The notes: a model not told the origin generated them from the letters alone. A stretch of 63,745 nt of DNA, filler included, from Octopus bimaculoides (GCF_001194135.2; 6 parts of 5 records of this genome joined end to end with filler, not necessarily neighbours in it), one strand, 5' to 3'. Positions 1 through 63,745 are shown, counted from the first letter of the whole stretch. Made by a program: numbers and translations.

Positions 1-16
1 ATATATATATACACAC

Positions 17-72
<56 letters not shown>

Positions 73-640
73 TTATATATATATATAAGTATGCATAGTA
101 GATGTGTGGCTAAGAACTTTGCTTCAAAACAACGTGATTTCATAGTAAAGATTGTTTGCCAACATAACATGGCAGTCCTGGTTTAGAATGAATGTTGCTG
201 TAATTTAGCCCAGGAGACATTGTCTCCAGCTGGCTCTATGACATGATCTGTGTCCTTATATTTTTGAACAAGGGAATCTAGCACCCCCACTCAGCTCAAT
301 CATTACTACAAAGTATTGTTGCTGAATATCTCTCGATGTGAGATTTAAAAATAGTAATTTTCTAATTTTACATGATTTCAGTTTTAGTCTTCCCACATGG
401 CACCTTGGGCATGTGTCTTCTACTATAGCCCTAGGCTGACCAATGCCAAGTGATTGGTCTTGGTATACAGAAACTGAAATAAGCCCCTCATACACACACG
501 CACACACATAATTGGAAACAGGTGAGGGTTGGTGAGAGGAAGGACATCCAGACATGGAATATCCACCTGAACAAATTTCCTCTGACCCATGCAGGAATGG
601 AAAAGTGGATGTTAAAATGATGATTATGACATTGACAATG

Positions 641-675
<35 letters not shown>

Positions 676-1266
676 TACATCCATATGCAGACATATAAAC
701 ACAACAAGTTTCCTGTAGTTTTATCTACCAAATTTGTTCACAAAGCATTGATCTGTGCCATGCAAAAACAGAACACAGCTGCCTACAGTGGGAATGAGTG
801 TAAAATCATGTAATTCTGAAGTGTGTGTGTGTGTGTGCATGTATGTATAATGAATGTATATATTCTTGAGAGGTATGATCGAATTTAGTTAGAAATGAAA
901 CATAACTATAAACTGGCCACTAAATAATACACACGCACACACACACATAGTTTTATTAAAGCTCAAAAATGATCACAGGACTGTTACTCAGACTGTTTCC
1001 CTATCCTGTTCATTGGACAGTTGGATGACAAATGGGAACATGAAACTCTGAGTAACAGTCTTGTGATAATTTCACAGCTTTGATAAAAGTATATTACTCC
1101 ACCTTTAGTATTGGAGTACTATTTTTTCCACATTGTTTTGAACTTATATACTCACCTGTGTGCATGTATATATGTATATATATATATATATNNNNNNNNN
1201 NNNNNNNNNNNNNNNNNNNNNNNNNNNNNNNNNNNNNNNNATAATAATAATAATAATAATAATAAC

Positions 1267-1300
<34 letters not shown>

Positions 1301-1383
1301 GGGATAAAAATCCAAATTTACAGGTAAAAACTCAATTAAATTCAATTTATTAAAAATTAAAATTAAATTAAGTTTCACAGTAT

Positions 1384-1432
<49 letters not shown>

Positions 1433-2474
1433 TTTACACACATGCACATACTAAAATATATATTAAATATATATCTTTAAACATAAATGATGGATGATGA
1501 TGATGACGACGACAACGACGATAATGATGATGGTGATGTTAACAATGATGATGATGATAATGGTAACCAAGTATTCGTAACATGTCGATGTGACCCGAAT
1601 AGGTCAGTTTCACCCGAGTGCATATTTATGATTTGTAAATGTTGAGGAGTTGATGGCAGAGGAGAAGAAAAATGGTAGGAAGTGAACTGGCATCGCATAT
1701 CTCCTATTGTCACCCCTTACATATGATGTCACCCGTCTTATTTTTAACCAAACTGTTATTTGAGGAATCTTCTAGATTTCTATATCAATAATTCCAAAGA
1801 TAGCTTCCCTTCTTAAATTGACATTTCCAATACAATGCTGCTAATTTTCACAGAATCAATGATTGAGATATTGCCTATGCAGTCAACATGTTTGGAATAT
1901 AAACCAAAAAGAGTTGAAGCCATTGTTCCCACCTGGTATGCCTGCTCTAGTCATACTGTTCTCCTTCTTTGGGATTCCAACAAGAATAAATGATAAACAT
2001 AAACTGGCCAATGCGTTGGAAGACAGAAACTGCAAGGAAGCCAGTCTCATATCTATGTGTGTATGCACGTAAGAGAGAGTGTGGGAGAGAGAAAAAGGTT
2101 TTATTTCCACTTCTTGCTTGAGAGCAACTGAGCAACAACAACAGAGTGTTGTTGTGTTTACACACCCAGTGAACATAATGGTTCTGTAGCTTTGCTCTTG
2201 AAATTGTGGAATAAAAAACTTCCTTGCCTATAAAATAGGTAAGGGCTGGCAACAGGAAAAGCATCTGGGCATAAAAATTCTACCTCAAATAAGTTTTCAA
2301 TAGGCTATGTGGTTAAGAAATGACTATGTGGTTAAGAAATTGAATATGCAACCATGTGGTTTTGGCTCACATTGGACAAGTATCTTCAACACTCGTCCTA
2401 GTTTGACCAATGTCTTGTGAATGAATTTGAAAGATAGAAACTGTGTGGAAGCCTATCATGTGTGTGTGTGTGCG

Positions 2475-2704
2475 TTATTTCTTAACTGCCCACAAGGGGC
2501 TACACACAGAGGGGACAAACAAGGACAGACAAACGGATTAAGTCAATTATATCGACTCCAGTGCGTAACTGGTACTTATTTAATTGACTCCGAAAGGATG
2601 AAAGGCAAAGTCAACCTCGGCGGAATTTGAACTCAGAACGTAGCTGCAGACGAAATACTGCTAAGCATTTCACCTGGCGTGCTAACGTTTCTGCCAGCTC
2701 GCCG
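2475..2704 (-). mobile_element. tRNA-derived SINE family A inserted in a (TG)n tract
   Basis: Head GGCGAGCTGGCAGAAACGTTAG..GAGTTCAAATTCC, body CTTTGCCTTTCATCCTTTCGG..AAGTACCAGT, tail TTTGTCCCCTCT..GTGGGC. Other copies about 14690(-), 15190(-), 15330(-), 16010(-), 18685, 18915, 27150(-), 43201, 50690(-), 59403, 60420. Confidence 0.8.
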
Positions 2705-2893
2705 TGTGTGTGTGTGTATGCAATAGGTTTCTTTCAGTTTCTATTTCCATCTATCAAATCCACTCACAAGGCTGTGGTCAGCCTAAGGCTATCATGGCAG
2801 ACACTTGCCCAAGGTTCCATGCAACAGAGTTGAACCTGAAACCATGTGGTTGAGAAGCAAAATTTGTTTTCTTACCACACACTCATGACGCAC

Positions 2894-3057
2894 GAGTGGC
2901 TGTGTGGTAAGTAGCTTGCTTACGAACCACATGGTTCCGGGTTCAGTCCCACTGTGTGGCACCTTGGGCAAGTGTCTTCTACTATAGATTTGGGCCGACA
3001 AAAGCCTTGTGAGTGGATTTGGCAGACGGAAACTGAAAGAAGCCTGTCATATATATG

Positions 3058-3120
<63 letters not shown>

Positions 3121-3325
3121 GTGTGTATATGTTTGTGTGTCTGTGTTTGTCCCCCAACATCGCTTGACAACCGATGCTGGTGTGTTTACGTCTCAGTTCG
3201 CCAAAAGAGTCCGATAGAATAAATACTAGGCTTACAAAGAATAAGTCCTGGGGTTGATTTCTTCGACTAAAGGCGGTGCTCCAGCATGGCCACCATCAAA
3301 TGACTGAAACAAGTAAAAAGAACAA
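2894..3325 (+). mobile_element. tRNA-derived SINE family B (CORE-like central domain; octopus OR2-like), near full length
   Basis: Head GAGTGGCTGTGTGGTAAG...GGTTCAGTCCC, CORE-like GGCACCTTGGGCAAGTGTCTT, internal TA/TG microsatellite, tail CCAGCATGGCC..AAATGACTGAAACAAGTAAAAGA. Further copies near 395, 2726(-), 5180, 5360(-), 6317(-), 12020, 19135(-), 22300(-), 33195(-), 48490, 49675, 54215, 59960(-), 61585, 62045(-). Confidence 0.8.
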
Positions 3326-6300
3326 AAAAAAAAAGTATGACTACACTTGTATGTTTCTAAGATATGGTGCGGAATTTCGAAATTTCGGAATTTCTACACC
3401 AGCAATATACACTTCAATTAATACTACATTTCCTCCATTTCTTCATTGTCACTTTATCAAGATTTTCAAAAATTTCCAGATCAAAAAGATGGAATTGTTT
3501 GTCTTGAAGTTTCTTTGTCTTTGTTAATGAAAAGCAACCTGTTTACTCTGCAAATAAAAACTTCAAATCATGTTTGCTGAAGTATTCATTCTTCAAATAA
3601 ATAACCGAATGGTGAGTTCACCCATGACATGTTCAACATGACAATGATTTTACTGTCTGGATAACATTGCAAATGTAATTCCTTTGTGATGCATTTAAAG
3701 GCAACGTTTTTATCATGGGAAGTACCACAGGAATGTATTTATTATGATAGAACTACTACTACTAAACTATGAACTGGACAACACATGCTTGTACTTATGT
3801 TATAACTTATGACTCCTATTTTCATTTTATATCTCTTATTTTTTACTTGTTTCATTCACTAGAGTGTGGCCATGCTGGGGTACCATCTTGTAGGGTTTCA
3901 TCAAGAAAATTTACCCTAGAACTTATTTTAAAATCTGGTACTTATTTTATGAATTTCTTTTGCCAAACTGGTAAGTCACAGGGATATAAACAAGCCACAA
4001 ACCAACATCAGTCGTGGAGGATCAGCACAAAGACACGCACATCATCATCGTTTAACGTCCGCTTTCCATGCTAGCATGGGTTGGACGATTTGACTGAGAA
4101 CTGGTGAAACCGGATGGCAACACCAGGCTCCAATCTAATTTGGCAGAGTTTCTACAGCTGGATGCCCTTCCTAACGCCAACCACTCAGAGAGTGTAGTGG
4201 GTGCTTTTACGTGTCACCCGCACGAGAACGGCCACGCTCGAAATGGTGTCTTTTATGTGCCNNNNNNNNNNNNNNNNNNNNNNNNNNNNNNNNNNNNNNN
4301 NNNNNNNNNNNNNNNNNNNNNNNNNNNNNNNNNNNNNNNNNNNNNNNNNNNNNNNNNNNNNNNNNNNNNNNNNNNNNNNNNNNNNNNNNNNNNNNNNNNN
4401 NNNNNNNNNNNNNNNNNNNNNNNNNNNNNNNNNNNNNNNNNNNNNNNNNNNNNNNNNNNNNNNNNNNNNNNNNNNNNNNNNNNNNNNNNNNNNNNNNNNN
4501 NNNNNNNNNNNNNNNNNNNNNNNNNNNNNNNNNNNNNNNNNNNNNNNNNNNNNNNNNNNNNNNNNNNNNNNNNNNNNNNNNNNNNNNNNNNNNNNNNNNN
4601 NNNNNNNNNNNNNNNNNNNNNNNNNNNNNNNNNNNNNNNNNNNNNNNNNNNNNNNNNNNNNNNNNNNNNNNNNNNNNNNNNNNNNNNNNNNNNNNNNNNN
4701 NNNNNNNNNNNNNNNNNNNNNNNNNNNNNNNNNNNNNNNNNNNNNNNNNNNNNNNNNNNNNNNNNNNNNNNNNNNNNNNNNNNNNNNNNNNNNNNNNNNN
4801 NNNNNNNNNNNNNNNNNNNNNNNNNNNNNNNNNNNNNNNNNNNNNNNNNNNNNNNNNNNNNNNNNNNNNNNNNNNNNNNNNNNNNNNNNNNNNNNNNNNN
4901 NNNNNNNNNNNNNNNNNNNNNNNNNNNNNNNNNNNNNNNNNNNNNNNNNNNNNNNNNNNNNNNNNNNNNNNNNNNNNNNNNNNNNNNNNNNNNNNNNNNN
5001 NNNNNNNNNNNNNNNNNNNNNNNNNNNNNNNNNNNNNNNNNNNNNNNNNNNNNNNNNNNNNNNNNNNNNNNNNNNNNNNNNNNNNNNNNNNNNNNNNNNN
5101 NNNNNNNNNNNNNNNNNNNNNNNNNNNNNNNNNNNNNNNNNNNNNNNNNNNNNNNNNNNTCCGATCTTATATATAGGCACAGGTGTGGTTGTGTGGTAAG
5201 AAGTTTCCTTCCCAATCACACAGTTCTGGGTTCAGTTCCACTATGTGACACCTTGGGCAAATGTCTTCTACTAAAGCCTCAAACCAACCAAAGCACTGTG
5301 AGTGGATTTTTTCTAGAAGGAAACTGAAAGAAGTCCATCATATATACATATATATATAATGGGCTTCCACACAATTTTCATCAACCAAATTCACATACAT
5401 GGCAGCTACAGTAGAAGACATTTGTCCAAGGTGTAACATAGTGGGGCTGACCCCAAAACTACATGGTCACAAAGTGAGCTTCTTAATCACACAGACATAC
5501 CTGCACCTTGATGTTTATTATGATAACATATTCAAACTCAAACAATGATCAGAATATGAATATGTAAACCACGTTTTGCAGAAGTTGCCATTTGGACAAA
5601 CAAACGACTTGCAAAAAAACATTGTAAAAGGCAAAAGAAACTTCACACGCAGAATAATAGTAGAGGCTGGCAATTTTCTTCTGTTGCTGTAGTATATGCC
5701 ACCTGGTAAAGGATTAATGACAAGTGGTGAGATGCTTTGAGATCCATCTAACCAATGCCAGAATGGAAAACTGACATACGATAATTATGATGACTACATG
5801 CATATGTANNNNNNNNNNTATATATATGTATATATGTATATATACCTACACACACATATACATAATCAAATAGCTGCCAAGAGTTATCGGAGCACAAATA
5901 AAGAACCATGGGAATGCTGAGCGTATGGGCCTCGTAGCAAATTATCAAATCAAGTTACAAGTTGGATGCAATAAAAATAATTAGAGAAACAGGCCAACAC
6001 CCCAAAATTAACCATTCACAAGTGAGACTTCAGCCTCCCTGCTCCCTAAAAAATAAACAGAGAAGAAACAAGAAATACAATTCTTGTTTGCAAAGGAACT
6101 GTGATAATTAAAGTGTTATATACATTTTATATTTGACGTCATTGTCGAGATAGGCATTTTCCATTAAGTATTTCATGACAGCAATATTGTTTAAGGTTTA
6201 AAGTTTATAGATATTGTAATGAGAATCAGAGAATGTCTATTATAGAGCTAGCATGTATGTATGTGTGTGTGCTTGTGTTTCTGTCTGTCTGTCTGTATGT

Positions 6301-6689
6301 CTGTGTCTGTATTTTTTTATTTGTTTCAGTCATTTAACTGTGACCATGCTGGAGCACCGCCTTTTAGTTGAAGAAATCAACTCCAGGACTTTTTCATTGT
6401 AAGCCTGGTACTTATTCTATCAATCTCTTTTGCTGAACCAATGAGTCACGGGGAGGTTAACACACCAACATCAGTTGTCAAGCAATAGGAGAGGGGGTGG
6501 ACACAGGACGTCATCAACGGTGCAAATAACATGAAATACATAAACAAACAAGAGAAAAACGAATGACGTATGTAAACACAAGAAAAAAGTGGAAAACAGG
6601 ACAAGTTATCACAGAGAAAGGACCCTTCATCAGTTGTCAGCTTTCTATCAACTCCTCATTTGGAGCATTCAACATATTGCAAAAGGCCT

Positions 6690-6861
6690 GATTGGAGGCA
6701 CAACTTCCAAGTTCTTTTACAGGGCTTAGAAAAACTGAAGGACCACTGCAATAAGTGTGTGAATCTGAGAGGGGGAGGAATATGTTGAGTAAAATCATAA
6801 TTAACTGATCCTCCTGTATTTTCTTTTACCCGAACCGAGGAACTTTTCAGCACTCCCTCGT
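6690..6861 (+). mobile_element. Mariner transposon 3' end (transposase C-terminus and TIR)
   Basis: QGLEKLKDHCNKCVNLRG-EYVE* resembles mariner GI..L..RW.KCV...G.YVE; ends AACTTTTCAGCACTCCCTCGT. Confidence 0.65.
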
Positions 6862-8620
6862 GTATGTGTGTGTGTGTGTGTGTGTGTAAACAAAGCAGAA
6901 CATTAAAAACAAATTTTAATTAACTGGCTGCAAATTCACTTATTGTATAATGAACTGTCAAAACATTTTCTACAAGCCTTCTCATTATTATGATATTAAC
7001 ATTCCGTGTGAAGCTAATATAGGAGATATAAATTCCTGAAACAAAGGTAATACAATCAAATAACACACATAGTTACTAATTAAAATTTTAGCCATATAAT
7101 TGAGAAAACCTTTCTCCTGTGTTATGCAAGGTTCAGCATATTTCTATGCATTTCTTCATTGAAATTAGCTTCACTGTTTACAGCAAAAGAGAGTGGAAAA
7201 AGAAAGGATTAGAGGAACCAAAAGAATAGAATTAGCTATTTCATTAACGTGTGTGTGTGTGTGTGTGTGCGAGCATGCATGTGTGTGTATTTCTCTATGT
7301 ATGGTTCAGTGTCTTTTGTAGTAGCAAGCACTTAAGGATAAAGTGGTTCTCAAGTGCTGTTTATCACGGTGCCTCTACAAGAAAGGGTTACATTCCTGCC
7401 TCAAATTTTTCTTAAATCTATTTTACAGGGATCTTCAAATAAAAAGTTCACCTCCAATGAAAAGACAATAAACTACTTACATCTGATATGTTATATAAAT
7501 CTTCATCTCCATCATAGGCACAAGGTCACAAATTTGGTAAAGGGTTACAGGTATAGTGAAACCGATTCTATTGCTTACTTGATATTTTCTTATAGACTCT
7601 TTTACTCTTTTACTTGTTTCAGTCATTTGACTTCGGCCATGTTAGAGCATCGCCTATTTTGGTATATACTTCCACTTTATATTTAACAAGTTTTCTACTT
7701 TTTTTTTTATTGCAAAGTCCTTGATCAGATCCTCATATGACATAAGTTCACTTTGAAATTATATTTCCAATCATATAAACAACTTTGAATATGGGGCCCT
7801 CCTCCTTTCTGTTGATGTCCTAAACACGTACTTATTTTGCTTAATGGTTAATCCAATTGTGCTTAGAACAGAATATATATAGCCACCAAAATCAACTTAA
7901 ATAATTACAGAAATGACATCTGGCCATAGAAAAATCTGCCTCAATAAATTCTGTCTGACCCATATAAGCTTGGAAAAGTGGAAGCATAATGATGATGCGG
8001 TTATTACACCAAGTCAATAATTGTAATTAGTCTATATATAAGACATTTAAGCTATTGTTTTAATAACAGTCTATATGTGTGCAGCCTCGTCTATCACTGC
8101 TTCATTTATCACTAATCCAGGATAACATGGTATGCTCAATTGTGAACCATGTTTTGTTTATCAGGAATTGATCTGTGATAACATGGGTTGGCAATCAGCC
8201 TAAAATTCTGCATGTACCCCAGCAACCACCCACAATGTACTGACTATTGCTTGTGACGACTTGACCATGCTTATGATGCTGCATATTTTTTTTATATACA
8301 TACGTAAAATACACCATTTTGAGCGTGGCCGTTGCCAGTACTGCCTGACTGGCCTTCATGCTGGTGGCATGTAAAAGCACCCACTACACTCTCAGAGTGG
8401 TTAGCGTTAGGAAGGGCATCCAGCTGTAGAAACTCTGCCAGATCAGATAGGAGCCTGGTGTAGCCATCTGGTTTGCCGGTCCTCAGTCAAATTGTCCAAC
8501 CCATGGTAGCATGGAAGGCAGACATTAAACGATGATGATGATGAAGATGTACCCATCAACATGAGATCAGTAAATGCAAAAAATATGAGGGTACGTGACC
8601 CTAACAAATGACACAGATGA

Positions 8621-8725
8621 GTGTACTCACTACAGGAAAATAATGAGATGATCAAGACAATATATGGCTGTGGAACCTTCACTGCTGTGGGCTGCAAGTT
8701 TGGTGCCAATGAATCTACCATTTGT
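8621..8725 (+). mobile_element. Tigger/pogo transposase N-terminal HTH remnant
   Basis: VYSLQENNEMIKTI...AVGCKFGANESTICSVYK resembles Tigger V.TLQEK.E...AVA..F..NES..R.I.K. Confidence 0.5.
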
Positions 8726-9695
8726 TCTGTTTACAAAGTGCATGGTGGAGATGATTTACATATCACTGATTCATTTATTAATGCGCTTTAAGAACTAAAC
8801 CTCTGTGATAAACATGGATAGATGTATAAGACATCTTGACTATTGTTCTAAATATAGTCTGTGTATATTTGAAGACCAAACCACAGTTCTAATTACCATA
8901 TATGTATAATGGCTAGGTTAAGGTTCTAATTACAGCTTATTACCTCAAATTCCTCAAATGCAGTTACATGCTATCAAATGAATAATTCATTTGACTCTAT
9001 GGAATTTCACAATTACATCAGTTTCCCTTTCTCACTTCTGCAGCCTCAATAACCCCTAACTAATAACATCTGTTGTCAAACCCAACAACGACCACCCTTC
9101 ACAATACAACCCACCCCACTCATCACTTTTACCTCTCTGGTCACTCACCCCCTCCCTCTGCTCTGACTCTCCTATCTTTTCTTACCCTTACTTGCTTCAG
9201 CACTCTCCACACACCCATTCAAGCCACATACTTGCTCCCTCCACTTACTTCTATTGGCCTTCTTCTTCACTCATTCTACCTTCAAATTTCCCTGCACTAT
9301 CGTTTGAAATGTTACATACCAATCACTTCATTCTAAAGATGGATTTACCTAATGTTTCTATGCATATGTACAACTGGGTACATATTCTTGACACCTTGAA
9401 AACTACATCTGCCAACATTATTACATAATTCCAAGACCCCAGAAACAGCTGCCAGATCTCTAATACCATACCTCCTCCCCTTAATTTTGTATGTCTTTGT
9501 ACTCTGTGTAAATCTGCTCTGTTAATATATAAATATTTATATAATTAATACAATAATAGGATAAACTCTTATATAAGAATTTATCAAGTAGTTATTGTGA
9601 AAAAAATTCATTGGGAAGAATTTATCGTTTTTCCCTAAATCATATTTATCTATTTATATATAAAGGCATAACTATACAAGAATGCCTCATGTTAA

Positions 9696-9911
9696 CTACT
9701 GTAATAAACACATTTTTACCGAATGCGAGGAAATGCAGCCTTCAAGGAAGCTAGCATACATACACACACGTTTATCAACTTCTGTGTTTGGCAGGGAAAT
9801 CTTTAATATTTGTATTTTTGGGGTAAAGTTAAACAGGCTTAGATGAACACTGTTGGGTGTCACAAGAACAGTTGATGTGTTATCTATATGGTGTGCATGT
9901 TGTGTCTTCAT
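9696..9911 (-). mobile_element. Possible Penelope-like GIY-YIG C-terminal remnant, tail-to-tail with a terminal-repeat-like segment (about 9000-9660, +)
   Basis: TSTVLVT...FNFTPKIQILKISLPNTEVDKRVC weakly resembles the PLE C-terminus; degenerate GAAACAGCTG hammerhead half at 9442-9451. Confidence 0.4.
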
Positions 9912-12139
9912 GCTCAGTGCATGAATCTTTGATCAGTTCCCAAAGTTTAGTCACTAATTCAAAGGTATATACATAAACACATACACACAGGTATGTACAT
10001 ATATCCACAAACATACATACATAATTCTTTTGTTTAACATCCATTTTCCCAGGCTAGCATCATTTGGAGGAAAATGATTTTCTGGCAGGATTTTACTGCC
10101 AGACGCGCTTCATGTTGTCAAACTTCATTTATTTTACCATTTAAACATTCTTTTATATTCCACATGTTTTTGAAAGCACAGAGCAACTAGATATAATGTC
10201 ATTTTTAAGAGGATAGGGTGTAATTTGAGATCGGCTTGGCTGCTAGAACTAGCAGGTTAAACAATTGTCTTGTTGCTGTTGTTTAGCCCCAAGTCAACCA
10301 TCAATGAGTAGATCTATGATCCAACGCATCTATGAATCATAGATCTATTCAAGCATCTGAGTAGATTCATAATCCAACCATGATCATCCTAGCTTCCTTA
10401 GGTATATGACTCAAACTACATTACCAAGTGTCCTTTCCTTATTTAAGTTGTCGGATGCAAATCGAAGGAGCTTTAACTACTATTTCTGTTAGGCTTACTG
10501 ATGACACAGACTACCTTATTGACTCATATGTAACAGATTTGAGGTGGATGGCATGCGGGCCTTTAATCAGCGGGGGTTTTAACTTGGACAAATATCTTCA
10601 TTCCCTTATCAAATAAATCTATATATTTCTGTAAGTTATGTCTCCCCTACAAAGGATGAGAATGATGGCTGTTTTATTAGGATTGTAGATTGTGAGATAA
10701 ACAACAAGAGAGAAAATAGGGAGGACAGAGATAGTAAGAGTGAGAAAGAAAGACAGGAGGAGAGAGAGTAAGAAAGAAAGACAGACAGACAAAGTGCAGG
10801 AGGGGAGTAGAAGCTTGTGTCCATTAAAAGAACATAAAATATTTCTTGGAAAATAGAGGCCAGTGAATGTGTAATAACTAAAGGAAATTACATAGAGAGA
10901 TGAGAGAGATGGGGTGAGGATGGAGAAGGAGAGAGAGGAGGAGAGAGAGAGAGAGAGAGCCATAACTGTTTTATGCATATATATATATATATATATATAT
11001 AGATATATATACACACGTCATGGCTGTGAGATTAAGGATTTTGCTTCATGTCTATCTGATATTACATTCAGTTTCACTGCATGGCATTCTGGGAAAGTGT
11101 CTTCTACTGTAACCTTGAATGAATCAATGCCAGTGGAAACTATACAGAAGCATGTTCTAAATGTGTGTGTGTGCAGGTGTGTGTGTGTATGTGTGTGTAT
11201 AGCAACAGCATTAATACTAAAAGGTGTAGCGTGACACAAAAAGCCAGTGCCATTTTGTACAAGATCTCACTGGCAACCATTACCATGTCCGAGACAAGAG
11301 CGAGATCTCGCCTAGAACCATTTGCCATGTGTGAGACCACAGCGAGACTCTCGTTGGGGCAACGACTATTTAAGCAGGTGTATTAAGGCATTCAGTCTCC
11401 CTTCTCTTTCTTGCTTATGCTGAGAAACACTGCAAGCTGGCAGCTCACAGCGGATTCTTATCCTGCTCTAACTTCACCCATTATCTCCAGAGGTAATGTA
11501 CTTCACATGAGTGGAGCAATAACGAACCATGTGCTGCCATACATATGGTCATCGGGAATGAGCCACATGAATGAGAACTACAGTAAACAACCATTGAATT
11601 ACATTCGCTTGTAAGCTTCTTCTTTGAGTTCCAGAGCCTAAGACTACAGAAAATAATTGTAATGAGAGAAGGTGATACTCCACAGGTATCATGAACCTTC
11701 GATTCCATTATAAAGGTAACACTTATCTCACACAGAAAGCAGATGGCATGTTAGAACACATAATAATAATATTTATAAGCTTAAAGCCTACAAGTAATCA
11801 CCGTATATTTACTAAAGAGAATAATGTAATATTGGGGCATATAAGCCCTCGATGGGAAAAAGTGGGTTTCCGTCAAGGACCAAAAGAGACAGTGGGGCTT
11901 AGTGGAGTCCTTTGGCTTGCCAGCTCCATTTCATGCCAGCATGGAAAATGGACATTATTTGATGATAATGATGATGATGATGATGATAAAAATTAGAAAA
12001 TGGTAACAAAAGAGAGGCACAGGCATAACTATGTGGTTAAGAAGTTTGCTTCTAAACCACATGGTTTTGAGTTCAGTTTCATTGCATGGCATCATGGACA
12101 AGTCTCTTCTACTATAACCTCATACCAATCAAAGCCTAT

Positions 12140-12196
<57 letters not shown>

Positions 12197-12587
12197 CATG
12201 TGCGTGTGCATATGTGTGTGTGTGTGTATACGTACATATATATATGTATGTATGAATGTGTGTGCATGTTTTATGGCCTACTTGTCTTGACATTGCATTT
12301 TCCTTGAAAATGTGTGGCTTTGGGAAAATATCTTACTTGGATGCAAGGAAGGGTTGGCAACAGGAAGAGCATCCAACTGTAAAAAGTTAGCACCAACAAA
12401 TCTTGTCTGACTCATGTGAGCAAGTATGGAAAAGTAGATGCAAAATGACGATGATTATGATACACACACATGTGTGTGTCTGCATCCACATCTGGTTTAT
12501 GTTTGTTTATGTCTTGTAACTTCGCAGCTCAACAAATAGAGAGGATAGTGTGAGTATCAAACTTAAGAAAAAAGGAACATAAATACT

Positions 12588-12802
12588 GGGTTGCCAGTAC
12601 CGCCTGACTGGCCTTCATGCGGGTGGCACGTAAAAGCACCCACTACACTCTCTGAGTGGTTGGCATTAGGAAGGGCATCCAGCTGTAGAAACTCTGCCAA
12701 ATCAGATTGGAGCCTGGTGTTGCCATCCAGTTTCACCAGTCCTGAGTCAAATCGTTCAACCCATGCTAGCATGGAAAGCAGACGTTAAACGATGATGATG
12801 AC
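12588..12802 (+). mobile_element. SINE family C 3' body with RTE-like tail
   Basis: GAGTGGTTGGCATTAGGAAGGGCATCCAGCTGTAGAAAC...CCATGCTAGCATGGAAAGCAGACGTTAAACGATGATGATGA. Copies at 4047-4261(-), 8318-8545(+), about 52560-53020(-) and 57120-57580(+); partial copies at 510, 7920, 11880, 12350. Confidence 0.8.
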
Positions 12803-12890
12803 TGGGTTTATATGATTGAATAACTTCTGGTGTCCCAACATGGTCAAAGCAGATTGAGTGACACAAATAAAAGGGTAATGAATAAAGAAG

Positions 12891-13222
12891 ACTGGCACTC
12901 CATCGGTTACAATGACAACAACAAGAGTTCAAGTTGATCTGATCAACGGAACAGCCTGTTCATAAAATTAACATGCATGTGGCTGAGTACTCCACAAACA
13001 TGTGTACCTTTAAAGTAGTTCTCAGGGAGATTCAGCATGACACAATGTGTGACAAAGCTGACCCTTTGAATTACAAGTAAAACTCACTTTTGTCAGCTGA
13101 GTTGACTGGAGCAATGTGAAAAAAAATGTCTTGTGCAAGGATACAATGTGTCGCTGGGAGTTGAACTCATGACCTTATGACCATAAGATGAATACTCTAA
13201 CCACTAAGCCACGTGCCTTCAT
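12891..13222 (-). mobile_element. SINE sharing the family-D 3' body but with a different head and central domain
   Basis: 3' portion aligns with 21661-21800. The 5' portion is the CCTTGCACAAGACATTTT..TTGCTCCAGTCAACTCAGCTG type domain. Confidence 0.65.
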
Positions 13223-14466
13223 GGAATAAAGAATAAAGAGAAGAGAGTAAATATAATTTTAAATAAAAAGACCACAAATCTTGTTATTACAGCTACCCAG
13301 GTATGCTTTTCTTGATGGTGTCTGATCCCCTTCATCGTTTGAGTTGCAACGTGGTGGTTCTTCTCTAAATTATTACTATATTTTTCATTATATAATTCAA
13401 TTTGATATTATTAAATTGAATATCCTTGTAAGTTCGGATTTTGACATTCCCTAACATTATAATATTTATATATATATNNNNNNNNNNNNNNNNNNNNNNN
13501 NNNNNNNNNNNNNNNNNNNNNNNNNNNNNNNNNNNNNNNNNNNNNNNNNNNNNNNNNNNNNNNNNNNNNNNNNNNNNNNNNNNNNNNNNNNNNNNNNNNN
13601 NNNNNNNNNNNNNNNNNNNNNNNNNNNNNNNNNNNNNNNNNNNNNNNNNNNNNNNNNNNNNNNNNNNNNNNNNNNNNNNNNNNNNNNNNNNNNNNNNNNN
13701 NNNNNNNNNNNNNNNNNNNNNNNNNNNNNNNNNNNNNNNNNNNNNNNNNNNNNNNNNNNNNNNNNNNNNNNNNNNNNNNNNNNNNNNNNNNNNNNNNNNN
13801 NNNNNNNNNNNNNNNNNNNNNNNNNNNNNNNNNNNNNNNNNNNNNNNNNNNNNNNNNNNNNNNNNNNNNNNNNNNNNNNNNNNNNNNNNNNNNNNNNNNN
13901 NNNNNNNNNNNNNNNNNNNNNNNNNNNNNNNNNNNNNNNNNNNNNNNNNNNNNNNNNNNNNNNNNNNNNNNNNNNNNNNNNNNNNNNNNNNNNNNNNNNN
14001 NNNNNNNNNNNNNNNNNNNNNNNNNNNNNNNNNNNNNNNNNNNNNNNNNNNNNNNNNNNNNNNNNNNNNNNNNNNNNNNNNNNNNNNNNNNNNNNNNNNA
14101 TATATATATATATATACACCCACACACACACACATAGAAGGAGAGAGAATGAGAGAGAGAAGGAGAGAAAAGAGTGTGTAGGTGGCTGTGAAGGGTAAGT
14201 AGCAGTGTCAATTTAGTGGTCAGTGATGTAGAACTAAAGTAAGAAAATATTGGAATGTAGTATCTCTGGGGAGCAGGGATGAAGAAGGCAGGAGACTGAC
14301 AGATGAGGTGTTTAATGGTGGGTAAAAGGTTGGGGTTAAAAACATAGTGCTGGACAGTGGAGCAGAACTTTGTGCATGTCAAAAGGGGAGGGCAGGATGA
14401 CACAGAACTAAAACAAACAAAACATGTAAAATGGTGGGCAGTGGGGGAAGGGTCTGAATAATATCC

Positions 14467-14498
<32 letters not shown>

Positions 14499-14922
14499 AA
14501 TGATGTTGGTAGTGGTAATGATGTTGACAATCATGATGACGATGCCGATGGTGATTATGATGATGATGATGATGATGATGTTGGCAATAGTTGTGATAAT
14601 GATGGTGGTGATAAAATAATATTAATGATGATTTCTTGTTTGTCAGCAGCAGCAGTGGTGGTGGTGGTGGTTTCAGATTTTGACCCAAGGTCAGCATTTC
14701 TAGGGAGAGTGGGTCAGATGATCATATTGACCCACTGCTTGCTTGATACTTGATTTACTGACTCTGAAAGGATGAAAGGCAAAGTTGATCTCAACAGCAT
14801 TTGAACTCAAAACATAAGGAGCAGGAAAAAATATCACTAAACGTTTCGTTTGGCATGATAATGATTCTGTTGGTTTAATAATAATAACAATAATAATAAT
14901 AATAATAATAATAAAAATAATA

Positions 14923-15098
14923 ATATACGAAGCCCAGTATACCCATCATGACTACCGGTCTGATAAGGGTACACCAGGCACATGGTTGTGATGCGTGTGC
15001 CTGGTGTACCCTTATCAGATGGGTAGTCGTGATGGGTATACTGGGCTTCATATATTTTACCCCAGTGTCACTTTGATGGCATGCACTGCTCTCTCACT
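14923..15098. repeat. Foldback hairpin element (about 59-bp arms) embedded in (AAT)n
   Basis: 14923-14981 is the reverse complement of 14997-15055 with 4 mismatches and a 15-nt loop; sequence continues to CTCTCTCACTC then (AAT)n. Confidence 0.85.
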
Positions 15099-15099
15099 C

Positions 15100-15134
<35 letters not shown>

Positions 15135-15136
15135 TA

Positions 15137-15171
<35 letters not shown>

Positions 15172-15469
15172 AATAATAATGATTCAATTACATCAATCCC
15201 GTGTTTAACTAGTACTTATTTTATTGGCCCTGAAAGTATGAAAGACAAAGCAAACCTAGGCAGGATTTGAACTCAGAACATAAAGACAGATGAAATGCCA
15301 TTAAGCCTTTTCTACCATCGGCACAAAGCCTGATAATTGGGAGGAATATGTAAGTCGATTACATCATCCCCAGCGCTTGAATGGTATTTATTTTATCAAT
15401 CCTGAAAGGAGGAAATGCAAAGGCGTCTTGGTGGAATTTGAACTCAGAACATGAAACCAGAAGAAAATA

Positions 15470-15830
15470 ATGATGATGATGATGTGGAGGAGGAGGATGA
15501 CTGGTGGTGGTGGTGGTGGTAGTGGTGACAATGATGATGATAGTGATGATGATGGCGAGGAGAATGAGGAAGACAATGGCAGCATTGATGCCAATGCTGA
15601 TGTTAATGATGATGACGATGATGATATCAATGATAATGATGATGGTGATTATGGCTGGTAGTGGTGGTGGCGATAGTGGTGATGATGATGAAGATGATGG
15701 TGATGATAAAGACAGCGGCGATGAAGATGGCGGTGATGATGATAGTGGTGATGTCGATGATAATGACAGTGATGGTGATGACAGCGATGGTGATGACAGC
15801 AATGGTAATGATAATGACAGCAAATCAACC
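15470..15830. repeat. GAT/GGT trinucleotide low-complexity tract (similar tracts 14468-14670, 31420-31690, 32752-32890, 63270-63660)
   Basis: Direct inspection. Confidence 0.9.
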
Positions 15831-16676
15831 CTGACAGATGACTGGTACTAAATCTACTAAAGAGAGTAAAAAGAGCAAGAGATAAATGACACACAGTCAA
15901 CAGCACTGGAATTGGAAGTTACAACGTAAAAGAAACAGATCTAAATATTGATTATTTTTTTGTTACAATGGTACGGATGGCATAATGGCACAGATTTCTC
16001 AGCAATAGGTACACACAGTCAATTGAATCGACCCAGATACTTGCCTGCATCTTATTTTATTGATTTTGGGAAAAGATGAAAGGCAAAGTCCACTCCACCA
16101 CTGTTTGAACCCAGAACATGAAGGAATGAAGCTAAATATTTTTGCTATTCATGAAAAGAGGAATTTTTAGTCTGCTGATCACAGTGAGTTTCACTTTCAC
16201 TTTCAGCCTTGTCAGGTCAAAACAATGCATTATGGGAACAGTGGTAATGTAAGTGATGCTACTGCTGCTGCTGTTGTTGTTAAGCCCCGGGTCAGTTCTG
16301 ATTGAGTGTGAGCATCCTGTCATTTCCTAATAAATAGGGGTTGAGTCAGGGCCATGTTCTTTTCTAATGACGCTAAAGTGTAATTTGAGAAAAATTTGGG
16401 CTACTATTTCTAGCATGCTGAGAGACGACACAGAAGCCCATCATTTTAGTTCATGATGTGGAACTGTAAGTCCAACAGTGTAGCATAATGTAGTAATGTC
16501 ATACGATTGTGGGGCAGTGGTACTGTAGGAGTACGGTGCAATGGTATGGAGGGAGGAGTGTGGGGATGCAGTAGTGACACTGGAGTATGATACAGTAGGA
16601 GAATGATGGTGGTGGTGGTGGTGGTGGTGGTGNNNNNNNNNNNNNNNNNNNNNNNNNNNNNNNNNNNNNNNNNNNN

Positions 16677-16688
16677 TTAATTAATTAA
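16677..16688. other. Artificial scaffold-join marker TTAATTAATTAA between N runs (also 29273, 34185, 43094, 59873)
   Basis: Identical 12-mer with stops in all six frames, each time flanked by short N runs of similar length. Confidence 0.85.
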
Positions 16689-16740
16689 NNNNNNNNNNNN
16701 NNNNNNNNNNNNNNNNNNNNNNNNNNNNNNNNTAAATATA

Positions 16741-16778
<38 letters not shown>

Positions 16779-17279
16779 TACACGTATGTATACATATATA
16801 TAAACATACATACATATATACATATGAATGTATGTATGTATGCATGCATGTATGTTCGTATTTATGCAAGTATGTATCTATGTATGTATGTATGTTTGTA
16901 AGTATGTATGCATGCATAATTTGACAAAAGTAGTATAAACAGGTAAAGAACTGGTACGAGGTTAAATTATGACATTTATATTTTAAAACGTAATGATTAA
17001 GTTGTTACATGATAATAAATCAAGCGAAGGAAGGAAGTAATAAGATGTACAGAATGTCTTTTACAGCTGTTTCAGGAACAGATGGTGCAGAAAGTTCATT
17101 TTGTGCAAAACAAATCGGAGGTAACCATATAGCAACGATCAATTCTATTATCGGAAAATACTTATATATATATATATATATATATAATAATTTAGGGTAT
17201 CTAAGGGATACCACCATGCTTGAAATAGCAGTCAAACTTTAACTCTAAAAGCCACATTTAATAACTTCTTACGTACTTG

Positions 17280-17700
17280 AACAAGGAAAGACATGCACTG
17301 CAGAAATTATCTTTGCAAGCTGTGTGCATGCCCATGGGTGAGAAAAGCTACATATTTCTTTGTATATCACTGTATGTAACACTCAAATCGCCAAATAAAT
17401 TAGCCAACAGAAAACATTTCACAAATTAACTACAGATGCCGGAGAAAACAAAAATACACCGTGCAACCTACAGTCTCATAACTATAACTTCAGAAGTCAA
17501 ATCGGAGAAAAAAGTATCGTATATGAAAACAGTACTGCAAAAGAGAGAAACCGATAAAAAAAAAAACTATATCGGAGCAACAAGTGGAGCTTTCAGGCTT
17601 AGATACACCCAACACATGCAGTAATGTTTATAGAACGGAATGCAGCAAGACACATTTGTGACTCAAAAGAAATTGTTAAGTGTGTTTTCTATGAGTCCAA
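17280..17700 (+). mobile_element. Degenerate Penelope-like GIY-YIG endonuclease fragment
   Basis: KIHRAT...NYIGATSGAFRLRYTQH matches the PLE YIGxTxxxFKxRYxxH motif; upstream CMP and YRCRRK remnants. Confidence 0.65.
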
Positions 17701-17858
17701 GTCCATGCGTTTGTAATGTGAGTGTATGTTATGCATTCATGTATGTACACATATATGAATATCTGTACGCAATTTGTATGCTTATATGTGTGTATGCATA
17801 GATATTGTATGAGTATGCATGCAAGTGGGTATGTTTGACTTGGTTTTATCGTCTGCTA

Positions 17859-17904
<46 letters not shown>

Positions 17905-17959
17905 TACTTATATATAAATATAGATATAAACATATATACATATGTGTATGTGTGTGTGT

Positions 17960-18024
<65 letters not shown>

Positions 18025-19306
18025 CTATAACGTAATTTTATTTGGAAAACAGTATATTAAATAATTTAGCATGAATCAACATGAAAGGTCAAGCAAGATT
18101 GTGTTTTCATAATGTGCCGCTTCTCCAGGCAATGAATCTTTGGATAATTCTTCAGCAATATGCCACCAAAAGTATAGCGGCATATGACAATTTAGTGAAA
18201 GAGTAGAATAATATAGACTTCTTCGTTGAAGGAATTTAGAAATATTGAGCAAGTTACCAATGAAATCCATTAATTTCGCATGGAAAATTGATTCATTATT
18301 TCCTTTCTTCTGGCGAGGAGTGGTCAGAATTTAGTTCCTTAATGAATCACTGAGAGAAGATGATTAATTACCATAGACAATATCTATCGTTCTTATCAAT
18401 AAGAAGTGCCTGCAGCTTTTTAATGGACTTTATATCGGAAGAAACTGCGCTAGTAATATTATCTAAATCGTTGTTAGAATGTTAAGACAAAAGGATAGAT
18501 AATTTTACATTATTTTAATGTCTACGGAGTCTACAGTAGCTGGGTGATAACGTCTGTAGGAGGAAGCCCCGTATGCGCATATGCGCAAACACACGCATAC
18601 GCGCGGATATGCAGACGCCCTTATTAACAGAGAATTAAGTTAGAAATAAAACAATTAGTTTGTATTAATAGTTTAAGAAACATTAAGGCGGTGAACTAGC
18701 AGGATCATTAGCACTCCGAGCAAAAGGCTTATAGATATTTCGTCCGTCCTCACATTCTGAGTTTAAATTCCGTGGAGGTCGATTTCACTTTTCATCTTTT
18801 TGGGGTCGATAAAATAAGTACCAGTAGAGTACTGGGCTCGCTATAATGGACTGGCTCCCTACCACCCAATGTTCAGGCCTTCTGTCTATAGTAGAAAGGA
18901 ATATTTCAAGGAATATTAAAGCGGCTAGCTGGTAGAATCATCAATATGCCGGACAAAGTGCTTAGTGGCATTTCGTCCGTCATCAAGTTCCGCGGAGGTT
19001 GACATTGCCTTTCGTCTTTACGTGGGTAGATAAAATAAATACCAGTTCGGTATGGCGGGCGGGGTCGATGTAATTGATTTTACCCCTACCCCTAAAAATA
19101 CTGACCTTGTGCCAAAATTTGAAACCAATATTATTGTCTTTTTATTCTTTTACTTGTTTCAGTCATTTGACTGCAGCCATACTGGAGCACCGCTCTTTAG
19201 TCGAACAAATCGACCTCAGGACTTATTCCCTGCAAGCCTAGTACTTATTTTGTCGGACTCTTTTGCCGGACCGCTACGTTACAGGGACGTAAACCATATT
19301 AACATC

Positions 19307-19805
19307 AGTTTATTTTTATAACGTGCTTTCACTTCACTACCGAGCGCTGCTCTGTGTTCCTTGGGTATGTGCTGTGTTTTGCTGTGATGCTCTTATGGTT
19401 ACTGTATTGAAAGTGTTTTGCGTAGTATATGTGCAGTGCCTAGTAGTGCAATTTTCTGAATGTTATATATATTTGTAAGTCCTGGTGTTTTTGTTATGTA
19501 TTTGTCTGAATATTTTTTATTATACCTAAGGCGCTTACTATGATAGGAATTGTTTCTGTTTTTAGATTTCACATTCGAGCTACCTCTATTTCCAGGTCTT
19601 TGTATTTTGAAAGCTTCTCCATTTCTTTTAGGGAAACGTTGTCATCTGCTGGTTTTGATACATCAATTAGAAAGCATTTTTTTTTCCGTCATGATCTTTG
19701 ACAACTATATCTGGCCTATTGGCCTTAATTTCTCTATCTGTGTGTATTGGCATATCCCAGAATATGGTTGCTTTCTCGTTTTCTGTGACCTTTTCTGGCG
19801 TAAAA
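19307..19805 (-). mobile_element. R4/Dong-clade non-LTR retrotransposon 3' end (restriction-like endonuclease and 3' UTR), 5'-truncated
   Basis: PEKVTENEKATIFWDMPIHTDREIKANRPDIVVKD...FLIDVSKPADDN...EKLSKYKDLEIE...IPIIVSALG...IQKIALLGTAHILRKTLSIQ*, stop at 19401-19399. Confidence 0.85.
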
Positions 19806-20280
19806 GGTGAGTAATCTACCTCGATGTTAATAATTACCGTGTGGCTGCGAATATAAATTTGTGTATATTTAATCACTTATACTCACTACATTGGTATGTT
19901 AATTCAATAAATTTATTATGGCTTTAACAGTCTGATTCATAATTACTTTCTCGACCCTTTCAGTTCAATTTTACTTTGAATTCTAATTCAAAAAGACAGA
20001 ATTAATTGTTTTTGAATTTATATTTGATTCATTTCATAATTAAACACATATACGCAACTCTGGTCTGAACAAATATATTAATTAATACTTATTATTCTTA
20101 ATGAATAATTTGTAAAACATAACCCAATCGCTAGTCCTAATAAAAAATAATATTAATATTAATTTGTTTAACATTACTCTATGTCTGTTTCTTCTAAGGA
20201 CGGCTTAGTTGCTTCTAGTTTATCCTGTTGCTGATTAATTTTTCTTCTATCTTGATAAATTTAAATATTCCTTAACATAG

Positions 20281-20620
20281 GCGCAAGAGTGGCTGTGTGG
20301 TAGGAAGCTTATGGTAAGGCGGCGAGCTGGCAGAAACGTTAGCACGCCGGGCAAAATGCTTAGCGGTATTTCGTCTGCCGCTATGTTCTGAGTTCAAATT
20401 TCACCGAGGTCGACTTTGCCATTCATCCTTTCGGGGTCGATAAATTAAGTACCAGTTACGCACTGGGGTAGATGTAATCGACTTAATCCCTTTATCTGTC
20501 TTTGTCCCCTCTGTGTTTAGCCCCCTGTGGGCAATGAAGAAATAAGAAGCTTGCTTCTCAACCACATGGTCTTAGGTTCAGTCCCACTGCGTGGGAAGTG
20601 TCTTCTACAATAGCCTCGGG
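20281..20620 (+). mobile_element. SINE B head interrupted by a complete SINE A copy (20311-20542) with 10-bp TSD
   Basis: TAGGAAGCTT 20301-20310 and TAAGAAGCTT 20543-20552 flank the insert; SINE B resumes at GCTTCTCAACCACATGG. Confidence 0.8.
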
Positions 20621-21660
20621 CAAACGTCAGAAAATATTCGCCTTTAAAACTTGGTCTGAACTACAAAGAGCAATTAGCACGAATATTTGACGCTGCAATT
20701 TCGACTGCAGTAACAATAAAAATTGTAGTAGAGACCATGCAATGATAACCCAAAGAAAACAACAAAAAAGTGACCAGAAAATAACTTACAGGAAAGAATG
20801 CCAATTTAGCGTTTTGAGATGAAAAACGAAACAAAACAAAAAACTATGTGTTTTGAAAGCCATTTTGTTTTTAGTGAAGGCAGATGCGAAATAAAAATTA
20901 GGAATTCGGTGACGTAAAGAATTGAGTGAAAGAGTTTATGTTGATTAAATCGACATTAAATGATTGGCCGGTCACTGAATTCTCAAAGGAAAAGCGATAA
21001 ATTTATAAACACTTTTATGAAATAAAACAAAAACAAAAACAAAAAAATTATTGCGACGTCAACACGCAGAGACAAGAGACGCCTGACCAGTGGAAAACGA
21101 TAAACAGTGCATGGATGTCAATGTTTCTGCACAGCATTCAATATTATAGTTCATTAATACAGATGAAAGAAGCATCAAACTCATACAACTGCATTAATAT
21201 GATCCACTAAAAAGACTTCAATGCGATGAAGATCAGTATGGCCTCTGTCCAGTGGTTTCTATTATTAAAAGCAGGAAATAGTATAGTTCCTGGACAATGC
21301 ACTTAGTCACTGCTTGCTAGAATCAGCTACAAATTTCCCTCAAATTACGCCCTGCATTCTTGAAAAGGAATAAGGAACAAAGATAAAATCATTCTAGGTG
21401 CATATTGCTAAAACAATGAAAAATGGAACATCATAATGTCGATATCGCAATGGTTTGAAATCTCTTGATAAAAGGCCGGCTCCATTGAGGCAGTCGTAGG
21501 GCTCAGCAACAATAACAGGAACAACTCTAATGCTTCAGAACAAAAAATATTTAGTCACAATAAAGTAATTGAATATCATTATAAATTTCTGCATCAGTTT
21601 ACTGTCGTTTAATGGTAAGCCATCTCTACTAAAAAGCAACAATAATGATAATAATAATAG

Positions 21661-22005
21661 TTGTTGTTGGCACTCCGTCGCTTACGACGTTGAGGGTTCC
21701 AGTTGATCCGATCAACAGAACAGCCAGCTGTACCCTTAACGTAGTTCTCGGGGATATTCAGCTTGACACAGTGTGACAAGGCTGACCCTTTGAATTAGAG
21801 GCACAACAGAAACAGGAAGAAAGAGTGAGAGAAAGTTGTGGTGAAAGAGTCCAGCAGGGTTCGCCACCATCTCCTGCCGGAGCCTCGAGTAGATTTTTAG
21901 GTGATTTCGCTCAATAAACACTCACAACGCCCGGTCTGGGAATCGAAACCGCGATCCTATGACCGCGAGTCCGCTGCCCTAGCCACTGGGCCATTGCCCC
22001 TCCAC
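21661..22005 (-). mobile_element. tRNA-derived SINE family D, between AAT repeats
   Basis: A box TGGCCCAGTGG and B-box-like GGTTTCGATTCC in the head at the 22005 end; 3' body shared with 12891-13222. Confidence 0.75.
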
Positions 22006-23202
22006 AATAATAATAATAATAATAATAATAANNNNNNNNNNNNNNNNNNNNNNNNNNNNNNNNNNNNNNNNNNNNNNNNNNNNNNNNNNNNNNNNNNNNN
22101 NNNNNNNNNNNNNNNNNNNNNNNNNNNNNNNNNNNNNNNNNNNNNNNNNNNNNNNNNNNNNNNNNNNNNNNNNNNNNNNNNNNNNNNNNNNNNNNNNNNN
22201 NNNNNNNNNNNNNNNNNNNNNNNNNNNNNNNNNNNNNNNNNNNNNNNNNNNNNNNNNNNNNNNNNNNNNNNNNNNNNNNNNNNNNNNNNNNNNNNNNNCT
22301 ACGTTACGGTGACGTAAACACACCAGCATCGGTTGTCAAGCGATGTTGGGGAGGACAAACACAGACACACAAACATATACATACAAATAGCATATATTAT
22401 ATACGACAGGCGTCTTTCAGTTTCTGTCTACCAAATCTACTCACAGGACTTTGATTGGCTCGAAGCTATAGTAGAAGACACGTGCCCAAGGTGCTACGCA
22501 TTGGGAACCATGTGGTTCGGAAGCAAGCTTCTTAGCACACAGCCACGCCTGCGCCTGTATATCATATATCATATAAAACAGATATCCACAGAGTTTCACC
22601 CACAAGTTATCGGTAGGTCGAGTGCTATAGGAGAAGGTACTTGCCCAGAATGCTGTGTTCTGGGACTGAACAGGAAACCAGGCGATTGCCAAGTGAGATT
22701 CTTAACCACAAGGCATTTTTTTGTTGAATTTGCGATAATGACAATCACGATGGCAACAACGACAAAGACGACGATGAGTAGGAGGAGGAGAAGAAGGAGG
22801 AAGAGGAAGAAATGAGAGGACTAAGCTTGAAATCTAGCGAATTGGTTTGCATATGTGCTATGCATTATAGACTTTCACCCCATTCCTGATGCGTCTACCT
22901 ATATGGAAGCAAAAACCAATGCTTGTAAAAGAATACATACATACATGCTATAACTGTCTAAACTTAATGGTTTACGTCCATTGTTCCAAGCTAGCATGAG
23001 ATGAATGGTTGTGCAAATAGGATGCATTGAATATTCCACAGGAAAATTAAACACTATCTGGTTCTTAAAATAAATACACTATATCGAACAATATACCACA
23101 TAGAATATATACGCATATGTGTATATGTGTGTGTGCATGTGCGTGTATATATATGGGTATATAAATATATATATACGTATCTACGTATGTGTATCTATGT
23201 AT

Positions 23203-23233
<31 letters not shown>

Positions 23234-23323
23234 ATGTGTGTGTGTGTGTATACCTACATTATATATGTGCTTGTGTGAATGCATGCACATGTATGTATCT
23301 CTCTGTCTATTTATTTATCTATC

Positions 23324-23360
<37 letters not shown>

Positions 23361-23396
23361 GGCTACCTATTTCTCTCCCTTCTCTCTATGTATATA

Positions 23397-23430
<34 letters not shown>

Positions 23431-23549
23431 NNNNNNNNNNNNNNNNNNNNNNNNNNNNNNNNNNNNNNNNNNNNNNNNNNNNNNNNNNNNNNNNNNNNNN
23501 NNNNNNNNNNNNNNNNNNNNNNNNNNNNNNNNNNNNNNNNNNNNNNNAG

Positions 23550-23990
23550 AGGGTTTTATATACTAATGTATAGTGAAAAAAAAACTGTTTTGTATATAAT
23601 AAGCATATTATAAAATGTTTAATAAAAGTCTTCTTTTATATATACTAAATGTATTTGTAAAAGTCGATTTTTTTATAGTAAATATATAGTAAAAAAAAGA
23701 TCTTATTTTCTTACCATACAAGTCTAGTGGAATGTCTAGTAAAAAGTTCGTTTTATAAATTAAATGTGTCTAAAAGTATGATTTATATACTCAATGTATT
23801 TGAAAAACCGTATTATGTTTATTAAATGCGTAGTAAGTGACAATATGCTTCACAATAAACCTATAGCAAAATGTTTCATAAAAGTCTGCTTCATATACTA
23901 ATCGCATGATTCATATGAATTTAAAAAGGCTTCTTTATGTAGTAAAACGTATAGTAAGCATGTGGTTTGTGTACTAAATGGAGGAGGGGA
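23550..23990. repeat. Degenerate AT-rich about 30-bp minisatellite
   Basis: Repeated TTTATATACTAAATGTATAGTAAAAAG-like units. Confidence 0.55.
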
Positions 23991-25059
23991 GAAAATTAAA
24001 GAAATAAAAGCACACACTCTAGAGATATTTTGCGCAAGTCCAAACTAAATACTTTTAGGTAGCGTGAATGTTTCAGTTCAAACGATTTTGTCATCTTATT
24101 TAGCCTTAAGTTAACACTGGTTGTGCAAACGTAAGATCAAATATATCCAAAGTAAGACTGTCTTTCTATTCCTTCATGCATAGTAACTCATAGACTTTAA
24201 TATATCCATTTTTAAAACGGTATCTGTCAAGAGTGTCATGGTAGTTATTTAGCTATAAGGTATGTACGTAGTTATATGAATTGCGGTTTTGAGGTCTGAT
24301 ATATTATGTCCTCTGTTAAATGAATCCAGGATGGATAATAATAAACATATTCAAAGACAAGTTGTAATTGACCGCAAAGAAATATTTATTACTAGCGCTA
24401 AAATTAGATACAGCACACTGGTAGGACATTAATAATTGTCAAAACATTGTATAGTTTTAAATACTCATAAAAATGATGATAGAAAGATTAGAAAAACCTG
24501 AAGTACAGTATCACAAAAATTCTGGTTAGAATTTTATTTAAATATTGGTAAGACGCGAGGCATAACGTCAAGAATTCTGGTTTGAATTCTGTTCAAGCTG
24601 AAAACTGCTAAGTGAAATCAAACTGTTCTCACATCAAAGTCCCAGGTCGCTCGTAGCAAATCTCTCCTCCCTAGGGACTTGGCGGGCCAAAACATGCCAC
24701 GTTATAGCTAATAAACAGACGCTAGGCGAGTTCATCACATTAAAGGGGTGGACGGTCCAAGTAAAACTAAATGGCTCCGACTATCACGTGGTGAACCAAA
24801 ATGGATAGTTAAAAGTAAAAAGTCATAATGTGGGCAGCTAAAGTTCAAGAGTGATCATTCTTTCGTTACAATTACATTGATTGTCACATTAACTAAAATT
24901 GACTCACATTCTGAATATCAAACTAATGTTCTCTCGTAGATACGAGAACTCTTGTCGGTTAGACACTCTCACATACCGTCTTTTTTCAGAAAGAAGTTCG
25001 TTGAATTGTGTTGCCACTCAAACTAAAAACCACAACAGTGTTCTGTTACACTGGCTAGG

Positions 25060-25500
25060 AAACTGTTATATAACGCCACTTGTCCGTATCGGGGCAGAAA
25101 TGCAGACAATTTACAGGGCAATGGAGAAGAAGATAGAGGCGCTTGAGATGTGGATAGTTTGAAATGTGGATTGGGCAGGGTTAGCAGGAAATACAGGATA
25201 ACAAACGCTGCTATACTAAAAAAGAAATCTCAAGCTGCTGACAGGAATGAAGTCCACAAAGCTTTCATATTTTGGACTTATACGAGTCACTACCCAAGAC
25301 CATTCTTTCAGAAAGTGTGGGGTGGGGGAAAGAGCCAGAAGTTGTCAAAGATGTTTGCGAACTGACGAAGAATGGATTGTAAATATGGTCCAAGTAATTG
25401 CATGCATGCAGCACAGCATAAAGGAAGCTGGAGAGTCTTGGCAAGCCGACCATTAGACATAGAGAGGGCAATGAACTGAGAAATGATGATAATCACAAGC
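25060..25500 (+). mobile_element. RTE-clade LINE 3' end
   Basis: PLVRIGAEMQTI..EKKIEALEMW...TN..IL...MKSTKLSYFGLI, followed by a GAT-repeat tail. Confidence 0.7.
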
Positions 25501-26208
25501 GTTTCAGAATTCACGCCAGTTCTACCTGTTATCGCTTAAGAGTTTGTTATCACTACGCTTTCAACTTTGCTCCAAACCAAACAGCAAAATATCCGGCATA
25601 TTTCTAACTGTCAATGCTATGTCAGAACAGCAGTTTCTTTTCATATCAAGCACAGTAATACAAACTTCTGGAAGCATTAGTTATTTCCAACTCTTCAATT
25701 AAAGAATTTTTCATATTTTAATGCTGTAATTTACCACACCTGTTCCTCCTTCAAACAACTACTTGTAACTTCAACATTAGCAGACTTTTCTTCATTTTGC
25801 GTTTTTTTAAAAATATGCTTATAACATTTAACGTGTCGTCTGACGCTATCGTCTGTTTTATCTTTGCTGTCTTTACGTGCTGAATTGTCGATAAACTAGC
25901 ATTTTACCGACAATGAATCTTTTCTTTGTGACGCCATGTATTTAGCTCTTACATGTATGTTGAATTTTCGTCACATATCTATCTTAATGTTATGCAAATA
26001 CAAGCTTCTATTATTATTTTGCATTTTGCAACATTTTGCATAGCTGTAAGATATTTTCATTTTGACTAGATCATATTCTAAACTTGTTCACGTTATTTGA
26101 AATGGCAATTTTTGTTTGAAACTTATTCAATCAAATACCTTCTGTTTATAATATTTTGTACTTCCTTGTTTAGCATGGCCAAAGGATTTTCTCTTCTGTT
26201 ACAATTTA

Positions 26209-26241
<33 letters not shown>

Positions 26242-29200
26242 CATGCGTGTGTGTGTGTGTGTATACATGTTTTGAAGTTGCTATTTGTGTAATAGTATAT
26301 TAGAACTCGTAATAGTACTTAGTGACCTTCCGTAACAACTCACCAATACTAATCCACTAAAACCTCTACACACGTTCTGTAATTGTACAAACAATGACGA
26401 TAATGACGATAATGCACTAGAAAGCAACTTCAAAGCTAAATAGTTTGCTTATTGCTTCACCGTCAACACAAATTTAACATCAAGATCCTCTATCAGTTTA
26501 ACAGCTAATTCATTTAAAATTAGATTTTATCAACATATACAGACTCTTCGCCGTCGAAGCTTTTGGGGAATTTAATATCGAACAAAGCATCATTTGATAT
26601 AAGACAGAAAATACTTTTATTCGCAAAACCATTTACGACCTTCAGAATACCTTGCCATCTTTGCACCCCTGAGTTTTTTGAAATTATGCTTTCCATGACT
26701 TCCCAGCCACATGGTTCCGAGCTCAATCCCACTGCGTAGCACGTTGGAGAAGTGTCTTCAAGTATAGCCTGAGACCGACATACCGACCGGTGTTGGTATG
26801 GTTAAGGCTGTAATCTAATGACTTAAACACCTAACAGGTAAGAGATGAACCAATCAAGATCTCCAAAATATTCTCACCTTATTTCTCAACATTTGCCGAA
26901 ATAGAATAAATGAAAATTTATTAAGCATTTCTTCCGTTTAGATATAAATCTCTTTAGATGTGCAATAAAATATCATTGAAAGTAATTATACTAATAATAA
27001 TTTTAGTGAGGTCTTTTTGATTATTTGTTTTTTCCGTGTGGATATTTGGACTCACTTAGGAACCCCCATTTATGCTGAAGAACTTTATCAGCAACAGAAA
27101 ATGTGTCATTAATATTCTTGTGTATTTTGGAACAAGGCCAGCAGTTTTGAGGGGATGGGGCGAATCGATTACATCGACCCCTAAAAAACTTAATTGAGTT
27201 CGCATTTTGGAATAAGGTTAGCAATTTCGGAGGAGGGGTTTAGTCGATTACATCGACCCCGAAATGATGAAAAGCAAAACCGACCTCGGCGGAATTTGAA
27301 CTCAAAACATAAAGATAGACGAAATGCTGCTAAGCGCTTTGTCAAACGTGCTAATGACTCTACCAACTCACCGACTGAAATGCAGTATTAATAATTCTGT
27401 AATAAATGTCTGTATTTGATAAACATAGACGCTGTAAATGTTCTGTCTCTTTGTACTTCAACCAATTAGTGGCATTTGATTTTATTGTACCATAGTATTT
27501 CATTCTTTTCCATGAAGCAACAAGTCTCACACTTCCACCTTCCACGCTAACAACAATCAATCGAGGCTAGACATATTTCAACATTCATTATAGTAAATTA
27601 CATTTTATGATAATATATATGTTATTATATATCCAAATTATTTTCTAGATAAGATTTTTTGTTGAATATTATAGATAATTTCTGCACGTTTCATATAGTA
27701 ATTTATATTGTATTACATATTTTTGTTTCGTAAAAATTCCACACACATAAATATCACAGGTATAATAGAAAACCATGCTAAACTAATATCAAAACTAAAT
27801 ATTCTTGTTCATATATAATTCTATAGTAATTATACATGTAAACTATACAACTAACACTACTAAAAAATATTACATTTTGATTTCGTCATCATTTTCTTGT
27901 ACGAAATTATTTAAGTAACCTTTTGTCTTTTTCTTGTCAATAGTTTAATTGTTAAAACAATTAAGTTGATTATTCAACAAAGGTAATTTCTGATTTTACA
28001 GTAAATCTTTAAAAAAAAATGTACTTTTTCGAAAATTTTTCTGCTGAGATAATCTCTCCGTTGTATCTTAGTAAATACACCAGAGGGAGCTAGTAGGACA
28101 TATTGATTTTGTTCAAAACATTAACTCGTTTATTAATTTGAAAATGTTTTAATGTTCTAATACATTAACAAAAAGTAGATAATTAACTCAAACAGTTTAA
28201 TTGTTATCAATAGGTATTTACTAAAATTGAACTCGTTTAGAATTCCTTCTACCATTTAAAAATATTAGATTATTTCTTTAATTGAATATCATCCTTATTA
28301 AAGTTTCATTTAATGTTTGTTTTCTTCTTCTAAAACACTAAGAAATGACCCATTGTTTTACGAAAGGAATATTCTGTTTCAACGGAACGTGGCAAAATAT
28401 ACAAAACAAACATAAAAAAGTGGAAATAATATATAATTTACTTTCTCTGTGTCTATATACTACCTTGTATATATGTATGAGTGTGTGTGTGTCAGAGAGA
28501 GAGAGAGAGAGTGAGAGAGAAAGAGANNNNNNNNNNGGGTGAGAGAGAGTGTGTGTGTGTGCTTCCATAAACACGAAAATTTCAAATTCAAATTCAAAAA
28601 GTCTCTGTATAGACGTATTTTAATTATCTATTTTCATCATTAGAACGTCTGCAACGTCAAAATAGTGTTGTAAATTAATTTCCATTTGTAAATATCTTTG
28701 GCTTTAAAAGAAGTTCCAACCCTTCTGGCAATAACATACAGCCGACTGCGTATGAGTACTTGTTCGAGGAGATAAATACCATATTTTGAGCATCTTTACG
28801 CTTGTTTATTGACAGGAAAAAAAGCAAATCTTAAAGAATTAACATCTTAAAGTGAAGTGAATCGGTTGGCTGCCGTTTTATATGGGACATCATCAAAATA
28901 CATTCTGCGTCAATTTATTTGCATTTTACAGGGTTTATTTGTAGATATGAGGTGTATCAAGATTTCACTGCAACATTATTGGGGAAGTACTAACGTATTG
29001 TTTTATCCTCTACTACGAACAAAACATAACAGAAAAGTGGTCCTCTTTTAGGAAATGGAACGCTGTTGATATGACTGGGTATGTCATAAGTGTCTGTATA
29101 TTGTGTTTTTTTGTCATTTTGGTTATAAAATAAACAAATTAATCAACGGAATACAGTGTCTGCAAGTTGATGAGTACCTCATATTCCCCTCCATATTCTC

Positions 29201-29423
29201 ATTGCTATATATATATATATATATATATNNNNNNNNNNNNNNNNNNNNNNNNNNNNNNNNNNNNNNNNNNNNTTAATTAATTAANNNNNNNNNNNNNNNN
29301 NNNNNNNNNNNNNNNNNNNNNNNNNNNNTATGTTTGTCTGTCCTTGTGTCGTCCCTCTATGTTTAAGCCCCTTGTGGGCAATAAAGAAATAGATATGTAT
29401 ATCTCCCTGTGTTTCCCTGTATA

Positions 29424-29424
<1 letters not shown>

Positions 29425-29470
<46 letters not shown>

Positions 29471-29610
29471 CTGTGTGTGAGTCAGTATGTGTGCATTGTA
29501 TATGTGTGCATTGTATATGTGTGTCTGTGGATATATATGCATGTGTTTATATGTACATGTCCCTGAGTTTCTCTGAATATGTGTGGATATGTTTTTGTGC
29601 ATATATGCAT

Positions 29611-29685
<75 letters not shown>

Positions 29686-30205
29686 AGTACGCCAGTGTGT
29701 ATGTATATGTATTTGTGTCTCAATGTGTGCATTTGTGTATCTGTATATGTGCGTATTTAGATATATCTGCGTGTATTTATGTGTATGTATCTCTGTAAAT
29801 GTGTGTGTGTGTTTGAATGTGTTTTTGTACGTGTATGTGTGTTTCTACTTATCTGTCTATATACCAGTTTGTGTGTGTGTGTTTATGCGTCCGTGTGTGT
29901 GTGTGTTTTTATCTGTATGTATCTATCCATTACCGTATATATGTATCAACTATATATATATATATGTTTGCGTTTTTGTATCTGTATGTATATATAAGTG
30001 TATACGTACATGTATTTGTATGTGTCTGTATGTGATTGCGTGTATATATATATATATGTGTGTGTGTCTGTGTATGGGTGTATGTGCTTGTGTGAGTGTA
30101 AGTGTATTTATGCATTTGCATGTGTGTACATGTGTGTATGTGTTCTTCCATGCGTATCTATGTATAAATGCATGCATGTATATTTGTGTGTGTGTGTGTA
30201 TGTGC
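29425..30205. repeat. (TG)n/(TA)n degenerate microsatellite field (similar 33490-33700, 41300-43050)
   Basis: Direct inspection; it produces the CVCV/YIYI pseudo-ORFs. Confidence 0.9.
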
Positions 30206-30559
30206 GCACGCGTTTTTTATTTCTTTATTGAAACCAATTACGCTGACAAAGCACTTGGCTTCCATTCCTAATCGCTGGGCGTTTGTTATTATTATTATTA
30301 TCATTATTATCATCATTATTATTATTATTAATTTAACCTTCGTTTCCTTCGCTTAAATGTAACTGTTTTTCTTTCTTTGTTGTTGTTTAAGACACACGCA
30401 CGCAAGCACGCATTCACGCACACATGCAGACATGCACACTCCTTCACACTAGTGCTTTTGGCAATGTATCCACTTCGTTATTCATCTCTGAAAGGGTCAC
30501 TACAGTCAGCACCAGTAAAATAGTGGGCACTGACTCAACGATAGTCAGTGAGGTGCATG

Positions 30560-30900
30560 AATTGAGAGGGGACACTATCGTCCCGAAATTAACCTCCAAC
30601 CAGAAATAGTAAAAAATTCCGATAGAGATGTACATGGTAGACGGTAGTCATGCTGAGCGCATTCTATATATTGCCCCAACTTCATTCAGTTGAAGAGTGA
30701 TGATCAAACGAGAATTGTGATAGAATGCAGCAGACCTAGGTGCTACACATGCAGCAGCTCCGACCATCAGGGGGTCAATTTTTTGCTGCTGACACTACAA
30801 CCACAGCAACGCAAATGCAACATCTGCAGGGATGCCCCCAACCTGTCACACCGACAGCAGAATCGTTACAGAAATGCAAGGTTAATATAAACTAAAAGCA
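30560..30900 (+). mobile_element. Possible LINE ORF1 remnant with degenerate zinc knuckle
   Basis: IPIEMYMVDGSH...RIVIECSRPRCYTCSSSDH (C-x2-C-x4-H, last Cys missing); frames broken. Confidence 0.35.
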
Positions 30901-31599
30901 TGTCTAAAGAGCCGGCTGATTTGCAATAAAAAAAAGACGATTGTGACACAAACAAAGAAAAACACAATCATGGTCTTGCATCTTTCTTCCATCTTCGGCC
31001 TCTTAGCATCTGACATTTCAACAAACGGCCAGGACGAGGGTGCAGAGTTATTGCAAAGTACCGTTATGGAGAAGAGAAAGAAAAACCAGCATCGGTGACT
31101 CAATGCTGAACGCCGGAAGGTTTGACAAGGCGCTAGAGACTACACCAAGCAACAACCCACCACTGCTATTGTTGCTACTACAACAATTAAATCCTCAGCC
31201 ACGGAGGCGGCGGCGGAGGCGGCGGCNNNNNNNNNNGGCGGAGGCGGAGGCGGAGGCGGAGGCGGAGGCGGAGGCGGAGGCGGCGGCGGCGGCGGCGGCG
31301 GAAAAATATCTTATTCAATTTTAAGTTACACTATAATGGTTAATACAATTTACCCTAGCCGTATTGATTTAAGGCGGTGCTATACGTCTCTGGCCCTTTT
31401 CTTGTCCTGACGGACGAATTCAATATCATCATCACCGTTATCATCAATATCATCATCATCATTATCACAACTATAATTATTATTGTCATCATCATCATCA
31501 TCATCATCATCTTCTACTTCTTCTCTATTATCATAAACCCAACACTTTATATTGTCCCCCTCATTCTTCGCCCTGGTGGCAAAGAAATGAAATCATTAC

Positions 31600-31638
<39 letters not shown>

Positions 31639-32755
31639 TACTACTACTACTACTACTACTATTACTATTATTATTATTATTATTATCATTTTATGTTTGA
31701 CTTTTGTTTTGCATTTGTACAAGTTGGATCCAAGTCTCACCCAGAGACCTCAAGAGACAACAAGTTAGAAGTTCATGTAGGTGTTATGCCTAGGGTACCA
31801 TATATTTGGATTTGTACAGTTTTGTTCAAGTGAATGTTTAAGAAACCATAAGAAAATTATGTTTGCTTTAAAATTTGANNNNNNNNNNNNNNNNNNNNNN
31901 NNNNNNNNNNNNNNNNNNNNNNNNNNNNNNNNNNNNNNNNNNNNNNNNNNNNNNNNNNNNNNNNNNNNNNNNNNNNNNNNNNNNNNNNNNNNNNNNNNNN
32001 NNNNNNNNNNNNNNNNNNNNNNNNNNNNNNNNNNNNNNNNNNNNNNNNNNNNNNNNNNNNNNNNNNNNNNNNNNNNNNNNNNNNNNNNNNNNNNNNNNNN
32101 NNNNNNNNNNNNNNNNNNNNNNNNNNNNNNNNNNNNNNNNNNNNNNNNNNNNNNNNNNNNNNNNNNNNNNNNNNNNNNNNNNNNNNNNNNNNNNNNNNNN
32201 NNNNNNNNNNNNNNNNNNNNNNNNNNNNNNNNNNNNNNNNNNNNNNNNNNNNNNNNNNNNNNNNNNNNNNNNNNNNNNNNNNNNNNNNNNNNNNNNNNNN
32301 NNNNNNNNNNNNNNNNNNNNNNNNNNNNNNNNNNNNNNNNNNNNNNNNNNNNNNNNNNNNNNNNNNNNNNNNNNNNNNNNNNNNNNNNNNNNNNNNNNNN
32401 NNNNNNNNNNNNNNNNNNNNNNNNNNNNNNNNNNNNNNNNNNNNNNNNNNNNNNNNNNNNNNNNNNNNNNNNNNNNNNNNNNNNNNNNNNNNNNNNNNNN
32501 NNNNNNNNNNNNNNNNNNNNNNNNNNNNNNNNNNNNNNNNNNNNNNNNNNNNNNNNNNNNNNNNNNNNNNNNNNNNNNNNNNNNNNNNNNNNNNNNNNNN
32601 NNNNNNNNNNNNNNNNNNNNNNNNNNNNNNNNNNNNNNNNNNNNNNNNNNNNNNNNNNNNNNNNNNNNNNNNNNNNNNNNNNNNNNNNNNNNNNNNNNNN
32701 NNNNNNNNNNNNNNNNNNNNNNNNNNNNNNNNNNNNNNNNNNNNNNNNNNNTTAC

Positions 32756-32794
<39 letters not shown>

Positions 32795-32833
32795 TACTAC
32801 TACTACTATTACTATTATTATTATTTATTATTA

Positions 32834-32886
<53 letters not shown>

Positions 32887-33344
32887 ATTATTATTATATT
32901 CCATTTTTCTTTTGTTTTTCCTGTTTGTATTCCATTTCATTTGCCTGGGTGTTTTTTTTTTTTCAATTTATTCTTTACATTTGTATATTGTTAAAGTACG
33001 TTTTTTTTCTGGGTTATATTTACACTAACCTATTTTTGTACTTTTTTTCTCTTCTATAGAAGTTATGCACAGAGATACACTTACGTTTCATAATTGTCTG
33101 TTTGTACATTTATACATGCATGCACGCATGTGTTTATGTGTTCTGTGACGTGGCGGTGTGTTTGTTTAGGGTGTGTGTGTGCATATATAGCTCTTTTACT
33201 CTTTTACTTGTTTCAGTCATTTGACTGCGGCCATGCTGGAGCACCACCTTTAGTCGAGCAAATCGACCCCGAGACTTATTCTTTGTAAGCCTAGTACTTA
33301 TTCTATCGGTCTCTTTTGCTAGGGGGACAAACACAGACAGACAA

Positions 33345-33403
<59 letters not shown>

Positions 33404-33602
33404 TACGACGAGCTTCTTTCAGTTTCCGTCTACCAAATCCACTCACAAGGCTTTGGTCGGCCCGAGGCTATAGTAAAAGACACTTGCCCATGCATATGGA
33501 TGTATACATGCATGTGTGTGTGTATATATATATATATAAATATGTGTGTGTGACTGTTTGTGCGTGTGTGTGTATGTGTGCCTATATGTATATATCTGTG
33601 TG

Positions 33603-33678
<76 letters not shown>

Positions 33679-34100
33679 CGTGTGTATATATTTGTGTATA
33701 CACGAGAGTAAGTTTCTGAGTGAAAGCAGGCGTAACGTAATACACTCTCAGACTACATAAACACTGTGTGTTCTTGGATAGTCCCCATGTCATTATTTCT
33801 TTTGCGCAATTTTTCATCATTAAATAGATAGGAAAGACACATGTGTGTTATTGTTGCTACTAAAATTACAAGTACACCTAAAAGTAAAAGAATGTACTTT
33901 TAGTTAGAATTACAAAATGCATGCACTTTTAGATCGAGAAGAAAAAAAAAAAGACAGAAATTTTCTGCTTTTAGTACAACTACGAATAGTTTGGATTTTA
34001 GTTATATGTACTAAAGCAAAACTAGGTTGATATTTGGAAACGTGCAAATGTGAGCTTTTTGGTAAGTTTGGCAATGTTAGTGCATATGATGTCTGTGTGT

Positions 34101-34131
<31 letters not shown>

Positions 34132-34240
34132 AATATATATNNNNNNNNNNNNNNNNNNNNNNNNNNNNNNNNNNNNNNNNNNNNTTAATTAATTAANNNN
34201 NNNNNNNNNNNNNNNNNNNNNNNNNNNNNNNNNNNNNNNN

Positions 34241-34900
34241 CCTATGACAATAGGTATTGTTTTCGTCTTCAGATTCCACATTTTACTAATGTATGGCATG
34301 GTAGAAGGCCGTAAGAACTTCTTCATTATCTTCCCTAGACCATTTTTCATTCTTTTTCTTTTGGTTGTTCGGTGATGAGCATGGATGGCCATCTGTTGAA
34401 CTATTCCGGTTGTGGGGTACTTCCAGCTCCTGTGTGTCGGGAAGATTTGAACCAGTAGCAGATTTCTCGTCCCGAATCTGGTTCATCATCCGAGTAAGTG
34501 GTCCTTTATAATTCGGTCGATGACCATTCCGGTTTGCATTTTGTTTTATTAACAGTGAGGCATAACAAGCTTCGACGTTGACGCTAGGGGACGGATCAAT
34601 CTGTTTAGGGTTAATTTTTTGAGACAACACCGTCTCCGAGCTCTCGTGACGTAGCTTCTTAAGGCTAGCAGATCTATATCGAGTACGTGGCCCTCTGTGA
34701 TTCGGTCGACGACCAATCTGGTTTGTAATCTACTTCGTTATCAATGACACATGACGAGCTTTGGCGTTGACATTAGGGGACGGATTTGTCTGTTTAGGGT
34801 CAATTTTTTGAGACAACACCGTCACCGAGTTCTCAGCATGTAAACATTGCTCATAGCGTAGTTTCTTAAGGCTAGCAGATCGGTATTCGTCTGTACTTTT
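34241..34900 (-). mobile_element. Probable 5' end of an R4/Dong-type element, with an about 190-bp tandem duplication in the leader
   Basis: KWSREDNEEVLTAFYHA resembles the R4-type N-terminal KWT.E.N..V...YY motif; units about 34491-34680 and 34681-34880 align. Confidence 0.55.
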
Positions 34901-35719
34901 TTGTTGATAGATTTATCTCCGGGCATAGTGTATTTTTTTTGTTTTTGTTTTTTGTGGCGTTTTAAACTTATGAATGGTTCACTCTGTCTGTGTTTGTTCA
35001 CAAAAGGAAACTAAATAAAGAAGAAAAAGAAAGAGTTTTGTTTTTGCTTCGTTTGTGATACGTGTTTTCGTATGCTTGAGTGTGTCCTGTGAATTTCACG
35101 TAGTTGTGTAAACATTAAGATGCATGTGTAGTTCTATGGGTCTCAAAACGTATATATCATTGTGTAGACGTTCGAGTGTATGCGTAATTATTCAATATAT
35201 GTACTTACTATTTTGTTCCATTTCTTTTTTATAGTTTGTAAACTTTCCGGTGTTGGTTTTGCGTGTGTGATCGCACGTATTTCACTGAGACATCGTGCAT
35301 AGGAGAACCTGTGCTTTGTATGGCAGTAANNNNNNNNNNNNNNNNNNNNNNNNNNNNNNNNNNNNNNNNNNNNNNNNNNNNNNNNNNNNNNNNNNNNNNN
35401 NNNNNNNNNNNNNNNNNNNNNNNNNNNNNNNNNNNNNNNNNNNNNNNNNNNNNNNNNNNNNNNNNNNNNNNNNNNNNNNNNNNNNNNNNNNNNNNNNNNN
35501 NNNNNNNNNNNNNNNNNNNNNNNNNNNNNNNNNNNNNNNNNNNNNNNNNNNNNNNNNNNNNNNNNNNNNNNNNNNNNNNNNNNNNNNNNNNNNNNNNNNN
35601 NNNNNNNNNNNNNNNNNNNNNNNNNNNNNNNNNNNNNNNNNNNNNNNNNNNNNNNNNNNNNNNNNNNNNNNNNNNNNNNNNNNNNNNNNNNNNNNNNNNN
35701 NNNNNNNNNGTATTTAAAA

Positions 35720-36410
35720 AAAAATTGATAAATGAATAAATTCATGAATGGATGTTGTTTTCACAGCGATAATGCTCTTCTCAGTACATGAGCCGTTCCA
35801 GTTAACACGATTTTTTGCACTTTCTGTAGGGATGGTAAGCCTGGTATCATTTTCAAATAGGTTTCAGTACCTTATTTTATCATTCCTAGAGATCCTACAA
35901 TCACTGGTACGGTAGTCGCCTTTGAGGTGCCACATTTTTTCAATTTCTATTAGCAAGTCTTTATATTTACTGATCTTGTCAAATTCTTTCGCCGCGATAT
36001 TGTGATCGCAAGGAATACTCATGTCAATTAATAAACATCTTTTTTTGTCTAATCTTTTATAATAATATCCGGTCTATTAGCTTTTATAGTTTTGTCGGTA
36101 TGTACGGGGAAGTCCCAGAGAATCGACACATTTTCTCCCTCAGTCACAGTTCAGGTTGGTGTTTATACCATTTGTCAGTCCGATTGTGGAGGAGGTAAGT
36201 AATACCATTTGCCATCCAGTGAGGAGTTTTTTCTGGGTCATTCATAATACTATTAATAGTATTACTAACATTTTGTGTGCGGACGAGAGTGATGAGAGCC
36301 AGAAATTTGGTACTCTATCAATACCAGGGGATTTCCACTTATGAGCCTTCGTTAGTGCCCTCCTTAGCTCTGCGATTGAGTTGTCTTCCCATACCTGTTC
36401 TTGTAGATTT
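35720..36410 (-). mobile_element. R4/Dong-clade element, internally deleted (pre-RT region fused to RLE domain)
   Basis: ELRRALTKAHKWKSPGIDRVPNFWL...WMANGITYLL joined at about 36190 to DKWYKHQP..EGENVSILWDFPVHTDKTIKANRPDIII...LLIDMSIPCDHN...TGTAHVLRRALSL*, stop at 35763-35761. Confidence 0.8.
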
Positions 36411-36540
36411 TTATAGGCATCTTGGTTGCGTTTGATCCAGTCTGCATTTTAATTGTATGGTTTTTCATCACTCCAGATCCCTTTCCAAAAGTTTTCAACT
36501 TCTTCCATTAGGGCTGGATTTTCAATGGTTATTATTATTA

Positions 36541-36800
36541 TTATTATTCAGGTCCCTGCCTGGAATAGAACTGAGAATCTTGGGGTTAGTAGCCCATGCT
36601 CTTAACCACTACGTCACATGCCCTGGCGTAGTGGTTAAGAGAGCGGGGTACTAACCCCAAGATTCCCAGTTCGATTCCAGGCAGTGACCTGAATAGTAAT
36701 AATAATAACAACAACAACAACACCGATAAATACCTTAGGAATGAGAACACAGGTTCGAAATTTCTCCAAGACACCTGATGAAGGCTGGAGGGTATATCAG
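36541..36800. repeat. Back-to-back tRNA-like palindrome followed by a truncated hammerhead 5' half
   Basis: Arms 36541-36613 and 36627-36700, about 85% complementary; A box 36624-36634, B box GTTCGATTCC 36669-36678; CTGATGA-AGGCTG...CAG at 36775-36800. Confidence 0.7.
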
Positions 36801-37519
36801 AGAACTTTAAGTGTAAGGGTTAAATTACTAGAAGTTCGTGTACTTATTAAAGTTTAATGGTTGCTCTGTTAGCCTTATCGAAAATGCCGATTAAACAAAC
36901 ATGGCGTTTGATTATGCATTGTATCACAGTGGACCCCCCCTCCCATGAAATATGTACAGATTCAGCATTATATGGGTGTTTGCTGCTTTATATATACTCT
37001 TCAAGATAATATCAATGCAGTTCCCTTGTGACGTTTGCAGTCGAGTGCATGTAAAGGTTGGATAGACGTGGAACTAATCCGGGATTGAATCGAGACTATC
37101 TGAGCCAGACAAGAAATGGTAACCAGGAAAGTACGTAATCTATTTCATCACCCGAATACGGCAGATGATGAATATGGTACTTACTGAACAAAGCGTTCAA
37201 CAAATGTGGAATATTTACGGAACTGATGAAAAGTTTATTTATATGCCCAGTCGTCGTAAGAAAGAAAAACCTTTATTTTAAGGTAAACAATTTTTTACTG
37301 AAGATAATACTGTACTCGTCTCCCAGTGTAGAAGTTGGTGTCACATCAAATGAGTGAAGCAGCCCTGCCGGTATTTCAGCCCCTTCCATCTCAACTGCAG
37401 AGCTGCACAGGTGTACCCAATGATATAGACGACAAAACTCCAGCATAGTACCCGAGTTTTGTAGAGTTAGATTCTGCGACTCTGGGCTAGATGTTTTTAC
37501 TATCCTCAACGCTCGTTCT

Positions 37520-37870
37520 TGTATCGTTCGCCCTACCTCTTGAGTTAGATATAAAGGCTTGCTTTTGTAACGGCTTCCAACAATTTTCAGGCACCCTCTT
37601 TCCTCTCTTTAACAACTAGTCCAAGACTACTGAGCATCGAATGAATCCTGGTTCCCATAAATTCTCTAACATCTATCTCTACAGGAAGATATATTGCCTC
37701 TCTTCCATTTCTTTTATAGAAATGCTTGACTGGGGATATCCTCAGAGACATTACAAAAATATTTCTAAAATGTTACTTCTCACATGCTTTGGATGAAACT
37801 ATAAATGACAACTTGTGATGGGAACAGTGGAGTGCTGGAATTCTTGTTGCAGAAGCTGCGAACGACAACG
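37520..37870 (-). mobile_element. HERO/NeSL-like RLE-domain 3' fragment
   Basis: NGREAIYLPVEIDVREFMGTRIHSMLSSLGL...LEAVTKASLYI*LKR resembles PVEVGCRGF...LG...AAE.AS.WIWLKR. Confidence 0.55.
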
Positions 37871-39319
37871 ACCTGTACAAAGAAGGATTTTGGAGAATTT
37901 TAATATGTATATATNNNNNNNNNNNNNNNNNNNNNNNNNNNNNNNNNNNNNNNNNNNNNNNNNNNNNNNNNNNNNNNNNNNNNNNNNNNNNNNNNNNNNN
38001 NNNNNNNNNNNNNNNNNNNNNNNNNNNNNNNNNNNNNNNNNNNNNNNNNNNNNNNNNNNNNNNNNNNNNNNNNNNNNNNNNNNNNNNNNNNNNNNNNNNN
38101 NNNNNNNNNNNNNNNNNNNNNNNNNNNNNNNNNNNNNNNNNNNNNNNNNNNNNNNNNNNNNNNNNNNNNNNNNNNNNNNNNNNNNNNNNNNNNNNNNNNN
38201 NNNNNNNNNNNNNNNNNNNNNNNNNNNNNNNNNNNNNNNNNNNNNNNNNNNNNNNNNNNNNNNNNNNNNNNNNNNNNNNNNNNNNNNNNNNNNNNNNNNN
38301 NNNNNNNNNNNNNNNNNNNNNNNNNNNNNNNNATAGGGTGATAAATTGAATATTAATTCAATTTAAAACCAAATGGCCTAGCATATAAAAAAATCTGAAA
38401 ATTCAGAAAAAATTGTATAACACGTGTATATGGGATGACCACGAGGTGGACATCCAATATGCTAGAAAGAGGTCAGCAACGACCCAACCACAAAGAAAAA
38501 TAATGTTCTCCAGAAAAATTTCGCAAAACACCAGAACAGGACAAAATGAGAAATATCCAGAATAAAGAATTAGCTATGTACTGCAGTTTCGAACATTAAC
38601 GTTTTACTTGCGTAACAACATCACTTCATTCAACTAACTGTTTACTACAAGCTTCTTCGTCACCAGCGTCTACACCAACTTCTCAACGTACACACTAAAC
38701 CACCAACGCTAACATGACTTTCTCCACGCTGTTTGTCAAATGCTTCACCAAGGTTAACAGCGAATACAACCTGCGAGAACTCCTGTACCAAGTAACCGAC
38801 AACAGCGTTAAAGCCTCAACTTCTTACACAACATGTGTCTTTCTTCGGCTCTGCCTTGACGCCACGACTTCTTGGTACAGCACTTCAACCATTAGATACG
38901 AACTGGTATTTCCCATCCTTGTGCCTGGACTTTCTTCTAACGTCCTTATAGACTCTTTTCTATGCTCTGTATTTCTCACATTCACATACACATATTTGTA
39001 TACACACACACTCTTTGTTTACATGACTGACGGCTTTTCTAATATTGTGTTTTAATATGTCGCACTCACACACACATGGACATTCAAGTTGACAACCAAT
39101 AAAACCTTACTTTTATACCTTTTTACCGGTTGTGTCTCTCTTTTTCTTATTTGCCCTTAACTTATTTTAACTCCATTTCATTTTTGTTTTTATATTTGTG
39201 CCGACCGTGCGATGCGCTAAAGGAGCCATTCCTTCGTCACCATCTCCTGGTCGCGCGGTCGTTATACTCCATATGGGAAAATTGTGATAGTATAGCTCCA
39301 GCTGCAAGTGGGGAGTTGT

Positions 39320-41110
39320 GATGATTTAACGTACCAGAAGACAACACAGACCCTGTTTATGTTGGGTGTGATATCAGGTTTTTATCATATTCAACTCTAA
39401 ACAGCGCCGTTGTTAATGTGACGTCTGAGTGAACATGCGATATCACTGAATATCAGATGGTGAACATGTCGTTTGACTAGGTTACTTATGATGTCCTGTG
39501 TTTACGCCATGTGTTACGTCATGTGTTAATTGTAATGTCATACGATGCTGCATTCTTATTGATTATTATAGTTGGACACTCACTGGTTGCTGTGACGTTA
39601 ACTATCTATCTGTGATGTCACATTGTAAATGATGGTAATATATTAACGGTGGCATTATCAGTTGTGACACCACGTATTTAAATTGTAGTTGATGGCGCCT
39701 ATGCAATGTTAGTTGCATTATTTGGGATGTTATGTGTATCTGTGATAGCATATCTTTGGTATCATTGTTCTCAAAGCTTGCGCCACTTAAGCTTTGATCA
39801 CACAAGTCCTCATCAGATATTCGGATCCATGACCATCCCATTTTATTCTTTTGTGAAGGGTGTTCAGGATCACAGTATCCAAGCATCTTTTTCTAAAACG
39901 GTAGAATGTGATCTGAAAAAAAATGACAGGTATTTCTAGCTGTTCGAGCGACCACCAAGAAATTTCTGTTCGTATTAACTCTAATTACATAAGTATAGTT
40001 GTCATTCCAAATTATAAAATGATGATAATGTAACTGTTTCTGTCTGTTGTGACGTCATAAGTGGGGCTGCATTGTAAATGATATACAATTACGATGTAGT
40101 AGCATTAATTGTGACGTCATAAATGTAAACATGGCATAATACTGTAATCGATGGTGATTAACAGGGACATTTGTAACTGTAATACCATGTCTGACTATGA
40201 TATCAGATTAATCCCAGTAGGATGTCACCGCGACACATGTATGGCTGTGATGCCAGAATATAACTGATGTTCTTTTAATGTCATCAATATCAGCTATGAC
40301 ATCATACTTGCGGCTGTGATGTCTGATTGAAACCTTATGTTGTAACACTGACAGAGTTAAATATGACGTCATAAATATAGGGATGATGTGAAATCGAAGA
40401 CGATGGCGATTTAACTACAACAGCATTAATTGTGGCATCATGAGTGAGAGTATGTTGGTGTGTTGTTAGTTGAACTCCGATGGTGGTGCAACAATAACAT
40501 GTTAGCTAGAGCCTCATAAATATGGTTTTGATATCAGGTACTAGTAAATGATAATGCAACAACAACGATATCAAAGGTGATGCCAAATTGCCACGAAACA
40601 GCAACAGTAATAGTAGAGATGTTACATATGCCTGTGATGTATTATTGTAAATGATAATAACGTATGTCTGCAATGTTATTTTGCAATCATGATGGTGATG
40701 TAACAGTGACAGTGTGCTATGTCGTCCTGTGTGCAGATGCAATGTTAGATTGTAATAGAAGGTGATGTAATAATGACAATGTTAGTTGGGATGTCATAAA
40801 TGATGCTGTGATGCAACATTATAACTGATGTCTTACTAACGATAGTTAGCTGTGCGCGTCATGAATTAGATGCGGCGTGAAACAGCAGTTGGCGATGATT
40901 TAATCACTACCGTGTTAAATGCGACGTCATAGCTAACTGCCTTGTCCGATTGATTCCGATGGTGACATTGAGGTTACAGCAAATATGTTCACCGATGGTC
41001 ATATAACACCGGCGAGGTTAGGCTGTGACGTAAAATAGTAACCGATAGTGATTTCACGGCCACGGACTTAACTGTGACGTCATTAGTGGAGATGTGATGT
41101 CAGTCTAATT
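39320..41110. repeat. Highly degenerate about 55-65-bp minisatellite with TGACGTCA core
   Basis: Recurring GATGGTGATTTAAC..AGCATTAA(C/T)TGTGACGTCATAAAT-like unit; perfect TGACGTCA at 40050, 40112, 40364 and 41075 plus about 20 variants. Confidence 0.7.
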
Positions 41111-42130
41111 GATACTGACAATCTAAGGGTCAAAGAGATGGTTGTCAATATACATAACTGATTGTTAGACTAGGCCACAGGAAGGGAAAAGTTGTCAAGT
41201 TGTTTGCTCATGAGATGATAGTACACGACCTTAAATACTTCGTGTTTATCTCTGACGCGTGCATGTGAGTGCAGGTTTTAGCTAGCGCATGTTTATATCT
41301 GAGTTCCACTGTATACATTCGTGCATGTATGTATATGTTTACCTTGGCGTCCTGTGTGTGTGTGTGTGTGTGCTTGTGCGTGCATTAGTTTGCCTATGTA
41401 TGATTTTTATTTGAATGTGTTTATTTATTTGTTCGTCTATATGTGTATGAATGAATGGATTGATAGATGGATGGATGGGTGGATGGATATGTGTGTATTT
41501 GTGCGCTTGCATGCTTTTATATGGGTATGCATTTATGTGTGCATTTGGGTGTGGATATGAGCGTGCGTGCGTATGTTTTTGTATGTATGTGCTGCTTATA
41601 AGTCCTGTGTGCGAGTGTAGAATGCATGTGTATGACAGCCGATTCCTCGCAGCATGCTGGTTGCATCATATTTACCAGGGTCGCCATTCGCATGACGTAG
41701 GCACGTACGTGTGCGTTCATGTGAACGTGTGTCTATATGTATGTGATTGTGTACATGTGTGTGCGCGAGCGTGGCATGCTTGTCTGCGAGCACGTGTCTG
41801 CTTGCTTGCGATTGCATGCGTTTGTATACAACTCTCAATTCTGTATGTTCCTACTTATGCATGTATATGTATGTGTGTGTGTAATTATATATGTTAGTGT
41901 ATATAATATATGTGCGTGTGTGTGCAAATGTGGGCATGCGTGAGCCAGTTCCTTATATCATGTTGGTTACATCACAGTATTTACAACGGCTGCCACACGC
42001 AGCCGTTATTGTTCCTTCCCGGTTCAACCTACACAGAATGCTGGTTCAAAGGCAGCGACATCATCTACTTCTCCCTCCTCCTCTCCCCCTCTTACTCTCT
42101 CTCTCGCTCTCTCTCTTCCTCTCTTTATAT

Positions 42131-42170
<40 letters not shown>

Positions 42171-42741
42171 GTATACAATCACACACACGTATAGACATAG
42201 ATATTTAACATTACATACATATAGATGTATAAACACAGATTAATTAAAACCTATACAAATGCACACACACACGCGTGCGCACACACATACACATGTGTGT
42301 GCATATATATATATATATATCACAAAATATATGTATATCCGTGTTCTTTATCATTTACACACAGACACACACAAACACATACACACATACACACACATGC
42401 ATAAACACATACACACACATTCGTATACACGTAGACTATTACGTACACACATTCACATACGTATCCACAAGCATGCACACGCACGCACAAATGTGTACTT
42501 ATATAGACATACACACAAACAAATAATCTCGCAAAATACTTACGCGTACATATGCTATTTGACACGCACTCACATACACACTAATGCACACAAATACACA
42601 CTCGTACACCTTATCGCGCGGCCGTACATAAGCAAACAAGGTGCCAGGTCGGGAGACACACAGACTGATCGAATAGTCACATACACAGAAATATAAATAT
42701 ATACAGCTACAAAATATGCATGTTCATAAACACGCGCGCAT

Positions 42742-42779
<38 letters not shown>

Positions 42780-43012
42780 GCACATGCAGAAAGAAGTTTA
42801 GTATATGTCACATGTAAAAACAACAGTGCTCCAGCATGGCCGCAGTCAAATGACTGAAACAAGTAATATATATATAATATATAATATATAATATCTAATA
42901 CACACACATACATACATATATATATATACATAATATATAAATATATATATATATATATATAATATATAATATACATATATATATATATTACATATATATA
43001 TATAATATATAG

Positions 43013-43049
<37 letters not shown>

Positions 43050-44061
43050 NNNNNNNNNNNNNNNNNNNNNNNNNNNNNNNNNNNNNNNNNNNNTTAATTA
43101 ATTAANNNNNNNNNNNNNNNNNNNNNNNNNNNNNNNNNNNNNNNNNNNNCCATTATTTTTTCTGTTATTTTAAAGTTAACAACTTGCTGAATCCCTATAG
43201 CGCTAGTTCGTCTGCCATTACGTTCTGAGTTCAAATGCTGCCGCGGTCGACTTTGCCTTTCATCCTTTCGGGGCAATAAATTAAGTACCAGTTTCGCACT
43301 GGAGTCGATGTAATCGACTTAATCCCTTTGTTTATCCCCTCTATGTTTAGCCCCTTGTGGGCAATAAAGAAATAAGATATACCTATACATATACACAACT
43401 ATATGATGTGTTAATAGTTGAGGTCCTAAAATCATGGTTCCCATTATGGGGTGAAAGTTTATATCAATAGTTATAATAGCAGTTGGTACTAAATTACTAA
43501 ATGAAATGCTTTAAATCTCCGGTCAATTAACAAGATACTGTATTATCCTCCATTATTTTTTCTGTTATTTTAAAGTTAACAACTTGCTGAATCCCTATAG
43601 GTAACGGGGAGGGGGTTGTGGTCATTCAAGTAATCTAATTGGTCAGCTAATTTATTTGAAAGGCCATGATGCTGCTATGGTTAGTTAGTGCTTAACAGAT
43701 AACATAAACAAACTATATAAAAATTATATATGGATGAAAGCATAGAAACAAATATGAGAGTAAAAAACTGATATCGAGACTTGATTCGATTAAATTAAAT
43801 TAAGGATTATATAAGTAAAAAGTTGATGAGTGTATATGTTAGTGGATATAATATAATAGGTTATAGCGATACGACTAGGGGATGTGGTTTTTAGATCATT
43901 TACGAGAAATAAGGTATTACAAATGTAAGAAACCGTATATTATTATAAATATTAAAACGTGTATCTGTCTAATTAGGGCGATTGAATGTGTATTTACCAA
44001 AATATATGAGCAATAGAAGGGAAATTCTATGATGGAAATTATAATTACAAATTTATTTTTT

Positions 44062-44498
44062 ATCAATGGATAAGTTATTTTCCTAACTTGTTGTTATTCA
44101 TCGTTAAAATAAGTTTATAGTATAATATACTTGATCAGACACAATACATTAAGTGCAAGGCACTATGCAATAGTGTTGAGCTGTTCAATTAATCATCGAA
44201 TCATATATTTTTTCAGACCATCCATTTATTTAGTTATTTAATTCCAATTTTACTGTTTTATTTGAGTGGGGGTACCAGCTAATAGTAGAATGTTCATATT
44301 TCACCATTTTTATTTTCATATTATTTTTAGTCCAAGGGGGACAACTCTGATTATTCATCTTTATAAATTGAATAAGTTACTGAAAACCATCAGATATTAA
44401 ACTAATCAGCTAATTAGCTAATGAATGAATCAATTAATTAATTAAATTTAATTGAATAATTATTCAATTAATTGGTTGTGTAAATCTATTTTTATCGC

Positions 44499-44568
<70 letters not shown>

Positions 44569-45905
44569 AATATACGTATGATACACACATACATAAGTAT
44601 ACACCCACATACATATACATACAGATATATATGCACATACAAATTTATGATTCAGTCTTGGGGATGGTACTAAATAATGTTATTATTCTGCATATTTGTA
44701 GGTTATAATTTGATTATTTAATTTTATTATTAAAGATGAGTTAGTCTATGCGTATTTGTTTAAGGTATATTAATAGATGAGTTACTAATGCCATTGCTTT
44801 AACCATGTTTGTGTGTATTTTATTATAATGATTATTATCATCAATATGAGCGTGGGAAAATATAGCATTTCTATAACATAATGGCGGGGTGATGGTTTTT
44901 ATATCTGTTCGTAGTCATGCTACAACCTTTTCAAATATAAGTAGAGAAATAATATATGCATAAATTAACCCTATAAACCTCTTGGACTATCTTATAAAAC
45001 TCTCTGACGATGCCCAGAGGCATACTCAAGTACCCTAATTTTATCTACAGATTTACAATATACTGAAAAGATGGAAATAACATATGGGGAACAGTGACCT
45101 CTTGGCTGAAACAGCTGTAAGAAACTGCTCTTCTTTCTCTATTCTAGAAATTACTTATACTTTACACATGTATTTATATATTATCTGAACTGTTTAAAAT
45201 AAATAAATAGATATGATATAATGTCTAACAGCTGGTAAATACTACCTCTGGATTCCCTCTATTTTCTTCTTGCTATATATATATCAACGGATAAGATATT
45301 AGAAGGGACTGGATAAGTCATTTTTCCAACTTGTTATTCATCGTTAAAATATGTTTATAGTATAATATATTTCATCAGACACAATACATTAAGTGCAAGG
45401 CGCTATGCAATAGTGTTTAGTTGTTCAATTAATCATTGAATCATTTATTGTTTTAGACCATCCATTTATTTAGTTATTTAATTTCAATTTTACTGTTTTA
45501 CTTGAGAGGGGGTACTAGCTAATAGTAGAATGTTCATATTTCACTATTTTAATTTTCATAATATTATTTTAATAGTCCAAGGGGGACAACTCTGTTTATT
45601 CATCTTTATAAATTGAAGAAGATACTAAAAAAACCATCAGATATTAAACTAATCAGCTAATTAGCTAATGAATGAATAAATAAATTAATTTAATTTAATA
45701 ATTAGTCAACTAATTGGTTGTGTAAATATGCNNNNNNNNNNNNNNNNNNNNNNNNNNNNNNNNNNNNNNNNNNNNNATATACAAATATACGTATGCATAC
45801 ACACATACATAAGTACACACACACATAGATAGAGATACAGATATATATGCACATATGATTCAGCCTTGGGGATAGTACAAAATAATGTTATTATTCTGCA
45901 TACTT
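44062..45905 (+). repeat. Pair of about 620-bp direct repeats (44062-44700 and 45285-45905) flanking a hammerhead-containing segment
   Basis: GGATAAG..CTTGTTATTCATCGTTAAAAT..CAGACACAATACATTAAGTGCAAGG..AAACTAATCAGCTAATTAGCTAATG occur in both; roughly 90% identity by eye. Confidence 0.85.
45001..45122 (+). ncRNA. Minimal type-I hammerhead ribozyme motif of Penelope-like terminal repeat, with 77-nt loop II
   Basis: Stem I TCT(45001-3)/AGA(45120-2); CTGACGA 45004-10; stem II GCCCAGAGG(45012-20)/CCTCTTGGC(45098-106), 8 of 9 pairs; GAAA 45108-11; palindromic stem III ACAGCTGT 45111-18; cleavage triplet GUA 45117-19. Confidence 0.7.
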
Positions 45906-46019
45906 GTAATGTCAATCTAATTGATGGTCTCCTTTTTCTCTTGTAGGTCAGAGGTGCTGAGGAACTCATCAGGTCTACGTGTTTCCACGTCTTCTAGTGT
46001 GTTTGTGTGTGTGTGGGGG

Positions 46020-46610
46020 GGGCACTTTAGTATTGTTTATTGAGTGCTTCACCTATCTTCTTGGGGTCTGCAGTTAGTGAGCCCTTTTCATCAAACAGTG
46101 GCCCTATCCTGTATCGCACAGAGGCAGACTCCTTTGCAAACTTGTAGAAGGCATTAGGGTTGCTTTTTATATTTTCCCCCGCTCTGGCTTCTCTGTTTAC
46201 CCTTTCTTTTTCATGGGAGAGTCTGATTTCATTCTCTGAGAATGCCATTTTGAGGAAGGGCGTTTTGCTGTCATTAGGTTCCTTATTTAAGCAATTCGAG
46301 AACTTTATCCTCCGTGTCATTAGGATTCGTCTATCTCGAGGAATAATGTTCTTGTGTGCGGTGGCTTTCTTCTCTGGGACAAACTTAATGCATATGGTTT
46401 GCATTATAGACATGAATTCATTGAATTTCATGTCACTGCTTTGCATGGACAGACTTTAAAGCCAGTTTTGCTGGAGTATCTCTTTTTTGATGGACTTCCA
46501 GTCAGACTTGTAGAAGTTCAAGTTCGCTAGCGTTTGGGATCCAGTAGTGTTGTATGATTCTTTACTTAGCTTTGGACCTTATATTTACAGTTCTATCATG
46601 TTATGGTCTG
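46020..46610 (-). mobile_element. CR1/L2-type LINE ORF2 fragment (linker between APE endonuclease and RT)
   Basis: LNFYKSDWKSIKKEI...NIKSNPNAFYKFAK...RIGPLFDEKGSLTADPKKIGEALNKQY, typical of the CR1-group inter-domain region. Confidence 0.75.
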
Positions 46611-46639
46611 AGTGGGTAGATGGTAATATGTTTATGTTG

Positions 46640-47495
46640 TGGATAAGTGCAGCTCCTCAACTCCTCTAACATGAAACCCATAACCTCGAGATATGTTGTT
46701 TACAAGAACTCGGCTTTGTCACACAACATGAAAATTAACATACTGATACAAGACTTAGTTAGGATAATGAAGAACATGTCTTCACTATGCAAACCCTACG
46801 TAACGAAGAAACATGTACAGAACTTCATGCACGGCATGCAGTTCTCTGGATATGATCAGAAAGATAGGGTTCGAGTATACAGGGGTGCTAGAAAGAAGTT
46901 GGATAACATTATATGTAATGAAACCCCAGATATAGAAGCAAAGACTGGAATAGAATACAAAGAGCTTGTGACAAAGCAAACAGGGTGAACACATGGTATA
47001 ACACTGACAAATATCAAGGAGTGATGTTTGTAGAGGCCACAGCCCATGGAGAACTAGTCCATAGATTTAGGAAAGCTCTGAAAGAGACTGAACTCAACAG
47101 TAAGATTGTTGAAAAGCCAGGGAACTCCATTAGATCACAACTATGTAGGACAATAATAACTACATGGTATGTAGGATTAGCCCTGGCATTAACTGTAGAA
47201 CTAGAGATGTAGTCTACAGCATAAGATGCATAGAAGGTGCTTGTAAAGATATGAACATGGAATACATAGGGGAGATATCTAGGAGGATAGTGGAAAGACT
47301 TTGAGACAATATGACGACACAAAACAGTCCTCCATACTCTACCAACATGCCAAAGACCAGCATGGAGGCAACCTGGGTCAACTTGACATCCGCATTTTAT
47401 CCAAGCACCCAAAGGACCCAACACTGAAACAAATACAGGAGTACGTCCTCATAAATGAAACTTCCCAAGTACTAAACAGGAAATATACGTAGTAG
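46640..47495 (+). mobile_element. Penelope-like retroelement 3' part (RT thumb, linker and GIY-YIG endonuclease), frameshifted
   Basis: MKPITSRYVVYKNSALSHNMKINILIQDLVRIMKN...MQFSGY; WYNTDKYQGVMFVEAT...KIVEKPGNSIRSQL; DVVYSIRC...EYIGEISRRIVERL; SILYQHAKDQH...LKQIQEYVLI..LNRK. Confidence 0.8.
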
Positions 47496-47718
47496 GTAAT
47501 CATACCTACATGCCCACAGTTTATATTTCTATACAGATAGAATAGTTAGTGGGATGTTATGTAGATGTATGTGTGTGTATATATGTATACGTATATGTAG
47601 CTAGGTAAATAGATATGAAAGTAAACAGATAGACATACAGACGGATAGGTACATTGGTAATATGAACAGACAAGCACACATACAAACATATACGCAAATG
47701 AAGACTAAAACACATGAC

Positions 47719-47759
<41 letters not shown>

Positions 47760-47900
47760 CACTTCACACAAGGACAATTCTTAACCATGCAGCTATGATA
47801 TAACAGTTTCCATCTACAAAATCCTCTCAAAAGTCTTTCGTCTGCCCAAAACTACAGTAGAAGACACTTGCCGAGGGTGCCATATCTACATATGTATATA

Positions 47901-48039
47901 TTAGGGTGACCTTTAGCAACAGGTAATTTTCTGAAAATTAAAATGTGGCTGCTCTGACCCCATAATCCTGTTCCAATCAATGAAAAGCTGGGGTGTGCAA
48001 AATTTCAGCTCAATCAAACAACTGCTAGGCGACCCTTAA
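47901..48039. mobile_element. Possible short MITE
   Basis: Imperfect TIRs TTAGGGTGACCT / AGGCGACCCTTAA around a GTGCAAAATTTCAGCTCAATC core. Confidence 0.3.
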
Positions 48040-49904
48040 ATGCCTTGAAGTCGGAACATACTATACGCAACAAATAATTCTGTTCAAAAGTGCTATATTG
48101 TTCCCTATCTTGACCATTTTGTGTTTTCTTAGAGAAATTTATGTGAACACATTGAGGCAACCCCAACAGATGTTTAAAAACATTCTGAATCAAATCTACC
48201 AATAGTTAATTTGAAAATTTCCTGAAATAACATGAAAATCTTAAGAAATTTTAGGTTTTCTTAAGAAAGCACACAACTTCTAAAAGAGAAATGCAAAGGA
48301 GTGTCTAAAGCTGGGAGTGTTTGACACCAGGTAAGTGAAAGCCAGAAAGGGGAGGAACAAGCAAGGGGTCTACCCTGGTGATCGGATATTTGTATATTTA
48401 ATTGCTAAATAGCAGCTACTACACCCTTTATGTTTATCTGTCCTTGTTTGTCCCCTCTTTGTAATGCCTTCATGGCAAATCGTTATGAAATAAAGTAGCT
48501 TGCTTACGAACCACATGGTTCCGGGTTCAGTCCCACTGCGTGACACATTGGGCAAGTGTCTTCTACCATAGCCTCTGGCTGACCAAAGCCTTGTGAGTAC
48601 ATTTGGTAGACAGAAAATAAAAGAAACCCGTCACACACATATATATATATATAGATATGCAGGGCAGGGAATCGTCAATTAGTAATAAAATTAATAATTA
48701 ACAATTTTGCCGGGTAGCTCAGTATGAAAAAACCTTTTCGGTAAAAAACATTTATAATCATAAATATATAGGGATTGACAGTAACCTGCTTCTCCAACAT
48801 ACTGAGAATTCAGAAATAGCAGTCAAAGAACTACTGATTTCAAAACTACAAATTATTACTCCAGATTGATAGCGATATTTTTGATACACACAGAACAAAA
48901 AACAGTAGAGAAGAGTTAAAAAACCACCTGCCTTTAGTTAATTTAGTACGATCGTTTCACAGTTAAGAGTANNNNNNNNNNNNNNNNNNNNNNNNNNNNN
49001 NNNNNNNNNNNNNNNNNNNNNNNNNNNNNNNNNNNNNNNNNNNNNNNNNNNNNNNNNNNNNNNNNNNNNNNNNNNNNNNNNNNNNNNNNNNNNNNNNNNN
49101 NNNNNNNNNNNNNNNNNNNNNNNNNNNNNNNNNNNNNNNNNNNNNNNNNNNNNNNNNNNNNNNNNNNNNNNNNNNNNNNNNNNNNNNNNNNNNNNNNNNN
49201 NNNNNNNNNNNNNNNNNNNNNNNNNNNNNNNNNNNNNNNNNNNNNNNNNNNNNNNNNNNNNNNNNNNNNNNNNNNNNNNNNNNNNNNNNNNNNNNNNNNN
49301 NNNNNNNNNNNNNNNNNNNNNNNNNNNNNNNNNNNNNNNNNNNNNNNNNNNNNNNNNNNNNNNNNNNNNNNNNNNNNNNNNNNNNNNNNNNNNNNNNNNN
49401 NNNNNNNNNNNNNNNNNNNNNNNNNNNNNNNNNNNNNNNNNNNNNNNNNNNNNNNNNNNNNNNNNNNNNNNNNNNNNNNNNNNNNNNNNNNNNNNNNNNN
49501 NNNNNNNNNNNNNNNNNNNNNNNNNNNNNNNNNNNNNNNNNNNNNNNNNNNNNNNNNNNNNNNNNNNNNNNNNNNNNNNNNNNNNNNNNNNNNNNNNNNN
49601 NNNNNNNNNNNNNNNNNNNNNNNNNNNNNNNNNNNNNNNNNNNNNNNNNNNNNNNNNNNNNNNNNNNNNNNNNTGTATGTATGTGTGTGTGTATATATTT
49701 ATGCGTCTGTGTTTGTCTCCCCAGCTTGACAACTGATGCTGGTGTGTTTACGTACCCATAACTTAGTGGTTCGGCAAAAGAGACCGAAAGAATAAGTACT
49801 AGGCTTACAAAGAATAAGTCCCGATGGCCACAGTCAAATGAATGAAACAAGTAAAAGAATATGATTTAGCTCCCAGATCTTTCCATCATGTCTGTCCTAA
49901 CCCT

Positions 49905-50535
49905 TTTGATAGCAACCTGCCCAAAACCTCCCTTGGTTCTGTGATACAAACTTCTTGATTTAAAGTGATCTAAATTAAAATCTTACATTAAAATTTCATG
50001 TTCATTTAGGTTCCAAATACCAGAATAATTAGTGACAAAGTTATTTTACTATATTTTTCAATATTTTCAAAATCACTTGAAACAAACTCGGAACATTTCA
50101 ACAGAAATATCCGTAACCTTATTCATACCAACCTACCCGAGACCACCTGTGGTTGTATGACACAAATTTCCCATTTTAAAATTATCTAAGTTTAAAATCT
50201 TCCATCAAAGTTTCATCTTCATTTATGTTCCAAGAACCTGATTAATTAATAATGACAAACTTATTTGTCAATATTCTATGATACAAACTTCCAAACACCA
50301 GCTTAATAATGACAAGGCTATTTTACTAAATTCTTCGTTATTTTTAAAATTAATTTAAACAAAAACAGCATATTTCAATAGAAATATCTTAGTCATATGT
50401 TTTGACTTCCAGACCTTTCAATCTAACCATTTTGATACCAACGTGTCAGAAACCACATCTACTTCTACAATACAAAGTTCCAAACATCAGTCTGATGATG
50501 ACAATGTTATTTTACTAAATTTTTCATTTTCAAAA
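49905..50535. repeat. Degenerate tandem copies of an AT-rich interspersed repeat
   Basis: GTTCCAAA(C/T)ACCAG..AATGACAA(A)GTTATTTTACTA recurs near 50010, 50225, 50290 and 50478. Confidence 0.6.
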
Positions 50536-50943
50536 TAAGAAAAAAGGATAAATAAAATAAAAGGCAGTTAATTACAAAAAAAAATTTGGTAAGAAAAGGG
50601 TCAACAATATAAATGTGTCTTTATTTCATAATTAAAAACATTATAATTGTTGTAAAATAGTCATCATCTCATTCTCATCCTCATTGCAATATCAGGGGGT
50701 GAGAGGAGGGGATGAGTCAATTACACTGATCCGTGTTCAACTGGTACTTATTTTAGCAATCCCAAAAGGAAGAGACGTAAAGCCAACCTTGATGGAATTT
50801 GAACTCAGAACATACTGACAGACAAAATGCCGTCAAGCATTTTGCCCCGAGCACCACCAGTTCTGGCAGCTTGCTGCCTTATAACCATTATTGATCTCGT
50901 TATCACAAATATAAACTACACTATCAAATCACTGTTGAAATTT

Positions 50944-52365
50944 TTATAGATTTTCAGCAAAAAATTCCCTGATCTTTAACCAGGACTTTTCTTGTGCTTC
51001 AGCATGTGGTCGAGGATAACCCCCAAATACAGTTGGACGGCCATACAAAGCAGTATAACAAGTGTGAAACAGAGGGGTATATGGGGGTTCCAAAAAGTGA
51101 CCCGCACCCTCATACATAATNNNNNNNNNNNNNNNNNNNNNNNNNNNNNNNNNNNNNNNNNNNNNNNNNNNNNNNNNNNNNNNNNNNNNNNNNNNNNNNN
51201 NNNNNNNNNNGGTTGGTGTTAACTTGTCAAACCAGAGGTAATAGTCACTTGTATAAACCACCTGGTCATCACCGCTAATAAGAAACAATACTTTGCTACG
51301 ACAAGTCTCATCGAAATAAAACAGTTTAGATTCATCTACTTTCCACAATGCCAATAAACTCCCATCATCTTTCACTTTAAAACTGCCATAGTCCAGAGAA
51401 GAGCTTGGAAGCTGTTTACCATTATGGCGGATGCTAAAAACAAAGAAGGCTGGCGAAGCGTTAATACTTATAACAGCGCTTACTTGTGGACACTGTTTCG
51501 CTATGTATAGAGCTATTATTCCTCCTAGAGATGTCCCTAAAACACCTATACCATTCTCACTGGAAACTTGCTCGTGGTTAATAAGCCACTCAATAGCCTC
51601 TTCGAAATATTCAAAATCAACGTCTGTGACGACTGAAGGTAAGTCTTTATAAGCAAAATAGGTCAAACTTAAAGTAATAAATCCATGGGACGCTAACAAA
51701 GCACCTCTGGATTCTATCAAAGAACCAGTGCTACCAAACAGATCTATCACAGCAGGATATCGTCGTTGTTGTCTGTTGGATGTTTCATCACTTGGTATGA
51801 ATAAACTACCCCGAAGTCTTCCGTGGTTAACTGTGATTTTACGGACACCAGATCTCATAAACGATCGTCGAACCAATTTGGTTGCTAATGGCTTTATATC
51901 AGAAGTAAACTCAGAATGCTGTGAGATATGACCAGGGTGGACCATCACAGTGCAATCCAAAGTTTTGGTGGCATCATGAGTCCTAATTCTACCATGTTTT
52001 CCAACTACTTGAGTCATACTCGAAAATAATCCCATGGGATCAATTCCAGTGTAAGTTCCCGCTAAACATGGATCAGTGACCAGATTAACACATTCGTCAA
52101 CTGAAGCATTGAAATCTCCGAAAGACCTGAAAACGGATTCTCTTTTCTTTGAGCTCTGTTCCATTGTGGCACTGACTGTGACATTTTCTTCAGGTTTCAA
52201 ACCAGAAACACTCACAGACAATTGCTCATCAACCAAACCATTTTCTGGATTCACTGTTACCGAAACTGGGCAGCGGGTTGAAACTAGCACTCTGGATAAG
52301 ACTGTTGGCTAGCTGGGTATGTGACGTAGAGCAGAGAGTAGTTGGTAGGATGGACGGAGGATCAT
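50944..52365 (-). pseudogene. ACOT: Second ACOT/BAAT-family copy with premature TAG at codon 19 (52311-52309); ORF open from GTG 52290 or ATG 52164 to TAA 50946-50944
   Basis: Reverse complement of the + copy with the same ATG context at 52365. AGC-TAG-CCA here versus AGC-TAC-CCA in the + copy. Triad motifs GTSLGG / ISGDDQ / GAGHFLEPPY are intact. The 90-N gap (51121-51210) corresponds to 21 bp in the other copy. Family call is strong; pseudogene status is uncertain. Confidence 0.65.
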
Positions 52366-52393
52366 CTTTCTCGGTCAGTGTATACTTGCAGGA

Positions 52394-52407
52394 CTGCAGA
52401 AAAAAAA
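52394..52407 (-). promoter_or_regulatory. 3' splice acceptor of the - strand ACOT copy
   Basis: TTTTTTTTCTGCAG| on the - strand, 28 nt upstream of ATG 52365. Confidence 0.6.
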
Positions 52408-55199
52408 TTAATAAATAAAATGGGTTGTTTTTAGATAAAAATTCAAGGTGAGACAAGCAGATTTTGTTAATAAAACAGTGACTTTAATTACCATAAGAAT
52501 TAATTAGATGTAGGCTTAGATGTAATGATTATATAAATAATAACACAGGTGAAGCTGTTTGGACCTGTCAAGCCAGGTGTAAACATAATCATAGCTGATG
52601 CTGGTGTCACGTAACTGGCACATGTGCCGGTGGCATGTAAAAAGCACCTTTTGAGCATTGGGCCTTCTGGAGGCAATGTGGCCGAAGCCAGTGGTATGTA
52701 AAAAAGCAGCTTTTGAGTATTGGGTGTCACACAGGCAATGGCAAATGAGTGAGACCTTTAGTTATATGCTGTGATTGAGAAGAAGACCCATCAAGCCAAG
52801 TGAAATCATAGCTGTAGCAGATACTGGTGTAATGCAACTGGCATTCGTACCAGTGGAACGTAAAAGCACCCGTTACACTCTTGGAGTGGTTGGCATCAGT
52901 AATGGCATCCAGCTGTAGAAACCATGCCAAATCAAACTAGAGTTTGGTGCAGCCCCTCAGCATCCCAGCTCTGGTCAAACCATCCAACCCACACCAGCAT
53001 GGACAACAGACGCTAAATGATGATGAAGTCTTGAGGTTCAGTCCCACTGCATGTGTCTTCTACTATAGCAGGGTTTCGCAATCATATTTTACCTATGGAT
53101 CCCTTTCATTTCTATTTTACTAGGGGCTGGAGATAGAGAGTATTTCTAGCTAATTAATTCCGTATTGGAATAGTACTCAGTTCAGGTCTAAGGAAAGAGG
53201 TACTGCCTAAATTTATCCTTTCTGAAATAACTCCACCTGAGAACGACTATATTCACCTATCCACATGTGGCTTATTCCTCTTCTTATACCCAAATAATTT
53301 TAATAAGTTGTGCTTCACTAACATCCTCATGTTTGNNNNNNNNNNCCTCTTCTTATACCCAAATAATTTTAATAAGTTGTGCTTCACTAACATCCTCATG
53401 TTTGCTCCGATTCTTTTTACTGCCCTTTCAAAAATACAAACACTCTGTACTTGTTGTTAACAGTTTCTTATATGTATTAACCCTCTCAACCACTTAGACT
53501 CTCTGAAGAAGCCTAGAGGCACATTCATCATCCAAACTTTATCTGCCCATNNNNNNNNNNNNNNNNNNNNNNNNNNNNNNNNNNNNNNNNNNNNNNNNNN
53601 NNNNNNNNNNNNNNNNNNNNNNNNNNNNNNNNNNNNNNNNNNNNNNNNNNTAGATGGATTGGTAGATAAATAGAAAGGAAGATAGATAATTAGTAGAAGT
53701 CGCAAAGTGACTTAAGTACTGAAAGTTTCACATGCATGTACTAATTTGCATACGAGCGCATGCGCACATGTATTCATCTGCATACGCGCACTCGCACACG
53801 CACTTGTTGTAGGATCGACTACTCACGACTAGCTAGCGTGGGTGCTCGTTGGGGACCACTCTGCTTTAGTAGTACCGGAGTAATATTTACTGTATTTTAT
53901 ACTTGGAGAAAAAAATATTTTTCCCAAATGTTCACTTCATTAGAAAAACTGTATCAGCTTTTGTAAATGCATTAAAAATACTATAACATAATCTGAACAT
54001 TATTTCAGAAATAAACTCCGTTCTCTTGCAGCATATAAAAGACAAATTTAGGTGAGGCGAAATGAGGTAAGTTTGTTGCTGCAGTTCTTCAGAATTACAT
54101 TTGAAATCAGATTCATACGCATCAATATCCATCCTTACACATTCGAATTATCAGAAATGTAAGAAGAATATAAAATATCTAGAGTAAATTGAAAAAGAAT
54201 ATGAAATTAACAGAATTTGACCAAATAAAAAAATCTCAGCATAAAGTTTTCTCTGTAGCTTTTTCACGATCTTCAGTCCCATTGCATGGCATCTTGGGCA
54301 AATGTCTTCAATCGTAACCTCAGGACAACCGAAGCCTTGTGAGCGGATTTGGTAGATGGAAACTGATAGAAGCCTGTCGTGTGTGTATTTGTACATATGT
54401 GTGTGTGTCATTGTGTCTGTGTTTGTCTCGCCCATCACCAACAAAGGGACTGATAGAATAAGTAGTAGGGTTTATAAAATGAAATAATTCCTCCAAAGCA
54501 ATGCTCCAGCATGTCTACAGTCAAATGACTAAAACAAGTAAAAGAAAGAATATAGGCAAAATGAAATACCTCGTTTCAGNNNNNNNNNNNNNNNNNNNNN
54601 NNNNNNNNNNNNNNNNNNNNNNNNNNNNNNNNNNNNNNNNNNNNNNNNNNNNNNNNNNNNNNNNNNNNNNNNNNNNNNNNNNNNNNNNNNNNNNNNNNNN
54701 NNNNNNNNNNNNNNNNNNNNNNNNNNNNNNNNNNNNNNNNNNNNNNNNNNNNNNNNNNNNNNNNNNNNNNNNNNNNNNNNNNNNNNNNNNNNNNNNNNNN
54801 NNNNNNNNNNNNNNNNNNNNNNNNNNNNNNNNNNNNNNNNNNNNNNNNNNNNNNNNNNNNNNNNNNNNNNNNNNNNNNNNNNNNNNNNNNNNNNNNNNNN
54901 NNNNNNNNNNNNNNNNNNNNNNNNNNNNNNNNNNNNNNNNNGACTAAAACAAGTAAAAGAAAGAATATAGGCAAAATGAAATACCTCGTTTCAGTCAGAC
55001 TGCGATCATGTTGGAGCACTCACTGCCTTGAAGAATTTTAGTCCAACGAAATCGATCCTAGTGCTTTAAGCTTGGTGCTTATTCTATAGGTTGCTTTTCC
55101 TGAACTGCCAAGTTTCAGGGACATAAACACCCCACCAAACACACACACATATTTATATATATTAAAAGTGTGGAAGGCCGATCCATGGGATAACCTTAG

Positions 55200-55900
55200 G
55201 TTTCCCATCCATAAAGGGTTTAGGTTTATGGTATATTGTCAGATCCTTGGAGGAGGAAATACCTCACTACTCAAAGGTAACAATTGGGATCGTCTCCCTT
55301 AGCTATCAACTTCCAGCTGTGCCACCATCTTGTGGTCCCTAAAAGGCGAGCAGGAACCTCCTGAAATGTAAATGTAGTCTGTAAATCTCCATTCTGCTGT
55401 TGTTGCCGTCGGGGGAACTGCCATTGTTGTTAATGTTGTTAACTGTGGCGAGGGTGGCGGCGTTGCTGGTTCTGGTCCCATATCTATGGCTGCTACTGTT
55501 TCTACCAGTGGTATTGCAAGGGCTTGCTAGTACTTTGGCTTCCTAGACAACCCCTTTGATTTCGTAGTGCTCCTCCCCCACCGTGCATCTGTTGAAATCC
55601 ATGCATGAACATCCTGCCTCTAGCCATGGCCTATGGGCACTAACTACAATGCTCTTAATATTGGGGACACAGCTAAAAGAGACTCTAACATTGTACCTGT
55701 TGAAAATGGGCCCGTACCAATGGGAGCTGGTGAAATGCTTATCTATTAATTTAAGGAATATTCTACCTACAGGCATTTTTGTGTTAAGAGAGAGAGGAGG
55801 TTGCAAACCAAATGGTATTTCTGTGATGCTTCCTTCTGTGGCTGTTGGGTTTCCGGCATGTAGGAGGTGTGGTCCCTAAATCCACTGGCAGCTAGAGTCT
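55200..55900 (-). mobile_element. Degenerate Penelope-like element (post-RT linker and start of GIY-YIG) in the spacer of the inverted duplication
   Basis: RNTIWF/QPPLSLNTKMPVGRIFLKLIDKHF...IFNRYNVRVSFSCVPNIKSIV...CSC...KGVV, equivalent to the PLE WFNPP..GK.FL.L.DKHF..IFNRN..K.SYSC.PN block, with a frameshift. Confidence 0.75.
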
Positions 55901-55959
55901 TGTTATAGTAAGGGGCTGCTGCTTAAAATTAGTCTCAATTTCCTGCAAGACTCTCTCTA

Positions 55960-56019
<60 letters not shown>

Positions 56020-57740
56020 TTCTAGTAATCCAGTAGTACTCATAAAAAAGCTCCTTAATGTGTCATTCTACAAAACCTAGAATAAATAGTATGATACAAA
56101 AGAAAACCGTGTTTATATATATAGCCATTAAGAAAATGGAGAGGATACAAAAACGACATACATCAGCAAGTAGACATTCTAGTATGTCTCTTTATTCCAA
56201 AGTTATTAGAAGAATACATACACATGTAATAACAATTGTNNNNNNNNNNNNNNNNNNNNNNNNNNNNNNNNNNNNNNNNNNNNNNNNNNNNNNNNNNNNN
56301 NNNNNNNNNNNNNNNNNNNNNNNNNNNNNNNNNNNNNNNNNNNNNNNNNNNNNNNNNNNNNNNNNNNNNNNNNNNNNNNNNNNNNNNNNNNNNNNNNNNN
56401 NNNNNNNNNNNNNNNNNNNNNNNNNNNNNNNNNNNNNNNNNNNNNNNNNNNNNNNNNNNNNNNNNNNNNNNNNNNNNNNNNNNNNNNNNNNNNNNNNNNN
56501 NNNNNNNNNNNNNNNNNNNNNNNNNNNNNNNNNNNNNNNNNNNNNNNNNNNNNNNNNNNNNNNNNNNNNNNNNNNNNNNNNNNNNNNNNNNNNNNNNNNN
56601 NNNNNNNNNNNNNNNNNNNNNNNNNNNNNNNNNNNNNNNNNNNNNNNNNNNNNNNNNNNNNNNNNNNNNNNNNNNNNNNNNNNNNNNNNNNNNNNNNNNN
56701 NNNNNNNNNNNNNNNNNNNNNNNNNNNNNNNNNNNNNNNNNNNNNCATATAAGAAACTGTTAACAACAAGTACAAAGTGTTTGTATTTTTGAAAGGGCAG
56801 TAAAAAGAATCGGAGCAAACATGAGGATGTTAGTGAAGCACAACTTATTAAAATTATTTGGGTATAAGAAGAGGAATAAGCCACATGTGGATAGGTGAAT
56901 ATAGTCGTTCTCAGAAGGAGTTAGTTCAGGAAGGATGAATTTAGGCAGTACTTCTTTCCTTAGACCTGAAATGAGTACCATTCCAATGCGGAATTAATTA
57001 GCTAGAAATACTCTCTATCTCCAGCCCCTTGTAAAATAGAAATGAAAGGGATCCATAGGTAAAATATGATTGCGAAACCCTGCTATAGTAGAAGACACAT
57101 GCAGTGGGACTGAACCTCAAGACTTCATCATCATTTAGCGTCTGTTGTCCATGCTGGTGTGGGTTGGATGGTTTGACCAGAGCTGGGATGCTGAGGGGCT
57201 GCACCAAACTCTAGTTTGATTTGGCATGGTTTCTACAGCTGGATGCCCTCCATGATGCCAACCACTCCAAGAGTGTAACGGGTGCTTTTACGTTCCACTG
57301 GCACGAATGCCAGTTGCATTACACCAGTATCTGCTACAGCTATGATTTCACTTGGCTTGATGGGTCTTCTTCTCAATCACAGCATATAACTAAAGGTCTC
57401 ACTCATTTGCCATTGCCTGTGTGACACCCAATACTCAAAAGCTGCTTTTTTACATACCACTGGCTTCGGCCACATTGCCTCCAGAAGGCCCAATGCTCAA
57501 AAGGTGCTTTTTACATGCCACCGGCACATGTGCCAGTTACGTGACACCAGCATCAGCTATGACTATGTTTACACCTGGCTTGACAGGTCCAAACAGCTTC
57601 ACCTGTGTTATTATTTATATAATCATTACATCTGAGCCTACATCTAATTAATTCTTATGGTAGTTAAAGTCACTGTTTTATTAACAAAATCTGCTTGTCT
57701 CAACCTTGAGTTCTTATCTAAAACCCATTTTATTTATTAA

Positions 57741-57754
57741 TTTTTCTTCTGCAG
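57741..57754 (+). promoter_or_regulatory. 3' splice acceptor of a 5'-UTR intron, 28 nt upstream of the ACOT ATG
   Basis: TTTTTCTTCTGCAG| polypyrimidine tract plus CAG; conserved in the other copy. Confidence 0.65.
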
Positions 57755-57782
57755 TCCTCAAAGTATACACTGACCAAGAAAG

Positions 57783-59340
57783 ATGATCCTCCGTCCATCC
57801 TACCAACTACTCTCTGCTCTACGTCACATACCCAGCTACCCAACAGTCTTACCCAGAGTGCTAGTTTCAACCCGCTGCCCAGTTTCGGTAACAGTGAATC
57901 CAGAAAATGGTTTGGNNNNNNNNNNNNNNNNNNNNNNNNNNNNNNNNNNNNNNNNNNNNNNNNNNNNNNNNNNNNNNNNNNNNNNNNNNNNNNNNNNNNN
58001 NNNNNNNNNNNNNNNNNNNNNNNNNNNNNNNNNNNNNNNNNNNNNNNNNNNNNNNNNNNNNNNNNNNNNNNNNNNNNNNNNNNNNNNNNNNNNNNNNNNN
58101 NNNNNNNNNNNNNNNNNNNNNNNNNNNNNNNNNNNNNNNNNNNNNNNNNNNNNNNNNNNNNNNNNNNNNNNNNNNNNNNNNNNNNNNNNNNNNNNNNNNN
58201 NNNNNNNNNNNNNNNNNNNNNNNNNNNNNNNNNNNNNNNNNNNNNNNNNNNNNNNNNNNNNNNNNNNNNNNNNNNNNNNNNNNNNNNNNNNNNNNNNNNN
58301 NNNNNNNNNNNNNNNNNNNNNNNNNNNNNNNNNNNNNNNNNNNNNNNNNNNNNNNNNNNNNNNNNNNNNNNNNNNNNNNNNNNNNNNNNNNNNNNNNNNN
58401 NNNNNNNNNNNNNNNNNNNNNNNNNNNNNNNNNNNNNNNNNNNNNNNNNNNNNNNNNNNNNNNNNNNNNNNNNNNNNNNNNNNNNNNNNNNNNNNNNNNN
58501 NNNNNNNNNNNNNNNNNNNNNNNNNNNNNNNNNNNNNNNNNNNNNNNNNNNNNNNNNNNNNNNNNNNNNNNNNNNNNCAGACAACGACGACGATATCCTG
58601 CTGTGATAGATCTGTTTGGTAGCACTGGTTCTTTGATAGAATCCAGAGGTGCTTTGTTAGCATCCCATGGATTTATTACTTTAAGTTTGGCTTATTTTGG
58701 TTATAAAGACTTACCTTCAGTCATCACCGAGGTTGATTTTGAATATTTCGAAGAGGCTATTGAGTGGTTTATTAACCACGAGCAAGTTTCCAGTGAGAAT
58801 GGTATAGGTGTTTTAGGAACATCTCTAGGAGGAATAATAGCTCTATACATAGTGAAACAGTGTCCACAAGTAAGCGCTGTTATAAGTATTAACGCTTCGC
58901 CAGCCTTCTTTGTTTTTAGCATCCGCCATAATGGTAAACAGCTTCCAAGCTCTTCTCTGGACTATGGCAGTTTTAAAGTGAAAGATGATGGGAGTTTATT
59001 GGCATTGTGGAAAGTAGATGAATCTAAACTGTTTTATTTCGATGAGACTTGTCGTAGCAAAGTATTGTTTCTTATTAGCGGTGATGACCAGGTGGTTTAT
59101 ACAAGTGACTATTACCTCTGGTTTGACAAGTTAACACCAACCAAGAGAAAAGATGTTGAATTTATTATGTATGAGGGTGCAGGTCACCTTTTGGAACCCC
59201 CATACACCCCTCTGTTTCACACTTGTTATACTGCTTTGTATGGCCGTCCAACGGTATTTGGGGGTTATCCTCGACCACATGCTGAAGCACAAGAAAAGTC
59301 CTGGTTAAAGATAAGGGAATTTTTTGCTGAAAATCTATAA
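57783..59340 (+). CDS. ACOT: Type-I acyl-CoA thioesterase / BAAT-family enzyme, single coding exon, about 450 aa after correcting the 662-N gap (457 bp in the other copy), with predicted mitochondrial presequence
   Basis: ATG at 57783 follows an in-frame TGA. N-terminus MILRPSYQLLSALRHIPSYPTVLPRVLVSTRC is R/S/L-rich with no acidic residues. Family motifs YPAVIDLFGSTGSLIESRGALLASHGF, nucleophile elbow GTSLGG (Ser codon 58822-58824), LFLISGDDQ (Asp) and YEGAGHLLEPPY (His). TAA ends at 59340; C-terminus FFAENL has no PTS1. 57916-58577 is N, so that part is unverified and no specific paralog is assignable. Confidence 0.9.
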
Positions 59341-59699
59341 AAATTTCAACAGTGATTTGATAGTGTAGTTTATATTTGTGATAACGAGATCAATAATGGT
59401 TATAAGGCAGCAAGCTGTCAGAACTGGTAGTGCTCGAGGCAAAATGCTTGACGGCATTTTGTCTGTCAGTATGTTCTGAGTTCAAATTCCATCAAGGTTG
59501 GCTTTACGTCTCTTCCTTTTGGTATTGCTAAAATAAGTACCAGTTGAAACACGGATCAGTGTAATTGACTCATCCCCTCCTCTCATCGTCTGATATTGCT
59601 GGCCTTGTACCAAAGATTGAAATCGATATTAATGATTGCAATGAGGATGAGAATCAGATGATGACTATTTTACAACAATTATAATGTTTTTAATTATGA

Positions 59700-59705
59700 A
59701 ATAAA
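59700..59705 (+). terminator. Candidate polyadenylation signal for the + ACOT copy
   Basis: AATAAA about 360 nt after the stop, followed by T-rich sequence; mirrored at 50620-50625 on the - strand. Confidence 0.4.
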
Positions 59706-59928
59706 GACACATTTATATTGTTGACTCTTTTCTTACCAAATTTATTTTTGTAATTAACTGCCTTTTATTTTATTTCTCTTCTTTTTTATTTTGAAAATGA
59801 AGAATTTAGTAAAATAACATTGTCATCANNNNNNNNNNNNNNNNNNNNNNNNNNNNNNNNNNNNNNNNNNNNTTAATTAATTAANNNNNNNNNNNNNNNN
59901 NNNNNNNNNNNNNNNNNNNNNNNNNNNN

Positions 59929-59971
<43 letters not shown>

Positions 59972-61538
59972 CTTTTACTAGTTTCAGTCGTTTGACTTGA
60001 CTGCGGCCATGCTGGGGTACCGCCGTGAAGAATTTTTCGTCGTATGAATCAACCCGTGTACTGTTTTTGTCGAGCCTAGTATTTATTCTAACCGTCTCTC
60101 TTGCCGAACTGCCAAGTTATGGGGACGTAAACACACCAACACTTGTAGTCAAGCAGTATTGGTGGTGGGGTGGGGGGACAAACACAAAGGCAGGTACACA
60201 CACATACACAACGGGCTTCTTTCAATTCCCGTCTACCACATCCACTCACAAGTGTTTGATCGGTCCGGTGCTATAGTAGAAGACAGTTGTGCAAGGTGCC
60301 ATATAGCAGGACTGAACCTAAATGTCCGACAAAACATTTTGCTGTATTCTTCTTTGTTTCGGTTTGGTTCTGTGTTCAAATCCCGTACAGGCTAGCTACA
60401 GCTTTCATTATTTCGAAGATAGAAGTCGGTGAAATGGCAGAATCGTTAGCACGTCGACCAAAATGCATTTCGTCAGTTTTTCTTTTTTTCATGTTTTGAG
60501 TTCAAATTTCGCCCAGCTCGATTTTGCCTTTCATCCATTTGGAATCGTTCAATCAAGTACCAGTCAAGTGCTGGTTTCGATGTGATTGACTGTCTCCATC
60601 CCCACAAATTCCAGGCCTTGTACCTAAAGTAGAAAAGATTATTTCGAGGACGAAATATAACACCAGTTCTATCAAGTTTTAACGTTCATCGTATTAATTT
60701 AAATCCACACCTTACAAGCGCTGGCCTTGTGCTACTACGCTAAGTTTTTCCACGAACCTTCTCTTTCAGAAAAGCCTTTGAATGGGCGGAAGTGTGTATG
60801 AATGCATGTATATGTATGTTTGTGCGTATATGTGTGTATATGTATGTATGTGTGTTTGTGTGCGCGCGCGTTTGTATGAGAGTAAAATTAGTTAACGGTA
60901 GATAGTGAAAGTAGGAGAGACAGGCAAAATTGAGAGGATAGAAAGACAGGTGAATGGATCAAAATGGAAGAAATTATGGAGAAGGCGAACTGGAAGCGTG
61001 GAATAAAATGAAAGAAGAGAGAGAGAGAGAGGGAGAGAGAGAGAGAGGGAGAGAGAGGGAGAGGGAGAGAGAGAGAGAGAAGATGAATAATGAACTAATA
61101 AAATGCAGAACGATATATATATACATATACATACATATATATATNNNNNNNNNNNNNNNNNNNNNNNNNNNNNNNNNNNNNNNNNNNNNNNNNNNNNNNN
61201 NNNNNNNNNNNNNNNNNNNNNNNNNNNNNNNNNNNNNNNNNNNNNNNNNNNNNNNNNNNNNNNNNNNNNNNNNNNNNNNNNNNNNNNNNNNNNNNNNNNN
61301 NNNNNNNNNNNNNNNNNNNNNNNNNNNNNNNNNNNNNNNNNNNNNNNNNNNNNNNNNNNNNNNNNNNNNNNNNNNNNNNNNNNNNNNNNNNNNNNNNNNN
61401 NNNNNNNNNNNNNNNNNNNNNNNNNNNNNNNNNNNNNNNNNNNNNNNNNNNNNNNNNNNNNNNNNNNNNNNNNNNNNNNNNNNNNNNNNNNNNNNNNNNN
61501 NNNNNNNNNNNNNNNNNNNNNNNNNNNNNNNNNNNNNN

Positions 61539-61583
<45 letters not shown>

Positions 61584-63745
61584 TAGGCGTGGCTGTGTGG
61601 TAAGGGGCCGGCTTCCCAACTGTATGGTTCCGGGTACGACCGACTGCGTGGCGTCTTGGGCAAATATCTCCTACCATAGCCTCGGGCTGACCAAAACCTT
61701 GTAAGTGGATTTGGTAGACGGAAACTGGAAGAAGCTCGTCGTATATATATATGTACATATTTGTGTGTATGTGACTGTGTTTGTCCCCTCGCAATCGCTT
61801 GACAACGGATGCTGGTGTGTTTATGTAGGCATAATCTAGTGGTTCAGCAAAAAACACCGATAGAATAAGTTCTAGACTTACAAAGAATAAGTCCGAAGGT
61901 CGATTTCTTCGACTAGCATTCTTTAAGGCGGTTAAAGCATGGCTGCAATCAACTCACTAAAACAAGTAAAAGAATATATATGTGTGTGTGTATGCGTGTG
62001 AATGTTTAGACACACACACACACACACACACACATGTACTCCCTACTCTTTTACTCTTTTAGTTGTTTCAATCATTATTTGACTGTGGCCATGCTAGAAC
62101 ACCGCCTTTTAGTCGAGCAAATCGACCCCAGGACTTATCTTTGTAATCCTAGTACTTATTCTATCGGTCTCTTTTCGACGAACTGCTAAGTTACGGGGAC
62201 GTAAATGTATTTATATGTATGCATGTATACATGTATATATATCCAAAGTGAAGTAGTGAGAAACAGATAGAACGAACAGAAGAATGGAAGCATGTTTAAA
62301 TGCATGCCTGTGCGCGCGCGCATGTGTGTGGTTGAGGGAAAGAAGGAAGCAAATGCAGTGTGGTTGAAGTAGGAAGTCAGAAAGACGACAGTGAGTGAGA
62401 GAGAGAGAGAAAAGAGAAAAGAGAAAAGAGAAGGAGAGAGATTGAAAGAAGGGGAGGAGGAAGAAAAGTACATCCAATGAAAAGAAGGAAAAAAAAACTA
62501 CAACCTGACCCATCCCTACTCCACCTCCACCTCCGCCTCCGCCTCCGCCTCCTCTCCTCCTTTCGCTCCTGCTCTTGCTCCTCCTCCTCCTCTCCTATTT
62601 CTTTCTCCTCACTCTCCTCCCCCAATTAACCTGTTCGCTGAGGAGTTTTCTATAACGCATCATTCAACTGTATTAAAACTGGGATCTCAGCTGGTGATTG
62701 TTGTACAGTGTGGGTGACGGTGGTGGTGGTTGTGGTGGTGGTGGTGGTGGAGGTTGGAGAGAAGAGAGGGAGGGGGCGATGGCGGTGGTGGCGGTGATGG
62801 CGGTGGNNNNNNNNNNNNNNNNNNNNNNNNNNNNNNNNNNNNNNNNNNNNNNNNNNNNNNNNNNNNNNNNNNNNNNNNNNNNNNNNNNNNNNNNNNNNNN
62901 NNNNNNNNNNNNNNNNNCCGCCTCCGCCTCCGCCTCCTCTCCTCCTTTCGCTCCTGCTCTTGCTCCTCCTCCTCCTCTCCTATTTCTTTCTCCTCACTCT
63001 CCTCCCCCAATTAACCTGTTCGCTGAGGAGTTTTCTATAACGCATCATTCAACTGTATTAAAACTGGGATCTCAGCTGGTGATTGTTGTACAGTGTGGGT
63101 GACGGTGGTGGTGGTTGTGGTGGTGGTGGTGGTGGAGGTTGGAGAGAAGAGAGGGAGGGGGCGATGGCGGTGGTGGCGGTGATGGCGGTGGTGGGTTGTG
63201 TTGCGATTGTGATGATGGTGATGATTGTGATGATGGCGTCAATAAGAACTGAAGGCGGAGTTGCTTACAGAACAGCCAAGCAACCATCATCAATACCACC
63301 ACCACCATCATCATCATCATGGTCTTTCATTATAATCAGCATTTTAACTAATATCGTTACTATCATCCCTGTCATCATTATCATCACCATCATCAGCGTC
63401 TTCGTAATCATCATCGTCACCATCATCATCGTCATCATCACCATCATAGTCGTCATCGTCATCATCAACATCATCATCATCATCATCGTCGTCGTCGTCG
63501 TCATTGTCACCGGCAGCGGCGCCAAGAGCATCGTTGGCTTTAATAAGCATCATCAGCATTAACACTGAATTACTACCACTACCACCGACTGCCTCCCTCC
63601 CTCGCCGCCATCAATACCACCACCTCCTACCACCACCACCACCACCCACCACCACCACCACCTTATCATTTATCGATGGTCGTCAACGTTGTTTTGTCCT
63701 TGTTCGTTGACGTCGTTCGTTATCAACGACAATCACCACCACTGC

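What the first reader, a model, noticed from the sequence alone, without database searches (positions are those of the whole stretch)
50496..59828. Head-to-head palindromic duplication of an ACOT/BAAT-family gene
Two arms of about 3 kb or more are reverse complements around a spacer of about 3.3 kb, each carrying the whole coding exon, acceptor, 3' UTR and the same old SINEs, so the duplication postdates those SINEs. By-eye alignment gives 18 differences in 875 comparable CDS nt (about 2.1%); in the 742-nt 3' part 8 are synonymous and 8 non-synonymous. Mammalian type-I ACOTs also arose by local duplication (ACOT1 cytosolic, ACOT2 mitochondrial), so an independent cephalopod duplication touching the targeting peptide would be a convergent case. 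Caveat: an inverted mis-join of two haplotypes would look similar.
Basis: partly seen in the sequence, partly recalled or inferred. Interest (0 to 1): 0.7.

Follow-up and report, generated by a model that had tools for sequence, protein, structure and literature searches.

The report
Inverted duplicate octopus ACOT-like gene
Octopus bimaculoides probably has a real, lineage-specific inverted copy of one acyl-CoA thioesterase/BAAT-family gene, but the locus is full of assembly gaps, one copy has an early stop codon, and nothing shows that the two proteins are sent to different compartments, so this is an ordinary gene-family duplication.

Summary
The inverted repeat is real in the assembly. Arms 50496-53474 and 56746-59828 differ by 57 substitutions in 2417 aligned nt (2.36%) plus 5 indels.

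The window is Octopus bimaculoides GCA_001194135.2, CM046630.1, the 2015 short-read assembly re-scaffolded with Hi-C. Every visible edge of the right arm is a gap edge, and the left arm runs into a 100-N gap 76 nt past its inner end. The 3.3-kb spacer and the inner junctions are therefore never seen in continuous sequence.

A haplotype mis-join is unlikely:
- Arm divergence is about 30 times the published heterozygosity (0.08%).
- Mirror homology continues to 43725 / 63153 and ends at a sharp junction in gap-free sequence.
- O. vulgaris anchors place the right copy between the left copy and its ancestral upstream DNA.
- A third partial copy exists.
- O. vulgaris (long-read assembly) has one copy.

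The left copy has TAG at codon 19 where all relatives have Tyr. The right copy has 152 codons hidden in a gap. The claimed ACOT1/ACOT2-like retargeting is not supported. Low interest.

The parts
50496..53474 (-).
   Evidence: Inverted match to 56746-59828, 97-99% per block. Built from three contigs separated by a 90-N gap and a spurious 10-N gap.
56746..59828 (+). Right arm (R), inner core. It consists of two contigs (56746-57915, 58578-59828), and every end of them is a gap edge
   Evidence: A 506-N gap lies before it, a 662-N gap inside it and a 1023-N gap after it (59829-60851 in L002).
43725..50495 (-). Outer part of the left arm: 3' flank whose mirror copy lies beyond the piece (window-equivalent 60852-63153). 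It includes an L-only stretch of about 2.6 kb (45732-48235)
   Evidence: 48236-48587/61202-60852 at 94.6%; 44577-45650/62243-61198 at 91.7%; 43725-44510/63153-62340 at 89.3%. The homology ends sharply at 43725/63153 in gap-free sequence.
50944..52365 (-). L coding exon (ATG at 52365-52363, TAA at 50946-50944) for a type-I ACOT/BAAT-like protein. A 90-N gap stands in for 21 nt
   Evidence: Pfam BAAT_C 7.8e-44 and Bile_Hydr_Trans 1e-24. Human ACOT2 structure 3HLK at E 4.5e-57.
52309..52311 (-). Premature TAG at codon 19 of the L copy. R and five of the six related octopus genes compared read TAC (Tyr); OvulC reads TGC (Cys)
   Evidence: It lies more than 1 kb from any contig end.
57783..57915 (+). 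R coding exon, first 44 codons, open, with Tyr at codon 19
58578..59340 (+). R coding exon, last 253 codons plus the stop codon, open. About 152 codons between the two R parts are hidden in the 662-N gap
   Evidence: The frame fits a true gap of 457 nt, as in L.
52394..52395 (-). AG of the conserved polypyrimidine-CAG acceptor 31 nt upstream of the L ATG
   Evidence: It is conserved in all seven octopus paralogs and orthologs aligned.
57753..57754 (+). The same acceptor AG upstream of the R ATG
51520..51537 (-). GTSLGG nucleophile elbow (Ser) of L. The Asp motif SGDDQ is at 51262-51276 and the His motif GAGH at 51097-51108
   Evidence: These align with GISKGG, GQDDH and ETGH of ACOT2.
58816..58833 (+). 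GTSLGG nucleophile elbow of R. SGDDQ is at 59077-59091 and GAGH at 59176-59187
53475..56745 (.). Assembly 'spacer': 2303 real bases (2250 after removing a 53-nt artificial overlap) and 968 N. It is not joined to either arm by continuous sequence
   Evidence: It has no unique match to the O. vulgaris locus, only a SINE-like repeat at 54272-54428.
53551..53650 (.). The only gap of exactly 100 N in 28 kb. It is probably the Hi-C/HiRise join between two 2015 shotgun scaffolds, so L and R sit on different original scaffolds
   Evidence: HiRise plus Juicebox were run on the old shotgun assembly with no gap closing. Other 100-N gaps occur in the same cluster. That 100 N marks a HiRise join is my own knowledge, not tested here.
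50720..50847 (.). SINE-like interspersed repeat in the L 3' flank. The mirrored copy in R is at 59438-59570
   Evidence: up to 15 copies in 125 kb of other octopus loci. Also present at the orthologous O. vulgaris site. ARAGORN calls no tRNA.
52853..53026 (.). Second interspersed repeat, upstream of L. The mirrored copy in R is at 57125-57313

Best explanation
This is a real inverted segmental duplication specific to the O. bimaculoides lineage. The duplicated unit is one member (type A) of a local cluster of type-I acyl-CoA thioesterase/BAAT-like genes, seen through a gappy short-read assembly.

The ancestral locus, as in O. vulgaris, had one type-A gene. After the split from the O. vulgaris lineage, a unit was copied in reverse orientation into the gene's own upstream region. 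That unit held the upstream intron end, the single coding exon and several kb of 3' flank. The split is put at about 34 My. The arm divergence relative to the ortholog suggests the duplication is roughly 6-15 My old, if rates are clock-like and there has been no gene conversion.

The arms then diverged by point changes, a 40-nt deletion in L, an L-only stretch of about 2.6 kb and transposable-element insertions. A third truncated copy of the 3' flank shows that more than one rearrangement step took place.

The left copy acquired a nonsense codon in the N-terminal presequence and is most likely a young pseudogene. The right copy is open where it can be read and is probably the working gene, with the Ser-Asp-His hydrolase triad intact.

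Shown: two distinct copies, their mirrored order over several separately assembled contigs, the outer junction, the single copy in O. vulgaris and the stop codon. Inferred: the adjacency and orientation across the gaps, the age, and which copy functions.
For: Source and assembly history.

Divergence against heterozygosity: arms differ by 2.36% against 0.08% heterozygosity for this species (PMC7656900).

Mirrored collinearity: it holds over four separate right-side contigs (56746-57915, 58578-59828, 60852-62246, 62340 onward) against left 53474 down to 43725.

Outer junction: homology ends sharply at 43725/63153 within gap-free sequence on both sides. The right side continues with a tRNA-like SINE head.

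Synteny anchors: the gap-free contig from 62340 to 69340 holds the mirrored flank together with the unique orthologs of O. vulgaris DNA 7-10 kb upstream of its type-A gene. These are L003 2523-2777 at 92.6% and L003 209-826 at 88.3%. They lie in the orientation of the left gene. The right copy is therefore nested between the left copy and its ancestral upstream region.

Single copy in O. vulgaris: the gap-free ONT-based locus has one type-A copy within +-10 kb.

Independent lineages: L and R are equidistant from the ortholog in every block (K2P; dS 0.21-0.26 versus 0.041 between L and R). Each has private derived substitutions.

Stop codon. Family and triad.
Against: No continuous sequence links either arm to the spacer. 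All right-arm contig ends are gap edges.

L and R lie on either side of a 100-N gap that is probably a Hi-C join, where the orientation of small scaffolds is error-prone.

The third copy of the 3' flank (window-equivalent 65839-66940) overlaps the right arm's end by 270 nt at only 96% identity. A simple two-arm palindrome does not describe the locus, and contigs from several paralogous copies may have been mis-ordered.

Read depth and spanning reads could not be examined.

The cluster's layout differs between O. vulgaris, O. sinensis and O. bimaculoides, so synteny arguments carry some risk.

The stop codon could be a base-call error. Whether R is intact is unknown for 152 codons.
Confidence: 0.65

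Rival explanations
1. There are two real paralogous copies, but the assembly gives the wrong relative orientation or position. The true arrangement would be tandem, or a larger multi-copy array whose contigs were mis-ordered by mate-pair and Hi-C scaffolding, so there is no palindrome as such.
For: Every inner boundary is a gap. The 100-N gap lies between the L and R scaffolds. Spurious gaps with 59- and 53-nt exact overlaps show imprecise scaffolding here. A third partial copy shows there are more than two copies of part of the unit. The neighbouring paralog ObimB is cut by a 100-N join.
Against: Four separately assembled right-side contigs are all in consistent mirrored order and orientation. 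One gap-free 7-kb contig holds direct-orientation flank copies next to inverted-orientation O. vulgaris upstream anchors, which is an inversion junction independent of scaffolding. The given order and orientation of the two scaffolds reproduce O. vulgaris synteny.
Confidence: 0.22
2. Assembly artefact: the right arm is the other haplotype of a single-copy gene, possibly within a heterozygous inversion or a very divergent allele, joined in reverse next to its allele.
For: Split haplotypes are described as a common artefact in the companion squid assembly. The right-arm contigs are bounded by gaps.
Against: Divergence of 2.4% in the core and 5-8% (K2P) in the outer blocks is 30-100 times the genome-wide heterozygosity of 0.08%. 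Homology ends at a sharp junction in gap-free sequence, and the 350 nt of unique left sequence beyond it are absent from 6 kb of right-side sequence. The arms differ by kilobase-scale indels. Three, not two, distinct versions of the 3' flank exist, each with private changes.
Confidence: 0.07
3. Both copies function and have partitioned location or expression. The left copy would bypass its stop, by A-to-I editing of UAG to UGG or by another start, giving a differently targeted isoform.
For: dN/dS between L and R is 0.33. Synonymous changes are in excess over neutral expectation (8 of 17, binomial p = 0.025), so at least one copy has been constrained. The rest of the L frame is open over the readable codons. 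That cephalopods recode heavily by A-to-I editing is my own knowledge.
Against: The nonsense codon is the only clear functional difference. The next ATG is codon 67, inside the Bile_Hydr_Trans domain (residues 46-180). There are no expression data. The constraint signal is explained equally well by selection on R alone. The presequence is otherwise conserved in all paralogs.
Confidence: 0.05

Closest known systems
Vertebrate type-I acyl-CoA thioesterases (ACOT1/2/4/6) and BAAT (Pfam Bile_Hydr_Trans + BAAT_C)
   Same: It has the same two-domain architecture. Full-length sequence matches to the solved human ACOT2 and ACOT4 structures give E 4.5e-57 and 3.5e-52. The GxSxG Ser, the Asp and the His of the triad align. 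The family is also prone to local duplication and loss in mammals (PMC6934887).
   Different: Identity to human ACOT2 and ACOT4 is low: the best non-cephalopod relatives in the protein search reached only 28-46%, and the human chains match by E-value, not by close identity. The nucleophile is Ser, as in ACOTs, not the Cys of human BAAT. The C-terminus is -ENL, not a PTS1 tripeptide. Substrate and location are unknown. The RefSeq name 'acyl-CoA amino acid N-acyltransferase 1-like' is automatic.
Mammalian ACOT1 (cytosolic) / ACOT2 (mitochondrial) duplicate pair
   Same: It is a recent local duplicate of a type-I ACOT-like gene, with differences in the N-terminal presequence region.
   Different: In the mammalian pair both genes are intact, and one has a targeting extension that the other lacks (my own knowledge). 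Here the difference is a nonsense codon that leaves no usable start before codon 67. The arrangement is also inverted rather than tandem.
Inverted segmental duplications / palindromes with arm-to-arm gene conversion (for example primate sex-chromosome palindromes)
   Same: Two inverted arms carry a gene and face each other across a spacer. Gene conversion is active in this gene family.
   Different: Arm identity is only 89-98%, against more than 99.9% in classic palindromes (my own knowledge). The arms differ by large indels. The arm-spacer junctions are unsequenced. There is no direct evidence of arm-to-arm conversion.
Other members of the same octopus cluster (O. bimaculoides P0002/XP_014776508.1 and P0008/XP_014788622.1; O. 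vulgaris CAI9744364, CAI9744367, CAI9744160)
   Same: All have the same single coding exon, the same conserved acceptor 31 nt upstream of the ATG and the same presequence. L and R are co-orthologs of O. vulgaris CAI9744364 (91% protein identity).
   Different: O. vulgaris has one type-A gene where O. bimaculoides has two.

Membership tests
Type-I ACOT / BAAT family | N-terminal Bile_Hydr_Trans domain plus C-terminal BAAT_C alpha/beta-hydrolase domain | tested here: met
   PF04775 at 1e-24 (residues 46-180) and PF08840 at 7.8e-44 (residues 249-450), both above the curated cut-offs.
Type-I ACOT / BAAT family | Catalytic triad: nucleophile (Ser or Cys) in a GxS/CxG elbow, plus Asp and His | tested here: met
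   GTSLGG, SGDDQ and GAGH align with GISKGG, GQDDH and ETGH of human ACOT2 3HLK. They are present in both L and R. The BAAT triad Cys/Ser235-Asp328-His362 is as given in PMC6934887.
Type-I ACOT / BAAT family | Acyl-CoA thioesterase or N-acyltransferase activity | not testable with these tools
   This needs an enzyme assay.
ACOT1/ACOT2-type pair (duplicates that differ in targeting) | Both duplicates have intact reading frames | tested here: not met
   L has TAG at codon 19. R is open in 297 readable codons, but 152 codons lie in a gap.
ACOT1/ACOT2-type pair (duplicates that differ in targeting) | One copy has, and the other lacks, a functional N-terminal targeting peptide while keeping the whole catalytic protein | tested here: not met
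   After the stop, the next in-frame ATG of L is codon 67, inside the N-terminal domain. The first 29 residues are basic, free of acidic residues and conserved in all paralogs. No targeting predictor was available, so a mitochondrial role is only inferred.
Inverted segmental duplication (palindrome) | Two arms in reverse-complement orientation with identity far above chance | tested here: met
   2417 aligned nt at 97.6% in the core, with mirrored homology out to 43725/63153.
Inverted segmental duplication (palindrome) | Arm-spacer junctions seen in continuous sequence | tested here: not met
   The right arm starts at the edge of the 506-N gap. The left arm enters a 100-N gap after 76 more bases.
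Inverted segmental duplication (palindrome) | Outer duplication junction in continuous sequence, as opposed to alleles whose homology would continue | tested here: met
   Homology is lost sharply at left 43725 / right 63153 within gap-free contigs.
Inverted segmental duplication (palindrome) | Each arm at full diploid read depth, with reads spanning the junctions | not testable with these tools
   No read data were available. No Logan contigs of this species carry these proteins.

The most novel reading that the evidence does not exclude
The locus may be a true palindrome inside a gene cluster that undergoes domain-specific concerted evolution. The 5' 750 nt (presequence plus N-terminal domain) are homogenised among paralogs within each species, while the hydrolase domains diverge. 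In this reading the left copy's UAG at codon 19 is not a death mark. It would be recoded to UGG by cephalopod A-to-I editing, or otherwise bypassed, giving a conditionally expressed second isoform.
Probability: 0.04. Interest if true: 0.5.

Novelty: new member of a known kind. Interest (0 to 1): 0.2.

Why it matters
If the arrangement is confirmed, it adds one young, lineage-specific inverted duplicate to an octopus cluster of acyl-CoA thioesterase-like genes. One copy is apparently already disabled. That would be a small, datable example of birth-and-death evolution in a lipid-metabolism family known to duplicate locally in vertebrates.

Its practical value is mostly as a caution. In this Hi-C-rescaffolded short-read assembly, paralog clusters are broken into small contigs, so apparent palindromes, spacers and truncated gene models need long-read confirmation before they are interpreted. 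The analysis does not open a new question and does not support convergent retargeting.

Tried and rejected
- Chance: rejected outright, given 2.4 kb at 97.6% identity.
- The piece edge at 59828 as a true arm end: rejected. Locus L002 shows a 1023-N gap there, with mirror homology beyond it.
- Third fragment (65839-66940) as the sequence missing from that gap: rejected. It differs from the right arm by about 4% in the 270-nt overlap and has private changes.
- Third fragment's left boundary as another copy of the same SINE (recombination between SINEs): no support.
- Outer-arm identity of 89-92% as proof of arm-to-arm conversion in the core: not supported. Those segments also evolve faster between species. 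The L-R/ortholog ratio rises only from 0.18-0.46 to 0.53-0.62, and the internal duplication of the outer element confounds it.
- tRNA scan of the piece to type the SINEs: no calls.
- Pfam on the two transposable-element-like ORFs (46027-46446 minus strand; L002 19269-19826): no hits at E <= 0.01.
- Albertin et al. 2015 could not be read. The heterozygosity figure comes from a citing paper.
- Literature on cephalopod ACOT duplications: nothing found.
- Transcripts or read-level contigs of O. bimaculoides for either copy: none in the protein collection beyond the assembly's own models and the 2015 model A0A0L8HDY0 of the left copy.


Full report
WHERE THE SEQUENCE COMES FROM

The two gene models encoded in the piece (P0005 and P0006) are found only on CM046630.1, a 10.08-Mb chromosome of Octopus bimaculoides assembly GCA_001194135.2. 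A window coordinate equals the record coordinate minus 1,170,103.

That assembly is the 2015 Illumina shotgun assembly re-scaffolded with Hi-C, using HiRise and then Juicebox. The authors state that they did not try to improve the shotgun assembly or close gaps (PMC9068888 and its supplement). The piece is not a whole scaffold. A 1936-N gap lies before 43150 and a 1023-N gap after 59828. Loci L001 and L002 gave me the region from window-equivalent 41214 to 69340.

THE OBSERVATION

The inverted repeat is real. Four collinear blocks between 50496-53474 and 56746-59828 give 2360 matches, 57 substitutions and 5 indels, or 2.36% divergence.

Each arm holds the single coding exon of a protein with Bile_Hydr_Trans and BAAT_C domains:
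- The left copy (L) is on the minus strand, ATG at 52365 and TAA at 50944.
- The right copy (R) is on the plus strand, at 57783-57915 and 58578-59340.
- Their 5' ends face each other.

A polypyrimidine tract and CAG lie 31 nt upstream of the ATG. They are conserved in both arms and in all five other octopus genes aligned, which fits a splice acceptor. Two interspersed SINE-like repeats sit at mirrored positions, 50720-50847/59438-59570 and 52853-53026/57125-57313. One of them is also at the orthologous O. vulgaris site, so the duplication did postdate them.

THE GAPS

- The 90-N gap in L corresponds to 21 nt (KRKDVEF) in R and is in frame either way.
- The 662-N gap in R corresponds to 457 nt in L. 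The two readable parts of R are in one frame only if the true length is 457, not 662. About 152 codons of R are unread.
- The 10-N gap (53336-53345) and the 362-N gap (54580-54941) are spurious. Their flanks repeat 59 nt and 53 nt exactly, and R is continuous across the first.
- The 100-N gap (53551-53650) and the 506-N gap (56240-56745) cannot be bridged.

As a result, the right arm begins exactly at a gap edge, and the left arm runs into the 100-N gap 76 nt beyond its last aligned base. Neither arm-spacer junction has been sequenced.

The 100-N gap is the only one of that exact size in 28 kb. Other 100-N gaps cut the neighbouring paralog. From my own knowledge of HiRise output I take it as a Hi-C join of two 2015 scaffolds. 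L and R would then sit on different original scaffolds.

THE STRUCTURE IS LARGER AND MORE COMPLEX THAN DESCRIBED

Beyond the 1023-N gap the mirror homology resumes:
- 60852-61202 matches 48587-48236 at 94.6%.
- 61198-62243 matches 45650-44577 at 91.7%.
- 62340-63153 matches 44510-43725 at 89.3%.

The arms as assembled are therefore about 9.7 kb on the left (43725-53474) and about 6.4 kb on the right (56746-63153). The left arm has about 2.6 kb that the right arm lacks. Homology ends abruptly at 43725/63153 inside gap-free sequence on both sides, and the right side continues with a tRNA-like SINE head.

Further right, at 65839-66940, lies a third, truncated copy of the 3' flank, in the same gap-free contig. 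It starts about 220 nt after the position of the stop codon and has the same orientation as R. It is roughly equidistant from L and R and carries private changes. At least two rearrangement steps are therefore needed to explain the locus.

HAPLOTYPES OR PARALOGS

O. bimaculoides heterozygosity is reported as 0.08% (PMC7656900). The arms differ by 2.4% in the core and by 5-8% (K2P) in the outer blocks. They also differ by indels of tens to thousands of bases.

Homology ends at a junction in continuous sequence. Alleles would stay homologous beyond it, yet the 350 nt of unique left sequence past the junction are absent from the next 6 kb on the right. There are also three versions of part of the unit.

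L and R are equally distant from the O. vulgaris ortholog in every block. Each carries derived changes when polarised with that ortholog: L has one nonsense, four non-synonymous and two synonymous changes, and R has five non-synonymous and four synonymous. I consider an allelic mis-join unlikely, at about 7%.

ORIENTATION AND PLACE

The O. vulgaris assembly is ONT-based and the fetched locus has no gaps. It holds a single type-A gene within +-10 kb. Its downstream flank is collinear with the left flank of L.

Two unique segments 7-10 kb upstream of the O. vulgaris gene are L003 2523-2777 and L003 209-826. They have their only strong matches at window-equivalent 67256-68177, at 92.6% and 88.3%, in the orientation of L. 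These anchors lie in the same gap-free contig as the mirrored outer flank and the third fragment.

Two conclusions follow. The order and orientation of the two scaffolds reproduce O. vulgaris synteny. The R unit is nested, reversed, between L and L's ancestral upstream DNA, which is what a local inverted duplication would leave.

This argument assumes synteny. The cluster layout differs among the three Octopus assemblies, and contig order within the right scaffold rests on mate pairs I cannot see. I therefore keep about 22% for 'two real copies, wrong arrangement'.

AGE

L versus R gives dS 0.041. Either copy versus O. vulgaris gives dS 0.21-0.26. K2P ratios of L-R to ortholog are 0.18-0.46 in the core and 0.53-0.62 in the outer repeats. 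With a split at about 34 My (PMC10700109), the duplication is roughly 6-15 My old if rates are clock-like. Gene conversion, which is active in this family (see below), would make this an underestimate.

WHAT THE GENES ARE AND WHAT STATE THEY ARE IN

The protein matches human ACOT2 (3HLK, E 4.5e-57) and ACOT4 (3K2I, E 3.5e-52) over its full length. GTSLGG, SGDDQ and GAGH align to the Ser, Asp and His of the triad in both copies. The nucleophile is Ser, as in thioesterases, rather than the Cys of human BAAT (triad as given in PMC6934887).

About 29-45 residues precede the conserved fold. They are basic, lack acidic residues and are conserved in all paralogs, which suggests a mitochondrial presequence. 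This is an inference only, because no predictor was available. The C-terminus -ENL is not a PTS1.

L has TAG at codon 19 (52311-52309), where R and five of the six related genes have TAC; the sixth, OvulC, has TGC (Cys). The next in-frame ATG is codon 67, inside the N-terminal domain, and both the 2015 and the current gene models of L start there. The simplest reading is a young pseudogene, or a base error.

dN/dS between L and R is 0.33, with a mild excess of synonymous changes (p = 0.025). That is compatible with constraint on one copy only. Nothing supports an ACOT1/ACOT2-like split of targeting.

COMPARISON AND VERDICT

Local duplication, loss and Ser/Cys switching are well known in this family in mammals. 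The octopus genes are already annotated in RefSeq and UniProt. I found no paper on this particular duplicate, but my searches were few and narrow.

I file it as a new member of a known kind: a probably real, lineage-specific inverted duplicate with one disabled copy, in a poorly assembled paralog cluster. Interest is low. The decisive tests are read depth, spanning long reads and copy-specific RNA-seq, none of which I could run.

Noticed in passing
window 50944-52365 compared with L003, L004, L005, L007, L008 coding exons: Concerted evolution limited to the 5' half of the gene. In the first 750 nt of CDS the paralogs group by species (O. bimaculoides A vs C 96-97%; O. vulgaris A vs B 94-99.6%). 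In the last 600 nt they group by orthology (A vs A 91.5-93.8%; A vs C 73-85%). This points to gene conversion among cluster members over the presequence and N-terminal domain. A run of three adjacent L-specific codon states (246-248) shows two matches to ObimC (246-247); at codon 248 L differs from ObimC.
   Followed up: partly
L002 21778-22879 (window-equivalent 65839-66940): A third, truncated copy of the gene's 3' flank. It starts about 220 nt after the stop-codon position, has the orientation of the right arm, and is directly followed by the orthologs of O. vulgaris far-upstream DNA. It is equidistant from L and R and has private changes. Its origin is unexplained.
   Followed up: partly
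window 53277-53335 = 53346-53404; 54527-54579 = 54942-54994; 43150-43200 = 43550-43600: Exact duplicates of 59, 53 and 51 nt. The first two flank N gaps (10 N and 362 N), so those gaps are really unmerged contig overlaps. The third has no gap between its copies.
   Followed up: partly
window 44067-44485 and 45310-45727: Direct repeats of about 420 nt (90% identical) flanking a long (TA)n tract. The mirrored right flank also has two copies (61198-61564 and 62443-62812, 93.5%). O. vulgaris has one copy at the syntenic site (L003 16264-16742), so this small tandem duplication predates the inverted one.
   Followed up: partly
window 46027-46446 (minus strand): A 139-aa ORF inside the left-arm-only 2.6-kb stretch. 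By eye it resembles the region upstream of the reverse-transcriptase domain of non-LTR retrotransposons. Pfam gave no hit at E <= 0.01.
   Followed up: partly
L002 19269-19826 (window-equivalent 63330-63887): A 185-aa ORF just outside the right arm's outer junction. By eye it resembles a decayed Tc1/mariner-type transposase. Pfam gave no hit. A tRNA-like SINE head starts exactly at the junction.
   Followed up: partly
L006 9832-9931 and 16377-16476: The neighbouring paralog ObimB (P0008, 282 aa) is truncated at its 5' end by a gap of exactly 100 N, and another 100-N gap lies 6.4 kb further on. The original scaffolds in this cluster were very small, so Hi-C placement there is fragile.
   Followed up: no
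L007 8634-9971 and 14352-14751 (O. sinensis VCDQ01005828.1): In O. sinensis, a 66-kb unplaced contig holds a type-C gene followed 4.4 kb downstream, in tandem, by only the first 400 nt or so of a type-A-like copy. The RefSeq model XP_036356228.1 reads that part in another frame and joins it to distant exons. In O. vulgaris, A and C are 68 kb apart and head to head.
   Followed up: no
L005 (O. vulgaris OX597843.1 11265-12605): The O. vulgaris type-B gene sits 11 kb from the start of the chromosome record, 9 Mb from types A and C. Even so, it is 99.6% identical to type A over the first 300 coding nt. This means either long-range conversion or a misplaced scaffold.
   Followed up: no
window 50685/50686 versus 59600-59639: A 40-nt segment is present in R, in the third copy and in O. 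vulgaris but missing from L. It is bounded by ATTGC direct repeats, so it is a slippage-type deletion private to L.
   Followed up: yes

What the first reader, a model, noticed from the sequence alone, without database searches (positions are those of the whole stretch)
52309..52311. Amber stop in the mitochondrial presequence of one copy: pseudogene, retargeted enzyme or ADAR-rescued codon
The - copy has TAG where the + copy has TAC (codon 19), while its catalytic triad and downstream frame are intact. There are three possible outcomes. (1) Pseudogene. (2) Re-initiation at GTG 52290, giving a presequence-less, possibly cytosolic enzyme, an ACOT1/ACOT2-like split; the next ATG (52164) would remove the first 67 residues. 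(3) A-to-I editing of UAG to UIG (Trp). UAG is the preferred ADAR triplet and coleoid cephalopods recode extensively, so editing could act as an on/off switch for the mitochondrial form. Option 3 is speculation.
Basis: partly seen in the sequence, partly recalled or inferred. Interest (0 to 1): 0.7.

Follow-up and report, generated by a model that had tools for sequence, protein, structure and literature searches.

The report
Stop codon in duplicated octopus thioesterase
One of two nearly identical, back-to-back copies of an octopus acyl-CoA thioesterase gene carries a real, recently acquired stop codon at position 19, and it is most likely an ordinary young pseudogene, not an RNA-editing switch.

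Summary
TAG sits at 52311..52309 (- strand) as codon 19 of an ORF starting at ATG 52365. The + copy and five other octopus copies have TAC, so the stop is a derived C>G change.

The piece is Octopus bimaculoides chromosome CM046630.1. The two genes are arms of a head-to-head inverted duplication, 97.6% identical. O. vulgaris has only one copy within 10 kb either side. They encode BAAT/ACOT-type acyl-CoA thioesterases with a conserved, arginine-rich, acid-free N-terminal extension.

The most likely reading is a nascent unprocessed pseudogene or null allele. The copy is apparently redundant. Its private changes run 7 nonsynonymous to 3 synonymous (omega about 0.7) and include G91E and W115S at deeply conserved residues. 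One nonsense hit is expected at this divergence.

Re-initiation looks poor. No AUG lies before codon 68, three out-of-frame AUGs intervene, and Met68 is not conserved.

ADAR rescue cannot be tested here, and its prior is low. Only 2 of 133 TAG codons are edited in the published O. bimaculoides neural editome. The site lies in a 7-bp hairpin only, and the ancestral codon was TAC, not TGG.

N gaps hide a third of the + copy and 7 codons of the - copy. Interest is low.

The parts
52309..52311 (-). TAG, codon 19 of the - copy (A-). It is a derived C>G change from TAC.
   Evidence: TAC in A+, O. bimaculoides C, O. vulgaris A, O. sinensis A, O. sinensis C and a partial O. sinensis copy
50944..52365 (-). 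A- coding region, a single exon. It encodes a BAAT/ACOT-type thioesterase, is interrupted by TAG at codon 19, and contains a 90-N gap.
52267..52365 (-). N-terminal extension (codons 1-33) ahead of the conserved fold. It has 4 Arg, no Asp/Glu, and an amphipathic segment RPSYQLLSALR. Putative mitochondrial presequence.
52394..52410 (-). Polypyrimidine tract plus CAG splice acceptor about 30 nt upstream of the ATG. It is conserved in all copies and species and implies an upstream non-coding 5' exon.
51121..51210 (.). Assembly gap inside the A- CDS (90 N; the + copy has 21 nt here).
52288..52290 (-). In-frame GTG, codon 26.
52162..52164 (-). First in-frame ATG after the stop (codon 68). It is the start used by the GenBank models P0005 and P0015, and is ATC in O. 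vulgaris and O. sinensis.
52062..52184 (-). Out-of-frame 40-codon ORF from ATG 52184 (A at -3). It overlaps ATG 52164. Further out-of-frame ATGs lie at 52241 and 52229.
52282..52314 (-). Local hairpin. The 7-bp stem AGCUAGC (52314-52308) pairs with GCUAGUU (52288-52282), and the A of UAG pairs with U. This is the only predicted helix containing the site.
52093..52095 (-). GAA, Glu91, where Gly is invariant in 13 homologues and in human ACOT2 and ACOT4.
52021..52023 (-). TCG, Ser115, where Trp is found in 12 of 13 homologues and in human ACOT2 and ACOT4.
51529..51531 (-). Ser279, the nucleophile in GTSLGG.
51265..51267 (-). Asp367 of the triad (SGDDQ).
51097..51099 (-). His400 of the triad (GAGHF).
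57783..59340 (+). A+ coding region. TAC is at 57837-57839, and a 662-N gap at 57916-58577 hides roughly codons 45-197.
50496..53474 (.). Left arm of the head-to-head inverted duplication.
56746..59828 (.). Right arm of the inverted duplication. It continues beyond the piece.
53879..53989 (+). Spacer block homologous, in the A+ orientation, to sequence about 1.1 kb upstream of the O. vulgaris orthologue. It suggests that A+ keeps the ancestral upstream context.

Best explanation
The - copy (A-) is the extra member of a young inverted (head-to-head) duplication of a BAAT/ACOT-type acyl-CoA thioesterase gene, seen only in O. bimaculoides among the octopus loci examined. It has acquired a genuine TAC>TAG nonsense substitution at codon 19, inside the N-terminal targeting-like extension. 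With no usable downstream AUG, the full-length enzyme is no longer made. The copy is therefore a nascent unprocessed pseudogene, or a null allele still segregating. The rest of its reading frame looks intact because the lesion is recent. Shown here: the stop, its derived state, the duplication, and the family assignment. Inferred: loss of function and the absence of any rescue.
For: 1. TAG is present at codon 19, and TAC is found in all six other copies and species.
2. The piece is O. bimaculoides CM046630.1. The two genes are arms of an inverted duplication with 2301 of 2358 aligned bases identical. O. vulgaris has a single A copy within 10 kb either side. dS between the copies is 0.041, against 0.21-0.26 to the O. 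vulgaris orthologue. So the duplicate is recent and apparently redundant, and paralogues B and C lie 60-85 kb away.
3. The arms differ by 2.4%, against a reported genome heterozygosity of 0.08% (PMC7656900). Their inverted orientation also argues against collapsed alleles.
4. A- private changes run 7 nonsynonymous plus the stop against 3 synonymous, giving omega about 0.7. Orthologue pairs give 0.13-0.25, and P = 0.058 under omega 0.2. These changes include G91E at a Gly invariant in 13 homologues and in human ACOT2 and ACOT4, and W115S.
5. 4.4% of random substitutions in this CDS create a stop. With 8-16 private substitutions, the chance of at least one nonsense is 0.3-0.5.
6. No AUG lies between codon 19 and codon 68. 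Three out-of-frame AUGs intervene. Met68 is not conserved and lies inside PF04775, which spans residues 46-180.
7. No dsRNA is predicted around the site. The fold z-score is 0.22, the only helix is a 7-bp hairpin, and no cis inverted repeat covers the site.
Against: 1. There is no frameshift or second stop in the sequenced parts of the ORF, and the catalytic triad is intact.
2. There are no indels in 875 nt of shared CDS, against 5 in about 1547 nt of duplicated flanks (Poisson P = 0.059). dN/dS between the copies is 0.33. Either constraint acted until recently, or the arms exchange sequence by gene conversion.
3. G91E and W115S lie under the N gap of the + copy, so both copies may share them.
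4. The + copy cannot be shown to be intact, so redundancy rests partly on paralogues B and C.
5. Neither the base call nor transcription could be checked.
Confidence: 0.68

Rival explanations
1. The TAG is not a fixed feature of the gene. It would be a heterozygous SNP of the sequenced animal, or a consensus or assembly error in a gap-ridden 98%-identical repeat, and the locus normally encodes Tyr19.
For: The region comes from a short-read assembly with nine N gaps in 16.7 kb, and contig ends overlap at one gap. Copies 98% identical are prone to chimeric contigs. Nonsense alleles tend to be young and polymorphic.
Against: The G lies 13 nt and 63 nt from other A- specific variants on one uninterrupted 2.1-kb contig, so it is in phase with the A- haplotype. 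Genome heterozygosity is only 0.08%.
Confidence: 0.1
2. A- still makes a protein without the presequence, by one of three routes. These are non-AUG initiation at GTG 52290, re-initiation at AUG 52164 after the 18-codon uORF-like remnant, or splicing of an upstream exon into a cryptic acceptor (CCAGAG| at about 52291) just past the stop. The product would be a cytosolic enzyme, as in the mammalian ACOT1/ACOT2 pair.
For: The CDS is a single exon behind a 5'-UTR intron. No exon junction follows the stop, so classical NMD need not remove the mRNA. This last point rests on general knowledge. GTG 52290 has A at -3. GenBank models start at Met68. The O. sinensis RefSeq model P0016 splices into the equivalent cryptic acceptor after codon ~26.
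Against: GUG starts are inefficient in eukaryotes. AUGs at 52241, 52229 and 52184 are out of frame, and the ORF from 52184 overlaps AUG 52164. Met68 is ATC in O. vulgaris and O. sinensis, and starting there cuts into PF04775. The P0016 model is a computational chimera that runs through a partial gene copy. G91E and W115S suggest the mature domain is itself decaying.
Confidence: 0.08
3. ADAR edits UAG to UIG (Trp) in some tissues or conditions. This restores a full-length presequence-bearing enzyme and makes A- a conditionally expressed mitochondrial isoform.
For: UAG is the favoured ADAR triplet (general knowledge). Coleoids edit massively, and stop-loss UAG>UGG events are explicitly handled and tabulated for O. 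bimaculoides (PMC8382921). The A of the codon pairs with U in a small hairpin that the TAC>TAG change itself strengthens. Premature-stop-correcting editing is established in fungi (PMC10776026).
Against: The base rate is low: 2 of 133 TAG codons are edited in the O. bimaculoides neural editome, and editing incidence is about half as high in non-neural genes. The local fold is no more stable than shuffles (z 0.22), and the stem is only 7 bp. No cis partner lies within the A- arm. The only long complement is the other arm 5.5 kb away, on a divergently transcribed gene. The ancestral codon is TAC, not TGG, so this is not the harm-permitting G>A route seen in fungi. The TAG is not conserved in any other copy or species.
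Confidence: 0.04
4. Translational readthrough of UAG-C yields low amounts of full-length protein.
For: The base after the stop is C (UAG CCA). From general knowledge, this is among the leakier contexts.
Against: There is no match to known readthrough-promoting motifs such as CAR-YYA, and no downstream structure. Basal readthrough is typically well below 1% (general knowledge).
Confidence: 0.02

Closest known systems
Unprocessed (duplicated) pseudogenes arising by a nonsense mutation in a young tandem or inverted duplicate
   Same: The lineage-specific duplicate carries flanking non-coding DNA and the intron acceptor. It has a single derived disabling substitution and elevated dN/dS on its own branch, and intact paralogues lie nearby.
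   Different: There is only one lesion. The frame and catalytic residues are still intact. Neither expression nor fixation is known.
Human ACOT2 (mitochondrial) / ACOT1 (cytosolic) pair of type-I acyl-CoA thioesterases (PDB 3HLK, 3K2I)
   Same: Same two-domain fold family (PF04775 + PF08840) with a Ser-His-Asp triad. These are near-identical neighbouring duplicates, with an N-terminal extension ahead of the fold in the mitochondrial form.
   Different: From general knowledge, ACOT1 has its own AUG at the start of the mature domain. A- has no AUG between the stop and codon 68, so the presequence is disabled rather than cleanly removed.
Premature-stop-correcting (PSC) A-to-I editing in Fusarium and Neurospora, and stop-loss UAG>UGG sites in coleoid editomes
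   Same: An in-frame UAG in an otherwise intact ORF, in an organism with heavy A-to-I mRNA editing.
   Different: Fungal PSC sites mostly derive from TGG, are conserved, and are edited at a median of 79%. Here the ancestor is TAC, the TAG is private to one copy, no dsRNA is predicted, and no RNA data were available.

Membership tests
BAAT/ACOT type-I acyl-CoA thioesterase family | N-terminal Bile_Hydr_Trans domain (PF04775) | tested here: met
   residues 46-180, E 1e-24
BAAT/ACOT type-I acyl-CoA thioesterase family | C-terminal BAAT_C alpha/beta-hydrolase domain (PF08840) | tested here: met
   residues 249-450, E 8e-42. Best solved homologues are human ACOT2 (E 1e-56) and ACOT4.
BAAT/ACOT type-I acyl-CoA thioesterase family | Ser-His-Asp catalytic triad (Ser nucleophile, as in thioesterases, rather than the Cys of BAAT) | tested here: met
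   S279 in GTSLGG, D367 and H400 align with the ACOT2 motifs GISKGG, GQDDH and GHYIEPPY
BAAT/ACOT type-I acyl-CoA thioesterase family | Uninterrupted ORF from an AUG through both domains (functional member) | tested here: not met
   TAG at codon 19, and the next in-frame AUG is codon 68, inside PF04775
Unprocessed pseudogene | Origin by genomic duplication that includes non-coding flanks and intron sequence | tested here: met
   the arms include 1.1 kb upstream, with the conserved acceptor, and more than 450 nt downstream
Unprocessed pseudogene | Disabling mutation that is derived relative to functional relatives | tested here: met
Unprocessed pseudogene | Relaxed selection (omega near 1) on its branch | tested here: inconclusive
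   7 nonsynonymous to 3 synonymous, omega about 0.7, P = 0.058 against omega 0.2. Five of the seven changes lie under the gap of the other copy.
Unprocessed pseudogene | No functional protein product | not testable with these tools
   No reads, RNA-seq or proteomics were reachable. The protein clusters contain only genome-derived models.
ADAR stop-loss / premature-stop-correcting editing site | A-to-G mismatch between RNA and DNA at the UAG | not testable with these tools
   No per-site editome is held.
ADAR stop-loss / premature-stop-correcting editing site | Extended double-stranded RNA containing the site | tested here: not met
   z 0.22, a 7-bp stem only, and no cis inverted repeat over 52300-52320
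ADAR stop-loss / premature-stop-correcting editing site | Ancestral codon TGG and/or conservation of the editable TAG in relatives | tested here: not met
   the ancestral codon is TAC, and TAG is found only in this copy
ACOT1/ACOT2-type cytosolic/mitochondrial paralogue pair | Near-identical neighbouring duplicates | tested here: met
ACOT1/ACOT2-type cytosolic/mitochondrial paralogue pair | The presequence-less copy has its own AUG at the start of the mature domain | tested here: not met
ACOT1/ACOT2-type cytosolic/mitochondrial paralogue pair | The N-terminal extension is a working mitochondrial targeting signal | not testable with these tools
   The composition fits (4 Arg, 0 acidic, muH 0.57), but no predictor or experiment was available.

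The most novel reading that the evidence does not exclude
The TAC>TAG change created an ADAR-editable amber codon whose A sits in a hairpin strengthened by the mutation itself. Tissue-specific UAG>UIG editing would then turn the mitochondrial isoform of this duplicate on and off. That would be an animal counterpart of fungal premature-stop-correcting editing, arising de novo from a non-TGG codon.
Probability: 0.03. Interest if true: 0.65.

Novelty: new member of a known kind. Interest (0 to 1): 0.15.

Why it matters
The main consequence is for annotation. The GenBank models for this locus start at Met68 or bridge N gaps with artificial introns, and they probably describe a disabled duplicate. 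The locus also shows recent inverted duplication, and apparently concerted evolution, inside an octopus BAAT/ACOT gene cluster. It would matter more only if copy-specific RNA-seq showed editing at the amber codon. In that case it would be a clean, datable example of a newly born stop-loss editing site in an animal.

Tried and rejected
1. Allelic haplotypes mis-scaffolded as a duplication: rejected. The arms differ by 2.4% against a reported heterozygosity of 0.08%, and they are inverted.
2. Transcript-derived proteins in the large protein collection: none found. The clusters holding the two copies contain only genome-derived models.
Albertin 2015 and Liscovitch-Brauer 2017 are not held. The Shoshan 2021 supplements give only codon-class totals.
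4. Long-range RNA partners for the site within the A- unit: none found.
5. Locating the 5' non-coding exon by conservation with O. vulgaris: only a ~110-nt upstream block aligned, and homology ends before the candidate donor ATGAG|gtaagt at 54062. It remains open whether A- has its own promoter.
6. Pfam scan of five other ORFs in the piece: no hits.
7. Pyrrolysine-type decoding of UAG: dismissed on general knowledge, since it is known only in some archaea and bacteria and this is an animal nuclear gene.

Full report
**Observation**

Read on the - strand, the sequence from 52365 is ATG ATC CTC CGT ... CCC AGC TAG CCA. This gives MILRPSYQLLSALRHIPS followed by a stop at 52311..52309, codon 19. 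The + copy starts at 57783 and reads TAC (Tyr) at 57837..57839. GTG 52290 is codon 26 and ATG 52164 is codon 68.

Two qualifications apply.
- The - copy's frame is 'intact' only across a 90-N gap (51121-51210), where the + copy has 21 nt.
- The + copy has a 662-N gap (57916-58577) covering about 457 nt, roughly codons 45-197. About a third of the supposedly intact reference copy is therefore unseen.

**What the locus is**

The gene models encoded by the window lie on Octopus bimaculoides GCA_001194135.2, chromosome record CM046630.1 (10.08 Mb), at about 1.21-1.23 Mb. Both copies encode two-domain BAAT/ACOT proteins:
- PF04775 spans residues 46-180 and PF08840 spans residues 249-450.
- The best solved homologues are human mitochondrial ACOT2 (3HLK, E 1e-56) and ACOT4 (3K2I).
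- The nucleophile Ser279 (GTSLGG), Asp367 and His400 align with the ACOT2 and ACOT4 catalytic motifs.

The coding sequence is a single exon. A polypyrimidine tract plus CAG acceptor about 30 nt upstream of the ATG is conserved in every copy and species examined. This implies a non-coding 5' exon further upstream.

Octopus species carry three orthologue groups:
- Group A: O. vulgaris P0001, O. sinensis P0016, and both window copies.
- Group B: P0003, P0017 and O. bimaculoides P0008.
- Group C: P0004, P0018 and O. bimaculoides P0002.

In O. bimaculoides, C and B form a second head-to-head pair 60-85 kb away.

**The duplication**

The two A genes are arms of an inverted, divergently oriented duplication. 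The arms are 50496-53474 and 56746-59828, with 2301 of 2358 aligned bases identical and about 3.3 kb between them. Weaker inverted matches (92-95%) continue outward to 44660 and 62164. O. vulgaris has only one A copy within 10 kb either side.

dS between the arms is 0.041. Between O. bimaculoides A and O. vulgaris A it is 0.21-0.26. The duplication, or the last homogenisation of the arms, is therefore much younger than the species split.

The 2.4% arm divergence is about 30 times the reported heterozygosity of O. bimaculoides (0.08%, PMC7656900). Allelic contigs would not be expected to scaffold in inverted orientation. The two sequences are thus paralogues rather than alleles.

A ~110-nt block in the spacer (53879-53989) is homologous, in the + orientation, to sequence about 1.1 kb upstream of the O. 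vulgaris gene. This weakly suggests that the + copy keeps the ancestral upstream context and the - copy is the derived insertion. The location of the 5' exon, and whether the - copy has one, could not be established.

**Polarity and context of the stop**

All six comparison sequences have TAC at codon 19: O. bimaculoides A+ and C, O. vulgaris A, O. sinensis A and C, and a partial O. sinensis copy. TAG is therefore a derived C>G transversion private to the - copy.

The N-terminal ~33 residues are conserved across paralogues and species. They contain four Arg, no acidic residues, and an amphipathic stretch (muH 0.57). They also lie ahead of the first residues that align with the ACOT2 crystal construct. 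A mitochondrial presequence is a reasonable reading, but it is untested.

**Constraint or decay**

Between the two copies dN/dS is 0.33. I then counted changes private to the - copy, meaning sites where all other sequences agree. There are 7 nonsynonymous changes plus the stop, against 3 synonymous, giving omega about 0.7. Orthologue pairs give 0.13-0.25. P = 0.058 under omega 0.2, and the counts fit omega 1.

Two of these changes are radical and hit deeply conserved residues:
- G91E, where Gly is invariant in 13 homologues from octopods to sea stars and in human ACOT2 and ACOT4.
- W115S, where Trp is found in 12 of 13 homologues and in the human enzymes.

Both lie under the N gap of the + copy, so the two copies may share them. 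The + copy has 3 nonsynonymous and 3 synonymous private changes in the part that can be compared.

On the other side, the 875 nt of CDS present in both copies has no indel, while about 1547 nt of duplicated flanks has five (P = 0.059). Either constraint acted until recently, or the arms exchange sequence by gene conversion.

In this CDS 4.4% of random substitutions create a stop. With 8-16 private substitutions, the chance of at least one nonsense is 0.3-0.5. One stop and nothing else is what a recently released duplicate should look like.

**Option 2: restart or retargeting**

No AUG lies between the stop and codon 68. Out-of-frame AUGs sit at 52241 (A at -3, G at +4), 52229 and 52184 (A at -3). 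The ORF from 52184 runs to 52062 and overlaps AUG 52164. Met68 is ATC in O. vulgaris and O. sinensis, and starting there removes the first ~22 residues of PF04775.

GUG initiation is possible but inefficient in eukaryotes (general knowledge).

The stop is followed by no exon junction, so the mRNA need not be removed by junction-dependent NMD. This is an inference from the gene structure.

One extra route was noticed. The O. sinensis RefSeq model P0016 splices from a partial gene copy into a cryptic acceptor (CCAGAG|) just after codon ~26. The same sequence exists in the - copy at about 52291. That model looks like a computational chimera.

The GenBank models of the - copy (P0005, P0015) simply start at Met68.

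**Option 3: editing**

UAG>UGG stop-loss editing is recognised in coleoid editomes (PMC8382921 methods), but it is rare.
- In that paper's tables, 2 TAG codons are edited in O. bimaculoides out of 133 TAG codons in the aligned set. By comparison, about 4.5% of TAC and TAT codons are edited.
- Editing incidence is about half as high in non-neural genes.

Around the site, the mRNA folds no better than shuffled sequence: z = 0.22 for both the 301-nt and the 121-nt window. The only helix containing the site is a 7-bp stem, AGCUAGC with GCUAGUU, which the TAC>TAG change lengthens by one pair. No inverted repeat within the - copy's arm covers the site. The only long complement is the other arm 5.5 kb away, which belongs to a divergently transcribed gene.

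In the fungal precedent (PMC10776026), editable premature stops mostly derive from TGG and are edited at a median of 79%. Here the ancestor is TAC and the TAG is confined to one copy. I put the probability of functionally relevant editing at a few percent. It cannot be excluded without RNA data.

**Comparison with known systems and verdict**

The protein belongs to the BAAT/ACOT type-I thioesterase family by domains and triad, but it fails the requirement of an uninterrupted ORF. It resembles the ACOT1/ACOT2 pair in being near-identical duplicates, but it lacks the defining second start codon. It meets the structural criteria of an unprocessed pseudogene: a genomic duplicate with flanks and a derived disabling change. 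The relaxed-selection test is suggestive but inconclusive, and expression is unknown.

The finding is real but ordinary. It is a young, probably non-functional duplicate in a draft-quality, gap-rich region.

**Limits**

No reads, RNA-seq, proteomics or targeting predictor were available, and the key papers with per-site editing tables were not held.

Noticed in passing
window 44660-48587 vs L001 1-1313 (window-equivalent 60852-62164): The inverted duplication extends well beyond the arms that hold the genes. Identity falls from 99% next to the spacer, to 97-98% over the genes, to 92-95% distally. This fits arm-to-arm gene conversion near the centre of a palindrome, or an older duplication than the genic dS suggests.
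   Followed up: partly
L002 10001-11356 and L003 9932-10849 (CM046630.1 1,289,290-1,309,364): A second head-to-head pair of family members (C on the - strand, B on the + strand, starts about 18 kb apart) lies 60-85 kb from the window pair. The B gene's first ~140 codons are missing behind a 100-N gap.
   Followed up: partly
window 52267-52284 / 57864-57881; P0007 residues ~20-95: An 18-nt segment (AGTTTCAACCCGCTGCCC, encoding STRCPV) at the junction of the extension and the mature domain is present in O. bimaculoides A and C and in O. vulgaris C. It is absent in O. vulgaris A and in O. sinensis A and C, a pattern that cuts across orthology. The Argonauta hians homologue has three tandem copies of a similar segment. 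The junction appears prone to slippage or conversion.
   Followed up: no
codons 1-200 vs 201-450 of O. bimaculoides A and C: The N-terminal halves of paralogues A and C within O. bimaculoides are far more alike than their C-terminal halves. The upstream intron sequence is also conserved among paralogues. This suggests concerted evolution of the 5' half.
   Followed up: no
L005 10001-60897 (O. sinensis VCDQ01005828.1): RefSeq model XP_036356228.1 (P0016, 499 aa) for the O. sinensis orthologue is a chimera. It uses two small upstream exons, then a partial gene copy at ~13.9 kb read in another frame, then a splice into a cryptic acceptor inside the presequence region of the real gene at 59.6 kb. 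The canonical MILRPSY ORF of that gene is intact.
   Followed up: partly
window 54062-54072 and 58578: The GenBank model of the + copy (P0006, 254 aa) takes its Met from ATGAG|gtaagt in the spacer and joins it across 4.5 kb, including the 662-N gap, to a pseudo-acceptor inside the CDS. This is an annotation artefact of the gap. A TATA-like CATATAAAAG lies about 25 nt upstream of that ATG.
   Followed up: partly
window 53336-53345: At this 10-N gap the flanking contig ends both match the same 59 nt of the other arm (56816-56874). The contig ends therefore overlap, and the gap is probably spurious.
   Followed up: no
window 52162-52164: The in-frame ATG at codon 68 is found in O. bimaculoides A- and C. 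O. vulgaris and O. sinensis have ATC, so it is not a conserved alternative start.
   Followed up: yes
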